Source of the DNA: Acidimicrobiia bacterium | GTDB taxonomy: Bacteria > Actinomycetota > Acidimicrobiia > Spongiisociales > ZC4RG35 | NCBI GenBank assembly: GCA_965203555.1 | Contig: CBDBCY010000004.1 | Span: forward strand, 160,001-224,000 | Direction: 5' to 3' | DNA length: 64,000 bases | Shown: positions 1 through 64,000 of the stretch, piece by piece | Layout: each line of letters starts with the position of its first letter | How positions within the stretch are numbered: the stretch's first letter is position 1 | The notes under the pieces: model-generated | What the model was told of the DNA's origin: nothing | The model's input: the letters and a program-made list of their open reading frames with translations, nothing else | Databases searched by the model: none | Program-made: the position numbers and the translations under genes

Positions 1-115
<115 letters not shown>

Positions 116-126
116 GAGGCATTGCT

Positions 127-2244
127 GTGGCTGCTGACCGAGGGCATCGTCTCCTGCGCATGCGTCAGGTGCCCCTGAGTCGCACCCGCAATATCGGAAT
201 CATGGCCCACATCGATGCAGGAAAGACCACTCTGACCGAGCGGATTCTTTACTACACCGGTCGCAACTACAAAATCGGGGAGGTCCACGAGGGCGCCGCC
301 ACCATGGATTGGATGGCACAGGAGCAGGAGCGGGGAATCACCATCACCTCTGCCGCCACCACCTGTATCTGGCACGATCACAGCATCAACATCATCGACA
401 CTCCGGGTCATGTCGATTTCACCGTCGAGGTGGAACGTAGTCTTCGAGTCCTGGATGGGGCGGTGGCGGTATTCGACGGGGTGGCGGGAGTGGAACCACA
501 GTCGGAGACGGTGTGGCGGCAGGCCGACCGCTACGAAGTTCCCCGCATCTGCTTCATCAACAAACTCGACCGACTGGGGGCGGACTTCTTCGCCGATGTG
601 GAATCGATCCGCACCCGACTCAACGCAACACCTCTGGTGGTCCAACTGCCCGTGGGTGAGGAGAGTGATTTCCGAGGTGTTCTGGACCTGGTGGAAATGC
701 AGATTCACGAGTGGCGGGGGGACGACGGCAGGCACTGGGACACCGGCGACATCCCCGAATCGATGCAGGACCTGGCTTATGAATACCGGGCGCGGATGTT
801 GGAGCAGGTAGCCGAGGTTGACGAGAAACTCCTGATCAAGTTCCTCGAAGATCTGTACATAACCCCCGACGAGATCCGAACCGCTATCCGTACGGGGGTG
901 CTTCAGCACATGTTCGTGCCGGTGCTTTGTGGTGCGGCCTTCAAGAACAAGGGAGTGCAGCCGCTGCTTGACGCCATTGTCCACTATCTGCCCAGCCCCT
1001 TGGACCTTCCTCCGGTGAAGGGTTTCGCCCCCAAGAATCCGGAACAGGTTCTGGAACGGAAGGCCAATGACGACGAGCCATTTTCGGCTCTCGCCTTCAA
1101 GATCATGAGCGATCCCCACGTCGGCAAGCTCACCTATTTCCGGGTCTATTCGGGCTCGGTCTCCAAGGGCGGCGCGGTGTTCAATACCACCAACGGCAAG
1201 AAGGAGCGCCTGGGACGGCTGCTTCGCATGCATGCCAACCATCGTGAGGATGTCAACATTGTTTACACCGGTGACATCGTGGCGGCGGTGGGATTGCGAC
1301 ACACCACCACCGGCGACACCCTTTCCGGTGTCGGTCACCCCATCAGCCTGGAATCGATGGCCTTTCCCGCGCCGGTTATCTGGGTAGCCATCGAGCCTCG
1401 CACCAGGGTTGACCAGGACAAGTTGTCCGAGTCCCTGCAAAAGCTGTCGGAGGAGGACCCGACCTTTCTGGTGAGAAGTGACGAAGAGACCGGGCAAACC
1501 ATCATCTCGGGAATGGGCGAGCTCCACCTGGAGGTATTGGTGGACCGGCTGATCCGGGAATTCAAGGTCGCGGCCAACATCGGTAAGCCGCAGGTCGCCT
1601 ATCGAGAATCAATCCTGTCGGCCGTAGAGAAAGTGGAAGGCCGTTACGTCCGCCAGAGTGGCGGCCGGGGTCAGTACGGTCATGTCGTCATCGACATCGA
1701 ACCCACCGGTCCCGGAGGAGGTTACGAATTCGTCAACAAGATCAGGGGCGGTCGCGTCCCCCGTGAATACATTCCGGCGGTGGCCGCCGGCATCGGAGAG
1801 GCTCTCGATGGGGGTATCCTGGCGGGCTACCCGGTGGTGGATGTGCGGGTCACCCTGGTTGACGGTTCACATCATGAAGTAGATTCTTCCGAACTGGCCT
1901 TTCGGATAGCCGGTTCCATGGCTGTTCGCGCCGCCACCAACAAGGCGGGGCTGAAACTGCTGGAGCCGGTGATGGAAGTCGAGGTGGTCACTCCCGACGA
2001 GTACATGGGAGACGTGATCGCCGACATTTCCGCTCGCCGGGGCCGTATTGGAGAAACCGATCAGCGGGGATCGGCCCGGCTAATCACCGCCGCCGTACCG
2101 CTGGCCGCAATGTTCGGCTTTGCTACTGATATCCGGTCCAGGACTCAGGGGCGAGCAACGTATTCGATGCAATTCAAGGCTTACCAAGATGTTCCTGACT
2201 CTATTTGTCAGGACATCCTTCATTTGAGAACTGGTAAGTATTAG
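127..2244 (+). CDS. fusA: Elongation factor G
   Basis: [41 protein letters not shown] motifs. Alternative start ATG at 160. Confidence 0.98.
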
Positions 2245-3465
2245 AAATGGGGGTGTTTGGTTGTGGGTAAGGTGAGGTTTGAGCGGGTGAAGCCGCATTT
2301 GAATGTGGGTACTATGGGTCATATTGATCATGGGAAGACTACGTTGACTGCTGCGATTACTAGGGTGTTGTCTGAGCGGGTTGGTGGGGTGAATGTGGTG
2401 ACTGGGTTTGATGATATTGATCGTGCTCCTGAGGAGCGTGAGCGGGGTATTACGATTCAGATTGCGCATGTTGAGTATGAGACTGTTTTGCGTCATTATG
2501 CGCATGTGGATATGCCGGGGCATGCGGATTATATTAAGAATATGATTACGGGGGCGGCTCAGGTGGATGGGGCGGTGTTGGTGGTGTCGGCGGTTGATGG
2601 TCCGATGCCGCAGACTCGTGAGCATGTGTTGTTGGCGCGGCAGGTGGGTGTGCCGCGGATTGTGGTGTTTTTGAATAAGTGTGATTTGGTGGATGATGGT
2701 GAGTTGTTGGATTTGGTGGAGTTGGAGGTTCGGGATTTGTTGACGGAGTATGAGTTTCCGGGTGATGATGTTCCGGTGGTGAGGGGTTCGGCGTTGTTGG
2801 CGTTGGAGGGTGATGTGGTGGCTGGTGATGGGGTTATGGAGTTGATGGATGCGGTTGATGGGTATGTTGATGTGCCGGTTCGGGATGTGGATCGTCCGTT
2901 TTTGATGCCGATTGAGGATGTGTTTTCGATTACTGGTCGGGGTACGGTGGTGACTGGTCGGGTTGAGCAGGGTGTGTTGCGGGTTGGTGAGGCGGTTGAG
3001 GTGGTTGGTTTGCGTGATACGCGTGGGTCGGTGGCTACTGGTGTGGAGATGTTTAGGAAGTTGTTGGATGAGGGTCGGGCTGGTGATAATGTGGGGGTGT
3101 TGTTGCGGGGGGTGGGGAAGTCGGAGGTGGAGCGTGGTCAGGTGTTGGCTGCTCCTGGGTCGATTTTGCCGCATGTGGGTTTTGAGGCGCAGGTGTATGT
3201 GTTGACGAAGGAGGAGGGGGGGAGGCATAATCCGTTTTTTTCGGGTTATCGTCCGCAGTTTTATTTTCGGACTACGGATGTGACGGGTTCGGTGTTGTTG
3301 CCTGTTGGGGTGCAGATGGTGATGCCGGGTGATAATGTGGAGTTGTCGGTGGAGTTGATTGCTCCGATTGCGATGTCGGTGGGGTTGGATTTCGCGATTC
3401 GTGAGGGTGGTCGGACTGTGGGGGCGGGTCGGGTCACCAAGATCACCAAATAACCCCAAACCCAA
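2243..3465 (+). repeat. Direct repeat copy A (tuf with short flanks), matches 38381-39605
   Basis: Same sequence from 'agaaatgggggtgtttggttgtggg' to 'taacccc(cc)aaacccaa'. Sense, antisense and shifted-frame translations in the ORF track are identical over the shared span. Confidence 0.97.
2263..3453 (+). CDS. tuf: Elongation factor Tu, copy 1
   Basis: [40 protein letters not shown] at 2263 matches the usual N-terminus (the ORF track starts at TTG 2257). Confidence 0.98.
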
Positions 3466-3543
3466 GAAGGCAAAGGATTGTGGACAACAACCGGCAAGGG
3501 CAAGTAGAGAATAAGCCGAGCAAGCGAGGACAGTAGAAGAGAC

Positions 3544-3855
3544 ATGAACGGTTCCCATAAGATCCGCATAAAGCTCAAGGCTTATGACCATCAGAGTGTG
3601 GATGAGTCAGCGCGCAAGATCGCTGCTACGGTTACTCGTACCCAGGCCAAAATAAGAGGTCCTGTTCCGTTGCCTACCGAGATCCACAGATACTGCGTTA
3701 TACGCGGACCCCATGTCGATAAAGACTCCCGGGAACACTTCGAGATGCGCATTCATAAGCGGTTGATCGATATCTTGGATCCAACCGCTAAAACGGTTGA
3801 TTCATTGATGCGCCTTGATCTTCCTTCCGGAGTGGAAGTAGAGATAAAGCTGTGA
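3544..3855 (+). CDS. rpsJ: 30S ribosomal protein S10
   Basis: [35 protein letters not shown]. Confidence 0.98.
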
Positions 3856-4490
3856 ACACGATTCTGGGCACAAAACTGGGTATGAGCCAGATTTTCAATG
3901 ATGCGGCTCAGGCGCTCCCGGTTACGGTTATCAAGGCCGGACCGTGCAAGGTTGTACAGGTCAAGACATCCGAGAAGGACGGGTATGAGGCCGTGCAACT
4001 CACCTTGGAGATCGCGAAGCCGGCCAAGGTGAATAAAGCGGTAGCCGGCCATTTCGCCAAGGCGGGGGTGACTCCGTCCCCCCATCTGGTGGAGGCGCTC
4101 GTGGATAATTCCGCTCGATTCGAACCGGGTTCGACCATCAAGGTGGATGAAGTCTTCGAGCCTGGTATTCGAGCCGATGTGACGGGGATATCCAAGGGCA
4201 AGGGCTTTGCCGGAGTGATGAAGCGTCACAACTTCGCCGGACAGTGCGCCAGTCACGGCAATCACAAGAAGCACCGCGCCGGCGGGGCGATCGGCGCCTG
4301 CGCCACGCCGTCGAGGGTGTTCAAAGGCAAGGCTATGCCGGGTCGGATGGGGGCTCAACGTACCACCGTCCTCAATCTGGAGGTGGTGAGGGTGCTGGCC
4401 GAAGAAGGCCTGCTTTTGCTTCGTGGCGCAGTTCCCGGCCCCAAGGGAGGATTGGTGATGATCAGGAAGGCAGTCAAGTCCGATGGCTGA
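3852..4490 (+). CDS. rplC: 50S ribosomal protein L3
   Basis: [31 protein letters not shown]; operon position. Confidence 0.97.
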
Positions 4491-5142
4491 GCTGACCGCC
4501 CCGCGGTATGACGGCGACGGGTCCCTCCAGGGGGAGACCGCCCTGGATCCGGCCGTGTTCGGGGTGACTCCCAATCTTGCGGTGCTTCACCAGGTGGTTA
4601 CCGCCCAGTTGGCCGGGAAGCGTTCCGGAACAGCTTCCACCAAGACAAGGGCCGAGGTAAGGGGAGGAGGTCGCAAGCCCTGGCGCCAGAAGGGGATCGG
4701 AAGGGCAAGGCACGGTTCGATCCGCTCGCCCATGTGGCGAGGCGGAGGTGTCGCCCATGGTCCCAAGCCCCGCAGCTACCACCAGCGGACTCCTGCCAAG
4801 ATGCGCCGTCTGGCGCTGCGCAGCGCCCTCTCCGCCCGGGCCTCGGAAGGCGCCGTCTACACCACCGCGCCTCTTGGTTGGGAGGTCCCCCGCACCAAGT
4901 CGGCGGTGGCGCTGCTTCAGGCTATGGGATTGGAGGGAAAGGCTTTGATCGTTGTGGAGCGGATGGGTGGAGTTGAACACCGGTCCTTCCGGAACATCCC
5001 GTCGATGCGGATCGTCGAGGCCAGGTACATAACCCCGTACGATGTCCTCTGGGCTCGGGATATGGTGTTCTTCGCCGGCTCGCTGGAGATCGTGGAGGGC
5101 GCCGGTCGGGAGAAGGAGTCGGTGGAGGCCAGGGCGTCATGA
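4483..5142 (+). CDS. rplD: 50S ribosomal protein L4
   Basis: [31 protein letters not shown]. Confidence 0.97.
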
Positions 5143-5426
5143 AGTATCCGCACGACGTGATCCTGGGACCGGTGGTCTCCGAGAAGTCTTTCGACCTGAT
5201 TGAGGACTTCAACACCTATTCCTTTCTGGTCGATCCCCGAGCCAACAAGACCGAGATTCGCCAGTCGGTGGAAGCCGTTTTCGATGTTCGGGTGGTCTCG
5301 GTCAATACGTACAACCGACGGGGCAAGATGAAGCGCACCCGTCGGACCCTGGGCAAACGCAAGGACACCAAGCGAGCCTTGGTGACCCTGGCCGAGGGTG
5401 AGTCCATCGATCTGTTCGGGTTGTAG
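5139..5426 (+). CDS. rplW: 50S ribosomal protein L23
   Basis: [25 protein letters not shown]; operon position. Confidence 0.96.
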
Positions 5427-5428
5427 AT

Positions 5429-6262
5429 ATGGCAGTTCAAAAACGCAAGCCCACCTCTCCGGGAAGACGGTTTCAGACCGTTTCCGACTTCTCGGACATC
5501 ACCAGAAGCCGCCCGGAAAAGTCGCTACTGGCGCCCCGGACCTCCAAGGCTGGCAGGAACAGTTACGGTCGCATCACTTCCCGTCACCGGGGTGGCGGGC
5601 ACAAGCGGCGGTACCGGGTAATAGACTTCCGGAGGAACAAGGACGGCGTGCCCGCCAAGGTGGCGGCCATCGAGTACGATCCCAACCGCAACGCCCGCAT
5701 CGCCCTGCTCCACTACGTGGACGGCGAGAAGCGATATATCCTGGCGCCGGTCGGGGTGGGAGTCGGAGACCGGATCAGTTCGGGACCCGAGGCGGAGATT
5801 CGGCCCGGAAACGCTCTCCCCATGCGCAACATCCCGGCGGGCAGCACCGTGCATGCGGTGGAGATGAGACCGGGAGGCGGCGCCAAGATCGCCCGGTCGG
5901 CGGGAGCTTCGGTGCAGTTGATGTCGAAAGATGCAGGGATGGCCCTTCTGCGGTTGCCCTCCGGTGAGATGCGCATGGTGCCGCTCGACTGCCGGGCCAC
6001 CATCGGCCAGGTGGGCAACACCGAAGCCGAGTTGATCAAGCTGGGCAAGGCGGGACGCAACCGATGGAAGGGAGTACGTCCCCAAACCAGGGGAGTGGCC
6101 ATGAACCCCGTCGATCATCCTCTGGGAGGCGGAGAGGGCAAGTCCTCGGGAGGCCGCACCCCGGTCAGCCCGTGGGGGAAGCCGGAGGGACGGACCCGTC
6201 GCAAGAACAAGCAGAGCAACAAGTACATCGTTCGGCGTCGCTACGCCAAAGGCCGGAGGTAG
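5429..6262 (+). CDS. rplB: 50S ribosomal protein L2
   Basis: [38 protein letters not shown]. Confidence 0.98.
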
Positions 6263-6264
6263 CC

Positions 6265-6552
6265 GTGGGTAGAAGTTTGAAGAAAGGTCCGTTCGTCGAC
6301 GACCATCTGCTGGAAAAGATCGAAGAATTGAACGCCGCTCGCCAAAAGCGCGTGATACGGACCTGGAGCCGGCGCTCCACCGTGATACCCGCCATGATCG
6401 GGCACACCATTGCCGTACATGACGGACGGCGCCACGTGCCCATCTATCTCACCGAGTCGATGGTGGGGCACAAATTGGGCGAGTTCGCTCCCACCCGCAC
6501 GTTCCGCAAGCACCCGGGCGGCAAGAGGGACAAGGCGGTGAGAAAGCGATGA
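6265..6552 (+). CDS. rpsS: 30S ribosomal protein S19
   Basis: GTG start; [30 protein letters not shown]. Confidence 0.97.
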
Positions 6553-6902
6553 GAACCCAGGCTCGGGCCCGGTATCTGCGCCACTCCCCCTACAAGATGA
6601 GGCGGGTGGCCGATTTGGTCAAGGGTAAGTCGGTGGAGGACGCCCAGGCGCTTTTGGCTCATCTCAACCGGGGGGCCGCCCCCGCAGTCCGCAAGGTGCT
6701 GGATTCGGCGGTGGCCAATGCCGAGAACAACCTTGAGTTGGACTACGACCAACTCAAGGTCGAGGCGGTCTATGTGGATGAGGGACCCACCTTGCGATCC
6801 TTCCGCGCCCGGGCCAGAGGGCGGGTCACCCGGATCCGCAAACGCACCAGTCATTTGACCATCGTGGTCGCTGACTCCCACAACGACGAGGAGACTTACT
6901 GA
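6549..6902 (+). CDS. rplV: 50S ribosomal protein L22
   Basis: [41 protein letters not shown]. Confidence 0.97.
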
Positions 6903-7834
6903 TGGGACAGAAAACGCACCCCTATTCCTTCCGGCTGGGCGTGGTTACCGACTGGAAATCCAAGTGGTACTCCGACAAGGACTACGTGAACCTGGTGAAC
7001 GAGGATTGGCAAATTAGGGACTACCTGCGTGGATGCCTGGTGCGGGGAGCGGTTTCCCGCATCGAGGTCGAGAGGACCCGGGATCGGGTGGTGGTGGAGA
7101 TCCACACCGCGCGGCCGGGGGTGGTGATAGGTCGCAGGGGCGCCGAAGCCGAGCGGCTGCGCAAAGGTTTGGAGAAGCTGACCTCCAAGTCGATAAAGCT
7201 CAACATCATCGAGGTCAAGGACCCGGAATTGGACGCCCAACTGCTGGCGCAGGGAATCGCCGACCAACTGGAAAACCGGGTTTCGTTTCGCCGAGCCATG
7301 AAGCGGGCGCTGGGAACGGCTCGCAAGGCCGGCGCGCAAGGGGTGCGGGTGGAGTGCAAGGGCAGATTGGGCGGCGCTGACATGGGCCGCCGGGAGTGGT
7401 ACCTGGAAGGCCGGGTGCCGCTGCACACCATCCGGGCCGACATCGATTACGGAGTGGCCACCGCTCACACCATGGTGGGCTCCATCGGGGTGAAGGTCTG
7501 GGTATACAAGGGAGATGTCTTCAAGACTCGGTCCTCGGGTGAGAAGATGGCCGCTGAAGTCGCCCTGGCTGCGGGAGGCCCCACCCGTCGGCGTCGGCGC
7601 ACACCCGCCAAGGCGCGGGCCGAGGCGGCGGCCGGAGGGAGGAAGCGGCCCAGGTTGATCGAAGCCGGCGGTGGCAAGCGACCTGTGCAGGCCACCACCC
7701 CCAAGCGGGACGGCCGCAAGCGCCTGATCGAAGCCGGAGGCGGAAGGAAGCGATCCGAGCAGGCATCCCAGCAGGACTGGGAGAGAGACGACGCGACGCA
7801 GGCGGATTCATCGTCGGATACCGGGACTTCGTAG
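6902..7834 (+). CDS. rpsC: 30S ribosomal protein S3 with ~100-aa basic C-terminal extension
   Basis: [44 protein letters not shown]. Confidence 0.97.
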
Positions 7835-7847
7835 GAGCGTTGTTGAG

Positions 7848-8261
7848 ATGTTGATGCCCAAGAGAACTCGTCACCGCAAGGTGCACCGCGGTCGCAGGAA
7901 GGGAATCGCCAAGGGCGGCACCAAGGTCCATTTCGGCGAGTACGGGCTACAGGCCCTGTCGGCGGGATGGATAACTGCTCGCCAGATCGAATCGGCCCGG
8001 GTCGCCATCACCCGTTCGGTGCGGCGAGGAGGAAGGGTATGGATAACCATCTTCCCCGATAAGCCGGTCACCGCCAAACCGGCCGAGACCCGAATGGGGT
8101 CCGGTAAGGGCAACCCCGAGTTTTGGGTGGCGGTTGTAAAGCCGGGCCGTGTCATGTTCGAATTGGCCGGCGTCTCCGAGCCGCAGGCTCGCGAGGCAAT
8201 GCGCAAGGCGGGACACAAGTTGCCGATCAAGACCAGGTTTGTCAAGAGGGAGGACTCATGA
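7848..8261 (+). CDS. rplP: 50S ribosomal protein L16
   Basis: [29 protein letters not shown]. Confidence 0.98.
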
Positions 8262-8485
8262 AACCGGCCGAGCTGCGGGAACTCAACTACCGGGAACTGC
8301 GGGAGAAGCTTGCCGAGTCCAAGGAGGAGTTGTTCAATCTGCGCTTCCAACTGGCCACCAACCAACTGGACAACACCGCCCGCCTCAAGGCGGTCAAAAA
8401 AACCGTGGCCAGGATCCTCACCATCCTTCGTGACCGGGAGATCCGGCTTTGGTACGCCCAGCAGGAGGACTCGACCAATGAGTGA
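8258..8485 (+). CDS. rpmC: 50S ribosomal protein L29
   Basis: ATG 8258; [21 protein letters not shown]. Confidence 0.96.
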
Positions 8486-8735
8486 GCGCCGCAAACGCAA
8501 GACCAGGGTCGGAGTGGTGGTGTCAGATCGTCGCGACCGCACCATTTCCGTGCAGGTCGCCACCTCCTACAAGCACCCTCGATATCACAAGGTGGTCCGC
8601 AAGAGCACTCTGTACCACGCCCACGATCAGGAGAACGACGCCCGGATGGGAGACACCGTCCGTATCGTGGAAACTCGGCCGATCTCCAAGCAGAAGCGCT
8701 GGCGCATGACCGACATCCTGGAGAGGGCCAAGTGA
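8478..8735 (+). CDS. rpsQ: 30S ribosomal protein S17
   Basis: ATG 8478; [30 protein letters not shown]. Confidence 0.97.
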
Positions 8736-9100
8736 TCCAGAAGGAGAGCAGGTTGCGGGTGGCTGATAACACCGGAGCCCGGTCGGTGCTGTGCATCGGT
8801 TTGCTGGGCGGCACCCGTCGCCGCTATGCCCGGGTGGGCGACGAGATCGTGGTCACCGTCAAAGAGGCGGTACCCGGAGGTGTGATCAAGAAGGGAGAAG
8901 TGGTGCGAGCCGTGGTGGTGCGCACCCGTAAGGAGCGCCGCCGGCCCGACGGGACCTACATCCGTTTCGACGACAATGCCTGTGTGATTATCGATCCGGG
9001 GCGTCAACCCCGCGGCACCCGTATCTTCGGTCCTGTGGCGCGGGAACTTCGCGATCGCAGATTCATGCGGATCGTTTCCCTGGCGCCGGAGGTGCTATGA
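8732..9100 (+). CDS. rplN: 50S ribosomal protein L14
   Basis: [35 protein letters not shown]. Confidence 0.98.
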
Positions 9101-9399
9101 GACTTCGTGTTGGAGACCGGGTGAAGGTGATCACCGGTAAGGACGTGGGACAGGTGTCCAGAATCTCGCGGGTGATTCCCAGGAGCAATAAGGTGATCGT
9201 GGAGGGAGTCAACACCGCCAGGCGGCACCAGCGTCCGCAGAGCGGGACCATGCAGGGTGGAATAATCGACAAGGACATGCCTGTCGACGCTTCCAACGTG
9301 ATGATTGTTTGCGAGGAGTGTGGACCCACCAGGATCGGGAAAAGGTTTGACGACCGGGGCAAGCGCCGTGTGTGCCGCAGGTGTGGAGGCGACCTATGA
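9097..9399 (+). CDS. rplX: 50S ribosomal protein L24
   Basis: KOW motif [22 protein letters not shown]; CEEC/CRRC cysteines. Confidence 0.96.
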
Positions 9400-9968
9400 C
9401 CGAAAACGGCTCGACGCCTCGGCTCAAGGAGCGTTTCCGCGACGAGATCGCCGCCGCTTTGCAGAAGGAGCTGGGCCTCGGCAATCCGATGCAGGTTCCC
9501 CGGCTGGAGAAGATCGTGGTGAACATGGGCATAGGTGGAGCGGTCCGCGACCGCAAACAGGTCACTTCCGCCATGGAGGAACTGGCTCTGATTACCGGCC
9601 AGAAGCCCCGGCTGAACCGGGCTCGCAAGTCAGTGGCCGGTTTCCGGATCAGAAAGGGAATGCCGGTGGGCGTTTCGGTGACACTGCGGGGAGACAGGAT
9701 GTGGGAGTTCTTCGACCGGGTGATGTCGATCGCCATTCCCAGGGTGCGAGACTTCCGGGGAATGAAACCCACTTCTTTCGACGGCAGGGGCAACTACTCT
9801 TTCGGTTTCGATGAACAGTTGGTCTTTCCAGAAATACACTACGACCAGGTGACGGATACCAGGGGGATGGACATCACCATCTGCACCACCGCCACGGGTG
9901 ATGACCATGCCCGCGCCTTCATGTCGGCCTTCGGGTTTCCTTTCCGGGTTACCGAATCTTTGTACTAA
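9396..9968 (+). CDS. rplE: 50S ribosomal protein L5
   Basis: [34 protein letters not shown]. Confidence 0.97.
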
Positions 9969-9977
9969 GGAGTACTT

Positions 9978-10163
9978 GTGGCGCGCAAAGCACTAATAGC
10001 AAAAGCAAAACGCCCCCCGAAATTCAAGGTGCGGGCTTACAATCGCTGTCGCCGCTGTGGGCGTTCCCGCGCCTTTTTGCGGGACTTCGGAATGTGCCGT
10101 ATCTGTGTGCGGGAACTGGCTTCCCGCGGGGAGTTGCCCGGAGTTAGAAAGGCGTCGTGGTAG
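9978..10163 (+). CDS. rpsN: 30S ribosomal protein S14, short zinc-binding (C+) type
   Basis: 61 aa; [23 protein letters not shown]. Confidence 0.97.
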
Positions 10164-10166
10164 CAA

Positions 10167-10571
10167 ATGATGACCGATCCTGTCGCCGACATGTTGACCC
10201 GCATCCGCAACGGGATTTCCGCCCGTCACATGCGGGTAGAGATGCCCTCCTCTCGATTGAAGGAGCGCATCGCCCGTATCCTGTCCGCGGAAGGATTCGT
10301 GGACGGCTTCTCTGTCTCTCCGTTGGGAGGCGGCAAGCCGCATCGGACCTTGAAGATCGAACTGCGCTATTCGGATGAGAAGACTCCTGCCATTACCGGG
10401 CTGCGCCGGATCTCCAAACCCGGCCACCGCCGTTACAGCGGCGCCGCCGACATCAGTCGCGTGCAGGGAGGATTGGGCGTTGCGATAGTCTCCACCTCCC
10501 AGGGTCTGCTCACCGACCGAGAGGCCCGTCGGCGGCGGTTGGGCGGCGAGATCCTCTGCGAGGTGTGGTAG
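10167..10571 (+). CDS. rpsH: 30S ribosomal protein S8
   Basis: DPVADMLTRIRN, RISKPG, GLGVAIVSTSQG, GGEILC. Confidence 0.97.
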   Translation: MMTDPVADMLTRIRNGISARHMRVEMPSSRLKERIARILSAEGFVDGFSVSPLGGGKPHRTLKIELRYSDEKTPAITGLRRISKPGHRRYSGAADISRVQGGLGVAIVSTSQGLLTDREARRRRLGGEILCEVW

Positions 10572-11110
10572 TGAGCAGAGTGGGAATAGCTCCCATCCCC
10601 ATTCCCCCGGAGGTCAAGCTGACGGTGAACGGTTCAGATGTGGTCGTGAACGGTCCTAGGGGGGAGCTTTCCCGCACCTTCCACGACAGGGTGAGGATCG
10701 AGGTCGACAACGGCCGGGCGCTGGTGACCCGGCGTGACGAATCGCGGATGTCACGGTCTCTCCACGGGCTGTCCCGGACCTTGCTGGCCAACATGGTTAC
10801 GGGGGTGGTGAAGGGTTATGTCAAGGAACTCACCGTGGTGGGAGTCGGATACCGGGCTCTGCTGCGCGGGCCCAAGCTGGTCCTGCAGGTGGGATTCAGC
10901 CATCCGGTGGAGATAGATCCGCCAGAGGGCATCACTTTCGAGTCCCCCCAGGCAACCCGCATCATCGTGAAGGGAATCGACAAACAGCAGGTGGGTCAGG
11001 TGGCAGCGGAAATCCGGCGCATCCGCCCGCCCGAGCCCTACAAAGGCAAGGGCATCCGCTATGTGGATGAGAAGGTGCGCCGCAAAGCAGGGAAGGCGGG
11101 AAGAGTATGA
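10571..11110 (+). CDS. rplF: 50S ribosomal protein L6
   Basis: [25 protein letters not shown]. Confidence 0.97.
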
Positions 11111-11460
11111 AGGGCGCCCGTAGTCATGCCAGGATCAGGAGGCACCGGAGGGTACGTAAAAAGGTCCGGGGCAGTGCCGAGCGTCCCCGGTTGGCGGTGT
11201 TCCGTTCCAACCGGTACATTTACGCACAGGTCATCGATGATGATCGGGGGCATACGGTGGCGGCGGCTTCGTCGGTCGAACCGGCGCTGCGCACCCGGTC
11301 TCTTACTGTGGAGACGGCGGAGATGGTGGGTAGACTCTTGGCGGAGCGGTGCCGACGGGCCGGGGTGGAAACGGTAGTGTTTGACCGAGGGGGATACCAG
11401 TTTGCAGGAAGAGTCAAGGCCTTGGCGGACGCCGCTCGGGCTGACGGGTTGAGTTTCTAG
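11107..11460 (+). CDS. rplR: 50S ribosomal protein L18
   Basis: [29 protein letters not shown]. Confidence 0.97.
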
Positions 11461-11469
11461 AGGTAGCCC

Positions 11470-12021
11470 ATGGCCGAGATACAACAATACGAAGAGCGGG
11501 TCATAAAGATCAACCGGGTAGCCAAGGTCGTGAAGGGCGGACGCAGGTTTTCCTTCACCGCCCTGGTGGCGGTGGGAGACGGTGCGGGCCGGGTGGGGAT
11601 AGCTCACGGGAGGGCCAAAGAGGTGCCGGTGGCCATCCAGAAGGCGATGGAGATGGCCCGTCGCTCCATGATTACCGTCCCCATGACCGGGGCCACCGTG
11701 ATACACCAAACCATAGGCAAGCATGACGCGTCGCGGGTGCTGATCAAGCCGGCCTCTCCGGGTACGGGCGTGATCGCCGGGGGAGCGGTGCGCCAGATTC
11801 TCGAAGCGGCCGGAATCAGGGACGCCCTCGCCAAGTCGCTCGGTTCCCCTTCTCATCTCAATGTGGCCAGGGCCACTATGAACGCTTTGGCCGGGCAGCG
11901 CCGTCCTGACGATGTGGCTCGTCTGCGGGGCAAGCGGCCCGAGGAGTTCGTTCCTCCCGCCCTGTTGGACGCCTATCGCTCTACCGAGGCGGTTCGCGCC
12001 GCTCCCAAGCCGGTCCGATGA
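11470..12021 (+). CDS. rpsE: 30S ribosomal protein S5
   Basis: INRVAKVVKGGRRFSF, GTGVIAGG, KSLGS. Confidence 0.97.
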   Translation: MAEIQQYEERVIKINRVAKVVKGGRRFSFTALVAVGDGAGRVGIAHGRAKEVPVAIQKAMEMARRSMITVPMTGATVIHQTIGKHDASRVLIKPASPGTGVIAGGAVRQILEAAGIRDALAKSLGSPSHLNVARATMNALAGQRRPDDVARLRGKRPEEFVPPALLDAYRSTEAVRAAPKPVR

Positions 12022-12212
12022 GCGGGCCCAAAACCCTCCGGGTCACGTTGAGACGCAGCGTCATAGGCCAAAAACCCAAGACCCGCCGAACGGTACGCGG
12101 CCTGGGGCTGTGCCGCATCGACCACACCGTGGAACATGCCGACCGGCCCGAAATAAGAGGGATGATCCACCGGGTCCGGCACCTGGTGGAAGTGGAGGAA
12201 TCCAATGTCTGA
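12018..12212 (+). CDS. rpmD: 50S ribosomal protein L30
   Basis: RSVIG, TVRGLGL, IRGMIHRVRHLV; position between rpsE and rplO. Confidence 0.95.
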   Translation: MSGPKTLRVTLRRSVIGQKPKTRRTVRGLGLCRIDHTVEHADRPEIRGMIHRVRHLVEVEESNV

Positions 12213-12654
12213 CCGCCTGATGCTTCATGATCTCAAGCCGGCGCCGGGATCCCGCAAGGCCAAGATTCGGGTCGGTAGGGGCAGGGCCGCCCGCCGGGGC
12301 CGGAAAGCCGGCCGGGGAACCAAGGGCATCAACGCCCGCAACAAACTGCGTCCCGGATTCGAGGGCGGCCAGACTCCGCTGTCGCGGCGCCTTCCCAAGT
12401 TGAAGGGTTTCAAAAACCCTCACCGCCAGGAATACACGGTGGTCAACCTGGGAGCGCTGGACGGATTCGGAGAGGGTGCGGTCCTCGGTCCCGAAACCCT
12501 CCGAGAAAAGGGTTTGGCGAAACGCCGGGGCAGGGTCAAGATCCTCGGCGATGGGGAGCTTACTTCGGGGATGACCGTCAAGGCCCATGCGTTCAGTGCT
12601 TCGGCTCGCCGTAAGATCGAAGCAGCGGGAGGAAAATGGGAAATAGTCTCCTGA
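12205..12654 (+). CDS. rplO: 50S ribosomal protein L15
   Basis: GRGTKG, GFEGGQTPL, KILGDG, KIEAAGG. Confidence 0.97.
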   Translation: MSDRLMLHDLKPAPGSRKAKIRVGRGRAARRGRKAGRGTKGINARNKLRPGFEGGQTPLSRRLPKLKGFKNPHRQEYTVVNLGALDGFGEGAVLGPETLREKGLAKRRGRVKILGDGELTSGMTVKAHAFSASARRKIEAAGGKWEIVS

Positions 12655-12688
12655 TGGGTACGGTTTCCCCGCTCCGGGAGGATGTGCG

Positions 12689-13999
12689 ATGTTGAACATC
12701 TACCGGAACATGTTCAAAGTCCCGGATCTGCGGGGAAAGATTCTTTTTACGCTGGCGATTTTCGGGGTTTACCGATTGGGCGCCACCATACCGGTTCCCG
12801 GTATCGATCTGGAGGCGGTTCAGGCCTTCCAGGAACAGCAGCAGGCGGGAGGAATCTATGGTCTTCTGAACCTGTTCTCGGGTGGCGCCCTGGAGCAGTT
12901 CTCGGTGTTCTCGCTGGGGATCATTCCCTATATCACCGCTTCCATCATGATGCAGCTCCTCACCGTGGTGATCCCCAAACTGCAGGCTTTGCAGGACGAG
13001 GGAGAAGCGGGGCGGAAGGTTATCACCCAGTGGACCAGGTACACCACGGTGGTGCTGGCGCTGATCCAGTCGACCGGTTTCACATACCTGTTCCATGTCG
13101 GCCGTTTCACCAACGGCATCGATCTGGTCCCCAACTACACACCGGGCCGGGTGGCCCTGATCGTTCTGACCATGACGGCCGGAACCGCCTTCGTGATGTG
13201 GCTGGGTGAGCAGATCAGCCAGCGGGGGATCGGCAACGGAATGTCGCTTCTCATCTTCGTCTCCATCCTCAGCCAGTTCCCCTTCGTGTTCGGCCAGATC
13301 TGGGGACAGACCGCCGCCGTGGGGCTTTTCCTGCGCTTTGTGGTCATCATCCTGGTGTTCATGGTGGTGATAGTCACCATCATCTATGTCGATCAGGGTC
13401 AGCGGCGGATCCCGGTTTCCTTCGCCAAGAGGGTGCGGGGACGCCGGGTGATGGGCGGCCAGAACACATACATTCCGCTCAAGGTCAACACCGCCGGGGT
13501 GATCCCGGTGATCTTCGCCACCTCGATGCTTTTGTTCCCCTCGTTGATCGTCACTGCCATCCCCTCCGACGCGGCCTGGGTCCAGGCTCTGTACCGATGG
13601 GTCGATCAAAACCTGGGCGGCGGCGGGCAGATCAGTTGGTGGTACGTCGCTTTGTTGTTCTCTTTGATCATCTTCTTCACCTACTTCTACAACGCCATCC
13701 AGTTCGATCCTGCCCGCCAGGCAGAGATGTTGCAGAGGCAGGGTGGGTTCATACCGGGTGTGCGCCCGGGTGGGCAGACCGCATCGTTTCTGGGCAGAAT
13801 CCTCAACCGCATCACCCTTCCCGGGTCGGTCTTCTTGGCGGTGATCGCCGTTTTGCCGGCCCTGGCGGGTCTTCTGTGGAACATACCCATCAGTTTTTCC
13901 GGGGTATCCATACTGATTGTGGTGGGTGTGGCTCTTGAGACGATGAAACAGATCGAAAGCCAACTCACCATGCGCAACTACGAAGGTTTCCTTACCTGA
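12689..13999 (+). CDS. secY: Preprotein translocase subunit SecY
   Basis: About 10 hydrophobic segments; LGIIPYITASI, GIGNGMSL, GVIPVIFA, FIPGVRPG, LIVVGVAL. Confidence 0.98.
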   Translation: MLNIYRNMFKVPDLRGKILFTLAIFGVYRLGATIPVPGIDLEAVQAFQEQQQAGGIYGLLNLFSGGALEQFSVFSLGIIPYITASIMMQLLTVVIPKLQALQDEGEAGRKVITQWTRYTTVVLALIQSTGFTYLFHVGRFTNGIDLVPNYTPGRVALIVLTMTAGTAFVMWLGEQISQRGIGNGMSLLIFVSILSQFPFVFGQIWGQTAAVGLFLRFVVIILVFMVVIVTIIYVDQGQRRIPVSFAKRVRGRRVMGGQNTYIPLKVNTAGVIPVIFATSMLLFPSLIVTAIPSDAAWVQALYRWVDQNLGGGGQISWWYVALLFSLIIFFTYFYNAIQFDPARQAEMLQRQGGFIPGVRPGGQTASFLGRILNRITLPGSVFLAVIAVLPALAGLLWNIPISFSGVSILIVVGVALETMKQIESQLTMRNYEGFLT

Positions 14000-14016
14000 G
14001 CGATGGGACAAGGTAG

Positions 14017-14586
14017 ATGAGGCTTCTGATCGTGGGTCCGCCGGGGTCGGGGAAGGGTACCCAGGCTGTGCGGATGGCGCAGCAACTGGGAATCCCCCAC
14101 ATTTCCACCGGAGAGATGTTCCGTGGTCATGTCTCCCGCGGCACTGCGCTGGGAAAGCAGGTGAGGGTGTTGATGGAGGCGGGGGAATATGTTCCCGACC
14201 GGATCACCGGAGAGATGCTGGCTGAACGGTTGACTCATTCCGACACTTCCGGGGGGTTCATTCTCGACGGTTTTCCTCGCACCCTTCCCCAGGCGCGTCT
14301 GCTGGATGAACTCTTGACGGAAACGCCGCTGGATGCAGTGGTCTCGCTGGAAGTGGAGAATGAAGAACTGATGGGCAGGATGCTCTCCCGAGGTCGGGCG
14401 GATGACACCCCTGACACCATTCGTCGCCGCTTGGAGGTCTATCAGGTCCAGACGGCGCCGCTATTGGACTTCTACGCCTCTGCGGGGTTGATCCAGGCGG
14501 TGGATGGTTCCGGTGACATAAACCAGATAACCGAGCGCATCATGGTGACGCTTTCGACGACATTTCCGCGGCGGCGTCTTCTTTGA
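14017..14586 (+). CDS. adk: Adenylate kinase, short (LID-less) type
   Basis: GPPGSGKGTQ, HISTG, FILDGFPRT, RGRADD. Confidence 0.96.
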   Translation: MRLLIVGPPGSGKGTQAVRMAQQLGIPHISTGEMFRGHVSRGTALGKQVRVLMEAGEYVPDRITGEMLAERLTHSDTSGGFILDGFPRTLPQARLLDELLTETPLDAVVSLEVENEELMGRMLSRGRADDTPDTIRRRLEVYQVQTAPLLDFYASAGLIQAVDGSGDINQITERIMVTLSTTFPRRRLL

Positions 14587-15365
14587 TCACCTTTAAGACA
14601 CCCGCCCAGTTCAAGAAGATGGAGGTGGCGGGGCGGTGCGTGGCAAAGGTCCACGAAGCTGTCCGGGAGGCGGTCCGCCCGGGAGTCACCACCATGGAGT
14701 TGGACCAAGTGGCTGAGAGAGTGATCCGTGCGCATGGGTGCATTCCCTCTTTTCTGGGGTACCGCGGTTTTCCGGCCTCCATATGCTCATCCCCCAACGA
14801 TGTGATCGTTCACGGCATCCCTGACTTTCGACGGTTGCGCTCCGGGGACCTGCTTTCCATTGATGTCGGGGCCATCTACGAGGGTTTTCACGCCGATGCC
14901 GCTTTCACGGTTGCGGTGGGCGACGTGTCGGACGAGGCGGCTGCCCTGTCGGACACCACCTACAAGGCCCTGTGGGCGGGCCTGCGGATGGCCCGTCCCC
15001 GGATGAGAATCGGAGATATAGGGGCTGCGGTGGAGGCGTTGGCTCGTCCTGCAGGCTACGGGGTGGTGGAAGGCTATGTCGGGCACGGCATTGGCCGGCA
15101 GATGCACGAAAAGCCCGACGTTCCCAATGTGGGACGACCCGGCAAGGGAGTGAAACTGAGAGTGGGGATGGCTCTGTGCGTAGAGCCCATGTTCAATCTG
15201 GGCGCCGCCGACACCCGGGTGGACCCCGACGGTTGGACGGTGCGTACCGCTGATGGTACGCTGTCGGCGCATTGGGAACACACCGTTTGTCTCACCCCTG
15301 ACGGGCCTCTGGTCACCACCACTGCGTCGGCAATCAATTTGCTTGAAGCGGCGTGTAGTTGGTAA
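14583..15365 (+). CDS. map: Methionine aminopeptidase type I
   Basis: HGIP, IDVGA, HADAA, GHGIG, EPM, SAHWEHTV. Confidence 0.96.
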   Translation: MITFKTPAQFKKMEVAGRCVAKVHEAVREAVRPGVTTMELDQVAERVIRAHGCIPSFLGYRGFPASICSSPNDVIVHGIPDFRRLRSGDLLSIDVGAIYEGFHADAAFTVAVGDVSDEAAALSDTTYKALWAGLRMARPRMRIGDIGAAVEALARPAGYGVVEGYVGHGIGRQMHEKPDVPNVGRPGKGVKLRVGMALCVEPMFNLGAADTRVDPDGWTVRTADGTLSAHWEHTVCLTPDGPLVTTTASAINLLEAACSW

Positions 15366-15368
15366 TAT
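15339..15368 (+). promoter_or_regulatory. Putative sigma-A promoter for infA-rpmJ-rpsMKD-rpoA-rplQ
   Basis: TTGCTT-18 nt-TAATAT with TGG before the -10 element, 27 nt upstream of the infA ATG. Confidence 0.5.
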
Positions 15369-15395
15369 GCATGAAGTTGGCGCGAAAAACTCCGA

Positions 15396-15617
15396 ATGAC
15401 TGAAGACGCTTCCGTTGTTCGGGTCCAGGGCACCGTTCTTCAAAACCTTCCGAATGCCACATTCAAGGTGGAGGTTGACGGTGGCCTGGTGGTGTTGGCT
15501 CATGTTTCGGGGAAAATGCGTATGAGATACATCCGGATTCTTCCTGGTGACCGAGTGGACCTGGAGTTGTCTGCCTACGACCCCACCAGGGGCAGAATCG
15601 TCTGGAGATACAGGTGA
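15396..15617 (+). CDS. infA: Translation initiation factor IF-1
   Basis: [35 protein letters not shown]. Confidence 0.97.
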
Positions 15618-15727
15618 AAGTAAAACCATCGACCCGCAAGATGTGCGAGAAGTGCCGGATAATCCGGCGCCACCGTCGCGTGTGGGTTATTTGCGAAAAC
15701 CCCCGGCACAAGCAAAGGCAGGGATGA
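15614..15727 (+). CDS. rpmJ: 50S ribosomal protein L36 (not in ORF track)
   Basis: Translated by hand from GTG: [37 protein letters not shown]. Confidence 0.96.
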
Positions 15728-15730
15728 GCA

Positions 15731-16111
15731 GTGGCCAGAATTGCCGGCGTAGATCTGCCTCGCGACAAGCGGTTGGAAATCTCACTGACCTACATCTTTG
15801 GAGTAGGCCGCTCCCGGGCGCTGGAGATCTGTGAGTTCATGAGAATCGATCCGGGCACCAAGGTGCGGGATCTGACCGAAGAGGAAGCGGCCTCCATCAG
15901 GCGCTTCATCGACGTCAACTATCAGGTGGAAGGTGATCTGCGCCGCCAGATCGGCCAGAACATCCGCCGCAAGACCGAGATCAGTTGCTACCAGGGCATC
16001 CGGCATCGTCGCGGCTTGCCGGTTCGCGGTCAGCGGACCCATACCAACGGGCGGACTCGCAAGGGCAGACGGATAGCGATTGCCGGCAAGAAAAAGCCTG
16101 CCAAACACTGA
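15731..16111 (+). CDS. rpsM: 30S ribosomal protein S13
   Basis: [31 protein letters not shown]. Confidence 0.98.
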
Positions 16112-16128
16112 GAACGCTAAGGGGCGAT

Positions 16129-16524
16129 ATGGCTGCCAGAGGACCACAAAAACGGGTGCGCCGCCGTGAGCGCAAGAACATCGCTTACGCCAAAGCACAC
16201 ATCAAGGCAAGTTTCAATAACACCATCATCAACATCACCGACCAGCAGGGAAACACCATCGTGTGGACCTCGGGAGGTTCGGTGGGATTCAAGGGTTCTC
16301 GCAAGTCGACCCCTTACGCGGCCCAGCTTGCAGCCGAGGAGGCCGCCCGGCAGGCCGGAGAGCATGGTGTGCGCAAGATAGAGGTGATCATCAGCGGCAC
16401 CGGTCCGGGCAAGGATGCGTGGCGGACCCTGCAGCACATGGGACTGGAGGTTGCCGGTTCTCCTCGCGACGCCACTCCCACCGTTCACAACGGATGCCGC
16501 CCCAAGAAGCGGAGAAGAGGCTGA
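16129..16524 (+). CDS. rpsK: 30S ribosomal protein S11
   Basis: [28 protein letters not shown]. Confidence 0.97.
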
Positions 16525-17129
16525 TGGCCCGCTACACCGGCCCCCGACACAAGGCTTGCCGCCGGGCGCGCGAGACGCTCTGTCAATCCCGCAAATGTCC
16601 GGTGGACCGCCGTCCCTATCCCCCCGGGGAGCACGGGCGACGCAGGATCAGGGAGAGCGACTATCTTATCCGTCTGCGGGAGAAGCAGAAGCTGCGGGCC
16701 ATGTATGGTGTCCTGGAGCGTCAGTTCCGCGGCTACTACCATCGCGCCGCCCGGGGTGAGGGCATCACCGGAGAGAGTCTGCTGCGGCTCTTGGAGTTGC
16801 GCCTCGACAATGTGGTTTGGAGATCCGGCATGGCGGCCACTCGGGCCCAGGCCCGTCAATTGGTCAACCACGGCCACTTCCAGGTCAACGGCAAGAAGGT
16901 TGATATCCCGTCCTACCAGGTGCGCCAGGGTGACGTGGTGACTCTTCGGGAAAAGAGCACGGACCTGATCATCGTGCAACACGCCATAGATACGCTCACC
17001 CGCAACGTTCCTGAATGGCTGACCGTTGATCATGAAGCGCGCCGGATCGAGGTATTCAGCCTGCCCAGCAAAGAGCAGATTGACACACGCATCGACGTGC
17101 AGTTGGTCGTTGAGCTCTATTCGAAGTAA
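16524..17129 (+). CDS. rpsD: 30S ribosomal protein S4
   Basis: MARYTGP, PPGEHG, LREKQK, LELRLDNVV, QARQLVNHGH, VELYSK. Confidence 0.98.
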   Translation: MARYTGPRHKACRRARETLCQSRKCPVDRRPYPPGEHGRRRIRESDYLIRLREKQKLRAMYGVLERQFRGYYHRAARGEGITGESLLRLLELRLDNVVWRSGMAATRAQARQLVNHGHFQVNGKKVDIPSYQVRQGDVVTLREKSTDLIIVQHAIDTLTRNVPEWLTVDHEARRIEVFSLPSKEQIDTRIDVQLVVELYSK

Positions 17130-17156
17130 TCCGAAGGGTAGAAGGGGGTTTTTGCC

Positions 17157-18116
17157 ATGTTGATAGTTCAACGTCCTGAGATATTCGAGAAAGAGAAGAG
17201 CGAAGTCCGTTCGGAGTTTGTGATGGAGCCGTTGGAGCCCGGTTTGGGACACACCCTCGGCAACACTGTCAGGCGCTCGCTTCTGTCCCGGGTACCGGGG
17301 GCGGCCATAACCGCCATTCAGATCGAGGGGACCGACCACGAGTTCGCCACCATCGAGGGTGTGGTGGAGGACGTGGTGGACATCATCCTCAATCTCAAGG
17401 CGGTGGTGATCCGCCTGGAGGGAAGCGGTCCCGAGCGAGTGTATCTCAAGGCAACGGGCGCCGGGCCTGTCTCCGCGGGAGCTTTCGAGACGCCGGCCGA
17501 GGTGAAGGTGATCAATCCCACGACTCACATCGCCACCCTTTCGACGAGGGGCCGGTTGGAGATCGAGGCCTGGGTCCATGCCGGCGTGGGCTACCGGTCC
17601 GCTGAGGACAACAAGGAGAAGACCAGCGGAGCGGTGGGGGTGATCCCCATCGATTCCATTTTCTCGCCGGTGCGCCGGGTGTCCTACAGGGTGGAGAACA
17701 CCCAGGTCGGTCAGATGACCAACTACGAGCGGCTCATCCTCGACGTTGAGACCAATGGGTCGGTACGTCCGGCGCAGGCGGTGTCCTCGGTGGGCAAGAC
17801 GCTGGGAGAATTGGTCGGCCTTATCGCCGGAGTGGGCGAGGGTATGGGACTGGAACTGGGCGACTTCCCGGTTCCCGAAACCGGAAGCGATGACCTTCAT
17901 CTTCCCATCGAAGCCCTGGAGTTGTCCGAGCGGCCCCGCAACTGTTTGCGGCGGTCGGGAATCGCCACGGTGGGAGATCTGGTGAAGTGCACCTCAGGAC
18001 AACTGCTCGACATCACCAACTTCGGGCAGAGGAGCCTGGAGGAGGTCCAGGAGCGTCTCGATGAAATGGGTTTGAGCCTCAGCGACCAGGAAGCGTCCAA
18101 TGCCGCGTCCTCCTAA
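17157..18116 (+). CDS. rpoA: RNA polymerase alpha subunit
   Basis: [30 protein letters not shown]; alpha-CTD with NCL and NFGQRS. Confidence 0.98.
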
Positions 18117-18450
18117 AGGCGCCCGCCTGGGGGGTTCCCCCGCCCATCACCACAGAATGATGGCCAACCTGGCTGCTTCATTGATTATCGAGGAGAAGAT
18201 CACCACCACTCATGGCCGGGCCCGCTCGGTGCGTCCCGTAGTGGAGAAACTGATAACCCGGGCACGGCGCGGCGACCTGCATTCCAGGCGGATCGTTCTC
18301 AGGACCATTCAGGACACCGACGTGGTGACCAAGCTCTTCGACGAGGTGGCGCCTCGCTACAACCACCGTCCCGGCGGCTATACCCGCATCGTCAAGTTGG
18401 GTCCCCGGCGCGGGGACGGGGCGGAGATGGCCGTCATCGAGTTGGTTTGA
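18100..18450 (+). CDS. rplQ: 50S ribosomal protein L17
   Basis: [33 protein letters not shown]. Confidence 0.97.
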
Positions 18451-18487
18451 CGGCCGACTCCCTGGTGCGGCGCCGCGGTATCAGGCG

Positions 18488-18988
18488 ATGATCATCATCA
18501 GGAGGGCGGCGGCCGCAGCCTTCTTTCGAAAGAACGCGGTGTTCGAGATCTACCTGGATCACCGCGCCACCGCAGACGCGGCCCTACTCATCCTCGGATT
18601 GGCCGGAATCGGCTACCTGTGGAGGGTGGTCCTTGAAGGTTATAGATTCTCGGTGTGGAATCTGCTGCTCTTGCTGCTCAACGCATTGATGCTCTGGATC
18701 GTTCGGGCGGGTGTCTGCCTGCTGGTCGGCAAGGTCTTTTTCCGCAAAGACTCGTCGATGGCGACCATCATGCGTCTCCAGGGATTCTGCTACCTGCCGC
18801 TGGTATTGACTTTTCTCTCTGCCTCGATCGGCGTGTTCGGCATCATCTGGTTCTTGGCTTTGCTGGTGTTTGCCACCGCCGAAGCGATGGAGTTGCTGAT
18901 CTGGCAGGCCGCGGTGACGATTGCTGCCAGCGTGGTCGGGCTGTTCCTCATCAGCCCTCTGCTCTGGGGTGGCTACCGGCTGTTCTAG
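18488..18988 (+). CDS. Polytopic membrane protein, YIP1-like
   Basis: About 5 hydrophobic segments; pattern resembles bacterial YIP1-family proteins (family call is tentative). Confidence 0.6.
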   Translation: MIIIRRAAAAAFFRKNAVFEIYLDHRATADAALLILGLAGIGYLWRVVLEGYRFSVWNLLLLLLNALMLWIVRAGVCLLVGKVFFRKDSSMATIMRLQGFCYLPLVLTFLSASIGVFGIIWFLALLVFATAEAMELLIWQAAVTIAASVVGLFLISPLLWGGYRLF

Positions 18989-19783
18989 ATGACGCGTTCA
19001 CAAGCGGTCGGGCTGTTCTCCTATCGTCTCGACCTGGCCTATGAGGGAACCGGGTTTCACGGCTTCGCTCGACAGCCGTCGGTGCGGACCGTGCAGGTAG
19101 AGTTGGAGAAGGCGCTGCGGGTAGTGCTCCGGGAAGAGGTGACCAGCACCTGTGCCGGCCGCACGGACGCCGGAGTCCATGCCCGCCGCCAAGTGGTCAG
19201 CATGACCCTGGGGCGCCCGGTGGAAGACCCGATGGCGGTGGTTCGCTCTCTCAATCGGCTTCTGCCTGCGGACATGGCTGTCATTCGACTGTCTGCGGTA
19301 GCCGAGGGGTGGAGCGCCCGCTTCACGGCGAAGTGGCGGGCTTACCGTTACCATTTACGGACCGATCCGGCGCCCGACCCGTTGCAACGTCGCCTGGTTT
19401 GGCATGTGGGGTTTCCATTGGACGTCGAGGCCATGAATCGGGCGGCAGGCCATCTGGTGGGAATCCATGACTTCGCGTCTTTCTGCCGCGCCGCGGAAGG
19501 TCGCTCCACCGTTCGAGAGGTCGAGTATGCGCGCTGGAGTGTGCACGGAGTTGGCCGCCTGGTGTTTGAAGTCCGGGCGTCGGCGTTCTGTCACCAGATG
19601 GTTAGATCGCTGGTGGGGTGGTGTGTGGCCGTCGGCCGGGGACGCCGCCGCGCCGCTGAGACTCCCGCCGTGCTCGCAGCCCGCTCTCGGCAGGCGGCTG
19701 GTCCGGTGGCGCCTCCCCATGGGCTGATCCTTTGGGAAGTAGGTTATGGAGAGACCGGAGACGAAGAGACCGGAGACGGTTAG
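18989..19783 (+). CDS. truA: tRNA pseudouridine(38-40) synthase
   Basis: AYEGTGFHGF, AGRTDAGVHA, HDFASF, FCHQMVR, APPHGL. Confidence 0.96.
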   Translation: MTRSQAVGLFSYRLDLAYEGTGFHGFARQPSVRTVQVELEKALRVVLREEVTSTCAGRTDAGVHARRQVVSMTLGRPVEDPMAVVRSLNRLLPADMAVIRLSAVAEGWSARFTAKWRAYRYHLRTDPAPDPLQRRLVWHVGFPLDVEAMNRAAGHLVGIHDFASFCRAAEGRSTVREVEYARWSVHGVGRLVFEVRASAFCHQMVRSLVGWCVAVGRGRRRAAETPAVLAARSRQAAGPVAPPHGLILWEVGYGETGDEETGDG

Positions 19784-19792
19784 GAGAAGGTT

Positions 19793-20446
19793 GTGAGAGT
19801 TAAGGCTGTGCTGTTCGACGCCGGTGGGACATTGGTTTTGCAACACCCCGAGTTGATGGGCGAAGTATTGGGCGTCGATCTCGACCAGGACTCCTGCTTC
19901 GAGGCCCATTATCTGGCCATGGACGCCTACTCGCGGCGCTATCGCAACGGTGTGCGAACCCATGGCTGGGAGTGGTGGTTGGAGCACTATTTCACCACCT
20001 TGCAGGTTCCGTCCCCATCGGAAGCCGGGCCCAGAATCCGGTTCGGTCACGGTATGTGGAATCTGCCCATTCGGGGAGTGGAGGCAGGGGTGTCCCGCCT
20101 GCTGGACCAGGGCATGCGCTGCGCGGTCATCTCGAACTCGGACGGATCGATTCGGGCCTCTTTGGCGGAAGCCGACCTCTCCCATCTGTTTGAGTTCGTG
20201 ATCGACTCTTCCGAGGTGGGTTGCCGCAAGCCCCAACCGAAGATCTTCGAGATGGGCATCGAGAAACTGGGCGGGGTCACTGCCGGTGAGGTGGCTTACG
20301 TGGGTGATTCCATGTTCCACGACGTGGACGGGGCGCTGCAGGCCGGCTACGGTCAGGCCTGGTTGGTGGATCCCTTGGGCCTCTATCCCGATCAGATCTT
20401 GCGGGTGTCGTCGGTGGCAGCAATGCCCGAAGCCCTGGGGCTTTGA
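19793..20446 (+). CDS. HAD-superfamily hydrolase
   Basis: FDAGGTL (motif I), ISN (II), KP (III), VGDS..HD (IV). Confidence 0.88.
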   Translation: MRVKAVLFDAGGTLVLQHPELMGEVLGVDLDQDSCFEAHYLAMDAYSRRYRNGVRTHGWEWWLEHYFTTLQVPSPSEAGPRIRFGHGMWNLPIRGVEAGVSRLLDQGMRCAVISNSDGSIRASLAEADLSHLFEFVIDSSEVGCRKPQPKIFEMGIEKLGGVTAGEVAYVGDSMFHDVDGALQAGYGQAWLVDPLGLYPDQILRVSSVAAMPEALGL

Positions 20447-20653
20447 GGTGGTCACGGCCTGCACCGCCGCACTGGGATCGGACGGAGGCGCAGCCGGCCC
20501 GCTGGACGGAAGATCTGACCTATCTCCTGCTTTTCCATGCGCTCCGCAGAAAATCCCGTTTTTGATCTGGAGCGGGGCGGCTTTATCATTGGGGGGCCGA
20601 GTCGGCTATTCGGCTCAGTTTGGCGCCCTTTTCATCTAAATGGAGTTTGTGGC

Positions 20654-21133
20654 TTGACTGCGCGAACTAAACCTGTGATCTCCAAGACCTTCTCGCCCTC
20701 CGCTGACCGGGTTGATCCCGATTGGTGGGTGGTGGACGCTTCCGGCCTTCCGCTGGGGAGGCTGGCGTCGGAGATAGCCAAAGTGATCCGCGGTAAGCAC
20801 AAGCCGACTTTCGCTCCCCACGTCGACGGAGGCGACTACGTGGTGGTTGTAAACGCCGACCGAGTGGGCCTGACCGCGTCCAAGAGGGAGCAAAAGGTGT
20901 ACTACCGGCACTCAGGCTATCCGGGCGGTATCAAAGCTGAGTCATTTCAGTCTCTCATCAGGCGGCGACCGCAAGAAGTGATCGAACGGGCCGTGCGGGG
21001 GATGCTTCCCAAGAACCGGCTGGGGAGAAAGATGTTCCGCAAACTCAAGGTTTATGCAGGGGCCTCCCATCCGCACGCTTCCCAAAAGCCGGTGGCCTTG
21101 GAGCTGAAGATCCGTAAGGTGGACGATAGATGA
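20654..21133 (+). CDS. rplM: 50S ribosomal protein L13
   Basis: WWVVDA, LGRLAS, GKHKP, HSGYPGG, RGMLPKN. Start uncertain (TTG 20654 follows GGAG; GTG 20675 also possible). Confidence 0.95.
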
Positions 21134-21522
21134 GCGCTCCGTTGGTTCAAGCGACCGGACGCCGCAAGGCCTCGGTGGCGCGGGTAAGGCTTTACGAGGG
21201 GAGCGGACAGATCACCCTGAACAAGCGCCCTATCGAAGATTACTTCCCGACCATTGCTCGCCGGATCAGAGTGTTGGAACCGTTGGAGGTCACCAGCACC
21301 AGGGGCCGGTATGATGTCAACGCCACTCTTCACGGAGGAGGCGTCACGGGACAGGCCGATGCCCTGCGACTGGGAATCGCCCGCGCATTGGCGGAGGTGG
21401 AACCCGGATTGCGTCTCACTCTGAAGAGGCAGGGTCTGCTGCGCCGGGACGCGCGGGTGGTGGAGCGCAAGAAGTACGGCCTGAAGAAAGCCCGCCGCGC
21501 TCCCCAGTACACCAAGCGCTGA
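21130..21522 (+). CDS. rpsI: 30S ribosomal protein S9
   Basis: [38 protein letters not shown]. Confidence 0.98.
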
Positions 21523-21555
21523 TCCTCGGTTGACGGCAGGCGCGCCAAGGCCGAG

Positions 21556-22890
21556 ATGGACGAGGTCGGAGGCGCAAGCCTGTTTGGCACCGACGGCATT
21601 AGGGGAATTGCCGGTCGGGATCTCACGGCCGGTTTGGCCTACGGGGTGGGTAGGGCTGCCGGGGAGGTGGCTGGGGACGGCAGGGTGCTGGTGGGGATGG
21701 ACACTCGTCCCTCGGGTCCCGAGTTGTCCCGCGCATTGTGTGCGGGCCTGGAAAGCGCAGGCCTGCAAGCCGTGGATCTGGGAGTGATGCCGGCGGGGGG
21801 AATAAGTCATCTGACCGCTGTGACCCGGGCAGTGATGGGAGTGGTCATTTCGGCCTCGCACAATCCCGCTGCATACAACGGGATCAAGCTGCTGGGCCCG
21901 GACGGCGCCAAACTCTCCGACCAGAGAGAAGCTGAGATCTCTGCGCGGGTCAGACCGGTGGAGAAGGGGGGATCAGGGACCGCCTTGATCGGATCGGAGT
22001 GGCCCGCAGCTTTGGACGCTTATATAGAGTGGTTGGCCGGGACGGTCACCGTCGACCTGTCGGGGCTCTCGGTGATGGTGGACTGCGCCAACGGGGCGGC
22101 CTACCGGGCCGCTCCCAGGGTACTTCGTTTGTTGGGGGTGGACACGGAAACGACCGCTGCCGGCGGGGACGGTTCGGCTATCAACCAGGGATGCGGCGCC
22201 ACCCATCCGCAGTGGGTCGCCTCCCGGGCCGGGGGACGAATCGGATTGGCCCTGGACGGAGACGCTGATCGCCTGATCGCCGTGGACGAGACCGGGTGCG
22301 TGGTTGACGGGGATTTTCTGATGGCGATCCTGGCTCGGTATCTGCACCTTCGACGGCAATTGGATCCACCTGTGGTGGTGGCCACCGTGATGTCCAATCT
22401 GGGCTTTCGGACGGCCATGTCCTCACAGGGAATAGAGATCGTCCGGACCAGGGTGGGAGATCGATATGTGCGGGAGGAGATGATCAGGCGGGGCGCCATG
22501 CTGGGGGGTGAACAGTCCGGACACATCATCTTCGGCAATCTGGCGGTCACCGGCGACGGTCTCCTCACCGCCTTGCAACTCTTGCAGGTAGTGGCCTCCA
22601 CCGGCCGGACGTTGGATGACCTTCGCACTGAAGCGATGCAGCGCTACCCGCAGGTCCTGATCAACGTGGAGGTGGAAGATCCGGCCCGGGTAAGAGAGTT
22701 CACCGGGATTTGGGAGAAGGTTTCCAGGGTTGAACGGGAGTTGGGATCCGAAGGGCGGGTGCTGGTCCGACCGTCGGGCACAGAGCCCCTGGTGCGGGTA
22801 ATGGTGGAATGCCTTGAGTCTGAGCCGGCTGAGAGGTATGCTGAGGAATTGGCCGAGGTGATTGCCTTGGTTATGAACAGGTCGACCTGA
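21556..22890 (+). CDS. glmM: Phosphoglucosamine mutase
   Basis: FGTDGIRG, SASHNP, DGDADR, GGEQSGH, RPSGTEP; rpsI-glmM-glmS synteny. Confidence 0.95.
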   Translation: MDEVGGASLFGTDGIRGIAGRDLTAGLAYGVGRAAGEVAGDGRVLVGMDTRPSGPELSRALCAGLESAGLQAVDLGVMPAGGISHLTAVTRAVMGVVISASHNPAAYNGIKLLGPDGAKLSDQREAEISARVRPVEKGGSGTALIGSEWPAALDAYIEWLAGTVTVDLSGLSVMVDCANGAAYRAAPRVLRLLGVDTETTAAGGDGSAINQGCGATHPQWVASRAGGRIGLALDGDADRLIAVDETGCVVDGDFLMAILARYLHLRRQLDPPVVVATVMSNLGFRTAMSSQGIEIVRTRVGDRYVREEMIRRGAMLGGEQSGHIIFGNLAVTGDGLLTALQLLQVVASTGRTLDDLRTEAMQRYPQVLINVEVEDPARVREFTGIWEKVSRVERELGSEGRVLVRPSGTEPLVRVMVECLESEPAERYAEELAEVIALVMNRST

Positions 22891-22944
22891 GAAAGGAGGA
22901 ATTTCCCACCCCACAACTCGGCGTGCAGCGGAGTTATCTCACAA

Positions 22945-23106
22945 CAAACAAGCGCCAGGCCTCTTGAACCGCCGGTCGGCGGATTCCGGAGGTGACGAGG
23001 AGGAAGGCGATCGAATCTTTCGGCGGATGCCTTTCCGGCCACCACAGTCGTGACGATCGGAGCAAATCCCGCCGGTAACGGCGGGGACAAAAGACGGTCG
23101 AAGTGG
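22945..23106 (+). ncRNA. glmS ribozyme (glucosamine-6-phosphate-activated self-cleaving riboswitch)
   Basis: AGCGCCAG at 22951, P1 stem, GACGAGG, ATCGAA...TTCGGCGGATG core, and P4 hairpin CAAATCCCGCCGGTAACGGCGGGGACAAA, all directly 5' of glmS. Confidence 0.9.
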
Positions 23107-23156
23107 AGCGTTCCGCAATGCGCGCGCAGAGGGGGTTTGTGGAAATTGGCGCGATC

Positions 23157-24992
23157 ATGTGCGGAATAGTTGGTTATGTTGGCTCCCGCCCTGCTCGAGA
23201 TTTGTTGCTGGGTGGTTTGGCCCGGTTGGAGTACCGGGGCTACGACTCGGCGGGAATGGCTATCGGTCAGAACGGCGCATTGACAAGTGTCCGACAGGTT
23301 GGAAAGATCTCCGATCTGGCCGCGGTGGTCCAGGAAGGTTCGGAGTCTTTCCCCGGGGGGTATGGAGTCGGGCATACCCGATGGGCGACTCACGGGGCGC
23401 CCACCACTCCCAATGCTCACCCTCACTTCGATTGCTCGGGGGAGGTGGCGATCGTCCACAACGGGATTATTGAGAATTGGACGGAGTTGAAGGCTTGGTT
23501 GGAAGGCCGGGGGCACGGATTTGCCTCCGACACCGACACGGAGGTGGCCGCCCATCTCATCGAGGAACTGTCTTCGCTCCCCCTGTCAGAGGCAGTGGCG
23601 CAGGTCCTGCGACGCTGTGAGGGCGCCCTGGCCCTGGCGGTGATTCGCCGCTCCGATCCAGGGCTGGTTGTGGGAGGTCGGAAGGGAAGCCCGCTGGTGA
23701 TCGGCCGGGGATCGGGGGAGAATTTCCTGGCTTCCGACATCCCTGCGTTCATGGCCCATACCCGTCGCATGATGGTGGTTCCCGAAGATCGGGTGGTGGA
23801 GATCCGCTCGGACTCGGTGCGCATCACCGACCTACGCGGACAGGAGCAGGAACCAGAGGAACGGGAGGTGGAATGGGACGTGGAGGCCGCCGAGAAGGGC
23901 GGCTATCCCACTTTCATGCTCAAGGAGATATACGAGCAGCCCAAAGCCGTGGCGGAGACCCTGTTGGGACGCATCAGTTCCACCGGTCTGCCCATGCTGG
24001 AGGAAACGGGAGTGACCGCCGAGATTGCCAAGGACGTGGACAAGGTGTTCGTGGTGGCCTGCGGTACCTCCTATCACGCCGGGATGATGGCCAAATACGC
24101 ATTGGAGCGATGGGCGAAGCTTCCGGTGGAGGTAGATCTGTCCTCGGAGTTCCGGTATCGAGATCCGGTTCTCAACTCCCGCTCGCTGGTGATCGGCATC
24201 AGCCAGTCGGGAGAGACTGCGGACACTTTGGGCGCGATCCGATATGCGCTCGGACAGGGCGCCCGGGTGGCGGCGGTGACCAACGTGGTCGGATCGTCGC
24301 TGGCCCGAGAGGCGCACATGGTGCTGCAAACCAGGGCGGGCCCCGAAATCGGAGTGGCGGCTTCCAAGACCTTCATCACCCAGATGGCCCTGCTTCAACT
24401 ATTGGGTCTGCATATGGCCATCGAGCGAGGCGTGATGAGTCCCGCAGAAGCGGCAGGGCCGGTGAATGCGCTGCGCAGCCTGCCTGATCGGCTCGATGAA
24501 GTGTTGGGCCTTTCCGATCAGATGCTGGAGTTGGCGCAGGAGTGGCGGGACGTGCGAGATTTCTTCTTCCTGGGCAGGTCTGTCGACTATCCGGCGGCTC
24601 TGGAAGGCGCCTTGAAGCTGAAGGAATTGTCCTATGTGCGAGCCGAGGGTTATGCGGCCGGTGAGATGAAGCACGGTCCCATCGCCCTGATCGAGCCGGG
24701 AGTGGTGGTGATCGGAGTGGCCACCGACCGCCGGCTGCGTCCCAAGATGTTCTCCAATCTCTCGGAGATGAAGGCGCGGGGCGGTACGGTGGTGACCCTG
24801 GTCGGAGAGGAGGACCGGGCCGAGGCGGCAATCACCTCCGATCTGGTGATAACCCTTCCCGAAGACGCTGATCTGATCGGAGCGGTGCTGGCAGTGGTTC
24901 CGCTGCAACTCTTCTCCTACCACCTTGCCACCCTCAAGGGACTGGACGTCGACCAACCCCGCAACCTTGCCAAGACGGTGACCGTGGAGTAG
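23157..24992 (+). CDS. glmS: Glutamine--fructose-6-phosphate aminotransferase
   Basis: MCGIVG, EYRGYDSAG, GHTRWATHG, SQSGET, KHGP, PRNLAKTVTVE. Confidence 0.98.
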   Translation: MCGIVGYVGSRPARDLLLGGLARLEYRGYDSAGMAIGQNGALTSVRQVGKISDLAAVVQEGSESFPGGYGVGHTRWATHGAPTTPNAHPHFDCSGEVAIVHNGIIENWTELKAWLEGRGHGFASDTDTEVAAHLIEELSSLPLSEAVAQVLRRCEGALALAVIRRSDPGLVVGGRKGSPLVIGRGSGENFLASDIPAFMAHTRRMMVVPEDRVVEIRSDSVRITDLRGQEQEPEEREVEWDVEAAEKGGYPTFMLKEIYEQPKAVAETLLGRISSTGLPMLEETGVTAEIAKDVDKVFVVACGTSYHAGMMAKYALERWAKLPVEVDLSSEFRYRDPVLNSRSLVIGISQSGETADTLGAIRYALGQGARVAAVTNVVGSSLAREAHMVLQTRAGPEIGVAASKTFITQMALLQLLGLHMAIERGVMSPAEAAGPVNALRSLPDRLDEVLGLSDQMLELAQEWRDVRDFFFLGRSVDYPAALEGALKLKELSYVRAEGYAAGEMKHGPIALIEPGVVVIGVATDRRLRPKMFSNLSEMKARGGTVVTLVGEEDRAEAAITSDLVITLPEDADLIGAVLAVVPLQLFSYHLATLKGLDVDQPRNLAKTVTVE

Positions 24993-25083
24993 CCTAAGCT
25001 ATTGAAACTCAGACGATTTGGATTTTGTTTTCAGAAATACTCTATGATGAGGCATATCCGACCAATCGTGAAGGAGCACGCAG

Positions 25084-25314
25084 ATGAGTGGATTGGTTGC
25101 CGTTCCCTATCGACCCAAGTCGTCATTCCTGGGGGGAGTCGCACTAATCGTGGATTTTGGACACGCCCTGATCTGCTACGAATCCTTTGAGTCAGAAGCA
25201 GAAGCGGACATGTATGCGCTTCAGAGGGACTTTGACAGGGTCTGCCAGGACATCCGCGAGGTTGGTGGTGTCGCTCTTGCTGAGGTAAACGCCGTGTTGA
25301 ACACACCAAAGTAG
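25084..25314 (+). CDS. Small hypothetical protein coupled to the DUF2335-like gene
   Basis: SD GGAG upstream; stop overlaps next start (TAGTG); SFLGG..IVDFG...EAD..AL..D...V..DI pattern; lower GC than flanks. Confidence 0.6.
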   Translation: MSGLVAVPYRPKSSFLGGVALIVDFGHALICYESFESEAEADMYALQRDFDRVCQDIREVGGVALAEVNAVLNTPK

Positions 25315-25787
25315 TGAGTGATGACGGAACCCCTCTCCAGAGCCATCCAGAGGGTGAGAACGAACTTCGGGAAACTGAGCTAACGGCTGTCCCGGGCGAC
25401 CAGTCCGAGGGCGGATCAGTGCCTGGGAGCACGACTGCTGTTCGGTTTGAATGGAGTGCCCCACTACCACCCCCACCCGTGATGCGTGAGTATGGGGAAA
25501 TACTCCATGACGCACCGAATAGGATTTTTGAGATGGCCGAGCGGCAGGTTGGAATGGCTGAGCGTCAGATTGACGGCCGGTTGGCGTTGGAGAAGGCACA
25601 GTCTCGCAATGTGTCATTGGGGCTGTGGGGTGGTATTTTGATATCTCTGGTAGGTTTAGTCGGAGGGATCTATCTTGTTAACAGCGGTTATCAGTGGCCA
25701 GGATTGATAGTTATCGGTGTGGATTTTGGGTGGTCGTTTAGCTCGTTTTTCTTTACGTACCGGACTAACTCCAGACAGAGCAAGTAG
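25314..25787 (+). CDS. DUF2335-like predicted membrane protein
   Basis: WSAPLPPP..MREY..I...APNRIFEMAERQ followed by two hydrophobic segments. Confidence 0.75.
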   Translation: MSDDGTPLQSHPEGENELRETELTAVPGDQSEGGSVPGSTTAVRFEWSAPLPPPPVMREYGEILHDAPNRIFEMAERQVGMAERQIDGRLALEKAQSRNVSLGLWGGILISLVGLVGGIYLVNSGYQWPGLIVIGVDFGWSFSSFFFTYRTNSRQSK

Positions 25788-25873
25788 CGCGTCCCGCTTG
25801 GCTTTTTCCCTTACCCGCCAAAATGCTCCAAGCATTCGGCACAAAGCAGTGGCGGACAGGTAGCATCGTTGGA

Positions 25874-26248
25874 GTGAGGATCATTGGCTTGGGGGTGGAC
25901 CTAACGGCTGTCGAGCGGGTGAGGTCGATTCTGGAGCGCTACCCGCGGTTCCGCGAGCGCTGCTTCACCACCCATGAACGAGAGTACGCCGACCGTTATC
26001 AAAAGCCCGAGCGAAGGTTTGCCGCCCGGTTTGCCGGCAAGGAGGCGGTTATGAAATCGCTCGGGACCGGCTGGCGCCGTCTGCGCTGGACCGATATCGA
26101 GATCACCGGGGGCGGGAAACCACGCGTGAACCTGTCGGGGACGGCTCAACGCCATGCGGAACGCTTGGGAGTAACGGAGGTGCAGGTGACTATCACCCAT
26201 ACCGACGACACTGCTCTGGTAATGGCTTTGGCCCTCGGAGAGCATTAG
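25874..26248 (+). CDS. acpS: Holo-[acyl-carrier-protein] synthase
   Basis: IGLGVDL, FAARFAGKEAVMKSLGTG, VTITH. Confidence 0.93.
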   Translation: MRIIGLGVDLTAVERVRSILERYPRFRERCFTTHEREYADRYQKPERRFAARFAGKEAVMKSLGTGWRRLRWTDIEITGGGKPRVNLSGTAQRHAERLGVTEVQVTITHTDDTALVMALALGEH

Positions 26249-26290
26249 ACATCCTGTTATGGGAGTGGTTTTTCACCCGGGAACAGGCAA

Positions 26291-27721
26291 GTGAAGCCGG
26301 TTATCACCCCCGAAGAAGCCGCTCGGTTGGACCGGGTGAGCGCCGAGCCGGTCGAAATCCTCATGGAGCGAGCCGGCTGGGCAGTGGAGATCGCTGCGGC
26401 CCGGATGGGAGCGGGTTACGGGAGCCGGGTGGCGGTACTGGTCGGGCCGGGCAACAACGGAGGGGATGGCTACGTGGCTGCCGGACTGCTGCGCCGGCGG
26501 GGAGCGGCGGTTGTCATACACCAGTTGAGGGAGCCGAAGACCCAAGCCGCCCTCTGGGCACTGCAGCGGGCGGTAGCCGCCGGAGTGCAGATTCAGGAGA
26601 TGGCCGGGCCGCCTCCCTCAGGGGTAGATCTGGTGGTGGACGCCGTGTTCGGAGGAGGGTATCGCGGCCGGTGCCCGCCGACGCTGGCAGCGTGGATGGA
26701 CCTTCCGGCGCCCGTTCTGGCGGTGGACTTTCCCTCCGGGGTGGATCCGGCCACCGGTGAGGTCGGAGACCGAGCATTCTCGGCTGACCTCACCGTCACC
26801 TTCCAAGCTCTCAAAACCGGCCATCTCCTGGGAGAGGGACCCGACCGGTGCGGAAGGATCGAAGTTGCCGACATCGGCCTGACCGGGTTGAGACCCTCGA
26901 TGTTGGTGGCCGAGGAGAGCGACTGTCCTCGCCCGAACCGGCGCCGGACCGCCCACAAGTGGACGGCCGGATCGGTGATTGTGGTCGGGGGATCCCGGGG
27001 AATGACCGGGGCGGCGCTGTTAGCCGCTCGGTCCGCGCTCCGTGCCGGAGCGGGAGCGGTGGAATTGATGGTCCCTGGGGGATGTCAATCGTTGGTGGCG
27101 GGCGCCGCCCCTGAACTGTTGACGTCCGGTCTTGGAAAAGGACAGCATTTCGAACCGGCTCGAGTGGAGGCTTGCGTGGAGAGAGCGGCCCGTTTCGACG
27201 TGATGGTCATCGGGCCGGGCATCGGGAGGGCCGAAGAGACCCGGCAATGGGCGCGGCGAGTCATCGCCCGGCGGGCCGGTGCTCTGGTGGTGGATGCAGA
27301 TGCCCTGCGAGCCGCGGACGTGGCGCTTCTGTCGGGGCGGCGAGAGCCCACGGTGATCACTCCGCATCGGGGTGAACTGGCGTCGCTGACCGGCCCCGAT
27401 CCCGGCCTGGCCGAGATGCAGGGCTTGGGTATGTTGGGGATGGTGGTGTTGGGCAAGGGCGCCCCGACCTTGGTGTGTGATGAATCAACGACCTGGGCCG
27501 TGACTGAGGGTGGTCCTGAACTGGCCACCATCGGCTCGGGGGATGTCCTGGCCGGGTGGTTGGCTGCTCTGTGGGCGCGGGGCCTGTCACCGTCGGTGGC
27601 TGCTCGTTCGGCGGCCTTCTGGCATGGGCGGGCGGGCGCCTTCCTGGCAGCGCGTCGAACGGTGACCGCCGATGGCCTGGCCGATGAGGTGGGCCGCTGG
27701 GCCTGGGAGAGGAGCAGGTGA
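26291..27721 (+). CDS. nnr: Bifunctional NAD(P)H-hydrate repair enzyme (epimerase/dehydratase)
   Basis: LMERAG, GPGNNGGDG, VDFPSG, HK..AG, GPGIG, DADA, TPHRGE, GSGDVLAG. Confidence 0.93.
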   Translation: MKPVITPEEAARLDRVSAEPVEILMERAGWAVEIAAARMGAGYGSRVAVLVGPGNNGGDGYVAAGLLRRRGAAVVIHQLREPKTQAALWALQRAVAAGVQIQEMAGPPPSGVDLVVDAVFGGGYRGRCPPTLAAWMDLPAPVLAVDFPSGVDPATGEVGDRAFSADLTVTFQALKTGHLLGEGPDRCGRIEVADIGLTGLRPSMLVAEESDCPRPNRRRTAHKWTAGSVIVVGGSRGMTGAALLAARSALRAGAGAVELMVPGGCQSLVAGAAPELLTSGLGKGQHFEPARVEACVERAARFDVMVIGPGIGRAEETRQWARRVIARRAGALVVDADALRAADVALLSGRREPTVITPHRGELASLTGPDPGLAEMQGLGMLGMVVLGKGAPTLVCDESTTWAVTEGGPELATIGSGDVLAGWLAALWARGLSPSVAARSAAFWHGRAGAFLAARRTVTADGLADEVGRWAWERSR

Positions 27722-28836
27722 GCAGACCGTCCTGGGCGGAGGTCGATCTGAGGGCGGTGGCCCACAACGTCGGGGAATTGGTTCGCTGTGCATCAGGCGC
27801 CCGGGTGTGCGCGGTGGTGAAGGCGAACGGGTACGGCCACGGGGCGCCCCAGGTGGCCGGGGCCGCGTTGGCGGGTGGGGCCGAATGGTTGGCGGTGGCG
27901 ACGGTGGAGGAGGGAGTCCAATTGCGGGAGGAAGGAATAAAAGCGCCCGTGCTACTGCTTTCTGAACCGCCAGGAGGCGATCTGGAGGAGGTGATAAGAC
28001 AGGGAATCACCCCCACCGTTTACCGCGGGAAAACCATCGCTGCCCTGGCCCGGGCAACCATGGATCTTGGAAAGCAGGCATTCGACATACACCTCAAAGT
28101 CGACACCGGGATGCATCGGGTCGGCGCCCCACCCCAGGCGCTGGGCCGGCTGGTAGGGGAGGTGTCGAGAGCCGGTGTTCTGACGTTGGGCGGAATCTGG
28201 AGTCACTTTGCAGTGGCGGACACCGATCCCGAATTCACCGGCGCCCAGATCAAGGCCTATGCGGAGGCTTTCCGGCAAGCCCGCCGGTCGCCGGCTGTGC
28301 GCCGGTCACCACCTCTGCGGCATCTTGCCAACACCCCGGGTACGCTCTTTCACCTGGAGTCTCATCTGGACATGGTGCGTCCCGGACTGGGGATCTACGG
28401 CCTCTATCCGCATCCGGCGGTTCGAAAGTTGATCGACCTTCGCCCGGCTATGAGAATCGTTTCCCATGTATCCCATTTGTCGCGACACCCGCCGGGGACC
28501 CGCCCCTCCTACGGTCGCATCCGCGGCTTGATGACAGAGTCAGCGGTCGCCACCCTGCCCCTGGGTTACGCTGACGGGGTGCCCCGCCTCATCTCCGAAG
28601 GAGGGGAGGTGTTGATCGGGGGACGGCGATTCCCATTGGCGGGTCGAGTGACGATGGACCAATTGGTGGTGGAGGTGGGCGATCACCCGGTTTCGGTGGG
28701 CGATGAGGCGGTGTTGATCGGTAGCCAGGGATCCGAATCGATTAGTTTCGATGACTGGGCAGCGCTGTCCGATACAATCAACTATGAAGTCGTTAGTCGG
28801 ATTGGTCCCCGCTTGCCCAGACGCTATATCTCATGA
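27718..28836 (+). CDS. alr: Alanine racemase
   Basis: AVVKANGYGHG, HLKVDTGMHR, SHF, GYADG, GRVTMDQ, TINYE. Confidence 0.96.
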   Translation: MSRPSWAEVDLRAVAHNVGELVRCASGARVCAVVKANGYGHGAPQVAGAALAGGAEWLAVATVEEGVQLREEGIKAPVLLLSEPPGGDLEEVIRQGITPTVYRGKTIAALARATMDLGKQAFDIHLKVDTGMHRVGAPPQALGRLVGEVSRAGVLTLGGIWSHFAVADTDPEFTGAQIKAYAEAFRQARRSPAVRRSPPLRHLANTPGTLFHLESHLDMVRPGLGIYGLYPHPAVRKLIDLRPAMRIVSHVSHLSRHPPGTRPSYGRIRGLMTESAVATLPLGYADGVPRLISEGGEVLIGGRRFPLAGRVTMDQLVVEVGDHPVSVGDEAVLIGSQGSESISFDDWAALSDTINYEVVSRIGPRLPRRYIS

Positions 28837-29897
28837 AGCCTGCTGATTTTCCTCTCGCTCTCGCTTACGACGACGTGTTGCTGGTGCCCCGCCGCTCGTC
28901 GGTGGGCTCCCGGCAGGAGGTAAGCCTGGCCACCCGACTGAGCCGCCGCCTCGACCTGGGGATACCGGTTATCGCCGCCAACATGGACACGGTGTGCGAG
29001 GCCGAAATGGCGGTGGCCATGGCACAGATGGGAGGCGTGGGGATCATTCATCGGTTCTTGCCGGTGGAGGATCACGCCCGGGAAGTGGAGAAGGTTAAAG
29101 AGGTCGGAGAGGACCTGCTGGTGGGCGCAGCTTTGGGAGTGGGAGAGGGCATGACCCGCCGCGCCAAGAATTGTGTGGCCGCCGGGGTGGATATTCTTGT
29201 TCTGGACATCGCCCACGGGCACGCCGAGCATGCTCTCCGGGCGGTGCGGGTTTTGAAGAATGAGTTTGCGGAGGTGGACCTGATCGCCGGAAACATCGCC
29301 ACGGGACAGGGGGCGATCGACTTGGTGAAAGCGGGAGCGGACGCCGTGAAGGTAGGAGTGGGTCCGGGAGGGGTGTGTACCACCCGGGTGGTGACCGGGG
29401 TGGGGGTTCCGCAGGTCAGCGCCCTTTACGATGTGGTGAAATCGGGGGTGGAAGCGCCTATCATCGCCGACGGAGGGATCCGGGCCGGCGGTGACATAGC
29501 CAAGGCGCTGGCGTTGGGGGCCGACTCGGTGATGATAGGCAGCCTGCTTGCCGGCACCCGGGAAAGCCCTGGCGAAGTTGAAGAGACTTCGACCGGTCCG
29601 ATCAAGCGGGTCCGGGGAATGGCGTCGTTGGAGGCGGCGGTGCTGCGGGCCGCTCGTCGGGGCGCTGAGCTCGATGACGAGTATTTCGAACACCGTTCCC
29701 CGGAAGGAATCGAACGCACAGTGGCATACCGGGGAACTGCGGCGGAGGTGATACGGTCGCTGATGGGTGGGGTGCGAAGCGCCATGAGCTATTTGGGGGC
29801 CACCGATCTGGATACCTTCCAACGCAACGCCCGTTTCGTGAGAACCACGCCCGCCGGAGTGGCGGAGAGTCATCCTCACGCTTCCTCTGGTAGCTAG
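28833..29897 (+). CDS. IMPDH/GMP reductase family protein without CBS domains (probably GMP reductase)
   Basis: [49 protein letters not shown]. Confidence 0.85.
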
Positions 29898-29903
29898 GGG
29901 TTT

Positions 29904-30509
29904 ATGCGGGAACTGGAGGAGTTGGGCGCCCGGGCGAGGGTGTGCACCGACTGCCGGCTGTCCCGAAGCCGCACCAAGGTGGTGTTCGGAGTGGGCCGAC
30001 CTGATGCACAGGTCATGATGGTGGGAGAGGCGCCGGGAAAGAATGAGGACCTCCAGGGCGAACCCTTTGTGGGAGCGGCCGGAAACCTTCTGAACGGGCT
30101 GCTGGCGGAGGTGGGAATGCGCCGGCAGGATGTCTACATCGCCAACGTGCTGAAGTGCCGTCCCCCCAACAATCGCGACCCGCGGCCCGACGAGATATCG
30201 GCCTGCAAGGGGTACTTGCGCCGGCAACTTGATCTGGTGGATCCCGAGGTGGTGATGACCCTGGGGAATTTCGCCACCCAACTTCTGTTACGCACCACCA
30301 CCGGCATCAGCCGGATGCGGGGACGCAGCTACAAATGGTGGAGGGACAAGATCGTGATACCGACTTTCCATCCGGCAGCCGCGCTGCGAGGCGGCGAGCG
30401 GGTGACCAACCAGATCCGTGAAGACTTGGCATTGATGAGATCGGTTCTGGACTCCCTGGACACCGGGGAGGGAATTGAATCCGAACCGGAGCAGTTGGGC
30501 CTGTTCTGA
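29904..30509 (+). CDS. Uracil-DNA glycosylase, family 4 (Fe-S)
   Basis: CTDC, GEAPG, PFVG, KCRPPNNR, HPAA. Confidence 0.93.
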   Translation: MRELEELGARARVCTDCRLSRSRTKVVFGVGRPDAQVMMVGEAPGKNEDLQGEPFVGAAGNLLNGLLAEVGMRRQDVYIANVLKCRPPNNRDPRPDEISACKGYLRRQLDLVDPEVVMTLGNFATQLLLRTTTGISRMRGRSYKWWRDKIVIPTFHPAAALRGGERVTNQIREDLALMRSVLDSLDTGEGIESEPEQLGLF

Positions 30510-30964
30510 TGACTATCCGGGTGGCTTGTCCCACCGCTGAACACACCTATGCGGTGGCGACGCGTCTGGCGCCCCTGCTTCGGGCAGGAGATGTGATCGC
30601 TCTTTCCGGCCCGCTGGGATGTGGAAAGACGCTGTTCACCGGTGGGTTGGCTGCCGCTTTGGGAGTGGATGGCCCGGTTCCCAGTCCTACTTTCGTGTTG
30701 GCCCGCCACTACGACGACGGGTTCCTCCCGCTGGTGCACGTGGATGTCTACCGGCTGGGCTCTTACAACGAATTCTTGGACCTGGGCGTGCTGGACGCAG
30801 CCTCCGAAGGGGTGTTGGTTGTGGAGTGGGGAGAAGCGGTGGAGTCGCTGCTTCCGGAGCATCTCTTGATCCGCTTCGTCGTGACCGAAGATGGAGAGCG
30901 AGTGCTGTTCTTGCAGGCGCCCCCTTCCTGGAAGTCCCGGCCGCTTCGGGAGGTGGCCATATGA
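30509..30964 (+). CDS. tsaE: tRNA threonylcarbamoyladenosine biosynthesis ATPase
   Basis: GPLGCGKT, SPTF, HVDVYRL, VEWG. Confidence 0.95.
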   Translation: MTIRVACPTAEHTYAVATRLAPLLRAGDVIALSGPLGCGKTLFTGGLAAALGVDGPVPSPTFVLARHYDDGFLPLVHVDVYRLGSYNEFLDLGVLDAASEGVLVVEWGEAVESLLPEHLLIRFVVTEDGERVLFLQAPPSWKSRPLREVAI

Positions 30965-31674
30965 AGATAGCGGCAATCACCACCTCCACCCCGGCCTCCT
31001 CGGTGGCGCTGGTCGAAGGTCGTCGGGTGGTTTCTTCGGCGGAAAACGTCAATTCCCGGGGGCATGCCGGCTTTGTGGTGGCCGCCCTGGACTTCTGCGC
31101 CCGATCCGCCGGCTGGGCGCCGGAAGAGATAGAGTCGGTGGTGGTGGACGTGGGCCCGGGTCTCTACACCGGCATCAGGGTGGGAATCTCGGTGGCCCAG
31201 GGAATAGGCGCTTCGGTGGGCGCCCAGGTGGCGCCGGCCAGTTCCCTGGATGCGTTGGCCCTTAGGGCCGCTACCGGGCACAGACGGATTTTCGCAGTGG
31301 TGGACGTCCGTCGCCGGGAGGTGGCGGTGGCCGGCTACCGTCCGGTTCCGGGCGGAGTGATGCGCGATCATCCGGTGGAGTTGACCACTGCGGAGCGGTT
31401 CCTGGCGATGCTCAGCACCGTTAGAGAGCAGATCCTGCTGGTAGGCGACACCGCGGCGTTGGGACAGGGGGCTATGGCCGGCTTGCAGGGGGTCCGGGTG
31501 GGCAGGCCTCGCTATCCAACCGCCGAGGCGATTGCCGAGGCCGGTCTGGGAATTCTGGAACGAGGAGAGGCGCCCCATCCCGACGCGGTCCGACCCAAAT
31601 ACCTACGAGAGGCCGACGTCAACATCAATTGGGACCGTCTGCGCTCCCCGTTCAAATGGAAGGAGCGAGAATGA
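30961..31674 (+). CDS. tsaB: tRNA threonylcarbamoyladenosine biosynthesis protein
   Basis: GPGLYTGIRVG, DVRRREV, P.YLR; position between tsaE and rimI. Confidence 0.92.
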   Translation: MKIAAITTSTPASSVALVEGRRVVSSAENVNSRGHAGFVVAALDFCARSAGWAPEEIESVVVDVGPGLYTGIRVGISVAQGIGASVGAQVAPASSLDALALRAATGHRRIFAVVDVRRREVAVAGYRPVPGGVMRDHPVELTTAERFLAMLSTVREQILLVGDTAALGQGAMAGLQGVRVGRPRYPTAEAIAEAGLGILERGEAPHPDAVRPKYLREADVNINWDRLRSPFKWKERE

Positions 31675-32156
31675 TCGAGATCGTTCCCCTGACCGCCGAT
31701 CGGCTGGACGAGGTGGTGGAGATCGAACGGAGGGTCTATCCGACGCCATGGAGCGAGGAGACGTTCCTGGAAGAACTGGCCGCTCCCCGTCGCATCTACC
31801 TGGTGGCTCTACTGGAAGGAGAGGTGGTCGGATACGCCGGGATGATGTTGGTTGCGGACGAGGCGCATGTCACTACCGTGGTCACCGAGCCACAGCGGCG
31901 CAGGGAACGTGTGGCTACTCGACTGATGTTGCGCCTTGCCCACCGGGCGGTGCAGTCGAGAGCGCGCAGTCTCACATTGGAGGTGCGTTCTTCCAACAAA
32001 GGCGCCCAAGCCCTGTATCGGCGCTTCGGGATGGCGCCGGTGGGAGTGCGAAAGAAGTACTACGTCTCCGAGGACGCGCTGATCATGTGGGTTCACGATA
32101 TTGACGGTCCCGACTTTCAGGCACGGCTGGACGAAATCGCGGCGGGTCTGCGATGA
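31671..32156 (+). CDS. rimI: Ribosomal-protein-alanine N-acetyltransferase
   Basis: PWS, VGYAG, LEVRSSN..AQALY, RKKYY..EDALIM. Confidence 0.92.
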   Translation: MIEIVPLTADRLDEVVEIERRVYPTPWSEETFLEELAAPRRIYLVALLEGEVVGYAGMMLVADEAHVTTVVTEPQRRRERVATRLMLRLAHRAVQSRARSLTLEVRSSNKGAQALYRRFGMAPVGVRKKYYVSEDALIMWVHDIDGPDFQARLDEIAAGLR

Positions 32157-33163
32157 GCGGGCTGATCCTGGCGTTCGAGACCAGTTGCGACGAGACCGGG
32201 GTGGCCGTGGTCGAGGGTAACCGGGCCCTTTCCAACGTGCTCTCCTCCCAGGTGGAGTTGCATGCCCGGTTCGGCGGGGTGGTTCCCGAAGTGGCGGCCC
32301 GTTCCCATGTGGAGGCGATCCGCGGTCTGGCCCATCGAGCCCTGCTCGAAGCCGGGGTGCATCTGAACGAACTGGAGGCGGTGGCGGCCACCCAGGGACC
32401 GGGTCTGGTGGGCGCGCTCCTGGTGGGTCATTCCTTCGCCAAAGCGTTGGCCTGGTCCCGTCGATTGCCCTTTCTTGGAATCGACCACATGGAGGGGCAT
32501 CTCTTCTCGCCCCGTCTGGAGTTCCCCGACTACCGGCCGCCGGCGGTGGTGCTGCTGGCGTCCGGAGGGCACACCCAGTTGGTCCATATGCGAGGCTGGG
32601 GCGACTATCAGGTGTTGGGGGAAACGATCGACGACGCCGCCGGAGAGGCATTCGACAAACTGGCCCGGGTGATGGGAATGGGATTTCCGGGGGGTCCGGC
32701 CATTGATCGGGCTTCCGAACATGGGGATCCCAAAGCGATACGCTTTCCTCGCGCCATGCCGCACCGTCGTCACCACTTTTCCTTCTCGGGTTTGAAGACG
32801 TCTGTGATCACCTACCTGGAAAAGGCGGCTCGCCAAGGTGCACTCCCTGATCGGGCAGATGTCGCCGCCTCCATCCAGGAGGCCATTGTGGATGTGCTGG
32901 TCCGAAAGACGCTCAATGCGGTGGAGGACACCGGGGCAAGGGTGATCGGCGCCGGGGGCGGAGTGCTGGCCAACCGGCGCCTTCGGCATAAACTCACCGA
33001 AGCTGCTCACCAGAGAGGATTGGAGTTGTACCTGCCCTCTCCGAAACTGTGCGTCGACAATGGCGCGATGATTGGCGCGGCCGCAGTTTTTCGCATGGAG
33101 CGAGGGGAGATAACCTCTTGGGGAGCGGGCGTCGATCCCGGCCTGCGACTGGGGCCCGGGTAG
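32153..33163 (+). CDS. tsaD: tRNA N6-adenosine threonylcarbamoyltransferase
   Basis: ETSCDET, GGVVPEVAARSH, HMEGH, SGGHT, DDAAGEAFDK, DNGAMI. Confidence 0.97.
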   Translation: MSGLILAFETSCDETGVAVVEGNRALSNVLSSQVELHARFGGVVPEVAARSHVEAIRGLAHRALLEAGVHLNELEAVAATQGPGLVGALLVGHSFAKALAWSRRLPFLGIDHMEGHLFSPRLEFPDYRPPAVVLLASGGHTQLVHMRGWGDYQVLGETIDDAAGEAFDKLARVMGMGFPGGPAIDRASEHGDPKAIRFPRAMPHRRHHFSFSGLKTSVITYLEKAARQGALPDRADVAASIQEAIVDVLVRKTLNAVEDTGARVIGAGGGVLANRRLRHKLTEAAHQRGLELYLPSPKLCVDNGAMIGAAAVFRMERGEITSWGAGVDPGLRLGPG

Positions 33164-33189
33164 GCGGCTCAGCCTCGTTCCCATCCTGA

Positions 33190-33216
33190 TTAGCACTCTC
33201 CATCCGAGAGTGCTAA
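33190..33216 (+). promoter_or_regulatory. CIRCE element (HrcA operator)
   Basis: Perfect TTAGCACTC-N9-GAGTGCTAA upstream of groES. Confidence 0.97.
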
Positions 33217-33289
33217 CATAGACGGGTATCTGGGAAGGTCTCTCCTAGCAGATGGCTTTCCCGTTCAGTCCAGAAAGGAAGGAGCCACT

Positions 33290-33580
33290 ATGAGGCTGGT
33301 GCCTCTTGGTGATCGGGTGGTCGTGGAACCCGACGAGGATCAGGATATGAGAACCCCGTCAGGTCTGGTTATTCCCGATACAGCCAAGGAAAAGCCCCAA
33401 ATGGGGAAAGTAGTAGCGGTAGGTCCCGGTCGGCGGAATGACGACGGAGAGCGGACGCCGGTGGATGTGAGCGAGGGCGACAAAGTCCTCTATTCCAAGT
33501 ACGGCGGTACCGAGGTGAAGATCGATGGGATCGAATACCTGGTGCTCTCTGCCAACGATCTGCTGGCCGTGGTCAAGTAG
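33290..33580 (+). CDS. groES: Co-chaperonin GroES
   Basis: [30 protein letters not shown]. Confidence 0.98.
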
Positions 33581-33596
33581 TTCAGGGAGGCAGTGA

Positions 33597-35237
<1,641 letters not shown>

Positions 35238-35263
35238 TCCAACCGACTGAAACCTCTACAACC

Positions 35264-35302
35264 GGAGAAGGGACCCTTGCCGCAGCGAGGGTCCCTTTCC
35301 TG
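35264..35302 (+). terminator. Intrinsic terminator hairpin after groEL
   Basis: AAGGGACCCTTGC-CGCA-GCGAGGGTCCCTT followed by TCCTG. Confidence 0.8.
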
Positions 35303-35403
35303 TACTTCTGGGAGTTGGAGGGGAAACTCCACCGGTGGCCGATCAACTTACCGCAGCATTAAGATATGCAGACCAAGACTATTTCTGGTTGGAGGATACG
35401 TCT

Positions 35404-36045
35404 ATGAGTCACCGTTTAGTGGTGACCCTGTTGGCATTGGGCCTTTGGGGATGTCAGAATCCAGATACCGATGCAATGTCGGCATCATACAATTATCAGC
35501 CAGCTGTGAGAATCCAAGATACCGAGATTCTTATAGAGGACCAAGATACTGGCCCGGTTATAGAGAGGTTACATGCAGATGGGTTTGACGGGAGCACTAG
35601 TGACGGAATAACGCTTAGACCAAATAACAATAGGTATTACTTCATGACCTTTGTCTGCCGAAGAACAAAGGAAGGTACGCCGGAGTTTGGTTTAAGCTTT
35701 GAAGTGGGCCGGTCTTTTGAGTCTGATGAAGTGCAGGTAACAATCAGAATTGGTAATAATCAGCCTGTTACTGAAACATGGCAAATCAGAGGTGAGTCTA
35801 ACTGGTGGGCGAGTCCACCAAGAGATGCTGACGTTGTCAGGTGGGTAGGAAGAATTATCAAGGCAAATAATCGGAAGATCGAAGTGTGGATCAAGGAAGC
35901 CGGTGACACCGCCGATCTGAAAACGTATACATTTCGCTTCGAGAATCGTGGTCCGGAGTTCGAGGAAGTAGGCCGATTCATCAAATCGGAACATGGCTGC
36001 GGCCATCCGATACTGGTTCGGCAGATCAATGAAAGTCCTGAATAG
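35404..36045 (+). CDS. Putative lipoprotein, unknown function, lower GC
   Basis: GGAGGA SD, then MSHRLVVTLLALGLWG-C (lipobox-like). Confidence 0.7.
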   Translation: MSHRLVVTLLALGLWGCQNPDTDAMSASYNYQPAVRIQDTEILIEDQDTGPVIERLHADGFDGSTSDGITLRPNNNRYYFMTFVCRRTKEGTPEFGLSFEVGRSFESDEVQVTIRIGNNQPVTETWQIRGESNWWASPPRDADVVRWVGRIIKANNRKIEVWIKEAGDTADLKTYTFRFENRGPEFEEVGRFIKSEHGCGHPILVRQINESPE

Positions 36046-36050
36046 GTGGT

Positions 36051-37097
36051 GTGCCGTTGATGGAGCGAATCCGGGAGAGAACCCCGGTCACCTTTGAAGT
36101 CTTTATGGACATGGCTCTTTACGGAACAGAGGGAGGTTACTTTCGAGCGGGGATGTTGCGATCGGTAAAATCAGGTGACTTTCTTACCAGTCCCGAGGTG
36201 AGTTCGCTGTTTGGACAGACTCTGGCGGAGTTTGTTGGCCGGGAAGCACGGCGGGGTTGTCTTTCCCGGCCTTTAGTGGTGGATGTGGGAGCAGGGTCGG
36301 GGTCCCTCCTGCGTCCCTTGGAGGAGGTCATGCGACCGAACGTGGATCCCTGGGCGGTGGAGGTTTCACCTCCAGCCCGCCAAGCTCTTGCGGAAGTAAT
36401 CGGTGAGCGGCGGGTAGTGACGGATCTGGAGGAGTTGCCAGAGAGGATCCATGGAGTGATCTTTGCCAACGAACTTCTGGACAATCTGCCCATGGCGCTG
36501 GCCCGTAAGACCTCAAGAGGCTGGCGGGAGCTTTGGGTGGGAGACCAAGGAGGAAGACTGGAGTGGTTTGAAGAACCCCTCCGCCCGGAAGTGGAGAAGT
36601 GGTTGAAGAGATTCGCCGGGCCTGTGCCGGAAGGAGGCATGGTCGAAGTGCAACTCAAGGCTTGCCAGTGGATCAGGGACGCCTTGGCTCGATTGGAATC
36701 CGGAGCATTGGTGGTGATCGACTATGGCGACACGGCAGAGGGGTTGGAGAATCGGCGAGCCGAGGGGACGCTGCGAACATATCGGGACCATCATCTCGGC
36801 CCGCATCCGCTGGCGGAGCCGGGCCAAACGGACATCACGGCCGATGTGAACTTCACCGCGGTGATGGAAGCGGCCCGGGAAGCGGGGGCCTCGGTGACCC
36901 TGCTTCGGCAGGATGAATTCTTGGAGGATCTGGGTCTGGGGGAGCGGATCGAGGAACTCCGCCGCCAGGAAGTCGAGCTTGCCCGATCAGGCGATGAACT
37001 GCGTCGTTTGCAGGTCCGGTCGCTTCGTACCGGCGCCCAGACACTTATGCACCCCCGCGGGCTGGGAGATTTCCGGGTACTGATAGCGCGCCGATAG
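36051..37097 (+). CDS. SAM-dependent methyltransferase, MidA/NDUFAF7 (DUF185) family
   Basis: FMDMALY, GDFLTSPEVS, DVGAGSG, ANELLDNLP, IDYG, DITADVNF. Confidence 0.9.
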   Translation: MPLMERIRERTPVTFEVFMDMALYGTEGGYFRAGMLRSVKSGDFLTSPEVSSLFGQTLAEFVGREARRGCLSRPLVVDVGAGSGSLLRPLEEVMRPNVDPWAVEVSPPARQALAEVIGERRVVTDLEELPERIHGVIFANELLDNLPMALARKTSRGWRELWVGDQGGRLEWFEEPLRPEVEKWLKRFAGPVPEGGMVEVQLKACQWIRDALARLESGALVVIDYGDTAEGLENRRAEGTLRTYRDHHLGPHPLAEPGQTDITADVNFTAVMEAAREAGASVTLLRQDEFLEDLGLGERIEELRRQEVELARSGDELRRLQVRSLRTGAQTLMHPRGLGDFRVLIARR

Positions 37098-37118
37098 CGT
37101 ATAAACTCCGGATCACTC

Positions 37119-37976
37119 ATGAACAACGTAAAGACCGTGGTGTTGCTGACGCTGCTCACGCTGCTCTTCTGGTGGCTGGGTGTCACCCTCTTTCCCAACG
37201 GAGGGTTCTGGATAGGACTGGCCTTGGCGGCGCTCATCAACCTGGGCGCCTATTTCTTCTCCTCCAAACTCGCCCTGATGGCGAGCCGCGCCCGCCCGGT
37301 GTCCGAGGAGGAACTTCCCCAGGTCTACGGCACGGTGCGCATGCTGACCGACTATTCCAACATGCCGATGCCCCGCATCTACCTGATCGACTCTCCCCAG
37401 CCCAACGCCTTCGCCACCGGGCGCAGTCCCAAGCACGGGGTGGTGGCGGTCACCACCGGGCTGCTGCGGATCATGGATCGGCGTGAATTGGAAGGGGTGC
37501 TGGCGCATGAGCTTTCCCATATCCGCAACCGGGACATCCTGATCTCCTCGGTGGCGGCGATGCTGGCGTCCGCCCTGGTCATGATGTCCCGGATGGCCTT
37601 CTGGTTCGGCGGAGGGCGCGACCGGAACAACCAGGTGGGAGCGATCATCGCCTTGGTGGCGATGATCCTGGCGCCCATTGCGGCCATCCTGATCAGAATG
37701 GCCATCTCCCGCTCCCGGGAGTACCAGGCGGACCGGACCGGCGCCGAGATCACCGGGCAGCCGCTGGCGCTGGCGTCGGCCCTGAGCAAGATCGGAATCG
37801 CCGCGGAGCGCATCCCCATGCGGGTCAACGACGCGTTCAGCCAGCTCTACATCGAAAATCCCCTCAAAAGCAACTTCCGTCGGGGAGGAGGGGGTGTCAT
37901 GAAGCTCATCTCCACCCATCCGCCTATCGAGGACCGGATCCGGCGCCTCGAAAAGATGGCCGACCCCTTCTCCTGA
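37119..37976 (+). CDS. htpX: Membrane zinc metalloprotease HtpX
   Basis: PNAFATG, HELSH, SRSREYQAD, STHPP..RI. Confidence 0.95.
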   Translation: MNNVKTVVLLTLLTLLFWWLGVTLFPNGGFWIGLALAALINLGAYFFSSKLALMASRARPVSEEELPQVYGTVRMLTDYSNMPMPRIYLIDSPQPNAFATGRSPKHGVVAVTTGLLRIMDRRELEGVLAHELSHIRNRDILISSVAAMLASALVMMSRMAFWFGGGRDRNNQVGAIIALVAMILAPIAAILIRMAISRSREYQADRTGAEITGQPLALASALSKIGIAAERIPMRVNDAFSQLYIENPLKSNFRRGGGGVMKLISTHPPIEDRIRRLEKMADPFS

Positions 37977-38063
37977 GACCGGTGATCACCCCCTGGGGAG
38001 AATAGGAATGCGGATTCGGAGCGGGACGCGCTAAGATATCCCATTCGGGAAAGCCTTAACCAG

Positions 38064-38145
38064 GCCGGGATACCCAAGCGGCCAAAGGGAGCAGACTGTA
38101 AATCTGCCGGCGATGCCTTCGGAGGTTCAAATCCTTCTCCCGGCA
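38064..38145 (+). tRNA. tRNA-Tyr(GTA)
   Basis: Acceptor GCCGGGA/TCCCGGC, anticodon loop CT-GTA-AA, long variable arm, GGTTCAAATCC. Confidence 0.95.
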
Positions 38146-38169
38146 CCGGCTTTCCCGCAAAGACCAAGC

Positions 38170-38243
38170 GCCCCCTTAGCTCAGACGGCCAGAGCGCCTC
38201 CATGGTAAGGAGGAGGTCTCCGGTTCGAATCCGGAAGGGGGCT
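38170..38243 (+). tRNA. tRNA-Thr(GGT)
   Basis: Acceptor GCCCCCT/AGGGGGC, anticodon arm CCTCC-AT-GGT-AA-GGAGG, GGTTCGAATCC. Confidence 0.95.
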
Positions 38244-38275
38244 CCCCCGTGCGGCCCGCGCCGACTACGGGTAAA

Positions 38276-38349
38276 GGCGGCGTAGCTCAGTTGGTAAGAG
38301 CGCTCGACTCATAATCGAGAGGTCGGCAGTTCAAGTCTGCCCGCCGCTA
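38276..38349 (+). tRNA. tRNA with CAT anticodon (probably elongator Met)
   Basis: Acceptor GGCGGCG/CGCCGCT, CTCGA-CT-CAT-AA-TCGAG, AGTTCAAGTCT. Confidence 0.92.
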
Positions 38350-38380
38350 CATGGAACCAAAGACAGCTATCGATAAATAC

Positions 38381-39605
38381 AGAAATGGGGGTGTTTGGTT
38401 GTGGGTAAGGTGAGGTTTGAGCGGGTGAAGCCGCATTTGAATGTGGGTACTATGGGTCATATTGATCATGGGAAGACTACGTTGACTGCTGCGATTACTA
38501 GGGTGTTGTCTGAGCGGGTTGGTGGGGTGAATGTGGTGACTGGGTTTGATGATATTGATCGTGCTCCTGAGGAGCGTGAGCGGGGTATTACGATTCAGAT
38601 TGCGCATGTTGAGTATGAGACTGTTTTGCGTCATTATGCGCATGTGGATATGCCGGGGCATGCGGATTATATTAAGAATATGATTACGGGGGCGGCTCAG
38701 GTGGATGGGGCGGTGTTGGTGGTGTCGGCGGTTGATGGTCCGATGCCGCAGACTCGTGAGCATGTGTTGTTGGCGCGGCAGGTGGGTGTGCCGCGGATTG
38801 TGGTGTTTTTGAATAAGTGTGATTTGGTGGATGATGGTGAGTTGTTGGATTTGGTGGAGTTGGAGGTTCGGGATTTGTTGACGGAGTATGAGTTTCCGGG
38901 TGATGATGTTCCGGTGGTGAGGGGTTCGGCGTTGTTGGCGTTGGAGGGTGATGTGGTGGCTGGTGATGGGGTTATGGAGTTGATGGATGCGGTTGATGGG
39001 TATGTTGATGTGCCGGTTCGGGATGTGGATCGTCCGTTTTTGATGCCGATTGAGGATGTGTTTTCGATTACTGGTCGGGGTACGGTGGTGACTGGTCGGG
39101 TTGAGCAGGGTGTGTTGCGGGTTGGTGAGGCGGTTGAGGTGGTTGGTTTGCGTGATACGCGTGGGTCGGTGGCTACTGGTGTGGAGATGTTTAGGAAGTT
39201 GTTGGATGAGGGTCGGGCTGGTGATAATGTGGGGGTGTTGTTGCGGGGGGTGGGGAAGTCGGAGGTGGAGCGTGGTCAGGTGTTGGCTGCTCCTGGGTCG
39301 ATTTTGCCGCATGTGGGTTTTGAGGCGCAGGTGTATGTGTTGACGAAGGAGGAGGGGGGGAGGCATAATCCGTTTTTTTCGGGTTATCGTCCGCAGTTTT
39401 ATTTTCGGACTACGGATGTGACGGGTTCGGTGTTGTTGCCTGTTGGGGTGCAGATGGTGATGCCGGGTGATAATGTGGAGTTGTCGGTGGAGTTGATTGC
39501 TCCGATTGCGATGTCGGTGGGGTTGGATTTCGCGATTCGTGAGGGTGGTCGGACTGTGGGGGCGGGTCGGGTCACCAAGATCACCAAATAACCCCCCAAA
39601 CCCAA
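38381..39605 (+). repeat. Direct repeat copy B (tuf with short flanks), matches 2243-3465
   Basis: Offset 36,138 bp; the only difference I could see is a C-run of 6 vs 4 after the stop codon. Confidence 0.97.
38401..39591 (+). CDS. tuf: Elongation factor Tu, copy 2
   Basis: Protein identical to copy 1; tRNA-tuf-rpmG-secE context. Confidence 0.98.
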
Positions 39606-39656
39606 AGACTGACGCCAATAGCGCAAGAAGCCAGGACGTAAGAAAGAAAGCAACCG

Positions 39657-39848
39657 ATGCCAAGTGACAAGAGACCCCCGGTGAAACTTGCCTGCACCGA
39701 GTGCAAGCGGCGCAACTACGTGACCACCCGCGGCAGGGCGAACCAGCACGACAAGGCGCAGCGCCGCAACCTCGTGCGAGGCCGGTTGGTGCTTCGCAAG
39801 TACTGTCGGTGGTGCCGCATTCACACTTCCCACCGGGAAACGCGATAG
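39657..39848 (+). CDS. rpmG: 50S ribosomal protein L33 (C+), with internal insertion
   Basis: [11 protein letters not shown]...[18 protein letters not shown]. Confidence 0.94.
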
Positions 39849-39889
39849 GCCAGGCCAAGGCGTCTGCTTCCAAGGGGGTGGCCGGCCAG

Positions 39890-40744
39890 ATGACTCTCGC
39901 CGATCTGGAGGGCATGGTTTTCGGGCCCGAGCCCCTGCGGGTTTCCAGGGACCGCGTCGCCGCCTACGTGGAGGTAACCGGCGACCAACCCGATCGATGG
40001 GGCGATGTCGCTCCGCCCGGCATGGCCGGCGCCGCGTTGTTTGCGGTAGCTCCCACGTTGCTTTCTCATCCGGCGGTTATGGCCGAGGGCGGTGCGGCGA
40101 TTCACGGGGAGCAGGTCTTCATATGGAAGGCCCCACTTCAGGCGGAGGCAACCTGGTCGGTGGTAGGTGAGGTCAAGCGGGTGCGACATCGTCGGGGCGT
40201 CTGGTTTGTGGACTTTTCCGCAGCCGTCGCCGACTCCCATGGCGGGACAATGGTGGAGGGCAGGTCTTCTTTCCTGATCGCCGGAGGTAGCCCGCCGGCT
40301 CGGAGCGGGACGGTGGATACCGAACCGCCTCCCCATCACCGTGCCGACAACCGACCGGCGTCCGGCGCCGACCTTCCCGAGGTGGGCTGTGAGACTCCCA
40401 CGCTCTCCAAATCGGCGAGTCGTGCGGATCTGATTCGCTACGCCGCGGTCACCAGGGATTGGAATCCGATCCACTGGGATCATCAGTCGGCGGTGGGAGC
40501 GGGGCTTCCGGGCGTGGTGGTGCACGGATTGGCCTGCGCAGCCTGGATGTGCCAGGGCGTCACCCGGTTGCTGGACGGAGAGGCGCCCATTGGTAGAGCC
40601 AAGTTCCGGTTTCGGCGGCCGCTACGCCCCGCGGTGTCCGCGCAGGTGGAGGGCAGGCGGACCGGTGAAGACCGGTTCGCAATGCGTTTGGTCTCGGAAG
40701 GACACGTTCTCATCACAGCCACGATGGAGACGGCGCTCCATTAG
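39890..40744 (+). CDS. Double hot-dog MaoC-type (R)-specific dehydratase (HadA/HadB-like fusion)
   Basis: N-terminal half with IHGEQ.F; C-terminal half with RYAAVTRDWNPIHWD...GLPGVVVHG hydratase-2 motif. Confidence 0.85.
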   Translation: MTLADLEGMVFGPEPLRVSRDRVAAYVEVTGDQPDRWGDVAPPGMAGAALFAVAPTLLSHPAVMAEGGAAIHGEQVFIWKAPLQAEATWSVVGEVKRVRHRRGVWFVDFSAAVADSHGGTMVEGRSSFLIAGGSPPARSGTVDTEPPPHHRADNRPASGADLPEVGCETPTLSKSASRADLIRYAAVTRDWNPIHWDHQSAVGAGLPGVVVHGLACAAWMCQGVTRLLDGEAPIGRAKFRFRRPLRPAVSAQVEGRRTGEDRFAMRLVSEGHVLITATMETALH

Positions 40745-40789
40745 TCGGGCGTCTTTGCCCAGAATCAAGCCCCGGTAGTCTGTAACCCC

Positions 40790-41359
40790 ATGAGCGCGCG
40801 TCCGGTCAAAAGGGATGACGAACACGAGTTGCTGGCCCGAGCCAGAGAGGGTGACAGGGAAGCCTTCTCGGTTCTGGCCCGGCGGCACCAGCACCAGGTG
40901 TTCACTTTGGCGATGCGTTTGGCGGGAGACCACGACTTGGCAGCAGACATATCCCAGGAAGCCTTGTTGAGAGCTTGGCGTGGGATTGGCTCGTTCAGAG
41001 GAGACGCTCGATTCTCCTCTTGGATCTACCGTATCACCGTAAACGTGGCTTGGACCCAACTGAGCCGCCGCAAGCGAACCCAGGAGTCACCGTTGGAGGT
41101 GGTGGAGAATGTGGCGGCGCCTCTCTCCAGCTTTGAGAACCCGGAATTGGCGTTGGAGTCGGCCAATCTGCGAGGAAGGCTGCGGCGGGCGTTACTCCGT
41201 CTTCCGCAGCGGTCCCGAGTGGTGGTGGTACTGTGCGACGTGTACGACTGGAGTCATGCCCAGATAGCTGAATCCCTGGGAATTTCAGTCTCCGCATCCA
41301 AGGTCCGTCTTCATCGCGCCCGCAAGCGTCTGCGTACGATATTGGAGAACTCGCCGTGA
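40790..41359 (+). CDS. ECF RNA polymerase sigma factor
   Basis: GDREAF, ADISQEALLRAW, FSSWIYRITVN, region 4 IAESLGIS..SKVRLHRAR. Confidence 0.93.
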   Translation: MSARPVKRDDEHELLARAREGDREAFSVLARRHQHQVFTLAMRLAGDHDLAADISQEALLRAWRGIGSFRGDARFSSWIYRITVNVAWTQLSRRKRTQESPLEVVENVAAPLSSFENPELALESANLRGRLRRALLRLPQRSRVVVVLCDVYDWSHAQIAESLGISVSASKVRLHRARKRLRTILENSP

Positions 41360-41715
41360 GACTGGTGCAGTCCACTTTGTGCCGGGTCTCCCGGCCGCTG
41401 GTTCGCTTGGAAGCGGTTGATCAAAGAGACCGGAACCCCCTGGTGGCCCGCCATGCAGGGAACTGTCTTCGCTGTCAAGCGGAAAGGGCCATCGAGCATC
41501 GGATCCACCGGACGCTGGCCTCGATGGAGGACAGTTTGATCCTGGCGCCGGCCGGATTGATACCGGCGGTGATGGGCAATCTCGACACTTCTTTCGATTA
41601 CCCGGAGATTGAATCGGCAAGAGCCACCGAAAAGATGGCAATCGCCGCTGCGGTAGTGGGGGTGGCGTCAGTGGCGGCTTGGGCGTTGAGCAAGAAGGTA
41701 AGAAGCAGCGCATAG
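41356..41715 (+). CDS. Putative zinc-binding (ZAS) anti-sigma factor with C-terminal membrane anchor
   Basis: HAGNCLRC = HxxxCxxC; overlaps the sigma stop codon; hydrophobic C-terminal helix. Confidence 0.75.
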   Translation: MRLVQSTLCRVSRPLVRLEAVDQRDRNPLVARHAGNCLRCQAERAIEHRIHRTLASMEDSLILAPAGLIPAVMGNLDTSFDYPEIESARATEKMAIAAAVVGVASVAAWALSKKVRSSA

Positions 41716-41748
41716 CCGGTCGGATGAGAGGGAGGCTCGGTTAGTGGG

Positions 41749-41778
41749 TTTACTTCCTCTCAGACAGCAGGGTATACT
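41749..41778 (+). promoter_or_regulatory. Putative sigma-A promoter for tRNA-Trp-secE-nusG
   Basis: TTTACT-18 nt-TATACT, 24 nt upstream of the tRNA. Confidence 0.6.
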
Positions 41779-41802
41779 TCTGCCGAGGCTGATAACCCCC
41801 TG

Positions 41803-41877
41803 AGGGGTGTAGCTCCAATTTGGCAGAGCGCCGGTCTCCAAAACCGGAGGTTGCGGGTTCGAGTCCCGCCACCCCTG
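41803..41877 (+). tRNA. tRNA-Trp(CCA)
   Basis: Acceptor AGGGGTG/CACCCCT, CCGGT-CT-CCA-AA-ACCGG, GGTTCGAGTCC; upstream of secE. Confidence 0.95.
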
Positions 41878-41916
41878 CTTAGCTGTTCCGATCCCAAGAC
41901 CCTAAACGACTAGAGC

Positions 41917-42255
41917 ATGAACCGACAGATGCGTCGACTCGTGGAACGCGAGGAACGACGGCAGAAGAAACAAGGCAAAAGCGCACGGCAGCGTCGGGTT
42001 GACCGCGCCGTGCCGACCCGAGGCAAGAAGCGGCCCGGGATGGAACGGCCGCCCTTTTTGGCCCGGATCGGCATCTTCCTCCGGGAAGTGCGGACCGAAC
42101 TATCTCGGGTTTCCTGGCCCACCCGCCGCCAGCTTTTCAATTTCACCGTGGTGACGGTGGTCACGTCGGTAGTGCTCACCCTGGTCATATTCGGGCTGGA
42201 TGTCGCTCTCAAGCAAATTGTCCTGTACCTGTTGGGAGGCATTCAAAGTGGCTGA
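41917..42255 (+). CDS. secE: Preprotein translocase subunit SecE
   Basis: FLREVRTELSRVSWPTR followed by one TM helix; basic N-terminal extension. Confidence 0.93.
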   Translation: MNRQMRRLVEREERRQKKQGKSARQRRVDRAVPTRGKKRPGMERPPFLARIGIFLREVRTELSRVSWPTRRQLFNFTVVTVVTSVVLTLVIFGLDVALKQIVLYLLGGIQSG

Positions 42256-42859
42256 TCTGGCCATGTCGCTGACTCCCCTCGAGGAAGAGGAAGTTCAGGT
42301 CAGTCCCTACGATCTGCCCGGGGATTGGTACGTAATCCACGCCTATTCCGGTCATGAGGAGAAGGTGAAGGCCAATCTGGAGAAACGGGTGGAACACATG
42401 CGTTTCTCTGACCGGATCTTTGACGTGCACATTCCCCGTGAGGATGTGGTGGAGATCCGCAACCGGAAGAAGGTCACGGTCCCGAAGAAGGTCTTCCCCG
42501 GGTATTTGCTGGTGAGGATGTACCTGGACGATGATTCCTGGACGGCGGTGCGTGACACACCGGGAGTGACCGGATTCGTGGCTTCCAACATGGGCAAGCA
42601 GAATCGGCCTCCGCCGCTATCCCGTCGAGAAGTGGAACGTATGTTGGGCTTTCGGGAGACCAAGACCAAGTCCAAACCCCGGTTCAAGCCGGCCTGGGAG
42701 GTGGGTGAGACGGTCCGGGTTGTCTCCGGCCCGTTCAACGATTTCAGCGGGATTATCGAAGAGATCAATCTCGATCAATCCAAGGTGGTGGTGTTGGTGG
42801 AGATCTTCGGCCGGGACACCCCGGTTGAACTGGGATTTGCCGACATCCAAAAGAACTGA
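42248..42859 (+). CDS. nusG: Transcription termination/antitermination factor NusG
   Basis: WYVIHAYSGHE, FPGYLLV, TPGVTGFV, GPF, IFGRDTPVEL. Confidence 0.97.
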   Translation: MADLAMSLTPLEEEEVQVSPYDLPGDWYVIHAYSGHEEKVKANLEKRVEHMRFSDRIFDVHIPREDVVEIRNRKKVTVPKKVFPGYLLVRMYLDDDSWTAVRDTPGVTGFVASNMGKQNRPPPLSRREVERMLGFRETKTKSKPRFKPAWEVGETVRVVSGPFNDFSGIIEEINLDQSKVVVLVEIFGRDTPVELGFADIQKN

Positions 42860-42887
42860 GGCACTCTTTCATAGGAGTTGAGCGAAG

Positions 42888-43316
42888 ATGGCTATCAAAG
42901 AAGTAAGCGCACGGGTGAAGATGCAACTCTCGGCGGGAGAAGCGTCGCCCGCCGCGCCGGTGGGCACCTCCTTGGGCCCCCATGGCGTGAACCTCATGGA
43001 CTTCGTCCGGGCCTACAACGCGGCCACCCAGGATAAGAAGGGTTCGATCATCCCGGTGGAGATCACCATCTACAAGGACCGGAGTTTCACGTTCATCACC
43101 AAGACTCCTCCGGCGGCATCGCTGCTTCGCCAAGCCGCCCGGGTTGAGAAGGGTTCCGGCGAACCGCACATCACGAAGGTGGGAACCGTCACCTCCGATC
43201 AGGTGAAGGAGATCGCCAAGATCAAAATGCCGGACCTCAATGCCAACGATATAGAGGCCGCCATGCGGATAGTGGCCGGCACTGCACGGTCAATGGGTAT
43301 CGAGGTCGCCGGGTAA
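42888..43316 (+). CDS. rplK: 50S ribosomal protein L11
   Basis: [31 protein letters not shown]. Confidence 0.97.
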
Positions 43317-43382
43317 GGACCGAATAAGACAAACCAGTGGGAGGCTCGCCATGAGCAAGCCGCCTGGACCACGGAGGTAAGA

Positions 43383-44099
43383 ATGGTAAAGAAGGGCAAG
43401 CGCTACAAGGATTCCTTGCGACGTTACGACCGCCGGTCGGCCTACTCGCCCACCGAGGCCTTGGATCTTGTGAAATTCATGGCTTCGGCACGGTTCGATG
43501 AGACCATAGAAGCCGCGTTTCGGCTCGGTGTCGACCCTCGCCGGGCAGATCAAATGCTCAGGGGAAACGTCTCCTATCCCCACGGCATCGGCAAGACCGT
43601 AAGGGTGGCCGTTTTCGCGCCCGCGGATCGACACGACGAAGCCCGCCGGGCCGGCGCCGACCGGGTCGGCGCGGATGATCTTATCCAAGAGATCGCCAAC
43701 GGTGGTTCGCTCGATTTCGATGTGGCCATCGCGGTACCGGCGATGATGCCCCGGGTGGGCAGACTGGGTCGCATCCTGGGCCCCCGGGGGCTGATGCCCA
43801 ATCCCAAGTCCGGCACGGTGAACAATGACCTCGCCACCACGGTCGCCGCATTCAAAGCCGGTCAGATCGAGTACCGGACCGATCGCTACGGGAACATCCA
43901 CTCCGTGATCGGCAAAGTCAGCTTCAGCACCAAGAAGCTGGCCGAAAACCTGTCGGCGTTGACCACCGAATTGAACCGGGCACGGCCGGCCGCCGCCAAG
44001 GGCAGGTACATGAGATCGTTGACGATCGCCTCGACTATGGGTCCGGGCGTCAAGATAGATGTGAACCGCCTGGATGAGTTGACGCCCCAATCGAGTTGA
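43383..44099 (+). CDS. rplA: 50S ribosomal protein L1
   Basis: FDETIE, LGVDPR, ILGPRGLMPNPKSGTV, STMGPG. Confidence 0.98.
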   Translation: MVKKGKRYKDSLRRYDRRSAYSPTEALDLVKFMASARFDETIEAAFRLGVDPRRADQMLRGNVSYPHGIGKTVRVAVFAPADRHDEARRAGADRVGADDLIQEIANGGSLDFDVAIAVPAMMPRVGRLGRILGPRGLMPNPKSGTVNNDLATTVAAFKAGQIEYRTDRYGNIHSVIGKVSFSTKKLAENLSALTTELNRARPAAAKGRYMRSLTIASTMGPGVKIDVNRLDELTPQSS

Positions 44100-44131
44100 A
44101 GTCAATGTCTCGGCGGCGCCGGGATTCCGTT

Positions 44132-44160
44132 TTGCCATGACTCTGCGTTTTCTCTAGGAT
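44132..44160 (+). promoter_or_regulatory. Putative sigma-A promoter for rplJL
   Basis: TTGCCA-17 nt-TAGGAT. Confidence 0.7.
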
Positions 44161-44191
44161 TTCATCGAAGACAACGCCAATCTCTGCACCT

Positions 44192-44292
44192 CGGCCCGAG
44201 ACCGCTGGTTGCCGAACAGCTCAAAGGAAGATTTCCGCCAGCGCAGGTCGGCATTTTGCCCCTGGTATCTCGGTTGAGGATGCCGGGGTTTT
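44192..44292 (+). promoter_or_regulatory. L10 leader (autoregulatory RNA)
   Basis: CCGAGACCGCTGG...CCAGCGCAGGT pairing, then a hairpin ending GGGGTTTT, in the rplJ 5' UTR. Confidence 0.75.
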
Positions 44293-44308
44293 ATTTGGAG
44301 GAATGAAA

Positions 44309-44845
44309 ATGCCGATGAGCCGAGCCGAAAAGGTTGAGAGGGTCGCCGTCATACGGGACCAGCTATCAGATGTGGAAGCCGTCTATCTGACTGAATACCG
44401 TGGACTCACCGTGCAGGAGATGCAACAGATAAGACGGTCTCTCAATGAAAGCGACGCTCGGATGCGGGTGACGAAAATGTCATTGACCCTGAGGGCGACA
44501 GAGGATCTGGGCTATGACGATCTGTCGGAACAACTGCAGGGTCCCACTGCCCTGGTGCTCGCGGAAGGCGACCCTCTGGCCGCAGCTAAGACCGTCAGGG
44601 AGCAGAGTCGCCAGCATCGAAGATTGATACTGAAGGGGGGGATCATGGACGGAAGATTCGTGGGAACCGACCAGGTGAGCGAGTTCGCCCTGCTCGGGTC
44701 ACGCTCCCAACTGATGGGAAAGGTGGCCGGTGGGATTTCGGGGCCCATAAACAAGGCGGCAGGCTTGTTCGCTTCCTTCAACCGCTCCGCGGTCGGAGCG
44801 TTCACCCAACTGCTGGAACGCAAACAAGCCGCGGAATCAGCTTGA
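44309..44845 (+). CDS. rplJ: 50S ribosomal protein L10
   Basis: EYRGLTV, GPTAL, LKGG; GGAGGA SD upstream; position before rplL. Confidence 0.95.
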
Positions 44846-44873
44846 GATTGCAGATCAAAGAAAGGAAAGAACA

Positions 44874-45257
44874 ATGGCCAAGATGAGCACGCAAGAACTG
44901 TTGAGTGTCTTTGAAGAGATGACCGTACTGGAACTGAAAGAGTTTCTGGACGCCTTCGAGAGCCACTTCGACGTAACCGCCGCCGCCCCGGTGGCGATGG
45001 CGGCTGTACCGGCGGCAGGGGCAGAGGAAGAAGAGGAAGCCGAGCAGACCGAATTCGACGTGGTGCTCACGGCCATCGGTCCCGCCAAGATCGCGGTCAT
45101 CAAGGAAGTCCGGGCCCTTACCAAGCTCGGCCTTCGCGAGTCCAAGGCCCTGGTGGACGCCTTCCCCAAGGCGATCCTCGAACAGGTCGACTCGGAGACC
45201 GCCGACGCAGCCAGGAAGCAACTGGAAGGCGCTGGCGCCTCGGCCGAGGTTCGCTGA
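44874..45257 (+). CDS. rplL: 50S ribosomal protein L7/L12
   Basis: [40 protein letters not shown]. Confidence 0.97.
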
Positions 45258-45305
45258 GCACACTTCGAGAGTCTGACCAACCCCCTTCGGTAGAGAGCCG
45301 ACGCG

Positions 45306-45356
45306 ATCTGAATGGCCGGCCGGTCCCGATTAGGGGACCGACACCGGCAGATTTTT
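45306..45356 (+). terminator. Possible terminator after rplL
   Basis: CGGTCCC-GATTAG-GGGACCG core with outer GCCGG/CCGGC and ATCT/AGAT pairing, followed by TTTT. Confidence 0.5.
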
Positions 45357-45440
45357 GTGATGGGTGCAGGCGGTTCTTCCATACAGCCAGCAGGTTTATC
45401 GCTTCCAAGCTGCCGTTTGTCATAGTCCGTTCGAAAAGAA

Positions 45441-47993
45441 TCAAGCTCCGAGGTAGGAGGCCAGTTTCGCGGTTTCTCGCTCTCTGAGCAGTATGTAGGC
45501 GCTGAGTCGTTCCAGGGCTTGGGCGGTGGCCTTTTCGGCGTGGGGCAGATCGGCCTCGGAGAGGTACGCCTTGACTTTCCCGGCGATCTGTGGGTGGGAC
45601 AGGTGATGGACGCTGTCGACCAGGTACCGGACCACCATCGGGGGGAGAGAGGTTACGATGTCCTCCCAGTTCTGCCGGGCCTTCTCCCAGGCATAGGCGC
45701 CGGTCTTCTTGCGTCGGAATAGCCACCCCACCACCCAGGCCGAATCCTGGTTGCGGATGGTTCCATCCACCACTGCCCGCACGGTGGCGTCAATACCGGG
45801 TTCGTTCTCGACAAAGGTCAGCGAGCGTAGGAATCGCAGCTTTTCCTGGGGGGCATCGGTGGCTTCGTACAGGGAGAACAGTCTCTGGTAGGTGGCGTGG
45901 TCGCTATGGGCAGCCACCGTATAAAGACTTGCCTGTGCTACCTCGGGGTCGACCGTCCGGGGATCGGACAACCACTGTTCGAACCTGTCCACGGAGCCGG
46001 CGACGTAGTCGGGATGGCAGGCCAGCCGTCCGGCGGCGCCCAGCATCAGGCCCCGAAGCTGGCGGGTCAGGTCACTGTCATTCGGATGGGGATCCCATCC
46101 CAGCCGTTCGAGAGTCGGCCCGATCAATTCCATCACCAGGCTCGAAAACCTTCCCTGATGATCTTTCCCTACCAGATGGTGATGCATGGTCCCCAAACCG
46201 CCCAAGACCGCCGACCAGATGACGAATTCCTTCTCGGTCCGATAGGTGGCGGCGACGTCCAGGTAGGCGGTGGCCGGCAACTCTCCGCTTTCCACCAGCG
46301 CCCAGGTGTCGTCGATCAAACAGAAGCGCTCCAGGTCGTCTAGGCCGTCCAGGTGTGTCAATATCCCGTTACGAAGTCGCTCCGGATAGAGCACCCGATA
46401 GAAACCGTGTCCACCGGCGTTGGCGGTGATCCAGGAAGGCGGGGAGTCGAGCGCCACATGGGTGCGCCGCTCGGAGACCAGGTGGTTAGTGTGAAAGGCT
46501 CCTTGAGTCGTCTCTCCCCGCAGTTGGATGGGTATCCGCCAACTGGTCGGATCATCGGAGGGAATTCTGAGATGACGTTTCTGGGTGATCGTCACGCCTT
46601 CCGAACCCTCCTTCACTTCCAGCAGGGGATAGCCGCCCTGCAGGATCCAGGTGTCCATGATCTCTCCCACGGGCTCTCCCGAGGCCTGGTTGAGACTCAC
46701 CCACAGATCGGCGGTGTCGGTGTTGCCGTAGGCATGGGCCCGCAGATAATTCCCCACTCCATTCCGGAAGGTATCCTCTCCCAGGTACTGCTCGATCATC
46801 CGCAGGATCGCCGAACCCTTCCCGTAGGTGAGGGCGTCGAACATCTCGTTGGCTTCGGACGGCGAGTTGACCTCGAACTCCACCGGCCGGGTGCTGGCCA
46901 GCGAATCCACCCCGTAAGCCCAGGGCCGCTCCAGGCCGGCGAAGGCGAGCCATCTCTTCCACTCGGGTCGCATGGCGTCGGCGGCCTTCATCTCCATGAA
47001 GGTGGCGAATGCCTCGTTCAGCCAGATTCCGTTCCACCATTTCATGGTGACCAGGTCGCCGAACCACATGTGGGCCAACTCGTGGGCGATCACGTCGAGG
47101 ATGCGGATCATCTCGTCGGTGGTGGCAGTGGCGGGGTCGGTGAGCAGGGCGGTCTCGCGATAGGTGATACAGCCCAGGTTCTCCATGGCGCCGAAGGCGA
47201 AGTCGGGTACGGCGAGATGGTCGATCTTGTCTCCGGGATAGGGGATGCCGTAGTAGGACCTGAAGTACCGAAGACAGAACACTGCGCATTCCAGGGCGTA
47301 GTCGGTCAGATGGAGCTTGCCTCTCGGCGCCACCACTCTCACGGCCACGCCGTCCACGTCAACCGGGTCGGTGGCTTCGAAGTCCCCGATCACGAACGCC
47401 ACCAGATAGGTGGACATCGGGATGGTGTCGGCATAGGTGATCGCAACAGTGTCCGCTCCGGCTTCGATCCGACTGATCTCGGGGCTGTTGGAGACTGCCA
47501 TGAGATGGTTGGGCGTCACCAGCGTTATGCCGAAAACCGCCTTGAAGTCGGGCTCATCCCAGCACGGAAATGCCCGCCGGGCATCGGTGGCCTCGAACTG
47601 GGTGGTGGCGATCACCTGCTGTTCGCCGTCCACATCTGTAAAGGTGGAGCGATAGAACCCGTGGAGTTGGTCGTTGAGGATGCCGGTGAACACCACCGTC
47701 AGAACAGCTGCTCCGACCGGGGCGCTTGCCTCCAACCTGATGGTGGCCCGCTCCAGTTCGGCCTGGTAGTCGATGGTTCCCTCCAGGCGGGTTCCGTCAG
47801 CAACTGTCAAGGTGGCCCGGCCTATCCGCAGCTCGACCGCGTTGAGGACGATCTCGGCTGTCGGCTCGTTCACATTCACTCGGATCTCGACTCGGCCCTG
47901 GAAGGTGAATTCCTCGAAATCAGGTTCGATCCGCAGGTCGTACCGGCTGGGAATTACCGACCGAGGCAGTCGGTGCGGATCGGCTTTGCTCAT
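45441..47993 (-). CDS. pepN: M1 family aminopeptidase (PepN / puromycin-sensitive type)
   Basis: ATTQFE, ARRAFPCWDEP, GAMEN, HELAHMWFG, WLNEAFA, YGKG. Confidence 0.93.
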   Translation of the reverse strand: MSKADPHRLPRSVIPSRYDLRIEPDFEEFTFQGRVEIRVNVNEPTAEIVLNAVELRIGRATLTVADGTRLEGTIDYQAELERATIRLEASAPVGAAVLTVVFTGILNDQLHGFYRSTFTDVDGEQQVIATTQFEATDARRAFPCWDEPDFKAVFGITLVTPNHLMAVSNSPEISRIEAGADTVAITYADTIPMSTYLVAFVIGDFEATDPVDVDGVAVRVVAPRGKLHLTDYALECAVFCLRYFRSYYGIPYPGDKIDHLAVPDFAFGAMENLGCITYRETALLTDPATATTDEMIRILDVIAHELAHMWFGDLVTMKWWNGIWLNEAFATFMEMKAADAMRPEWKRWLAFAGLERPWAYGVDSLASTRPVEFEVNSPSEANEMFDALTYGKGSAILRMIEQYLGEDTFRNGVGNYLRAHAYGNTDTADLWVSLNQASGEPVGEIMDTWILQGGYPLLEVKEGSEGVTITQKRHLRIPSDDPTSWRIPIQLRGETTQGAFHTNHLVSERRTHVALDSPPSWITANAGGHGFYRVLYPERLRNGILTHLDGLDDLERFCLIDDTWALVESGELPATAYLDVAATYRTEKEFVIWSAVLGGLGTMHHHLVGKDHQGRFSSLVMELIGPTLERLGWDPHPNDSDLTRQLRGLMLGAAGRLACHPDYVAGSVDRFEQWLSDPRTVDPEVAQASLYTVAAHSDHATYQRLFSLYEATDAPQEKLRFLRSLTFVENEPGIDATVRAVVDGTIRNQDSAWVVGWLFRRKKTGAYAWEKARQNWEDIVTSLPPMVVRYLVDSVHHLSHPQIAGKVKAYLSEADLPHAEKATAQALERLSAYILLRERETAKLASYLGA

Positions 47994-49432
47994 GGTGAAC
48001 GGGGATCCGGATTGGGGGAGGACCAGTCGGTGTGAAAAGCCTCGGTGACGGGCCGATCGGTCCTGCGGTAGGTGTGGGCACCAAAGTAGTCACGCTGGGC
48101 GGCCACCAGGTTGGCGGGGAGCCTTTTCGACCGGAATCCGTCATAGAAGGCCAGGGCGGCCGAGTAACCCGGAGCGGGAATACCCGCCAAGGCCGCCTTG
48201 GCCACCATCAGTCGCCATCCCTCGGAGGCTCCGGCAACAGCCTGGGTGAAGTGGTCATGCATGAGGAGGTTGAGAGGTGGCGGATCGCAGCGGTAAGCGG
48301 CGATCACCTCTTCCAGCAACCGGGCGCGGATGATGCATCCGTTCCTCCACACCTGGGCGATGCGGGCCAGATCGAAGTGCCATTCGAACTGGTGTGAAGC
48401 GGCGGCGAGCACCATGAAACCCTGGGCGTAGGAGACGATTTTGGAGGCGTACAGGGCGTCATGTATCCAGCCTGCCAACCGGGTCCGGTCTCCGCTCAGC
48501 AACGGTTCTCCCGGGGCGCCTCCGGGGCCTCCCAGCACTTGCGATGCTGCCGTCCGGTCCGATTTGAGAGCCGAAACGCCGCGGGCCATCACCGCCTCGG
48601 CCACCAGCGTCATGGGCTGCCCCAGGTCCAGCGCCACTTTGACGGTGTCGCGGCCGGTGCCCTTCTGGGAAGCCAGGTCCAGTATCTTTTCCAAGAGCGG
48701 CTGCCCGTCGTCGTCCCGGCGGGCCAGAATCTCGGTGGTGATATCCACCAGGTAGGAATCCAAGGGACCGCTTCTCCATTCCTCGAACAGTTCGCTCATC
48801 TCCCGGTGGCTCATCCCGGTGGACTTGAGGAGGTGGTAGGCCTCCGCCAGCAGTTGCATGTCTCCGTATTCGATGCCGTTGTGGACCATCTTCACGAAAT
48901 GCCCGGCACCCTCCGGTCCGAGAAGGTCGCAGCATGCAGTCCCGTCTTCCAATTTGGCGGAGATGGCGGTGAGCGGAACTTCCAACAGGCGCCATGCCTC
49001 CGGACTGCCGCCCACCATTATCGACGGACCGTGCCTGGCGCCCTCCTCGCCTCCTGATACTCCCACTCCCAGATAGTGAATACCGCGGGACTCCGTTTGG
49101 GTCTGCCGGCGGGCGGTGTCCCGGAAGAACGAGTTGCCGAGGTCGGCGATGACGTCGCCGGCAGACAACAGAGGCGAGAGACGCTCTATGAAAGAGTCCA
49201 CCGGCCATCCCGCCTTGACCAGCACAAGGATCCTGCGGGGGCGGTCCAGCATGGCAACCAGATCTTCCAGGCTGTCGGCGCCCTGCACGGGTTTGCCGGA
49301 AGCTGATTCGGCCAGGAAGCGATGGGTGGTGGCTGTCGTCCGGTTGTGTACCGCCACTCTGAAGCCGTTGTCCACCAGGTTGAGGACCAGATTCTGTCCC
49401 ATCACCGCCAGACCGATCAGTCCGATGTCCAT
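47990..49432 (-). CDS. gnd: 6-phosphogluconate dehydrogenase, decarboxylating
   Basis: IGLIGLAVMG, VSGGEEGA, FVKMVHNGIEYGDMQ, QKGTG, AQRDYFGAH. Confidence 0.97.
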   Translation of the reverse strand: MDIGLIGLAVMGQNLVLNLVDNGFRVAVHNRTTATTHRFLAESASGKPVQGADSLEDLVAMLDRPRRILVLVKAGWPVDSFIERLSPLLSAGDVIADLGNSFFRDTARRQTQTESRGIHYLGVGVSGGEEGARHGPSIMVGGSPEAWRLLEVPLTAISAKLEDGTACCDLLGPEGAGHFVKMVHNGIEYGDMQLLAEAYHLLKSTGMSHREMSELFEEWRSGPLDSYLVDITTEILARRDDDGQPLLEKILDLASQKGTGRDTVKVALDLGQPMTLVAEAVMARGVSALKSDRTAASQVLGGPGGAPGEPLLSGDRTRLAGWIHDALYASKIVSYAQGFMVLAAASHQFEWHFDLARIAQVWRNGCIIRARLLEEVIAAYRCDPPPLNLLMHDHFTQAVAGASEGWRLMVAKAALAGIPAPGYSAALAFYDGFRSKRLPANLVAAQRDYFGAHTYRRTDRPVTEAFHTDWSSPNPDPRSP

Positions 49433-49545
49433 GGTTTTCTTTGCAGCCACCCAGGGCAAGGGTAATCAGTCCGACCGCCGGGAAGGCGCAAGAAACCCGG
49501 GAAGGGGGACCCGGGTGAGTCTGCGACCACGGTATCTTTCCGGGG

Positions 49546-51267
49546 ATGCGCTGGTCCGAACTGTTCATACCCACGCTGCGGAACGATCCCGCCCATGCCG
49601 AGGCGGCCAGCCACCGCCTCCTCCTGAGGGGAGGATTCATACGGCAACTGGCCGCCGGCCACTATTCCATGTTGCCTCTGGGGCAGCGGGTCCGCGCCAA
49701 GGTGGACCGGATCATCCGGGAGGAGATGGACGCCATCGGGGGCCAGCAGGTGCACCTGCCCGCTCTCCATCCCGCCGAGGTGTGGCGCCAGTCGGGACGG
49801 TGGGAGGCCATGGGGGAGGAGATGTTCCGCCTCGAGGACCGGAAGGGAGTGGATCAATGTCTGGGCATGACCCATGAGGAGGTGATCGCCCTGCTGGCGG
49901 GGGAGGTGTTCTCCTATCGGGATCTTCCCCAGGTCTGGTACCAGATCCAGACCAAGTTCCGCGACGAGCCCCGGCCCAAGTCGGGGGTGCTGCGGGTGCG
50001 GGAGTTCACCATGAAGGACTCCTATTCACTGGACGTGGACCAGGCGGGGCTGGACGTCGCCTTCGATCACCACCATCAGGCCTACACCGCCATCTTCCGC
50101 CGTTGCGGGCTCGAAGCTCTCGACGTGGCGGCCTCCTCGGGAGCGATGGGCGGGTCCGAGTCGGTCGAGTTCATGGTTGCCAGCCCGGCCGGGGAGGATT
50201 GGATCGTCACCTGCGACGGCTGTGACTACCGGGCAAACCTGGAGAGGGCGGTGTCTGTGACACCGGAGATCGACGACGGTCCCACCTGCGGGGAGACCCA
50301 GCCTCTGGCCACTCCCGGAATCCGCACCATCCGCGCTCTTGCCGACGCTCACCCCGATCAAGCCGGGGAGGACCGCCAGATCAAGACCCTCGTCTACATG
50401 GTGGACGGCCAGCTCACATTGGTGCTTCTCCGGGGAGATCACGAACTGATCGAGCAGAAGCTGGTGGACACCCTCGGGGTCGCCAATCTGCGCCCTGCCC
50501 ACCGGGACGAGATCCATGCCTCCCTGGGCGCCGATCCGGGGAGCCTGGGGGCCGTGGGCGTGAAGCACCTGCCGATAATCGCCGATCGCGCCCTGGAGGG
50601 CCGGCGCAACCTGGTGACCGGCGCTAACCGGGATGACTGGCATCTCGTCTCGGTGGACGTGACACGGGACATCGATGTGGGGCGGTGGGCCGACCTGCGG
50701 GGGATTTCCGCAGGCGAGAAGTGCCCGGAGTGCGGCGGGACGTTCGACGTGTGGCGGGGGATCGAGGTGGGGCACATCTTCAAGTTGGGCGACCGATACT
50801 CCAAGGCGATGGGCGCCATCATCCAGAACGAGCAGGGCGAGTCCACCCCCATCGTGATGGGCTCCTACGGGATAGGGGTGGAGAGGACCATGGCGGCCGT
50901 TGTGGAGTTCTCCCACGACCGGCGAGGGATCATCTGGCCGGCCTCGGTCGCTCCCTATCACGTCGTGATCACGGTGCTGCGCGCCGACGACCCCGACACT
51001 CTGGCGGTGGGAGAACGCATCTACGAGGAACTGACCGGAGCGGGGATTGAGGCCCTTCTGGACGACCGCCCTGAACGGCCGGGTGTAAAGTTCGCCGACG
51101 CCGAACTGATCGGCATCCCCTACCGGATCACCGTCGGCCCGCGAGGACTGGCCCAGGGCCTCGTGGAACTCACCACCCGCGCCGATCTGAATACCGTCGA
51201 CGCCCCCGCGGCCGAGGTCACCGGTAGCGTCGCCGACCTGGTTAGGGCCGCCCTGTCGTCCGCCTAG
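49546..51267 (+). CDS. proS: Proline--tRNA ligase (bacterial type with editing domain)
   Basis: THEE, KFRDEPRP, REFTMKDSYS, IEVGHIFKLG, MGSYGIG, GVKFADAELIG. Confidence 0.97.
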   Translation: MRWSELFIPTLRNDPAHAEAASHRLLLRGGFIRQLAAGHYSMLPLGQRVRAKVDRIIREEMDAIGGQQVHLPALHPAEVWRQSGRWEAMGEEMFRLEDRKGVDQCLGMTHEEVIALLAGEVFSYRDLPQVWYQIQTKFRDEPRPKSGVLRVREFTMKDSYSLDVDQAGLDVAFDHHHQAYTAIFRRCGLEALDVAASSGAMGGSESVEFMVASPAGEDWIVTCDGCDYRANLERAVSVTPEIDDGPTCGETQPLATPGIRTIRALADAHPDQAGEDRQIKTLVYMVDGQLTLVLLRGDHELIEQKLVDTLGVANLRPAHRDEIHASLGADPGSLGAVGVKHLPIIADRALEGRRNLVTGANRDDWHLVSVDVTRDIDVGRWADLRGISAGEKCPECGGTFDVWRGIEVGHIFKLGDRYSKAMGAIIQNEQGESTPIVMGSYGIGVERTMAAVVEFSHDRRGIIWPASVAPYHVVITVLRADDPDTLAVGERIYEELTGAGIEALLDDRPERPGVKFADAELIGIPYRITVGPRGLAQGLVELTTRADLNTVDAPAAEVTGSVADLVRAALSSA

Positions 51268-51898
51268 ATACCTCCCCCCGGAGTCATGTCCACACAGTGT
51301 GATGGAGCTCCCCCAACGCGCTCTCCCCCTGTCGCACCGGAAGGTTACATCGGCCCGGTCACCCTGCTCTCCAAGACGGTGGGACAGAACGGCCAAGCAG
51401 TCCTTGGCTGCGGCTCCCGCAACTCGACTTTGGGTTCTAAGAACCCACCCTTCTAGATTGCTCCCCCTCGGTACCGACCCTGAATGTGCTGATGAACCCT
51501 GCCGTGCTTGTACTTCGTAGCGCATGGGGAGTTGCCACCGGTAGGGCCGATCCTACAGCGGATTGCCATAGGCCATCACGATGCGAGGGCTCGCCGTCCT
51601 AGTTGTGCAGGATGAGGAGATCCGGTAACAAGGATTAGTTGTTTGATGCGATTCGGCTGGGAAGTCGCTTTCAGTGGCACGTCCCGGCGGCTCGGTAATC
51701 GGAGCATGCGAAGAGGTCATACCTGAACCTGTGGATCGCCTGGCCAGGGACTTGGGGGTGGCGTTGTTGAGGATGGCTGGTTTCCTGTTTGTTCGTTGTA
51801 GGGGAGTTTGTACCGCTTCTGACCGGGAGATCACAAGAAATCAGGACAGGACGGGTTGAGATCATGGTCATATCACATGCCGGGGTGTTAACCTGACT

Positions 51899-51917
51899 GA
51901 GAATGATAATCATTCTA
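51899..51917 (+). promoter_or_regulatory. Fur-family (Fur/Zur) operator
   Basis: GAGAATGAT-A-ATCATTCTA 9-1-9 inverted repeat; 15/19 match to the classical GATAATGATAATCATTATC box; 32 nt before the ATG. Confidence 0.8.
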
Positions 51918-51949
51918 AGTCTCCGCAATCACCTAGAAAGGGAGAAGGG

Positions 51950-52729
51950 ATGAAACGCCTGGCAGCGATAATCCTGCTGACCGTCCTAGCGGCACCAGCC
52001 ATCCCGGCAGGAGCCCAAGGCGCCCCGCCAACCAGCGACGGACCGGAGGGCATCAATCTCGTTTGGAAATGCATGCCCAACTGGTGGTGGGAAGCCCACC
52101 AAAAAGGCCGAGACCTCGACCCGAGCGGGGAGACCTGCGATTGGGTCTACGACATGACCCACGACGCCATGCACGATCACGAAGACGATGACCACGATGA
52201 CGGTCACGACGAGGGACCCCCCGGCATGACCGACCCCTACCAAGGAGGAGTCCACGAGGGAACCAGAATCGTTTGGACTTGCATGCCAGGCCTCGACGGA
52301 ACCGGCCAGGTCTGCGCGTGGATTTATGACACCGGTCACGGCCATAGCCACGGGGAAGAAGAGCATCACGACGACCACGACGAGCCGCACCGCCCGCAGG
52401 CGTTGGCGGCGTTCTCGGCATCCTGTCAGACCGTGGGAACCGATATCCAGTGTCAACTGTCGATAACACCGACCGAGGGAGACCTGCAGCCCATCCGGTA
52501 CCGGGTTGCGATCGTTGACGGGCAGACCAAAGCCAAGGTAGCCATATTGCACCTGTCGCCCACCGACCTGAACCCGACGGTAACCCTGTCGGATGCTGAC
52601 AACAGCAACCTGATTCTGAAGGCGCGAGCCGTGGGCGATTGCAAGCGAGAAACCAAGCGCGACGCCGGAGCCGAAACCTGTAGCCGGTTCAAGGGCCCAG
52701 TCAGCAAGGCAACCGTCCGGGTAGGGTAA
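51950..52729 (+). CDS. Secreted His/Asp-rich protein with two Cys/Trp repeats, unknown function
   Basis: SD GGGAG; signal peptide MKRLAAIILLTVLAAPAIPAGA; repeated VWxCMP...CxW[VI]YD module, each followed by a His-rich tract. Confidence 0.8.
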   Translation: MKRLAAIILLTVLAAPAIPAGAQGAPPTSDGPEGINLVWKCMPNWWWEAHQKGRDLDPSGETCDWVYDMTHDAMHDHEDDDHDDGHDEGPPGMTDPYQGGVHEGTRIVWTCMPGLDGTGQVCAWIYDTGHGHSHGEEEHHDDHDEPHRPQALAAFSASCQTVGTDIQCQLSITPTEGDLQPIRYRVAIVDGQTKAKVAILHLSPTDLNPTVTLSDADNSNLILKARAVGDCKRETKRDAGAETCSRFKGPVSKATVRVG

Positions 52730-52964
52730 TCATCCCCTAGACTTACCTGCAGGCTCCAACCTTCGGTTCTCAGTCTAGGAGCTAGACGAGGTCGAGGGCG
52801 TCCCACTGGCGGTCGGCCAGGCCTTCTTCCATCGCTGGGGTGTGCAAACTGAGCCACTACCCGGCCGAGCAGGGCAGGTATGATATTAGTGTGATTCTTA
52901 GGCTGATGTTATGACTTGTTGTGATGTGTTGCTGGCGCCGCATTTGGGTTCGTTTTGAGGTGAT

Positions 52965-55365
52965 GTGTTGGAGTTGTCTGAGGGCTTGGTGACGGAGGGT
53001 GAAGCCGGTTTGCGGGAACGGCTTTATAGGTTGAGCCGGGCGAGTCTGCGTATTAATGAGAGTCTGGATTTTGATTCGGTGCTTCAGGGTGCTTTGGATT
53101 CGGCTTGTTCGTTGACTGGCGCCCGTTATGGGGTGATGGCTATGTTGGATGGCGGGGGGCGGGTGGGGGACTTTTTGTCGTCGGGATTGAGCGGTGAGCA
53201 GGCCGAACAGCTCTGGCAGACCCCCCAGAGGTGGGAAATATTCGAGCGTTTGGGCCGCGTGTCCGTACCTTTGCGTGTTCCTGACCTGGTGGGCCATGTG
53301 AGGTCTTTGGGGTTTGACGGGTTCCGTCTGCCCTTGGCGGGCGGGTCGGTGTGGCCGTTTTTGGCGTCGCCGATGTTCCATGGTACCGAGCGGGTAGGTA
53401 ATGTCTTTTTGGCCGGGCGGGTGGACGGGGCCGAGTTCAGCGGGGAGGACGAGCAGACTCTGGTGATGTTCGCTTCTCAGGCGGCGTTGGTGATTGCTAA
53501 CGCCCGGCGGCATCTTGAAGAGCGGCGGGCCCGGGCCGCCTTGGAGACGCTGATCGATACTTCTCCGGTGGGTGTGGTGGTGTTCGATGCCGTGTCCGGA
53601 GCGCCTAAGTCTTTCAATCGGGAAGCGCGGAGGATCGCGGACAGCCTGGCGGACTCCGATCAGTCTCCTGAGATGCTCTTGGACGTGATCACCTGCAGGC
53701 GGGCCGATGGGCGGGAGGTTTCCTTGCGGGAGTTTCCGTTGGCCGAGTTGCTGAGCGCGGGGGAGACGCTGCGGGCCGAGGAGATTGTCTTGGCGGTTCC
53801 CGACGGGCGCTGTGTCACGGTGCTGTTAAACGCGACGCCGATCTTCTCCGATGCGGGCGAGGTGGAGTCGGCGGTGGTGACGCTCCAGGACATGGCCGAC
53901 GTGGAGGAGTTGGAGCGCCTACGGGCCGAGTTTTTGGCCATGGTCAGCCACGAGTTGCGGGCGCCCTTGACCTCCATCAAGGGTTCCACTGCCACGGTGC
54001 TGGATTCGCCCGTGGACCTGGACCCGGCCGTGGTCCGCCAGTTTTTCCGTATCATTTCCGAGCAGGCCGATCACATGCACGGCCTGGTGTCCGATCTCCT
54101 GGACGTAGCTCGGATCGAGACGGGCACGCTGGCGGTCGGTCCCGAACCGGCGGAGGTGGCCATGCTGGTGGAGCGGGCGAGGCGTGCTTTCACGGGTGGT
54201 GGGGGCCGGAACGACCTGGCCATCGACATCGAGCCCGGTCTTCCGCTGGTGATGGCGGACCGGCGGCGAATCCTCCAGGTGCTGGTCAACCTGCTGACCA
54301 ACGCGGCCCGCCACTCCCCGCGGCCGTCGGTCATCACGATAACCGCCACCCGCGACGGGACACATGTGGCCGTCTCGGTAGTCGACGAGGGGCGGGGCAT
54401 CCCGGCCGAGAGCCTGCCCGGTTTGTTCCGGAAGTTCTCCGCGGCGAAGTCCGAGGAACCGGGCGGGGACACCGGGCTGGGCCTGGCGATCTGCAGAGGG
54501 ATAGTAGAGGCCCACGGGGGACGCATCTGGGCCGAGAGCGACGGCCCGGACCTCGGCGCCCGTTTCACCTTCACCCTGCCCACAGTGGAACCAACCAGCG
54601 GCGCAACAGCCGGTGCTCGCCCGCCGTCATCGAGGCGCTTGTCCCGCGGGCAGCAAGAGACGGGAGAAGGGGTGCGGGTACTGGCGGTGGACGACGACCC
54701 CAGAGACCTCCGGTACGTCCAGGACACCCTCATCCAGTCGGGATACGCTCCCACGGTAACCGGGGACCCCGAGGAAGCGCTCCGTCTCATGGAAGAGGAC
54801 CGGCCCCGGCTGGTGCTGCTGGACCTCATGCTCCCCGGGACAGACGGCATCAAGCTGATGGGAGAGATCCTGAACACCGCGGACGTGCCGGTCATCTTCC
54901 TCTCCGCCTACGGCAGGGACGACCTCATCGCCGAAGCTCTCAACAAAGGCGCCTCCGACTACGTCCTCAAGCCCTTCTCGCCAACAGAGCTGACAGCAAG
55001 AATCGGAGCGGCCCTCCGCCGCAGCGCCCGTCCCCGAGCCCCTGGAGCCATACCAACTGGGCGACCTGACCATCAACTACCCCGAACGCAGAGTGACCCT
55101 AGCCGACCGGCCCGTGCACCTCCTCCCAATGGAATACCGAATGCTCACCGCGCTCTCGACCAGCGCCGGACGGGTACTCACCTACAAACAACTGCTAAAC
55201 CGAGTGTGGGAGGACAAAGAAAGCCGCGACCTGCGACCCATGCGCACCATTGTCCGCAAACTCCGACAAAAACTAAACGACGACGCCCGCAACCCCACCT
55301 ACATCTTCACCGAACCCCGCGTCGGCTACCGAATGCCAAAAGGAGAGAAAAGAAAAACGCACTGA
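52965..55365 (+). CDS. Soluble hybrid GAF-PAS-histidine kinase-receiver-winged-helix protein; +1 frameshift at ~55028
   Basis: H-box VSHELRAPLT, N-box NLLTNA, G-boxes DEGRGI and GTGLGL, receiver DDD...LLDLMLP...KPF. The KdpE/OmpR-type DNA-binding domain (EYRML...VLTYKQLL..VW...PTYIFTEPRVGY) continues in another frame. Confidence 0.85.
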
Positions 55366-55635
55366 CCCAGTCAGATAACCCTGCGATGAGGTTCTGCTCA
55401 TATTTTGCGGACCGTGGCGGCGAACTTGTCCGCGACTGGGTGCGGGCACTATCCAACCACTCGTCTTCTGTGATCTCTCCACGCTTAGCAGCGCCGGCGA
55501 GAATCCGCCTCGTTGGCCCTGCCGCCGTTCACTCCTGTCTACATGCCTACCAGCATGCAAAGATGGTGTGACACCCCAACCCCACACCCCAACCTGTGAA
55601 AAAGACGCTAGCCGGCCAAGCCTGCGGCAGACATG

Positions 55636-56436
55636 CTAAGCCGAGGAGTTCCGGCCCAGGCGCCTCTCGCCGGCGTAGACCACCATCTCCTCGCCCCGTA
55701 CGAACCCGGCCAGGGTGAGTCCCACCTCTTCGGCGAGATCGGCCGCCAGGGTGGAGGCGGCGGAAATCCCGGCCACCACGGGGATGCCGGCCACGGCCGC
55801 CTTCTGAGTTATCTCGAAAGAGATCCTGCCGGAGACCATCAGGATCAACTCGCCCAACGGCCATCTCCTCCGAGCCATGGCGCCCACCGCCTTGTCCACC
55901 GCGTTGTGGCGACCCACGTCCTCGGCGATGGCCAGCAACTCCCCGGCGGCATTGAACAAGCCGGCCGCGTGGGACCCTCCGGTGGCGGCGAAGGACTCTT
56001 GGGCGCTGCGCAAGCGATCGGGAAGGACGGTGATCGTCCTTCTGGTCAGTTCCGGTCCCGACGGGAGAGGGCGGGAACTGATCAGGACCGCATCGATGGA
56101 GGCTTTTCCGCACACCCCGCAGGATGAAGAGGTGTAAGTATTCCGCCGGAATTGCTCAGGATCGATGCTCACCCCCGGCGCCAACTCCAACTCGTACCGG
56201 TCGCCCGACCCGATGGACCGGACACCGGCCACCTCCGCGGGACGGTCGACTATCCCCTCGGTGATGGCAAACCCCAGCGCCAGATCCTCCTCCTGGCCGG
56301 GCGTCCTCATCATCACCGCGATGGGTACTCCCGCCAACCGGATCTCCATGGGGGATTCCTCCACCAACCGGTCCCTTACCCGATGGGTGAGGAGGGGGCC
56401 GACTTTCAACACCTGGCGTCCACTGAGGCGCGACAT
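55636..56436 (-). CDS. fdhD: Formate dehydrogenase accessory sulfurtransferase
   Basis: MRTPG, GF..TEG, SSCGVCG, TGGSHAA, EDVGRHNAVDK, SGRISFE. Confidence 0.94.
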   Translation of the reverse strand: MSRLSGRQVLKVGPLLTHRVRDRLVEESPMEIRLAGVPIAVMMRTPGQEEDLALGFAITEGIVDRPAEVAGVRSIGSGDRYELELAPGVSIDPEQFRRNTYTSSSCGVCGKASIDAVLISSRPLPSGPELTRRTITVLPDRLRSAQESFAATGGSHAAGLFNAAGELLAIAEDVGRHNAVDKAVGAMARRRWPLGELILMVSGRISFEITQKAAVAGIPVVAGISAASTLAADLAEEVGLTLAGFVRGEEMVVYAGERRLGRNSSA

Positions 56437-56504
56437 GTAAGTCAACATTAGGAGGTCGGCCAAAAGGTTTCTTTATTTGTGCCTGTCATGCGACAATTAG
56501 AAAG

Positions 56505-57588
56505 ATGCGAGTAGACAATTTCGGCGCCGGCCCGTGCACCCTCCCCCTGTCCATTCTCGAAGAGGCCCGAGCGGAGTTCTTGGACTTTGCGGGCAGCGGG
56601 ATGTCCATCCTGGAACTCAGCCACCGTTCCGCCTTCTATGAGACCGTCCACGAGGAGGCGCTGTCCCTGGCGAGGGAGGTGTCGGGCGCGCCGGATGACT
56701 TCGAAGTGCTGGTGATCGCGGGCGGGGCCACCATGCAATTCGCCATGATCCCGGCCAATTTGCTGTCGGAGCGCGGCAGCAGGGGCGGCTATTTGAGGAC
56801 CGGCACCTGGGGTCGGTTGGCCCTGGCGGATGCCGGGCGATGGGGCGACGCCTACTGTGCCTGGGACGGGGAGCCCCACGGGTACCGGAGGATGCCCGAC
56901 GTTGACGAAATCCACGTCCAGCCAGATACCCGGTTCTTGCATGTGACCTCCAACGAGACCATAGGCGGGATAAGGATGCCGGAGATACCCGCCGTCGGCG
57001 TGCCTTTGGTGTGTGACGTCTCCTCGGACTTCATGGCCCGGCCCATCCCATGGGAACTCTGCGACCTGGTGTACGGGGGGGTGCAGAAGAACCTTGCCCC
57101 GGCCGGGATGGGGTTGGTGTTCGTACGGCACCGCGTCCTGGAGAGTCTGACCGGTTCGCTACCCCGGTTTTTCGACTATCGCTGGTATGCCGACAAGGGT
57201 TCGACGGGCAACACCCCGCCCGTTCTACCGATTTACATGATGGGCAAGATGCTCAAACTATTGCGCGATCTGGGTGGAGTGAAGGGGTTGGAAGAGCGCA
57301 CCGCCCAAAAGGCTCGCCTGATCTACGATGTCATCGACCGAAGCGACGGCTACTACCACAGCCCGGTGGATCCGAGGCACCGTTCTCACACCAACGTGGT
57401 GTTCCGACTGCCCACACCCGAGGCAGAGTTTGCAGTTTGTCGGCCAAGCCGCCGCGGCGGGCCTGGTGGGACTGAAGGGTCATAGATCGGTGGGTGGCTG
57501 TCGGGCCAGCCTGTACGCCGGTTTGGAGCTGCGCAGCGCCGCCAGGCTGGCTTCCTTCATGAGCGAATTTCGGGCAGACAACTCCTGA
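56505..57588 (+). CDS. serC: Phosphoserine aminotransferase; +1 frameshift at ~57430
   Basis: NFGAGP, ELSHRS, NETI.G, QKN, NTPP; the C-terminal LKGHRSVGGCRASLY lies in a shifted frame (ORF 57328-57588). Confidence 0.9.
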
Positions 57589-57667
57589 ACCGAGGGAAAA
57601 CTTCACCGAAGACCTAGGTGCAAGACCGGGGCTAGACTTAGACCCGTCTAGGAGAGAGCGCGTCCGT

Positions 57668-58183
57668 ATGAGCAAAACCGACACGATGCCCAAGCTCACT
57701 GTGGCCGAAAGGCTGCGAGATCTACTTGGCCCGTACCTTGAGGCCGAGTGTTTGGAGCTGGACGACCTCCAATTGCTGGGAGGTGGAGGAGCTCGGGTAT
57801 TGCGGGTGGTGGTGGACGGCGAGGGCGGGGTTACCCTCGACCGTCTGGCCGAAACTTCCCGTCGGCTGTCGAGGTTGTTGGACGCAGACGCCCAGATGCA
57901 GGGTCCCTACCGGCTGGAAGTGACGTCCCCCGGTTTGGAACGGAGTCTCAGAACGGCCCGTCATTTCCAAAAGTCGGTTGATCGGGAGGTGGTGATGAAG
58001 GTCCGCACCGATGCGGGGGTGCGCAGCCTCCGGGGACAGTTGGCCTCCGCCGACCGTCACGGGTGTGAAATCTCGGCGGAGGGTGATCTCCAATGGTTTC
58101 CCTACGGTGACGTCCTTTCGGCCCGCACCGTCTTCCGATGGCAGGCCGCGCCCAAGCCCGGCAAAGGCAAGGTGAAGTCATGA
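57668..58183 (+). CDS. rimP: Ribosome maturation factor RimP
   Basis: LRVVVD, YRLEVTSPGLER; position upstream of nusA. Confidence 0.93.
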   Translation: MSKTDTMPKLTVAERLRDLLGPYLEAECLELDDLQLLGGGGARVLRVVVDGEGGVTLDRLAETSRRLSRLLDADAQMQGPYRLEVTSPGLERSLRTARHFQKSVDREVVMKVRTDAGVRSLRGQLASADRHGCEISAEGDLQWFPYGDVLSARTVFRWQAAPKPGKGKVKS

Positions 58184-59283
58184 AGATCGATTATCAGGTC
58201 ATGGAGGCGCTGGAGCTATTGGAGAGAGAACGCGGGGTGCCGGTCGAGACGATCCTGGATGCCCTGGCCAACGCTCTGGTGTCCGCCTACAAGCGCACTT
58301 CGGGCAGAGCCGAGGAGGCGCGGGTAACCATCGATCCCGATGCCGGGGACATACGAGTCTTCGGTCAGATCCTGGATGAGGAAGGCGCCGTGGTCAGAGA
58401 GTGGGAGGACAAGTCCCAGGAGTTCGGCCGCATAGCCGCCCAAACCGCCAAGCAGGTGATAGCTCAACGGCTGCGGATCGCCAAGCGTGAACAGATCTAT
58501 GCCGCCTACGCCGGAAGGGAGGGCGATCTGGTCACCGGTATCGTGCAACAGGTCGACGGGCGGTATGTCATCTTCGATCTGGGTAACGCCGAGGCGCTCA
58601 TGCCGGCCTCCGAGCGCATTCCCCATCAGATGCTGGACCGGGGCAATCGGGCCAAGGCCCTCATACTGGAAGTCAAGAACGAGCCCAAGGGACCCCAGAT
58701 CATTCTCAGTCGTTCCCATCCTGATCTGGTGCGCCGACTGCTGGAATTGGAAGTGCCCGAACTGGTGGAAGGCGTGGTGGAGATAGTGGCGATCGCCCGC
58801 GAGCCCGGTCACCGGACCAAGATCGCGGTGGTCTCTCACGATCCCAACGTCGATCCCCGCGGCGCCTGCGTGGGCGCCAGAGGTTCCCGCGTTCAGCAGG
58901 TAGTCAAAGAACTGCGGAACGAGAAGGTGGATGTCGTCCAGTACCAGGAGGACGTGGCTGCTTTCATCGCCGACGCCTTGGGGCCGGCCCGGATTCGCGA
59001 GGTGAGGATCAACGAAGAGGAAAAGAGCGCCGAGGTTATCGTTTCCGAGCACCAGCTTTCCCTGGCGATCGGCAAGGAAGGCCAGAATGCCCGCCTGGCC
59101 GCCCGCCTGACCGGATACCGGATCGACATTCGTTCTGATGAACCGCCTCCCTCTCCGGGAGCGGGCGCCGGGGGACGCCCACCGATGTCCCGACCGGTTT
59201 CGGGAGGTCGACCGAGGACCGCTCCCAGGCCTGACGGTCGTTCCATGCCCAGGAGTCCAGGTTCGCAAGCTGCCTCTTCCTGA
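58180..59283 (+). CDS. nusA: Transcription termination factor NusA
   Basis: FGRIAAQTAKQVI, AREPGHRTKIAV, ACVG, LSLAIGKEGQNARLAA. Confidence 0.97.
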   Translation: MKIDYQVMEALELLERERGVPVETILDALANALVSAYKRTSGRAEEARVTIDPDAGDIRVFGQILDEEGAVVREWEDKSQEFGRIAAQTAKQVIAQRLRIAKREQIYAAYAGREGDLVTGIVQQVDGRYVIFDLGNAEALMPASERIPHQMLDRGNRAKALILEVKNEPKGPQIILSRSHPDLVRRLLELEVPELVEGVVEIVAIAREPGHRTKIAVVSHDPNVDPRGACVGARGSRVQQVVKELRNEKVDVVQYQEDVAAFIADALGPARIREVRINEEEKSAEVIVSEHQLSLAIGKEGQNARLAARLTGYRIDIRSDEPPPSPGAGAGGRPPMSRPVSGGRPRTAPRPDGRSMPRSPGSQAASS

Positions 59284-59307
59284 CCGGGGTTTGGGTCTCG
59301 GTGCGCT

Positions 59308-61362
59308 ATGACTAGGGTCAGGATTTATCAGATTGCCCGTGATCTGGGTTTGACCACCCAGGAGGTGCTGAACCAGGCCACCGCCATTGGTTTGACGGTG
59401 AAGGCCGCTTCCTCCACCATTTCCAACGAGGAAGCCGAGTTGGTGCGCTTCGCCTTGGTGGGGGAGCAGAAGGAGGAAAGGAAGCCTAAGCCCGAGCCGG
59501 TCCGGAAGCCGCCTTCCGCCAAGCCTGTAGCCCACCGAGAGCCGGAACCGGCGCCGCCGGTTGTCGAGGAGGATCCGCCGTCGCAGTCTGAAGAGGATGA
59601 CCGGGTGGTTGAGGTTCCCGAGACGGCGTTGGTTCTCGAGTACGCCGAAGCGATCGGGGTTCCGGTAGGCGAGGTGGTGGCAAAGTTGATCGGCCTGGGA
59701 GAGATGGTGGGCGCCGGTCAGCGTATGCCACGGGAGACGATGGAGGATGTGGGGGAGAGTTTCGGAGTGCTGGTGGAGGTGATCAGGTCCGAGCCCGAGC
59801 GAGGCCCGGTGGTGAGGTTGCGGGATGTCCCCGACGACAATCCGAAGGACCTGGTGGAACGGCCTCCGATCGTCACCGTGATGGGCCACGTCGATCATGG
59901 GAAGACCACCCTGCTCGATGCTCTGCGCCGCACCGATGTGGTGTCGGGTGAGGCGGGTGGAATCACCCAGCACATCGGGGCCTACCAGGCCACGGTGGCG
60001 GGGAACCGGATCACTTTCATCGACACCCCTGGTCATGAGGCGTTCACGACCCTGCGGGCAAGAGGGGCGGAAATCACCGACATAGTGGTCCTGGTGATCG
60101 CGGCGGATGATGGAGTCATGCCCCAGACGGTCGAGGCGATCAGCCACGCCCGGGCCGCGGGGGTCGACATGCTGGTGGCCATCAACAAGATCGACCGCCT
60201 CGGGGCCGATCCGGTGGCGGTCAGGGCCAAGCTCACCGAGCAGAATGTCATCACCGAGGAACTGGGGGGCGATGTGCCCAGCGTGGAGATTTCCGCCACC
60301 AGGGGCGACGGTTTGGACGATCTGTTGGAGACCCTCGACCTGATGGCGCAGATCAAGGAACTGAAAGCCTCTCCCAAGCCGCTTGCCTCGGGGGTGGTGG
60401 TGGACTCGCGACTCGACCACGGCATGGGACCGGTGGCCACCGTAATCGTCCAGCGGGGCACTCTACGGCGGGGCAGCGCCCTGGTGGCCGGGGCGGTGTC
60501 GGGGCGGGTGAGAGCCATGTTCAACCATGCGGGGAAGAGAGTCAACGCCGCAGGTCCGTCGGCGCCGGTGCTGGTAATGGGTTGGAGCGAGGCGCCCGAG
60601 GCGGGAGAGGGATTCGAGGTGGTCAAGAACGAGCGCCTGGCGAGGCGCATGGCTTCGGATCAGGCCGACCTTGATCGGGAGACTCGGATCAGGGCGGAGA
60701 TGCCCACCGCACGGGACCGTTTCGTGCAGCACCTCGAGCAGTTGCAGTCCACCGAGGGTGAACTGCGGCTGATCGTCAAAGGCGACTTGCAGGGGTCGGT
60801 GGAGACCCTCCGCGAGGCGATCGGCAAGATCAAGCGAGAGAAGGGACGGATCTCCATCGTTCACTCGGCGGTGGGGGGGATCAACCTCAACGACGTCAAT
60901 CTCAGTGACGTCACGGGGGCCGTGATCGTGGGTTTCAATGTCCGGGCGGAGAGCAAAGCGGCCCGCGAGGCTCGACAGCGCGGGATAGAGATGCGCTCTT
61001 ACTCGGTGATCTACGAGTTGTTGGACGATGTCGAGCAGATGATGGTGGGCAAGCTCGCTCCTGAACGACACGAGGAGATTCTGGGAACGGCCGAGGTTCG
61101 GGCCCTTTTCCGGGTCCCCAGAGCCATGGCGGCGGGTTGTTTCGTGAAGGAGGGCCGGATCGTGCAGGGCGCCGACGTACGCCTGTACCGCGACGATGTG
61201 GTGATCTACACGGGTACCGTGGCTTCGCTGCGCAGGTTCAAGCAGGATGTGGATGAGGTGCCCTTCGGCCTTGAATGCGGAATAGTCCTGGAGCGTTACA
61301 ACGATGTGAAGGAAGGGGACCTGATCGAGGCTTTCACGGTTAGGGAGGTCATGCCCACCTGA
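59308..61362 (+). CDS. infB: Translation initiation factor IF-2 (short N-terminal region)
   Basis: MGHVDHGKTTLLD, GGITQHIGAY, DTPGHEAF, NKID, SLRRFK, ECGI. Confidence 0.98.
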   Translation: MTRVRIYQIARDLGLTTQEVLNQATAIGLTVKAASSTISNEEAELVRFALVGEQKEERKPKPEPVRKPPSAKPVAHREPEPAPPVVEEDPPSQSEEDDRVVEVPETALVLEYAEAIGVPVGEVVAKLIGLGEMVGAGQRMPRETMEDVGESFGVLVEVIRSEPERGPVVRLRDVPDDNPKDLVERPPIVTVMGHVDHGKTTLLDALRRTDVVSGEAGGITQHIGAYQATVAGNRITFIDTPGHEAFTTLRARGAEITDIVVLVIAADDGVMPQTVEAISHARAAGVDMLVAINKIDRLGADPVAVRAKLTEQNVITEELGGDVPSVEISATRGDGLDDLLETLDLMAQIKELKASPKPLASGVVVDSRLDHGMGPVATVIVQRGTLRRGSALVAGAVSGRVRAMFNHAGKRVNAAGPSAPVLVMGWSEAPEAGEGFEVVKNERLARRMASDQADLDRETRIRAEMPTARDRFVQHLEQLQSTEGELRLIVKGDLQGSVETLREAIGKIKREKGRISIVHSAVGGINLNDVNLSDVTGAVIVGFNVRAESKAAREARQRGIEMRSYSVIYELLDDVEQMMVGKLAPERHEEILGTAEVRALFRVPRAMAAGCFVKEGRIVQGADVRLYRDDVVIYTGTVASLRRFKQDVDEVPFGLECGIVLERYNDVKEGDLIEAFTVREVMPT

Positions 61363-61667
61363 TGGAGGCGGCGGCAATGCGCTTTGAATTATCGCTTCCC
61401 GCCACCCGGTCGCTGAAGGAGAAACGCTCGGTGCTGCGGCCGGTAGTGGAGGGTCTACGGAGGATGTCCTCCTATTCGGTGGCGGAGGTCGATCATCATG
61501 ATCTGTGGCGTCGCGCCGGATTGGGAGTGGCGGTGGTAGCCGTCAACCGCCGAGAGTTGGAGAAGATGATCCACAAGGTTGAGAGGTATCTTGACGCCAA
61601 GCACGAGGTGGATGTGATGCGGGTCTTGATTTCCTACCTGGATCATCCCGAACCAAGGGACCGATGA
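61362..61667 (+). CDS. DUF503 family protein
   Basis: SLKEKRSV, SVAEVDHHDLW; infB-DUF503-rbfA synteny. Confidence 0.88.
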   Translation: MEAAAMRFELSLPATRSLKEKRSVLRPVVEGLRRMSSYSVAEVDHHDLWRRAGLGVAVVAVNRRELEKMIHKVERYLDAKHEVDVMRVLISYLDHPEPRDR

Positions 61668-61670
61668 CAG

Positions 61671-62036
61671 ATGCAAAGCGGCCGCTTTCCCCGCATGAGG
61701 CGGGTCAACTCGATCATCTGGGAGGTTTTGGCTGATGAAGTGCACCTTCTTTCGGATCCCCGGTTGGGTTCGGTGACGATCACCGGCGTGGACACTTCTC
61801 CGGACCTGCGGCGGGCGGTCGTGTTCTATTCGGTGGCGGACATGTCCCGCCTCGAGGAGGTCGGGGACGGCCTGAACTCTGCCGCCGGACGTCTGCAGGG
61901 GCGCCTGGCTTCCCAGGTGCGACTCAAGTACACGCCCCGACTCAACTTTCAGCCCGACCAGGGGGTGATCGGCGGGCAGAGAATCGAGAGCCTGCTCAGA
62001 AAATCCCCCAGGCTCGGTCTGGGAGGTGAGAGGTGA
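61671..62036 (+). CDS. rbfA: Ribosome-binding factor A
   Basis: DPRL..VTITGV..SPDL..A, LKYTPRL.F..D. Confidence 0.94.
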   Translation: MQSGRFPRMRRVNSIIWEVLADEVHLLSDPRLGSVTITGVDTSPDLRRAVVFYSVADMSRLEEVGDGLNSAAGRLQGRLASQVRLKYTPRLNFQPDQGVIGGQRIESLLRKSPRLGLGGER

Positions 62037-63013
62037 ATCGACCGGAGGACCTTGACGGGGCCATCCGGGGCGCGGCGCAGGTGATCCGGACTTCCGAATC
62101 GCTGGGAGCGGTCTGCCATGAACGTCCGGACGGGGACGCGCTGGGTTCCATGCTGGGTTTTGCTGTCTCGGCCCACCTGGCCGGCCGGGAGGTGGCTGTG
62201 GCGGTGCCTCCGCCGGGTGATTTGCCCAGCCGGTACCGGTTCCTTCCCACCGGTCCGCTTTCGTCGGGCCTGGACTCCCAGGATCCGCCGGAGACGCTGG
62301 TTGCCTTTGATTGCGCCGCCCTCGACCGGTTGGGGGAGTTGGCGCCGATGGCGGAGCAGGTGCGGAACCTGGTGGTGGTGGACCATCACATCTCCAATCC
62401 TGGGTTCGGAACGCTCAACCTGGTGGACCCCCGGGCGGCCGCCACTGTCGAGTTGGTCTATGAACTGCTCCTGGAGTTGGGTTGGCCCATCGACGCGGTG
62501 GCGGCCACGTGTCTTTTGACCGGGCTGGTAACAGACACGGGGAGGTTCCAGTATTCGAACACCACTCCTCGAACCCATCGGATCGCGGCCCGGCTACTGG
62601 AAGCGGGCGCCCGCTCGGAAGTGATCGGGCAGGCGGTTTACGAGGAGGAGCCGTTCGGATTGTTGTCCGTGGCTGCGGCGGTGTTGGGCCGCGCCCGCCT
62701 GGACGCCGAGAGGGGAGTGGTCTGGTCTGTTCTGTATCCGGGGGATCTGGAGGCTGCCTCTATCAACGGCGAGGACACCGAATTGTTGATCGATCTGGTT
62801 CGCCTGCCCCGTGAGGCCCATGTGGCGATGCTGGTCCGGGAGGCGCCCGATCACGGGGTGCGGGTCAGTATGCGTTCCCGGGGGAAGGTGGATGTCGGCG
62901 CCCTGGCCGCTTCCCTGGGCGGAGGGGGACATCGCAATGCCAGTGGCTTCCGGTTCGATGGCGATCCCGGCGGGGCGGTGGCGGCGGTCCTGGAGAGAAT
63001 CCCACTTGCCTGA
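62033..63013 (+). CDS. DHH/DHHA1 phosphoesterase (NrnA-like nanoRNase)
   Basis: PDGDALGS, FDC, VDHH, TDTGRF, SMRS, GGGGH. Confidence 0.92.
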   Translation: MNRPEDLDGAIRGAAQVIRTSESLGAVCHERPDGDALGSMLGFAVSAHLAGREVAVAVPPPGDLPSRYRFLPTGPLSSGLDSQDPPETLVAFDCAALDRLGELAPMAEQVRNLVVVDHHISNPGFGTLNLVDPRAAATVELVYELLLELGWPIDAVAATCLLTGLVTDTGRFQYSNTTPRTHRIAARLLEAGARSEVIGQAVYEEEPFGLLSVAAAVLGRARLDAERGVVWSVLYPGDLEAASINGEDTELLIDLVRLPREAHVAMLVREAPDHGVRVSMRSRGKVDVGALAASLGGGGHRNASGFRFDGDPGGAVAAVLERIPLA

Positions 63014-63890
63014 AGGCTTTCTGGTGATCGACAAGCCCTCGGGCGTCACCTCCCATGACATGGTGGCGGCGGTTCGCAAGGCCGTGGGGATCCGCCGGGT
63101 GGGCCACGCCGGGACGCTGGATCCCATGGCCACCGGCGCCCTGGTGGTGGCGGTGGGCAGAGTCACCAGACTGATCCGCTTCATCCAACCGCTTGCCAAG
63201 GAATATGTTGCACTGGCCCGGTTCGGGGTGGCGACCGACACCTTGGACGCCGACGGCCGGAAGACCTGGGCCGAAGAGATGCCGGTGCGGCGCAGCGAGG
63301 TGGAGTCGGCGCTTTCTTCCTTCGTGGGACAGATTGAGCAGGTACCTCCGATGGTGTCGGCGATCAAAGTGGAGGGGCGGCGTCTGTACGAGTTGGCGCG
63401 TCAGGGTGTGCAGGTGGAGAGGGCGGCCCGGAGAGTGACCGTCCATTCCCTGCAACTCACCAGCTTCAGACCGGGACCCCACCCCCTGGTGGGGTTGCGG
63501 GTGGTTTGCGGAAAGGGTGTCTATGTGCGCAGTCTGGCCGACGACATCGCCCGGACCCTGGGAGGGCGCGCCCACCTCACCGCCTTGCGACGGATCAGGG
63601 TGGGGAGCCTGGCAGTGGGGGAGGACCCGGCCGGCGGTCGGGGACCCGCAGACCTTGCGGAATGGAAGAGGTGGATCCTTTCACCTTCCGAGGGCCTGCG
63701 CGATCTGGCGGGCTGGACGGTCTCCGACCCGGCGCTGGAAATGGTCAAAAACGGAAGGCGCCTGCCCGCGCATCAACGGTCCGATCCGGACGAAGACCAG
63801 CCGGTCCGCGTTCTGGATGCTGAAGGCAGGTTATGGGCCGTCTATCGCCGCCGAGGGTCGCTAATGATTCCAGAAGTAGTTCTCAACTAG
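63006..63890 (+). CDS. truB: tRNA pseudouridine(55) synthase
   Basis: IDKPSGVTSHD, GHAGTLDPMATG, PPMVSAIK, G.YVRSL..D. Confidence 0.96.
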   Translation: MPEGFLVIDKPSGVTSHDMVAAVRKAVGIRRVGHAGTLDPMATGALVVAVGRVTRLIRFIQPLAKEYVALARFGVATDTLDADGRKTWAEEMPVRRSEVESALSSFVGQIEQVPPMVSAIKVEGRRLYELARQGVQVERAARRVTVHSLQLTSFRPGPHPLVGLRVVCGKGVYVRSLADDIARTLGGRAHLTALRRIRVGSLAVGEDPAGGRGPADLAEWKRWILSPSEGLRDLAGWTVSDPALEMVKNGRRLPAHQRSDPDEDQPVRVLDAEGRLWAVYRRRGSLMIPEVVLN

Positions 63891-63893
63891 GGC

Positions 63894-64000
63894 CGGGCTT
63901 TCCCACTGATCGTGGAGGGTTGGTTGGTGGGTTTTGGTAGTTGATGGGGCTGGTCATGTCGAGGTGGAGTGGAGTCGGTGGTGGTTGCAGCAGGTGTGGA
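63894..64000 (-). mobile_element. Right end of a probably degenerate IS3-family insertion sequence (runs off the window)
   Basis: Minus strand encodes ...NHHRLHST/(-1)/DMTSPINYQ, like the integrase-core tail YNxxRxHSxLxxxSPxxY, followed by IR-like TCCACGATCAGTGGGAAAGCCC. Confidence 0.65.

What the first reader, a model, noticed from the sequence alone, without database searches (positions are those of the whole stretch)
2243..3465. tuf is recoded almost entirely into G/T-ending codons, then flips to C/A at the repeat's right edge: candidate repeat-specific polarised mutation or conversion system
Seen: reading by hand, the first 378 codons from 2257 all end in G or T, every Leu is TTG, and there is one TTC at 3391. 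From 3433 the sequence switches abruptly to gtc acc aag atc acc aaa taa ccccaaacccaa. The skew starts where identity between the two copies starts (2243/38381), and the SD region reads GGGGGTG. Other highly expressed genes here (groEL, rplB, rplL) prefer C/G endings, so translational selection and ordinary replication skew do not explain it. Inference: C>T plus A>G on the same strand, limited to a duplicated segment, fits either (a) deamination of DNA held single-stranded during recombination between copies, or (b) biased gene conversion. In (b), a donor strand carrying G/T alleles forms G:T mismatches while A/C alleles form A:C mismatches. Actinobacterial NucS/EndoMS is known to cut G:T much better than A:C, so conversion could ratchet keto bases onto one strand. 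I know of no named description of this, but I could not search the literature.
Basis: partly seen in the sequence, partly recalled or inferred. Interest (0 to 1): 0.95.

Follow-up and report, generated by a model that had tools for sequence, protein, structure and literature searches.

The report
Recombination-driven G/T recoding of tuf
The two identical EF-Tu genes of this uncultured actinobacterium have been rewritten almost wholly into codons ending in G or T, apparently by a one-sided copying bias between repeated DNA that also marks every other repeat family in the genome and is strong enough to change an essential protein.

Summary
Of 399 tuf codons, 392 end in G or T. The two copies are 100% identical over 1215 bp and are the top 2 of 11,793 ORFs in the genome. 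The right edge flips to an A/C-only run.

It is not an artefact. All 11 genus species compared share it, an independent metagenome reproduces the sequence, and a graded form occurs across Actinomycetota.

It goes with concerted evolution. In assemblies of 10 contigs or fewer, 40 of 41 two-copy genomes are skewed. The exception has copies only 85% identical. All 4 single-copy genomes are normal.

All four amino-to-keto changes occur, transversions as often as transitions, while G<->T is balanced. This rules out simple deamination. The skew runs 5'->3' along the gene.

Genome-wide, 20 of 22 repeat families are G+T-rich toward the 5' end of each strand.

Best reading (about 0.5): strand-polar biased gene conversion. 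Heteroduplexes with G/T-only mismatches, the NucS substrate set, are rejected, so keto alleles on the invading 3' strand survive.

Main caveat: MutS-bearing, NucS-less Acidobacteriota show a weaker, G-dominated version.

My literature searches found no description of this.

The parts
127..2244 (+). EF-G-like gene (fusA) upstream of copy 1, with ordinary codon use. Used as the within-genome control.
   Evidence: ORF. Third letters A .11, C .39, G .33, T .18. Named by its position and its GTPase similarity. Not tested against Pfam.
2243..3457 (+). Repeat copy 1 (tufA position): the segment identical to copy 2.
   Evidence: 0 differences over 1215 bp. The flanks are unrelated.
2248..2262 (+). Keto-only leader holding the Shine-Dalgarno-like GGGGGTG (2249-2255). 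In other families this site reads AGGAGG-like and differs between the two copies.
2263..3453 (+). tuf copy 1 (EF-Tu), GTG start, 396 aa plus stop.
   Evidence: Pfam GTP_EFTU, GTP_EFTU_D2 and GTP_EFTU_D3. Codon counts.
3433..3465 (+). Amino (A/C) flip: the last 6 codons, the stop and a 12-nt A/C-only run (3454-3465).
2080..3591 (-). Codon-aligned antisense ORF of 503 aa, read as a by-product. Without NNA codons the sense codons TTA, CTA and TCA are absent, so the reverse frame has no stops.
   Evidence: and frame arithmetic from the coordinates. No evidence that it codes.
3544..3855 (+). Ribosomal protein S10-like gene (rpsJ) downstream of copy 1, with ordinary codon use.
   Evidence: Named by position and by its N-terminal sequence. 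Not tested against Pfam.
38064..38350 (+). tRNA-Tyr(GTA), tRNA-Thr(GGT) and tRNA-Met(CAT) directly upstream of copy 2 (a tufB-type context).
   Evidence: ARAGORN on the genome, C4:198064-198350.
38381..39595 (+). Repeat copy 2 (tufB position). The tuf CDS is 38401-39591.
39571..39606 (+). Amino flip of copy 2: the last 6 codons, the stop and a 15-nt A/C-only run.

Best explanation
The two tuf genes homogenise each other by gene conversion, and that conversion is biased by strand and by mismatch type.

Proposed steps:
1. When one copy is damaged, a 3'-ended single strand from it pairs with the other copy.
2. If the heteroduplex holds a mismatch made only of G and T (G/T, G/G, T/T), it is recognised and the exchange is rejected. 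This is the substrate set of the NucS/EndoMS nuclease, which this genome has in place of MutS.
3. Mismatches made of A and C pass.
4. So a copy carrying G or T on the invading strand resists being overwritten, and a copy carrying A or C is overwritten.
5. Keto alleles therefore spread on the strand that invades.

Why tuf is recoded almost end to end: tuf runs with the replication fork, so most invading ends would be sense-strand 3' tails reaching back from the break toward the 5' end of the gene. That recodes nearly the whole sense strand to G/T, most strongly at the 5' end. Only the 3' edge is left to the opposite (A/C) drive from antisense tails.

Why other repeats look different: in dispersed repeats, which lie in both orientations, both kinds of tail act. 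Each strand then becomes G+T-rich toward its 5' end.

Shown: the pattern, its link to concerted evolution, its polarity, its generality among repeats, and the gene content (nucS present, mutS not found).

Inferred: heteroduplex rejection as the acting step, NucS as the agent, and fork collapse as the source of the asymmetry.

The broader claim, that a recombination-linked, strand-polar process confined to repeats causes the skew, I hold at about 0.75-0.8. The confidence given here is for the mismatch-biased conversion mechanism.
For: 1. Link to concerted evolution.
- In assemblies of 10 contigs or fewer within the order sample, 40 of 41 genomes with two tuf matches have GT3 of at least 0.70. 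The exception, G094, has copies only 85% identical. All 4 single-match genomes have 0.42-0.51.
- A complete Ca. Poriferisocius chromosome has a single copy at 0.38.
- I compared both copies in 30 Actinomycetota genomes. 28 pairs are at least 98.1% identical, and 27 of those have GT3 of at least 0.69. The 2 diverged pairs (85-87% identical) have 0.48-0.49.
- Selection caveat: 8 of the 30 were picked with a skew-specific pattern, 4 as examples of skew, and 2 because they were normal.
- Within genus g17, G052 is normal with diverged copies, while G032, G061, G162 and G303 are skewed.

2. Spectrum at four-fold sites, from less to more skewed relatives, 13 pairs.
- Toward keto: C>G 314, C>T 283, A>G 54, A>T 28.
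- The reverse: G>C 39, T>C 23, G>A 1, T>A 1.
- Within a class: G>T 216 against T>G 163, and C>A 14 against A>C 14.
- This is the partition expected from G/T, G/G, T/T recognition (PMC6159521 abstract).
- In M. smegmatis, G-T and G-G mispairs are rejected, while C-C, A-A, G-A, A-G, C-A and A-C pass (PMC11551744, Results part 1).
- Loss of NucS raises homeologous recombination about 10-fold at 90% identity (PMC8228993, passages).

3. Polarity.
- In genes with GT3 of 0.68-0.80, GT3 across 12 bins falls from 0.99 to 0.21. Normal genes are flat near 0.45.
- The last bin lies below the normal 0.39, and the region after the stop is A/C-only.

4. Generality within this genome.
- Repeats cover 5.8% of the genome but 70 of 110 windows with |G+T - 0.5| of at least 0.16.
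- 20 of 22 repeat families have left-third minus right-third G+T above 0. 12 exceed the 99th percentile of 5000 random segments (mean 0.000, sd 0.048). All 9 families with at least 3 copies score 0.13-0.28.
- The six multi-copy families I scanned against Pfam carry unrelated genes: DUF222+HNH, serpin, rve, DDE_Tnp_1, IS110, DDE_3.
- Four E. coli K-12 IS elements give +0.05, +0.055, +0.04 and -0.10.

5. Direction. GC skew puts tuf on the leading strand. Three co-directional genes with internal tandem repeats are keto-rich on the sense strand.

6. Strength.
- Against the consensus of normal relatives, second codon positions show 37 amino-to-keto changes and 3 the other way. Val rises from 43 to 66 and Glu falls from 42 to 29.
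- The start codon ATG has become GTG, and GGAGG has become GGGGG.

7. Gene content. nucS is present, and no MutS_V hit was found.

8. Variation now.
- Among 10 species of the genus, 84 of 96 variable synonymous tuf sites are G/T. fusA varies mainly C/T (67) and A/G (44).
- Related strains seen in public runs differ mostly by G<->T.
Against: 1. NucS is not shown to be needed.
- Four Acidobacteriota genomes have MutS and only weak partial NucS_C hits or none.
- Their tuf pairs are at least 99.7% identical, with GT3 of 0.75-0.83, against fusA at 0.47-0.59 and ribosomal protein genes at 0.45-0.61.
- That skew is mostly G (G3 0.58-0.68, T3 0.09-0.20) and has little gradient.
- My explanation for it rests on recall: MutS recognises G/G but not C/C.

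2. A tuf pair can be identical without skew: G024 at 0.567, an Acidobacteriaceae strain at 0.596, and a Pseudomonas at 0.52.

3. The attempted natural knock-out failed. No NucS hit was found in G024, but none was found in its congeners G707 and G708 either, and those are skewed (0.81 and 0.68). These assemblies are 72-85% complete.

4. In Salmonella, tuf conversion starts uniformly and runs both ways (PMC5485169 abstract). The one-sided polarity here needs an extra assumption.

5. Short-patch NucS repair that restores the template strand (PMC11551744) gives the observed sign only if the incoming strand is antisense. Rejection of the whole exchange gives it if the incoming strand is sense. I cannot tell which applies.

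6. C>G is as frequent as C>T although C>G mutations are normally rarer. This needs an added preference for G.

7. Related genomes are not independent. The protein tree is distorted by the composition itself.
Confidence: 0.5

Rival explanations
1. Damage to single-stranded recombination tails. During exchange between copies the resected 3' tails stay single-stranded. Their C and A are deaminated or lost. Bypass then gives C>T, C>G and A>G on that strand.
For: - It predicts the same strand polarity around breaks and the same mirror symmetry in repeats.
- Strand-coordinated clusters from damaged single-stranded DNA at resected breaks are known in yeast and in cancers. I saw PMC6786661 and PMC3521656 as search listings with abstract starts only.
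- Three UDG-family genes are present.
Against: - Resection also happens in repair from the sister chromosome, so single-copy genes should be hit too. They are not.
- A>T and the equal share of C>G are not what deamination gives.
- Synonymous divergence of tuf within the genus is 0.107, lower than fusA at 0.357. There is no sign of general hypermutation.
- Holding third positions at 98-99% keto would need a 50-100-fold excess of one mutation direction (my estimate).
Confidence: 0.17
2. Selection on the tuf messenger RNA for few A and C. Possible benefits are weak self-pairing, escape from a C-dependent RNase E or from Rho loading, or escape from toxin nucleases. On this reading the C/A-rich tail acts as a Rho or processing site.
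For: - The predicted folding energy is weaker: -0.31 to -0.32 kcal/mol per nt, against -0.40 to -0.48 in normal relatives.
- A C-poor body followed by a C-rich tail resembles a Rho-dependent layout. The C preference of actinobacterial RNase E and of Rho is recalled, not checked here.
- RNA libraries hold the gene.
Against: - Single-copy tuf genes of close relatives, which should be as highly expressed, are normal.
- Two diverged copies are also normal.
- fusA and the ribosomal protein genes are normal.
- The weaker GTG start and the GGGGG Shine-Dalgarno do not suggest selection for expression.
- It does not explain the polarity in transposase, HNH and serpin repeat families.
- It does not explain a 1-kb gradient.
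Confidence: 0.08
3. Transcription- or replication-linked mutational asymmetry acting on a very highly expressed leading-strand gene.
For: - tuf lies on the leading strand, and the genome has a mild keto excess there, 0.51-0.54.
- The coding strand is the one enriched.
Against: - It would affect the whole transcript and other highly expressed genes. The borders are instead sharp, the 3' end flips, and fusA in the same operon is normal.
- Transversions are as common as transitions.
- It is absent from single-copy relatives.
Confidence: 0.03
4. A recoded tuf allele arose once and spread by horizontal transfer, replacing the resident copies. The gradients would be mosaics of recoded and resident sequence.
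For: In the protein tree the extreme genus clusters with family f10 and not with its own family.
Against: - That clustering is what convergent amino-acid change would produce.
- Otherwise the genes group by family, with skewed and normal states interleaved.
- The gradients are gradual, not stepwise.
- States range from 0.54 to 0.84 within one genus.
- Transfer does not explain the repeat-wide polarity.
Confidence: 0.03

Closest known systems
Concerted evolution of tufA/tufB by gene conversion (Salmonella, E. coli; 29 orders in 6 phyla)
   Same: - Two tuf genes in different contexts (after fusA; after tRNA genes) are kept identical within a genome while diverging between species.
- Identity is limited to the gene.
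- Sources: PMC6053082 (passages); PMC5485169 (abstract).
   Different: - Neither paper, as far as I read them, reports a compositional consequence.
- In Salmonella conversion is described as starting uniformly and running both ways. Here the footprint is polar and strand-specific.
- A Pseudomonas pair has GT3 of 0.52.
GC-biased gene conversion
   Same: A non-adaptive drive tied to recombination and heteroduplex repair. It can fix alleles against selection.
   Different: - gBGC favours G and C alike on both strands (recalled).
- Here C is removed and T is gained on one strand. The alphabet is keto against amino, and it depends on strand and on position.
NucS/EndoMS non-canonical mismatch repair and its barrier to homeologous recombination
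   Same: - The enzyme's substrate set (G/T, G/G, T/T) is exactly the class boundary of the bias.
- nucS is present and mutS was not found.
- NucS limits recombination between diverged sequences.
   Different: - No paper I saw links NucS to a compositional drive in repeats.
- A weaker form occurs without NucS.
Strand-coordinated mutation clusters in resected single-stranded DNA (yeast, cancers)
   Same: The affected strand switches on either side of a break, giving a mirror-image polarity.
   Different: - Those are mutation bursts from base damage. I saw them as search listings only.
- Here the pattern is an evolutionary steady state confined to repeats, and it includes A>T.
Repeat-induced point mutation (RIP) of fungi
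   Same: A process that marks duplicated DNA specifically.
   Different: - RIP makes C>T on both strands and destroys genes (recalled).
- Here the genes stay intact, the change is strand-polar, and it includes transversions.

Membership tests
EF-Tu (tuf) | The three EF-Tu domains in order | tested here: met
   GTP_EFTU 1.4e-60, GTP_EFTU_D2 9.7e-18, GTP_EFTU_D3 4.4e-35.
EF-Tu (tuf) | An intact reading frame that is conserved across relatives | tested here: met
   No stops. 94-98% protein identity within the genus and 77-85% within the order.
Concerted evolution of tufA/tufB | Paralogues are closer within a genome than orthologues are between species | tested here: met
   0-6 differences within genomes of the genus, against a mean synonymous third-position difference of 0.107 between species.
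Concerted evolution of tufA/tufB | Identity confined to the gene, with unrelated and conserved flanks | tested here: met
   Identity runs 2243-3457 only. One copy follows fusA and the other follows tRNA genes.
GC-biased gene conversion | G and C are both favoured, symmetrically on the two strands | tested here: not met
   C3 falls from about 0.5 to 0.01 while T3 rises to 0.41.
NucS-dependent mismatch-biased conversion | nucS present and the canonical mutS absent | tested here: met
   NucS_C 2.3e-34. No MutS_V hit in a genome that is 95% complete.
NucS-dependent mismatch-biased conversion | The bias follows the G/T, G/G, T/T class boundary. All four amino-to-keto changes are favoured, and changes within a class are neutral. 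| tested here: met
   Counts. The within-genus variation is G/T.
NucS-dependent mismatch-biased conversion | The bias depends on NucS | tested here: inconclusive
   Acidobacteriota without NucS show a weaker, G-dominated skew. The comparison in genus g9 is uninformative because those assemblies are 72-85% complete.
NucS-dependent mismatch-biased conversion | Rejection or repair of keto-only mismatches in recombination intermediates between the copies | not testable with these tools
   Needs genetics or biochemistry.
Transcription- or replication-associated strand asymmetry | Affects the whole transcription unit and other highly expressed leading-strand genes, mainly through transitions | tested here: not met
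   fusA and the ribosomal protein genes are normal, the borders are sharp, and transversions are equally common.
Fungal RIP | C>T on both strands of duplicated DNA, with loss of the gene | tested here: not met
   The pattern is strand-polar, includes C>G and A>T, and the gene is intact.

The most novel reading that the evidence does not exclude
A general rule of genome evolution: the mismatch alphabet of a cell's repair system turns recombination between any repeated sequences into a strand-polar compositional drive.

- With NucS, which sees only G/T, G/G and T/T, every repeat becomes G+T-rich toward the 5' end of each strand.
- Co-directional direct repeats such as tufA/tufB are recoded end to end, even at the cost of amino-acid changes in an essential protein, a weaker start codon and a weaker ribosome-binding site.
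- With MutS, which misses C/C, the drive would be mainly toward G.

If this holds, repeat composition would record the polarity of strand invasion and the direction of fork movement.
Probability: 0.35. Interest if true: 0.95.

Novelty: new variant of a known kind. Interest (0 to 1): 0.88.

Why it matters
- It would be a clear bacterial case of a recombination-linked drive overriding selection on one of the most conserved and most highly expressed genes. Codon choice, about 40 second-position changes, the start codon and the ribosome-binding site are all affected.
- It would give NucS-type repair, whose action on recombination intermediates is poorly known, a visible genomic footprint. It also suggests a simple assay: allele transfer between engineered repeats with and without nucS.
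- It bears on tuf as a phylogenetic marker. Convergent amino-acid change pulled unrelated lineages together in my tree.
- It bears on genome binning and completeness. tuf was found in only 144 of 301 genomes of the order.
- It bears on how codon bias is interpreted.

Tried and rejected
Ideas tested and dropped:
- tRNA supply. The 47 tRNA genes form an ordinary GNN/CNN/UNN set, so they do not explain NNT and NNG use.
- Reverse-transcriptase-mediated copying of edited mRNA. No RVT_1 hit in the genome.
- The 503-aa antisense ORF as the cause. It is codon-aligned and is open simply because NNA codons are absent.
- A generic skew of whole repeats. Whole-element G+T of the repeat families is 0.43-0.58. 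Only the end-to-end polarity shows the effect.
- NucS loss in G024 as a natural knock-out. Uninformative.
- Acidobacteriota as a negative control for the skew-specific pattern. It was not negative: 15 of 301 genomes hit. I followed this up.

Limits of what was done:
- The protein tree could not be rooted, and the composition distorts it. I made no ancestral reconstruction.
- Pairing between the 5' and 3' ends of the mRNA was considered by eye only and not computed.
- Parts of the window without contig cover say nothing.
- RNA libraries holding tuf contigs do not prove transcription.

Tools not used: structure prediction, fold search, complex prediction, the search for homologous proteins, the search of protein representatives and the atlas. 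The question was about DNA composition.

Literature:
- None of the eight that ran on this question returned a paper describing keto-biased recoding of tuf or 5'-keto polarity of repeats.
- The library lacks most subscription journals, and supplements were closed.
- Supplementary tables of PMC6053082 (the tuf species list) and PMC6159521 (the mutation spectra) could bear on these claims. I did not see them.

Unpublished genomes:
- G021 supplies one normal single-match tuf (L020).
- G532 is one of the 37 pattern hits.
- G739 and G764 are two of the 15 Acidobacteriota hits.
- G179, G249 and G033 enter only the tallies.


Full report
**What is there.**
- The window carries the classic two-tuf layout. 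Copy 1 lies between an EF-G-like gene and an S10-like gene. Copy 2 lies behind tRNA-Tyr, tRNA-Thr and tRNA-Met.
- The protein has the three EF-Tu domains.
- The copies are identical over 2243-3457 = 38381-39595, and their flanks are unrelated.
- Reading from 2257, 392 of 399 codons end in G or T. Every one of the 34 Leu codons is TTG.
- The exceptions are TTC at 3391 and the last codons from 3433. A 12-nt A/C-only run follows the stop.
- By alignment the start is GTG at 2263, preceded by GGGGGTG. Other families have ATG and an AGGAGG-like site there.

**Is it more than chance, and is it real?**
- The two copies are the top 2 of 11,793 ORFs for G/T at third positions: 0.98, against a mean of 0.49, an sd of 0.064 and a next-best value of 0.83. 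They are also the top 600-nt windows in the genome.
- fusA and the ribosomal protein genes next door are ordinary.
- The genome is a 3.4-Mb, 62% G+C assembly of an uncultured Acidimicrobiia bacterium.
- All 11 species of the genus for which I compared both copies have GT3 of 0.975-0.99.
- An independent sponge-metagenome run holds contigs identical to window 1900-3800. They branch exactly at the repeat borders. Related strains in other runs differ almost only by G<->T. Two RNA libraries hold the gene.
- It is not an assembly artefact.

**Distribution.**
- tuf was found in 144 of 301 sampled genomes of the order. The gaps probably reflect the repeat failing to assemble.
- I computed GT3 for 110 genes. 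The values are bimodal: 0.39-0.57 or 0.68-0.99. Both states occur within families f1, f2, f10, f11 and f12.
- In assemblies of 10 contigs or fewer, 40 of 41 two-match genomes are skewed. The exception, G094, has copies only 85% identical, as does G052. All 4 single-match genomes are normal.
- A complete Ca. Poriferisocius chromosome has one normal copy.
- A skew-specific 38-mer hit 37 of 401 sampled Actinomycetota genomes, mostly twice per genome, including other classes. The reversed control pattern hit none.
- Ten such genomes have tuf GT3 of 0.69-0.91. In the six of them where fusA was measured it is 0.41-0.49.
- Skew therefore goes with two copies that are being homogenised. It does not go with tuf as such.

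**What kind of change.**
- From less to more skewed relatives, at four-fold sites: C>G 314, C>T 283, A>G 54, A>T 28.
- The reverse changes number 39, 23, 1 and 1.
- G<->T (216 against 163) and A<->C (14 against 14) are balanced.
- So the rule is amino (A, C) to keto (G, T), with transversions included. Plain deamination cannot give this.
- Within the genus, 84 of 96 variable synonymous tuf sites are G/T. fusA varies mainly by transitions and is 3.3 times more diverged.
- Between the near-identical copies of 11 Actinomycetota genomes, 45 of 56 differences are keto/amino.
- The drive reaches the protein. Second codon positions show 37 amino-to-keto changes and 3 the other way. Val, Gly and Leu rise, while Glu, Lys, Thr, Ala and Ile fall.

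**Polarity.**
- In intermediate genes the 5' part is fully G/T-ending and the 3' part is not. For GT3 of 0.68-0.80, twelve bins run 0.99, 0.96, 0.83, 0.92, 0.81, 0.85, 0.76, 0.76, 0.64, 0.62, 0.53, 0.21. Normal genes are flat near 0.45.
- In this genus only the last 5-6 codons escape. They, and the first 15 nt after the stop, are A/C-rich (0.75 and 0.87). The actual sequences differ between species.
- In four species the two copies differ only or mainly in these last codons, which marks the edge of the converted tract.

**The rest of the genome.**
- Repeats cover 5.8% of the genome but 64% of the strongly skewed windows.
- Each dispersed repeat family is G+T-rich at one end and A+C-rich at the other. 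This pattern is unchanged by reverse complementation, so each strand is keto-rich toward its own 5' end.
- 20 of 22 families have a positive end-to-end difference. 12 lie beyond the 99th percentile of random segments. All 9 families with three or more copies score 0.13-0.28.
- The six multi-copy families I scanned against Pfam carry unrelated genes.
- Four E. coli K-12 IS elements show no such consistent polarity.
- Three co-directional genes with internal tandem repeats are keto-rich on the sense strand throughout.

**Mechanism.**
- The genome has nucS and no detectable mutS.
- NucS cleaves only G/T, G/G and T/T (PMC6159521, abstract).
- In M. smegmatis, such mispairs are rejected while C-C, A-A, G-A, A-G, C-A and A-C pass (PMC11551744, Results part 1).
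- NucS also suppresses recombination between diverged sequences (PMC8228993, passages).
- Suppose a 3' tail from one copy invades the other, and keto-only mismatches abort the exchange. Then a copy with a keto allele on the invading strand cannot be overwritten by an amino allele, while the reverse transfer passes.
- This gives all four observed directions, neutrality within each class, and keto enrichment of each strand toward its 5' end.
- tuf lies on the leading strand. One-ended breaks at co-directional forks would give mostly sense-strand tails. That fits a keto sense strand, a 5'->3' gradient and an amino-rich 3' edge.
- These steps are inferred.

**Against it.**
- Four Acidobacteriota genomes with MutS and no true NucS have identical tuf pairs with GT3 of 0.75-0.83. 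Their fusA values are 0.47-0.59 and their ribosomal protein genes 0.45-0.61. The excess is mostly G. So either the principle is wider than NucS, or another cause acts there.
- Some identical pairs are not skewed: G024, an Acidobacteriaceae strain and a Pseudomonas.
- Damage to single-stranded recombination tails predicts the same polarity and remains the main rival.
- Selection on the mRNA is unlikely given the normal single-copy relatives and the polarity of the other repeat families.

**Novelty.**
- Concerted evolution of tuf is known (PMC6053082, PMC5485169).
- My searches found no description of the recoding, of its polarity, or of the repeat-wide footprint.

Noticed in passing
G000 C4:2036300-2038603 (+), C4:1196610-1198841 (-), C4:2313799-2315982 (+); outside the window: Three lipoprotein-like genes of 727-767 codons. 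Each holds two internal tandem repeats of 0.9-1.0 kb that are 96-100% identical. GT3 is 0.72-0.75 on the sense strand, and all three run with the replication fork.
   Followed up: partly
G000, 11 loci, e.g. C4:1132436-1133863; outside the window: A serpin gene family in 11 repeat copies in a 3.4-Mb genome (Pfam Serpin 1.7e-68). It shows the same end-to-end G+T polarity as the transposase families.
   Followed up: partly
G000 C4:628250-628327 (-); outside the window: ARAGORN calls a tRNA-His with anticodon ATG beside the normal tRNA-His(GTG). It may be a miscall or an unusual tRNA.
   Followed up: no
window 52801-53600: A non-repeat stretch with G+T of 0.69, among the genome's outliers. It covers an intergenic region and the 5' part of a long histidine-kinase/response-regulator-like ORF (52965-55571). 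Unexplained.
   Followed up: partly
Order-level genome sample: tuf, an essential gene, was found at E<=1e-100 in only 144 of 301 genomes. In fragmented assemblies it often sits at a contig end. The identical pair seems to break short-read assemblies, so marker-based completeness may be affected.
   Followed up: partly
G000 contig C3:654-20716 against C4:2095529-2116094: A 20-kb stretch of contig C3 is 95-98% identical to part of C4 and shows no polarity. It may be a strain variant or haplotig and not a true repeat.
   Followed up: no
Loci L268-L274 (genomes G706-G709, genus g9): The second tuf copy appears split across frames or carries stops in assemblies of 10-30 contigs that are only 72-81% complete. 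This looks like indel errors in long-read assemblies, not real pseudogenes.
   Followed up: no
window 29985-30401 (+): A UDG-family (uracil-DNA glycosylase superfamily) gene lies between the two tuf copies. It is one of three in the genome.
   Followed up: no
Locus pair L013/L127 (G024): Five of the six differences between this genome's two unskewed tuf copies are G/C transversions at third positions. That mutation class is usually rare.
   Followed up: no

What the first reader, a model, noticed from the sequence alone, without database searches (positions are those of the whole stretch)
2263..3453. The G/T pressure has reshaped the EF-Tu protein itself
Seen: compared with the typical bacterial EF-Tu sequence as I recall it, variable positions move toward G/T-rich codons. 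Examples: MAKAKFERTKPH becomes [18 protein letters not shown] becomes AITRVL; DDEELL becomes DDGELL; ALKALEG becomes ALLALEG; the YIPxPxR..DKPF region becomes [13 protein letters not shown]; PHTxFE becomes PHVGFE. These A>V, T>V, I>V, K>R and E>G changes are what C>T and A>G produce, while GTPase motifs are intact. Inference: the bias is strong enough to fix amino-acid changes in one of the most conserved proteins. Intact motifs show purifying selection is still acting, which argues against an assembly artefact. tuf-based phylogenies of this lineage would be distorted.
Basis: partly seen in the sequence, partly recalled or inferred. Interest (0 to 1): 0.75.

Follow-up and report, generated by a model that had tools for sequence, protein, structure and literature searches.

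The report
G/T drive reshaped duplicated EF-Tu
In this sponge- and coral-associated actinobacterium the two identical genes for the abundant translation factor EF-Tu have lost almost every A and C that could be lost, and this pressure, which appears tied to copying between repeated DNA, has also changed dozens of amino acids in one of life's most conserved proteins.

Summary
Confirmed. tufA (2263-3453) and its identical twin tufB (38401-39591) end 390 of 396 codons in G or T; no other real gene in the 3.4-Mb genome comes close. Against an unskewed EF-Tu of the same family, 57 amino-acid replacements gain G/T at codon positions 1-2, 3 lose it and 15 are neutral. Val rises from 10.4 to 16.4%, and Lys falls from 5.2 to 2.5%. 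A second family reached the same state independently, and the convergence misplaces this genus in an EF-Tu tree.

Two corrections. The pressure is not genome-wide. It is also not only C>T and A>G: A>T and C>G changes are equally one-directional, so the axis is keto (G/T) against amino (A/C).

The skew was seen almost only where two near-identical tuf copies exist. It fades from 5' to 3' and reverses in the last codons. Nearly all other repeats in the genome show the same polarity.

My best reading is a strand-polar bias in recombination between copies, possibly through NucS, which acts only on G:T, G:G and T:T mismatches; that mechanism is inferred. This scan had already noted G/T-only tuf genes in this and other genomes.

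The parts
2263..3453 (+). tufA coding sequence (EF-Tu, 396 aa, GTG start, TAA stop). G or T at 390 of 396 third codon positions.
2243..3465 (+). Identity (gene-conversion) tract, copy A. The DNA is identical to copy B from 20 nt before the start codon to 12 nt after the stop. The skew begins at its left edge.
   Evidence: composition profile
38401..39591 (+). tufB coding sequence. It encodes the identical protein and has the same K3 of 0.985.
38381..39605 (+). Identity tract, copy B (0 mismatches and 2 gap columns against copy A).
   Evidence: composition profile
2243..2262 (+). Shared G/T-rich leader (G+T 0.80) that holds the GGGGG ribosome-binding stretch.
3433..3465 (+). Polarity reversal at the 3' end of the tract. 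Five of the last six codons end in C or A (GTC ACC AAG ATC ACC AAA). They are followed by the stop codon and a 12-nt extension made of A and C only.
127..2244 (+). fusA (EF-G), the upstream neighbour, used as the unskewed comparator (K3 0.50).
3544..3855 (+). rpsJ (S10), the downstream neighbour, used as an unskewed comparator (K3 0.56).
38064..38350 (+). tRNA-Tyr, tRNA-Thr and tRNA-Met directly upstream of tufB (a tufB-type locus).
2080..3591 (-). Stop-free antisense frame of 503 codons. It is a by-product of the A/C-rich complementary strand and has no Pfam match; it is not a gene.

Best explanation
EF-Tu of this genus has been remodelled by a pressure that replaces A and C with G and T on the sense strand of the tuf identity tract.

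Shown:
- The pressure saturates synonymous sites.
- At variable residues it pushes the protein towards Val, Gly, Leu (TTG) and Arg, and away from Lys, Ile, Thr, Glu, Asn and Gln.
- The conserved core and the GTPase motifs are held by selection.

Inferred: the pressure is not translational selection and not simple deamination. I read it as a strand-polar bias that accompanies recombination (gene conversion) between repeated copies. It enriches G/T from the 5' edge of the homology tract on each strand and A/C towards the 3' edge. In tuf the 5'-side process dominates almost to the stop codon.

Most speculative step: the keto-versus-amino axis comes from the NucS/EndoMS mismatch system of MutS-less Actinomycetota. 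NucS processes G:T, G:G and T:T mismatches in a heteroduplex but ignores A:C, C:C and A:A. For every A/C-versus-G/T difference between copies, then, only one of the two possible heteroduplexes is corrected. If the same strand is always the incoming one, conversion becomes one-directional.

My odds: the protein really was reshaped by this pressure, 0.95. The pressure is linked to recombination between repeats, about 0.7. NucS is the molecular cause, about 0.35.
For: Protein effect:
- Positions 1+2 differ 98:6 towards G/T against G059. Replacements are 57 gain, 3 loss, 15 neutral.
- Val goes from 10.4 to 16.4%, Gly 9.5 to 11.9, Leu 6.6 to 8.6 and Arg 5.6 to 7.6. Lys goes from 5.2 to 2.5, Ile 6.3 to 4.0, Thr 8.1 to 5.8 and Glu 9.4 to 7.3.
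- Across 118 tuf genes, K1 and K2 rise with K3 (Spearman 0.89 and 0.63).

Keto axis:
- A>T 23:0, C>G 8:0, C>T 33:4, A>G 34:2, while G/T and A/C interchanges are balanced (5:3 and 7:6).
- Among 12 congeners, 118 third positions vary G/T and only 13 involve A or C. The class is constrained, not the codon.

Link to converting copies:
- Of 49 genomes with tuf pairs at least 98% identical, 48 have K3 of 0.68 or more.
- Four single-copy genomes assembled in 1-9 contigs (G139, G146, G198, G217) and G224 (reported as a complete chromosome) are all unskewed, at 0.38-0.51.
- Diverged pairs G059 (87%), G101 (85%) and G227 (85%) are unskewed.
- Unskewed lineages lie inside skewed clades in five families.

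Polarity:
- K3 falls from 5' to 3' along tuf in every skewed class. In G064 it runs from 1.0 to 0.15, below the unskewed baseline of about 0.42.
- The skew ends about 30 nt before the stop (G+T 0.44 against 0.68 in the body). In 8 of the 10 pairs of this genus that share a 3' extension (6-30 nt) it has G+T of 0.00, in the other two 0.03 and 0.11; two further pairs share none.

Same polarity in other repeats of this genome:
- 81 of 85 repeat intervals and 20 of 22 families have a positive G/T gradient. The mean is 0.149, against 0.001 (sd 0.046) in unique DNA.
- ORFs in repeats have a K3 gradient of 0.145, against 0.022 in 1,629 unique genes.
- Six E. coli IS families range from -0.10 to +0.055.

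Fixation bias:
- Third-position differences between the two copies within a genome are K/M 45 to K/K 26. Between species of skewed clades they are 183 to 445 (odds ratio 4.2, p = 3e-8).

NucS:
- NucS_C is present and MutS_V was not found in this 95%-complete genome.
- EndoMS cleaves G/T, G/G and T/T mismatches (PMC6159521, abstract).
- In M. smegmatis, an annealed oligonucleotide has its dG-dG, dG-dT and dT-dT mispairs corrected within about 5-6 nt. dA-dC, dC-dC, dA-dA, dT-dC and dA-dG mispairs become mutations (PMC11551744, abstract and passages).
- A 2026 preprint suggests that recombination-linked NucS asymmetry could reshape paralogue composition in M. tuberculosis (PMC13061034, one passage).
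Against: A converting pair is not sufficient. G226 (99.0% identical copies, K3 0.40) and G030 (99.4%, 0.56) are unskewed, and G223 (99.3%) reaches only 0.64.

A second copy may not be strictly necessary either. For 6 of 10 skewed genes that looked single in fragmentary assemblies (G020, G130, G167, G207, G090, G222), no trace of a second copy was found. This could be recent loss or incomplete assembly.

One unique gene of this genome (C4:1295343-1296509) has K3 of 0.755 with no duplicate. Seven of about ten tandemly duplicated genes are not skewed on their sense strand.

All strongly skewed genes are co-oriented with both transcription and replication, so these factors cannot be separated here.

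NucS occurs throughout Actinomycetota, yet the strong skew is confined to one order. A further lineage-specific factor is therefore needed. The sign of the polarity cannot be derived from first principles.

Related genomes are not independent, and the contrast is affected by saturation.

In my 79 broad loci I saw only mild G-enrichment without T-enrichment outside Acidimicrobiia.
Confidence: 0.6

Rival explanations
1. Transcription-associated deamination. tuf is transcribed so heavily that its non-template strand, exposed as single-stranded DNA, accumulates C>T and A>G. This is the mechanism the first reader implied.
For: The G/T-rich strand is the sense strand. C>T (33:4) and A>G (34:2) are strongly directional. 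The skew starts within about 20 nt of the start codon in both copies. The stretch is present in RNA libraries of two studies.
Against: Transversions are just as directional: A>T 23:0 and C>G 8:0. At four-fold sites, a C in the relative is more often G than T in 7 of 8 pairs. Single-copy orthologues in sister genera, which are surely as highly expressed, have ordinary C-rich third positions. The neighbouring fusA and ribosomal protein genes are unskewed. Inside one transcription unit the bias reverses at the 3' end. Repeats also show opposite polarity in their two halves.
Confidence: 0.08
2. Selection on the mRNA. A C- and A-poor message is favoured because it escapes Rho (which loads on C-rich, G-poor RNA), folds less, or resists sequence-specific RNases. 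The A/C-only 3' tail would then be the Rho loading site.
For: The body of the message has G far above C, and the tail in this genus is pure A/C. C>G skew and YC dinucleotides are the main descriptors of Rho-dependent terminators (PMC6144790, abstract). Predicted folding is weaker: -0.31 to -0.37 kcal/mol/nt in nine of ten skewed genes folded (the tenth, G025 at K3 0.86, gives -0.41), against -0.40 to -0.48 in nine unskewed genes. The contrast fits selection as well as it fits biased conversion.
Against: This gives no reason for the tie to near-identical duplicates, or for normal codon usage in single-copy relatives. It does not explain the depletion of A. It does not explain the same polarity in IS elements on both strands or inside tandemly duplicated halves of single ORFs. 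The weaker folding is partly just lower G+C (0.54 against 0.61-0.68).
Confidence: 0.12
3. Foreign allele. An oddly composed tuf was acquired horizontally, spread within the order, and overwrote the resident copies by conversion. On this view the amino-acid differences are inherited from the donor rather than driven in place.
For: In the EF-Tu tree the genus groups with family f10 rather than with its own family. The skew is confined to the converted block.
Against: All 9 of 9 columns uniting the two groups are G/T-gaining changes and none is neutral. Ten f10-specific changes, including G/T-losing ones, are absent from this genus. Skew strength is graded from 0.68 to 0.99 with a 5'-to-3' gradient inside the gene, rather than forming a block. 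Among 80 loci from across bacteria, no possible donor outside Acidimicrobiia exceeds K3 of 0.71.
Confidence: 0.04
4. Assembly, polishing or sequencing artefact.
For: None found. The window comes from an assembly of an uncultured organism.
Against: The same state occurs in 12 species of the genus, in assemblies of 1 to 240 contigs. It is also present in contigs of runs from 15 studies, 6 runs holding at least half of the sampled words. The reading frame, the domains and the GTPase motifs are intact. Differences between strains are mostly G/T interchanges that keep the frame.
Confidence: 0.01

Closest known systems
Concerted evolution of tufA/tufB by gene conversion (Salmonella model: Paulsson et al. 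2017, PMC5485169, abstract read; Lathe and Bork 2001, recalled)
   Same: There are two tuf copies in the fusA-tuf and tRNA-tuf loci. They are near-identical within a genome and diverged between species. The identity ends at the edges of the gene.
   Different: In Salmonella, conversion is described as starting uniformly along the gene and running both ways, and no compositional consequence is reported. Here the tract carries a polar, strand-specific G/T enrichment that reaches 98.5% of silent sites and alters the protein.
GC-biased gene conversion (gBGC) in eukaryotes and bacteria (Lassalle et al. 2015, seen only as a reference in PMC13061034; its power to fix non-synonymous changes is recalled)
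   Same: Both are a recombination-linked, non-adaptive fixation bias. Such a bias can override codon usage and push amino-acid changes through a constrained gene. Transient differences also carry more of the disfavoured alleles than fixed differences do.
   Different: The favoured class is G+T, not G+C. The G+C of tuf actually falls to 0.54 in a 0.62 genome. The bias is strand-specific and reverses along the tract, which gBGC does not do.
NucS/EndoMS non-canonical mismatch repair (PMC6159521, abstract; PMC11551744, abstract and passages)
   Same: The enzyme's substrate set (G:T, G:G, T:T) against its non-substrates (A:C, C:C, A:A) matches the keto-versus-amino axis seen here. That includes the directional A>T and C>G changes and the free G/T interchange. 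nucS is present and mutS was not found.
   Different: No paper I read reports a compositional footprint in duplicated genes. Involvement here is inferred, and other NucS-bearing genomes (G226) show no skew.
Directional mutation pressure shaping protein composition (GC or AT pressure, as in AT-rich endosymbionts; strand-asymmetric composition of vertebrate mitochondrial genes). Recalled, not checked here.
   Same: Nucleotide bias spreads from silent sites to codon positions 1 and 2. It shifts amino-acid usage at variable residues while conserved sites resist.
   Different: Those pressures act on whole genomes or whole strands. This one acts on a single 1.2-kb tract (plus other repeats) inside an otherwise ordinary genome.

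Membership tests
Elongation factor Tu (TIGR00485 equivalog) | Full-length match above the curated cut-off | tested here: met
   687.8 bits against a cut-off of 522.4, residues 1-395
Elongation factor Tu (TIGR00485 equivalog) | Three-domain architecture: GTP_EFTU, GTP_EFTU_D2 and GTP_EFTU_D3 | tested here: met
   PF00009, PF03144 and PF03143 are all above their gathering scores
Elongation factor Tu (TIGR00485 equivalog) | GTPase motifs G1 (GHxDHGKT), G3 (DxPGH), G4 (NKxD) and G5 (SAL). The motif names are recalled. | tested here: met
   [17 protein letters not shown] and SAL align with the same motifs in 14 relatives
Elongation factor Tu (TIGR00485 equivalog) | Activity in translation and presence of the predicted peptides | not testable with these tools
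   The stretch lies in RNA libraries of two studies, which is weak evidence of expression only
tufA/tufB concerted evolution by gene conversion | Copies are more alike within a genome than between species, and identity is bounded by the gene | tested here: met
   0 mismatches in this genome. 49 of 52 two-copy genomes are at least 98% identical, with tracts starting 0-25 nt before the start codon. Species of the genus differ by 2-6% in protein.
GC-biased gene conversion | Favoured alleles are G and C on either strand | tested here: not met
   Favoured alleles are G and T on one strand. C is the most depleted base, and tuf G+C is below that of its flanks.
Transcription-coupled deamination asymmetry | Only C>T and A>G on the non-template strand, scaling with expression | tested here: not met
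   A>T is 23:0 and C>G is 8:0. Single-copy orthologues and neighbouring highly expressed genes are unskewed. Polarity reverses at the 3' end.
Translational codon-usage selection | Preferred codons are shared with other highly expressed genes, and specific codons are favoured | tested here: not met
   fusA, rpsJ, rplC and rplD have K3 of 0.50-0.57. 118 third positions flip between G and T among congeners. Amino acids are affected too.
NucS/EndoMS-dependent heteroduplex correction as the cause | The organism has NucS and lacks MutS | tested here: met
   PF01939 match of 119 bits at C4:1017027-1017377. No PF00488 match in a genome that is 95% complete.
NucS/EndoMS-dependent heteroduplex correction as the cause | The bias follows the enzyme's substrate classes (keto:keto against amino:amino) | tested here: met
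   All three keto-gaining change types are directional, and keto-neutral changes are balanced. Substrate classes come from PMC6159521 and PMC11551744.
NucS/EndoMS-dependent heteroduplex correction as the cause | The bias disappears without NucS and appears wherever NucS and converting repeats coexist | tested here: inconclusive
G226 and G030 have converting pairs without skew.
Rho-refractory ORF with a 3' rut site | G>C in the body and a C-rich, G-poor, unstructured tail | tested here: inconclusive
   The composition fits. The model does not explain the tie to duplicates or the pattern in other repeats.

The most novel reading that the evidence does not exclude
Bacteria that rely on NucS instead of MutS carry a previously unseen evolutionary force: a strand-polar, keto-biased gene-conversion drive. 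Only G:T, G:G and T:T mismatches are corrected in a heteroduplex. Every exchange between repeated sequences therefore transmits alleles in one direction only. Over time this polarises the composition of all repeats (G/T at the 5' side of each strand, A/C at the 3' side). In stably oriented duplicated genes such as tuf it runs to near-fixation, overriding codon usage and rewriting about 15% of the residues of one of the most conserved proteins, convergently in separate families.
Probability: 0.3. Interest if true: 0.9.

Novelty: new variant of a known kind. Interest (0 to 1): 0.8.

Why it matters
It shows a non-adaptive, DNA-level process overriding selection on the sequence of EF-Tu. Fifty-seven G/T-gaining replacements separate it from a same-family relative, and the same happened independently in a second family.

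Practical consequences:
- tuf is a common phylogenetic and barcoding marker. In this order it gives a wrong placement, because the informative columns are convergent.
- Methods that use codon usage to flag foreign DNA or to predict expression will misread this gene.

If the link to NucS holds, the pattern would be a natural, genome-scale read-out of how the MutS-independent mismatch system treats recombination intermediates. That question is open and is currently studied only with engineered oligonucleotides. It would also add a second kind of biased gene conversion to the GC-biased one.

I found no description of the phenomenon in six full-text searches.

Tried and rejected
- ML tree with bootstrap timed out. 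A FastTree topology was used, so support values are weaker.
- 5'-3' mRNA pairing between the G/T-rich leader and the A/C-rich tail. I saw by eye that 12 of 13 positions could pair in this genome. The tails differ freely between congeners and keep only their A/C composition, so I dropped the idea without a covariation test.
- Consensus promoter and terminator scans around both copies gave only sites inside the gene, at about the level of shuffled sequence. They say nothing about the transcription unit.
- Rfam found only the three tRNAs near tufB and no element at either tuf.
- Genome-wide 'G/T pressure' is rejected. Unique DNA has mean G+T of 0.50.
- Contig cover in RNA libraries cannot show transcript ends or levels. 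A contig of X15 runs 143 nt upstream of the tract. That may be read-through from the tRNAs or DNA in the library.
- Strong skew outside Acidimicrobiia. Among 79 loci from across bacteria, four from other phyla have tuf K3 0.15-0.22 above their flanks, but through G only, with T not raised. I treat this as a different, mild effect.
- Replication against transcription as the source of the strand choice could not be separated. Every strongly skewed gene is co-oriented with both.
Full report
WHAT IS THERE

The window is G000:C4:160001-224000 of a 3.42-Mb genome with 62% G+C, held in four contigs. The ORF at 2263-3453 is EF-Tu. It scores 687.8 bits on TIGR00485 against a cut-off of 522.4, and all three Pfam EF-Tu domains match. 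It lies between fusA (127-2244) and rpsJ (3544-3855).

A second copy lies at 38401-39591, behind tRNA-Tyr, tRNA-Thr and tRNA-Met. The two loci are identical over about 1,225 nt, with 0 mismatches and 2 gap columns. The identity runs from 20 nt before the start codon to 12 nt after the stop.

THE DNA OBSERVATION

Third codon positions are 57.7% G, 40.6% T, 1.3% C and 0.5% A. That is 390 of 396 codons ending in G or T. All 34 Leu codons are TTG. I write K for G+T, M for A+C, and K3 for the G+T share at third positions.

- Over 19,400 ORFs of the genome, K3 averages 0.505 (sd 0.076). The tuf ORFs (0.985) are the only ORFs over 107 aa above 0.85.
- The neighbours fusA, rpsJ, rplC and rplD have K3 of 0.50-0.57.
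- The skew switches on within about 100 nt at the left edge of the identity tract, and switches off just before the stop codon, in both copies.

So this is not a genome-wide pressure.

IT IS REAL AND INHERITED

- Twelve species of the same genus, from assemblies of 1 to 240 contigs, have K3 of 0.975-0.992.
- Other genera of the order range from 0.39 to 0.98.
- The stretch is held in contigs of runs from 15 studies of sponge, coral and marine metagenomes, 6 runs holding at least half of the sampled words. These include RNA libraries of two studies, one with contigs identical to the window.
- Among 80 tuf loci from across bacteria, K3 averages 0.527 (sd 0.118). Only Acidimicrobiia exceed 0.72.
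- Only Acidimicrobiia have tuf more than 0.24 above its flanking genes.

THE PROTEIN CLAIM

Nucleotide level:
- Against G059, an unskewed EF-Tu of the same family, G000 has K where G059 has M at 98 sites of codon positions 1+2. The reverse holds at 6 sites.
- Five unskewed-versus-unskewed controls were symmetric (16-33 on each side).

Amino-acid level:
- There are 57 replacements that gain K, 3 that lose it and 15 that are neutral.
- The commonest are I>V (7), E>V (6), T>V (6), K>R (4) and M>L (3).
- Composition moves as expected: Val 10.4 to 16.4%, Gly 9.5 to 11.9, Leu 6.6 to 8.6, Arg 5.6 to 7.6, Lys 5.2 to 2.5, Ile 6.3 to 4.0, Thr 8.1 to 5.8 and Glu 9.4 to 7.3.

At 193 columns that are at least 95% conserved in 71 diverse bacteria, G000 departs only three times (I105V, I247V, E351Q), about as often as unskewed relatives. 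The pressure has therefore rewritten the variable residues, and selection has held the core.

LIMITS OF THE PROTEIN EFFECT

Across 118 genes, K at positions 1 and 2 rises with K3 (Spearman 0.89 and 0.63). The rise at position 2 appears only in the top class: K2 is 0.54 at K3 of 0.96 or more, against 0.46-0.48 below.

In nine pairs whose skewed member has K3 of 0.82-0.95, amino-acid replacements were 15:5, 24:11, 12:13, 12:14, 25:17, 17:9, 20:25, 18:15 and 12:10. Synonymous first-position changes (Leu CTN to TTG, and Arg) in the same pairs were 15-25 against 0-1. The protein is hit only after the silent sites are saturated.

CONVERGENCE AND THE TREE

A group of genera in family f10 reached K3 of 0.95-0.98 independently, with 55:5:11 replacements against an unskewed member of its own family. 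In an EF-Tu tree the genus of the window leaves family f1 and sits beside that f10 group.

All 9 columns that unite the two groups are K-gaining changes: K>R three times, I>V three times, plus M>L, Q>G and T>V. None is neutral. Ten changes private to the f10 group, five of them K-losing, are absent from the window's genus.

WHAT KIND OF PRESSURE

It is not only C>T and A>G. At positions 1+2 the counts against G059 are:
- C>T 33:4
- A>G 34:2
- A>T 23:0
- C>G 8:0
- G/T interchanges 5:3
- A/C interchanges 7:6

At four-fold sites where the relative has C, the skewed gene has G more often than T in 7 of 8 pairs. Among the 12 congeners, 118 third positions vary between G and T and only 13 involve A or C. 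In two unskewed genera the same count is 4-9 against 160-198. Differences between strains in RNA-library contigs are likewise mostly G/T interchanges, 22 of 31 in X15.

The constraint is on the class keto versus amino, not on particular codons. That rules out tRNA-based codon selection and simple deamination.

THE TIE TO CONVERTING DUPLICATES

- Of 52 genomes with two copies, 49 have pairs at least 98% identical. Of those, 48 have K3 of 0.68-0.99, and the exception is G030 at 0.56.
- Pairs that have diverged (G059 87%, G101 85%, G227 85%) are unskewed. G187 (89%, a 370-contig assembly) is skewed.
- Four single-copy genomes in 1-9 contigs (G139, G146, G198, G217) and G224 (reported as a complete chromosome) are unskewed.
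- Unskewed lineages sit inside skewed clades in families f1, f2, f10, f11 and f12. The association therefore recurs, although relatives are not independent.

Counter-examples:
- G226 has copies 99.0% identical with K3 of 0.40, and G223 reaches only 0.64.
- For 6 of 10 skewed genes that looked single in fragmentary assemblies, I found no trace of a second copy.

A converting pair thus looks close to necessary, but it is not sufficient.

POLARITY

- Along tuf, K3 falls from 5' to 3' in every skewed class. In the 0.60-0.80 class it falls from 0.93 to 0.29. In G064 it falls from 1.0 to 0.15, below the unskewed baseline of about 0.42.
- Across lineages, the last 30 nt of the gene have G+T of 0.44 against 0.68 in the body.
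- In the window's genus, the shared stretch after the stop is A/C only in 8 of the 10 pairs that share one (G+T 0.00); the other two have 0.03 and 0.11, and two further pairs share none.
- In the window, five of the last six codons end in C or A.

OTHER REPEATS SHOW THE SAME POLARITY

Repeats make up 5.8% of the genome.
- 81 of 85 repeat intervals of 800-3,500 nt, and 20 of 22 repeat families, are G/T-rich in the first third and A/C-rich in the last third. This measure is unchanged by reverse complement, so each strand is G/T-rich at its 5' side.
- The mean gradient is 0.149, against 0.001 (sd 0.046) in 2,000 unique intervals.
- Within single ORFs of IS elements, K3 runs from 0.7-0.8 down to 0.1-0.4.
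- ORFs in repeats average 0.145, against 0.022 in 1,629 unique genes.
- Three lipoprotein genes with exact internal 1-kb duplications are the most skewed long ORFs after tuf, at K3 0.73-0.76.
- IS copies in two relatives with a single, unskewed tuf show the same sign (0.14-0.15).
- Six IS families of E. coli K-12 do not (-0.10 to +0.055).

A bias that reverses within one transcript and appears on both strands of mobile elements cannot be explained by transcription or by selection on one mRNA.

MUTATION OR FIXATION

Third-position differences between the two copies of one genome (73 differences, G030 left out) are K/M 45 to K/K 26. Variable third positions between species of skewed clades are K/M 183 to K/K 445 (odds ratio 4.2, p = 3e-8).

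Judged by the nearest relatives, copy-private letters are K>M 32, M>K 11 and K>K 25. A/C alleles therefore do arise but are under-represented in divergence. This points to a fixation bias (biased conversion or selection). Saturation and non-independence weaken the test.

PROPOSED MECHANISM (INFERRED)

The genome has NucS, and no MutS was found.

- EndoMS/NucS cleaves G/T, G/G and T/T mismatches (PMC6159521, abstract).
- In M. smegmatis, a single strand annealed to the chromosome has its dG-dG, dG-dT and dT-dT mispairs corrected within about 5-6 nt.
- dA-dC, dC-dC, dA-dA, dT-dC and dA-dG mispairs are left to become mutations (PMC11551744, abstract and passages).

Every K-versus-M difference between two copies gives either a keto:keto or an amino:amino mismatch, depending on which strand is exchanged. 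K-neutral differences give mixed mismatches either way. If one strand is usually the incoming one, its A/C alleles are accepted and its G/T alleles are rejected. That strand then drifts to A/C and its complement to G/T.

This reproduces three things: the axis, the freedom of G/T interchange, and (with 3'-ended strands entering from the tract edges) a G/T-rich 5' side and an A/C-rich 3' side on each strand.

It does not explain why the 5'-side process dominates in tuf. Every strongly skewed gene is co-oriented with both replication and transcription. Nor does it explain why only this order shows the strong form. A 2026 preprint on M. tuberculosis raises the general idea that recombination-linked NucS asymmetry could reshape paralogue composition (PMC13061034, one passage).

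RIVALS

The rivals are transcription-linked deamination, selection for a Rho-refractory or weakly folded message, a foreign allele, and an artefact.
It fits the G>C body and the A/C tail (PMC6144790, abstract).
- Predicted folding is weaker in nine of ten skewed genes (-0.31 to -0.37 kcal/mol/nt; the tenth, G025, gives -0.41) than in the nine unskewed genes (-0.40 to -0.48).
- Neither point explains the tie to duplicates or the pattern in other repeats.

STANDING

The scan had already recorded G/T-only tuf genes in this genome's second copy and in other genomes.

This report adds:
- the test of the protein claim;
- the keto-versus-amino axis;
- the convergence;
- the 5'-to-3' polarity;
- the extension to all repeats;
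- the NucS hypothesis.

I found no publication of the phenomenon in six searches. Supplementary files could not be read. No count rests on the unpublished genomes G027, G038 or G184.

Noticed in passing
window 2080-3591 (-) and 38347-39915 (-): Stop-free antisense frames of 503 and 522 codons run across both tuf copies. They follow from the A/C-rich complementary strand. The first has no Pfam match.
   Followed up: partly
G000:C4:2036360-2038603, 2313922-2315982 and 1196610-1198787 (outside the window): Three substrate-binding lipoprotein genes each carry an exact in-frame tandem duplication of about 1 kb. After tuf they are the most G/T-skewed long ORFs (K3 0.73-0.76). About seven further tandem 1-kb duplications in other genes are not skewed on their sense strand.
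   Followed up: partly
G000:C4:1295343-1296509 (outside the window): A single-copy 388-aa Val-rich gene has K3 of 0.755 and no duplicate in the genome. It is an unexplained exception to the link with repeats.
   Followed up: partly
window 52877-53196: A unique G/T-rich stretch (G+T 0.74) covers the gap before, and the first codons of, an 868-aa ORF (52965-55571) that looks by eye like a sensor kinase (not run against Pfam). No repeat partner was found.
   Followed up: no
window 22940-23110: glmS ribozyme/riboswitch (Rfam RF00234, 86.7 bits).
   Followed up: no
L189 = G105:C13:172221-174205 and L190 = G025:C1:1-1231: Two relatives hold a third, divergent tuf. In G105 it has three in-frame TGA codons and K3 of 0.815, so it is probably a decaying copy. 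In G025 it is 69% identical with K3 of 0.28 and C-rich third positions.
   Followed up: partly
order-wide: 103 of 201 genomes of the order have no full-length tuf in their assembly, and many hold only 40-residue pieces at contig ends. The identical duplicate breaks short-read assemblies, so this universal marker is often missing from these genome bins.
   Followed up: partly
L220, L222, L235, L240, L239/L241 (3' extensions listed): In several families the shared stretch after the tuf stop codon holds short tandem repeats of 6-9 nt (for example AGTCACC or GGTACT units).
   Followed up: no

Follow-up and report, generated by a model that had tools for sequence, protein, structure and literature searches.

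A convergent keto-to-amino skew gradient in a most likely mobile sensor-kinase cassette of an Acidimicrobiia bacterium, with a tentative recombination-based explanation

Widespread recoding of repeated genes was reported under the name GRINS by Nivina et al. (2021, PMC8256042), who left its mechanism open. As reported there, the GC and TA skews of GRINS are intense and positively correlated and peak at third codon positions, and a single strand carries both G+T-rich and C+A-rich stretches inside 1 kb (PMC8256042). They are tied to gene conversion, are commonest in Actinobacteria and occur often in transposases and actinobacterial endonucleases, and single-copy skewed regions are named as possible young or dying GRINS (PMC8256042). 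The gene considered here encodes a signalling protein rather than a polyketide synthase. PMC8256042 sets out no polarity rule, and the words "mismatch" and "polarity" are absent from it.

Hybrid two-component proteins with a fused receiver and OmpR-type output hold, like the gene K1 described below, the catalytic and output domains in one chain; K1 differs in that its full sensor-to-DNA-binding fusion forms a very large, patchy and mobile family. In Salmonella and E. coli, tufA and tufB evolve in concert through gene conversion. As in that model, two tuf copies are held nearly identical here, but the block is nearly devoid of third-position A and C, and the skew tracks homogenization. GC-biased gene conversion and the strand-asymmetry gradients of replication and mitochondria are likewise non-adaptive biases, linked to the repair of heteroduplex or to how long DNA stays single-stranded, and their selection-like action can recode genes. 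In contrast, the bias reported here runs along the keto/amino rather than the GC/AT axis, has the scale of a single gene or element and converges on both strands.

The stretch analysed (the window) comprises 64,000 nucleotides of an Acidimicrobiia genome. The features around K1 are as follows:

51268..55640, no strand: 4.4-kb insertion specific to this genome, from comparison with 16 genomes of the genus
52870..52964, + strand: G/T-rich, C-poor leader before the K1 start codon (direct reading)
52965..55365, + strand: K1, a one-polypeptide sensor kinase and response regulator with a keto-to-amino gradient (Pfam, skew)
about 53064-53495, + strand: GAF domain of K1 (Pfam)
53541-53894, + strand: PAS domain of K1 (Pfam)
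53922-54125, + strand: HisKA domain of K1 (Pfam, E 7.7e-17)
54258-54584, + strand: HATPase_c domain of K1 (Pfam, E 2.6e-27)
54678-55004, + strand: REC (Response_reg) domain of K1 (Pfam, E 8e-25)
55027..55027, + strand: one probably surplus C within a C-run, splitting the K1 frame between REC and the DNA-binding domain
55108-55335, + strand: Trans_reg_C domain of K1 (Pfam, E 4.2e-20)
55404..55508, + strand: 105-nt fragment of a multi-copy DUF222-HNH repeat gene (25 other matches in the genome, 72-82% identity)
55571..55594, + strand: C/A run in the A/C-rich tail of the insertion, single copy in the genome (direct reading)

According to Pfam, K1 is a GAF-PAS-HisKA-HATPase-REC-OmpR fusion, with E-values from 2.6e-27 to 7.9e-06 over the kinase part. 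HisKA and HATPase_c, both over the Pfam cut-offs, identify it as a histidine kinase, and the receiver followed by the Trans_reg_C winged helix identifies an OmpR-type response regulator. In the assembly, Response_reg and Trans_reg_C stand in two frames, while they are joined in two paralogues (K2 and K3) and in P0121, a 798-aa protein from another record that is 99% identical to K1. The frame of P0121 is uninterrupted across the region of 55027, and that letter is omitted in the contigs of all four runs (one contig per run, the depth with the omission equalling the depth). The frameshift is therefore probably an assembly error, one C too many. The original prediction had quoted codons from both ends of the gene; the letters are as quoted, but in the assembly the last codons (frame 55093-55365) do not share the frame of the kinase part, which runs from 52965. 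Apart from the indel, contig depth across K1 was uninformative, with the high depth at conserved motifs reflecting the many family members.

The insertion contains an unnamed 259-aa ORF, K1 and the repeat fragment, and is flanked by a proS-like gene and fdhD (Pfam naming). Matches to 47000-51267 and to about 55640-60000 were both found in the 16 genus genomes, 15 to about 400 bp apart in most of the genus genomes listed, and one genome (G003) has a different, 4.3-kb filling at the same site. None of the hallmarks of an insertion sequence or transposon (transposase, terminal inverted repeats, target duplication) was recognizable: Pfam found no transposase in the insertion, only the 105-nt remnant of a repeat whose full copies carry DUF222 and HNH; the best flanking inverted match, between the C/A run and 52823-52844, is weak (22 nt, 73%) and possibly due to chance; and no direct repeat was found at the borders. 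K1 is most likely a horizontally mobile single-gene cassette, intact in its GAF-PAS-histidine kinase-receiver-OmpR architecture.

The gene was predicted to grade from a G/T-rich 5' end to a C/A-rich 3' end, and the gradient proved real and strong. In 200-nt windows, the keto skew, (G+T-A-C)/n, falls from +0.46 at 52901-53100 to -0.32 at 55101-55300; the GC and AT skews are +0.495 and -0.402 at 52900-53099, and -0.267 and +0.400 at 55100-55299. At third codon positions, the skew in ten equal bins is +0.70, +0.35, +0.45, +0.38, +0.15, +0.07, -0.20, -0.10, -0.57 and -0.62 (Spearman rho against codon index -0.40, p 7.5e-33), and the difference between the first and last thirds (0.92) was reached by none of 20,000 codon shuffles. 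The proposed plot of third-position skew is thus significant against single-copy genes: K1 ranks second (z 5.2), K3 first and K2 sixth against 1805 such genes of at least 200 aa, an approximate background of crude calls from a simple gene caller. The G/T-rich stretch begins about 87 nt before the GTG at 52965, and the C/A run downstream is present as stated. The leaders of K2 and K3 are also G/T-rich, with no homology to that of K1 or to each other.

Measured as GRINS are, the skewed unit of K1 (52870-55380, about 2.5 kb) is longer than the required 500 bp, and its mean absolute GC and TA skews, in 150-nt windows with a step of 30, are 0.19 and 0.24, both above the threshold of 0.15; fusA (0.10/0.09), a proS-like gene (0.11/0.08) and the genome tile median (0.11/0.13) are lower. 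The two skews are correlated (Pearson r 0.83, p 1.5e-21; genome tile median 0.06). A duplicate of more than 80% DNA identity within the cluster or genome, which also belongs to the definition, was not seen, the best in-genome match to K1 being 67%. The K1 gradient is likely to be a bias of the GRINS type, linked to recombination and carried by a mobile cassette.

Could exchange among the copies in this genome produce the gradient? K1 was predicted to belong to a multi-copy family exchanging sequence, with close paralogues showing mosaic tracts. The family is indeed very large (all 8000 candidates scored matched at E<=1e-50, giving at least 8000 members), and two paralogues graded in the same way, K2 and K3, exist in this genome; they are not close (67% DNA identity over about 2.3 kb). 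K1-type fusions occur in 11 of 31 relatives, with 1-5 matches per holding genome, and also in records labelled Chloroflexota. When K1 was compared with 21 family members from 11 genomes in 300-nt windows, identity never exceeded 0.80 and no mosaic tracts were found, so there is no sign of current exchange. Besides the 99% twin, the nearest relative has 81% protein identity, and no recombination partner of K1 was found. Over the first 600 nt, the nearest relatives are other keto-rich copies, which might suggest exchange along with the gradient common to the three paralogues, but these copies are only 0.67 identical, as expected of compositional convergence. Judged from these sequence comparisons, the K1 gradient is not made by exchange among in-genome paralogues.

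The gradient is instead a lineage-specific state of some family members, both gained and lost. Of the 22 full-length members in relatives, 9 are graded to some degree and 13 are flat, a group conserved in four species being among the flat ones; graded members are scattered across the family tree, and in an 82% relative of K2 (L074) the gradient is decaying back towards flat. K2 and G003 are homologous over no more than the gene and 50 bp on either side, in a different genomic setting, and K3 is flanked by small repeats.

The same pattern is found in most insertion sequences of this genome, as a convergent gradient in which the 5' end of each strand is keto-rich and which ends at the element borders. 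In the IS630, IS110, ISL3, IS4/5, IS21 and DUF222-HNH kinds, the skew drops from about +0.4 to roughly -0.4 and is near 0 in the flanks; elements were identified by Pfam domains, of which the IS family names are an interpretation. In IS21, a single gradient runs through the two genes of the element. Also skewed are restriction-modification, SNF2, Fic and transposase genes (Pfam). As had been suggested, the gradient does mark repeated DNA here, as in the published GRINS repeats: 44 of the 60 steepest-gradient genes are multi-copy, compared with 121 of 1926 overall, and gradients are steeper in multi-copy genes (Mann-Whitney p 5e-21).

The window also contains two copies of tuf, about 36 kb apart, a two-copy arrangement that is found across the class:

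2243..3465, + strand: tuf copy 1, uniformly G/T-rich, third-position keto skew 0.96; the repeat block matches the ORF to within about 14 nt
38381..39605, + strand: tuf copy 2, with the same protein and skew as copy 1

At 215 fourfold sites of tuf, the frequencies of A and C are 0.00 and 0.01, and all 34 Leu codons are TTG. The skew stops at the borders of the repeat and not at those of the transcript, with fusA, adjoining in the same operon, at 0.01. Across the class, skew accompanies concerted evolution, and uniform G/T richness of duplicated tuf is confined to genomes that keep the copies identical: third-position values are 0.27-0.87 in 13 NucS-bearing genomes with copies at least 98.1% identical, -0.20 to 0.05 in six genomes with copies 84.7-92.3% identical, and -0.22 to 0.01 in all 11 genomes with a single copy, although the relatives are not independent and the statistics overstate the case.

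Scored against the consensus of its three flat relatives, K1 shows amino-to-keto changes at the 5' end (62 versus 23 keto-to-amino in the first quarter; C>T 22, C>G 26, A>G 11) and keto-to-amino changes at the 3' end (40 versus 7 in the last quarter; G>A 24, G>C 12). The pattern is similar in K3 and in L083. Transversions are as frequent as transitions among the gradient-making changes, so a keto/amino filter fits better than deamination alone. A control polarizing the changes of the flat copies against K1 and L073 was set aside because shared branches confound it. Among 16 DUF222-HNH copies, rare variants were not biased in the way predicted; such trend as there is points to decay of the C-rich end (C>T 18, T>C 2).

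What could drive such a convergent bias? The mismatch specificity of the repair enzyme NucS/EndoMS lies exactly on the keto/amino axis of the skew seen here (PMC11551767, PMC11551744). In M. smegmatis, oligonucleotides making G-G, G-T or T-T mismatches gave more than 500-fold fewer recombinants in a NucS-dependent manner, and all other mismatches are reported to escape NucS (PMC11551767). In Haloferax, nucS deletion causes a severe gene-conversion defect (PMC11276520). On the other hand, an M. tuberculosis preprint suggests that NucS repair is reduced in recombination (PMC13061034), which counts against this step. NucS is present in this genome, where it is the sole mismatch-repair system found; MutS_V was not found there. 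NucS/EndoMS is known as a replication-error repair system (PMC11551767, PMC11551744), and a role in repeat composition, which we propose here, was not found in print; nor did the literature searched state the polarity rule or name NucS as a cause of GRINS-like skew.

In the proposed mechanism, a cassette would be a homology block with foreign flanks, so that recombination with diverged homologues, incoming or ectopic, would have to begin within the block. The transferred strands would be 3'-ended, with the bottom strand informing the left part and the top strand the right part. If NucS corrected G/T, G/G and T/T against the incoming strand and passed all other mismatches, the incoming strand could bring in only A or C, never G or T. 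Repetition of such events would enrich each strand in G/T towards the 5' end and in A/C towards the 3' end, with the skew maximal at the block borders and zero in the middle. Between close direct repeats such as tuf, the incoming strand would pair with the lagging-strand template, yielding a uniformly G/T-rich leading strand, which is here the coding strand.

Comparison across genomes gives suggestive but mixed support for the NucS filter. The three multi-copy IS families of G070, a same-class genome in one contig that yielded neither NucS nor MutS, are flat, and in G024, where NucS was not found, tuf copies 99.5% identical have a skew of only 0.11-0.13; graded IS elements occur in NucS-bearing G119 and G043. 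Among the NucS-bearing exceptions, G190 has a flat IS, G205 has one graded and one flat family, and G047 is weak. Drafts in which NucS was not found (G025, G036 and the unpublished G021) nonetheless have loci with gradients of 0.21-0.51, so the NucS-absent contrast is not clean, although nucS may be merely unassembled in these (90-95% complete) and in G024 (85% complete). A wide test with ISL3 relatives was dropped, as the 120 best homologues were all at least 57% identical to the query and thus too close, and rve-family loci were used instead: 27 of them across the phylum, from a sample including unpublished G160 and G197, gave a mean gradient of 0.02 (14 of 27 positive), indicating that NucS is not sufficient. 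GRINS are also reported in further phyla such as cyanobacteria (PMC8256042). Such phyla are not known to possess NucS, which counts against a NucS cause. That NucS keto/keto specificity, acting on 3'-ended-transfer heteroduplex, causes GRINS and the rule of G/T-rich 5' ends is possible, though we would sooner doubt than assert it. The account as a whole, combining a mobile K1 cassette, a GRINS-type recombination bias and a NucS filter on 3'-ended strand transfer, falls somewhat short of an even chance.

The strongest alternative dispenses with the filter and invokes damage to single-stranded DNA in recombination intermediates, through deamination of cytosine (and adenine) and abasic-site bypass. 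A break within the block would expose the top strand on the left and the bottom strand on the right, and C would be lost from the exposed parts. This predicts the same polarity and gradient shape, C loss at the 5' end and G loss at the 3' end do dominate the K1 spectrum, and the GRINS authors considered deamination too (PMC8256042). Nevertheless, resection with a sister copy would expose unique genes equally, yet the skew ends sharply at repeat borders, as between tuf and fusA and at the near-zero IS flanks. Moreover, tuf is skewed only where its copies are homogenized, A is purged from it as fully as C, and the many identical IS copies of G070 have no skew. We regard this explanation as unlikely but not negligible.

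Selection on the transcript or cassette is very improbable. A C-poor 5' part would escape Rho, and a C-rich, G-poor 3' part (together with the 5' antisense) would load it, insulating mobile genes, which would suit the skew of the untranslated leader and of the accessory and mobile genes. However, 13 of the 22 kinase family members, among them the group conserved in four species, work without a gradient, IS elements of G070 and E. coli have no gradient, a Rho site needs far less than the 2.5 kb of the K1 gradient, the IS21 gradient spans two genes as one unit, and fusA lacks the skew of tuf, with which it shares an operon. No better placed is transcription-associated mutation of the non-template strand, with sense transcription dominant in the 5' half and antisense in the 3' half. 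The non-template strand is known to gain C>T, and the leader lies within the skew, but highly expressed neighbours (ribosomal protein genes, fusA and a 545-aa gene at 33600-35237, probably groEL) are unskewed, with third-position values of -0.32 to 0.28, mostly near 0, and the tuf skew is bounded by the repeat rather than the transcript; an expression-linked bias was rejected on the same genes. Least credible is the earlier reading in which ongoing gene conversion among this genome's own paralogues makes the gradient, already largely refuted by the 67% overall identity, the 0.80 ceiling of the windows and the non-homologous leaders.

The outcome for K1 is less unusual: the gene belongs to a very large family of fused sensor-regulators in sponge-associated bacteria and is mobile and probably intact. 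To GRINS, the results add a simple polarity rule, by which the skew converges, stays within the block and peaks at its borders. They also tie skew to concerted evolution by comparing tuf throughout a whole class and offer, as a proposal, a concrete molecular cause based on the published specificity of NucS. If that cause is true, mobile or recombining blocks would be detectable from a single genome without a second copy, and neither selection nor foreign origin should be read from odd codon usage or shifted amino acids in these genes. The NucS drive would recode even proteins as conserved as EF-Tu. In Actinobacteria with NucS, and perhaps in Archaea, base composition by itself would show which blocks undergo recombination, the side it comes from and its frequency.

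The kinase gene K1 (52965..55365, plus strand) grades from a keto-rich (G+T) 5' end to an amino-rich (A+C) 3' end, as the original prediction had claimed from bases that match our reading of the window. In 200-nt windows, the keto skew, (G+T-A-C)/n, peaked at +0.46 at 52901-53100 and reached its low of -0.32 at 55101-55300, with both the GC skew and the AT skew contributing. At third positions, the skew in ten successive bins was +0.70, +0.35, +0.45, +0.38, +0.15, +0.07, -0.20, -0.10, -0.57 and -0.62; it correlated with codon index (Spearman rho -0.40, p 7.5e-33), and the skew difference was matched by 0 of 20,000 codon shuffles. The genome under study, G000 (3.42 Mb, 4 contigs, 62% G+C), yielded 2626 crudely called genes. 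Of these, 1805 were single-copy and 200 aa or longer; by first-third minus last-third skew, K1 came second in this set, and its two paralogues in the same genome, K3 and K2, came first and sixth. These results confirm the gradient of K1 and place it far from chance.

What does K1 encode? The frame from 52965 contains GAF, PAS, HisKA, HATPase_c and Response_reg domains (Pfam), and Trans_reg_C lies in the frame of 55093-55365, so that the kinase part and Trans_reg_C occupy two separate frames in the assembly. A 798-aa protein from another public record, 99% identical to K1, is continuous across both frames, and comparison with it reveals one surplus C in a C-run near 55027 of the assembly. One letter is also missing at 55027 in contigs from each of the four sequencing runs in which K1 was present; these runs stem from two studies, and two of them may represent the sample of origin. 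The frameshift is probably an assembly error in the C-run and, because the 798-aa protein and the contigs of the four runs lack the extra C, K1 is most likely intact. Its product would be soluble and would combine a sensor kinase with its own receiver and an OmpR-type DNA-binding domain in one fusion protein.

Relative to the consensus of its three flat relatives, K1 shows 62 amino-to-keto versus 23 keto-to-amino changes in the first quarter (C>T 22, C>G 26, A>G 11) and 7 versus 40 in the last (G>A 24, G>C 12). The same pattern was observed in K3 and in another family member, L083. In K2, keto-to-amino changes are still accruing in the 3' three quarters, and L074, a relative of K2, is losing its gradient again at either end. 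Such gradients are thus dynamic, gained and lost, and the protein does not require them.

Could K1 belong to a multi-copy family whose members exchange sequence, as was predicted? The family is large and mobile, but we saw no sign of exchange among K1, K2 and K3. The whole-genome search did find two paralogues with the same gradient, but at only 67% DNA identity over about 2.3 kb. No close mosaic tract was found, the identity of K1 to every family member never exceeding 0.80 in 300-nt windows. The apparent nearest relatives of its first 600 nt are other keto-rich copies (0.67 identity), a closeness that reads as convergence in composition. The upstream leaders are G/T-rich in all three genes but without mutual homology. 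The recombination partner of K1 is thus not an in-genome paralogue.

Among 31 related genomes, we found 24 family matches at E<=1e-80, patchily spread over 11 genomes with 1-5 per holding genome. Leaving out the partial matches L093 and L094, 22 full-length members remain, with a full gradient in six (K1, K2, K3, L083, L090 and L091), a half gradient in three (L084, L076 and L077) and none in 13. The graded members are dispersed across the protein tree, and the four genomes with a single family member all carry a flat copy. A wider protein search returned at least 8000 family candidates at E<=1e-50 (8000 of 8000 scored), including proteins 68-81% identical to K1; a small number of these belong to records that bear the label Chloroflexota or Dehalococcoidia. 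Given this patchy spread and the many homologues, the family is large and mobile. The proteins in the Chloroflexota- and Dehalococcoidia-named records are 68-69% identical to K1 (query 52965-55040), compared with about 60% for its paralogues; that they are nearer to K1 than its own paralogues suggests transfer between phyla in sponge communities.

The genomic setting was examined by a DNA search for the K1 flanks in 16 genus genomes. Both flanks, a proS-like gene on the left (up to 51267) and fdhD on the right (about 55640 onwards), were present in all 16, separated by 15 to about 400 bp in most genomes among the matches listed. Because the flanks lie near each other in the genus, K1 sits within a 4.4-kb insertion (51268-55640). 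One of these genomes, G003, carries a different 4.3-kb filling between the same flanks (G003:C1:625317-629650); since two species carry different 4.3-4.4-kb fillings, the gap is an apparent insertion hotspot. A search around K1 for a transposase, a convincing terminal repeat and a target duplication found none. The nearest relative of K2 (82% DNA identity) lies in another genomic context, with homology stopping at most about 50 bp from the gene, and K3 is bracketed by two small repeats that are multi-copy in relatives and look like miniature mobile elements. The features concerned are as follows:

51950-52729: unnamed 259-aa ORF within the K1 insertion, without a Pfam match
Within the K1 insertion: 105-nt fragment of the multi-copy DUF222-HNH gene
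Locus L071, 1072-1381 and 4186-4394 (G000:C4:2900478-2905841): K3-flanking repeats, with roughly 3 to 10 occurrences in G003, G007 and G013

The 259-aa ORF contains His/Asp-rich 15-nt periodic repeats at 52163-52228 and shows a smaller plus-to-minus skew (about +0.3 at 51600-51800, third-position -0.24 in the ORF). A weak inverted match (52823-52844 / 55583-55604, 22 nt, 73%, core GGGGTGTG / CACACCCC) brackets K1 and takes in the C/A run that the original prediction had noted behind the gene; the match may be fortuitous or may represent the degraded ends of a carrier element.

The proposal that skew marks recombining repeats holds in G000 and agrees with a published phenomenon. Steepness climbs with copy number, from a mean of 0.015 in single-copy genes to 0.43 in four-copy genes, and multi-copy genes make up 44 of the 60 steepest, against 121 of 1926 overall (Mann-Whitney p 5e-21). 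By Pfam, the steep genes comprise transposases with DDE_3, DEDD/IS110, ISL3, DDE_Tnp_1 and rve domains, together with DUF222-HNH, restriction-modification, SNF2, Fic and nucleotidyltransferase genes. On the plus strand, whichever way the gene points, most repeat copies start near +0.4 (first 200 bp) and end near -0.4 (last 200 bp), with skew close to zero in the flanks, and a 2.3-kb IS21-like element shows one gradient across both its genes. The pattern is invariant under reverse complement, which is what the original prediction expressed as a 5' end that is keto-rich on either strand. The rare variants of 16 DUF222-HNH copies lack this bias; the C-rich end shows decay instead.

In three binding-protein genes, which contain internal repeats of 0.9-1.0 kb with 96-100% identity, the coding strand is uniformly keto-rich. 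A repetitive Ser/Gly/Thr-rich 805-aa gene (G000:C4:1005774-1008188) with 100% identical 223-nt internal repeats has an amino-rich coding strand (-0.23) and is oriented against local replication as judged by GC skew. Together, these genes suggest, on the strength of one counter-oriented case, that the leading strand is the keto-rich one in close direct repeats. A single-copy 389-aa gene (G000:C4:1295343-1296509), without a Pfam match or repeat, has a strong, uniform keto skew of 0.33 (third position 0.51) and is an orphan case outside a repeat-based explanation.

The two tuf copies of G000 encode the same protein, and their repeat block is the ORF +/- about 14 nt. Their third-position skew is 0.96, compared with 0.01 in fusA, 12 nt upstream, and near 0 in ribosomal protein genes; Leu is TTG in 34 of 34 codons, and fourfold sites hold A at 0.00 and C at 0.01. 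Across the genus, every full-length tuf locus lies at 0.95-0.99 (12 of 12, with G000 counted and one value from unpublished genome G021). In the class, one copy was measured in each of 26 two-copy genomes, giving a skew of >=0.28 in 20 and <=0.02 in 6. Pair identity, obtained for 19 of these 26, separated the two groups completely: 13 pairs 98.1-100% identical had skews of 0.27-0.87, and six pairs 84.7-92.3% identical had -0.20 to 0.05 (Mann-Whitney p 7e-5, Spearman 0.76, the relatives not being independent). Single-copy genomes gave -0.22 to 0.01 in 11 of 11. Three draft genomes with one tuf match (two at contig ends) were skewed, at 0.62-0.84, and may conceal a collapsed second copy. The tuf skew thus accompanies concerted evolution.

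These patterns recall GRINS, which Nivina et al. 2021 (PMC8256042) describe as repeats >500 bp and >80% identical. In these, mean absolute skew exceeds 0.15 for both GC and TA; as a rule the two skews correlate positively, they reach their maximum at third positions, and G+T-rich and C+A-rich stretches are found within 1 kb. There they are linked to gene conversion, are commonest in Actinobacteria and are frequent in transposases and actinobacterial endonucleases. K1 agrees with GRINS in length, in skew intensity (0.19/0.24) and in the correlation of the two skews (r 0.83) but lacks the duplicate, and so fits what those authors call single-copy skewed regions. According to the authors, how GRINS arise is unknown; their article contains neither 'mismatch' nor 'polarity', and we found no mechanism in the titles and abstracts of the articles retrieved on GRINS and nucleotide skews.

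Could mismatch repair by NucS set the polarity? NucS is present in G000, where a search for MutS_V found none. In M. smegmatis, oligonucleotides making G-G, G-T or T-T mismatches with the chromosome reportedly give over 500-fold fewer recombinants in a NucS-dependent manner, and every other mismatch escapes (PMC11551767). On an incoming strand, NucS would thus block the four amino-to-keto changes and let the four keto-to-amino changes pass. If the transferred strands are 3'-ended, events in a block with non-homologous flanks would have to start within the block, its left part taking bottom-strand and its right part top-strand information. G/T would thereby build up in the left part of the top strand and A/C in its right part, with the strongest effect at the borders of the block. 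Such NucS-filtered transfer would explain the axis (C>G and G>C included), the polarity, the gradient shape, the sharp borders, the link to tuf homogenisation and the decay after exchange ends. A Haloferax nucS deletion is reported to have a severe gene-conversion defect (PMC11276520), but an M. tuberculosis preprint describes paralogous regions in which conversion went with an excess of T>C, a result that its authors read as reduced NucS action during recombination (PMC13061034).

The comparative evidence for NucS as the source of polarity is mixed. In its favour, G070 (same class, one contig, 2.2 Mb), in which searches for the NucS domain, the G000 NucS protein and MutS_V found none, has at least three expanded IS families of nearly identical copies, and the 8, 6 and 7 copies examined were all flat (-0.20 to +0.20). 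In G024 (NucS not found; only 85% complete), tuf copies 99.5% identical have a skew of just 0.11-0.13. Graded IS elements occur in NucS-bearing G119 (three families) and G043 (one family), and four distinct IS elements of E. coli K-12 gave differences of -0.20 to +0.11. Against it, 27 rve-family loci across the phylum (including loci of unpublished G160 and G197) had a mean difference of 0.02, positive in 14; NucS-bearing G190 is flat, G205, also NucS-bearing, has one graded and one flat family, and the gradients of G047 and G051 are weak. Loci from genomes without detected NucS averaged 0.06 (26 loci), and graded loci occur although NucS was not found in G025 (0.51), unpublished G021 (0.26, 0.31) and G036 (0.21), all of them drafts with a completeness of 90-95%. 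At best, then, a gradient requires NucS without NucS being enough to produce it, and the requirement is supported mainly by the one closed genome, G070.

The additions to published work are a rule of polarity, a comparison of tuf across the class and the hypothesis of a NucS cause. K1 itself is best described as a kinase-regulator cassette, mobile and probably intact, that carries a GRINS-like skew.
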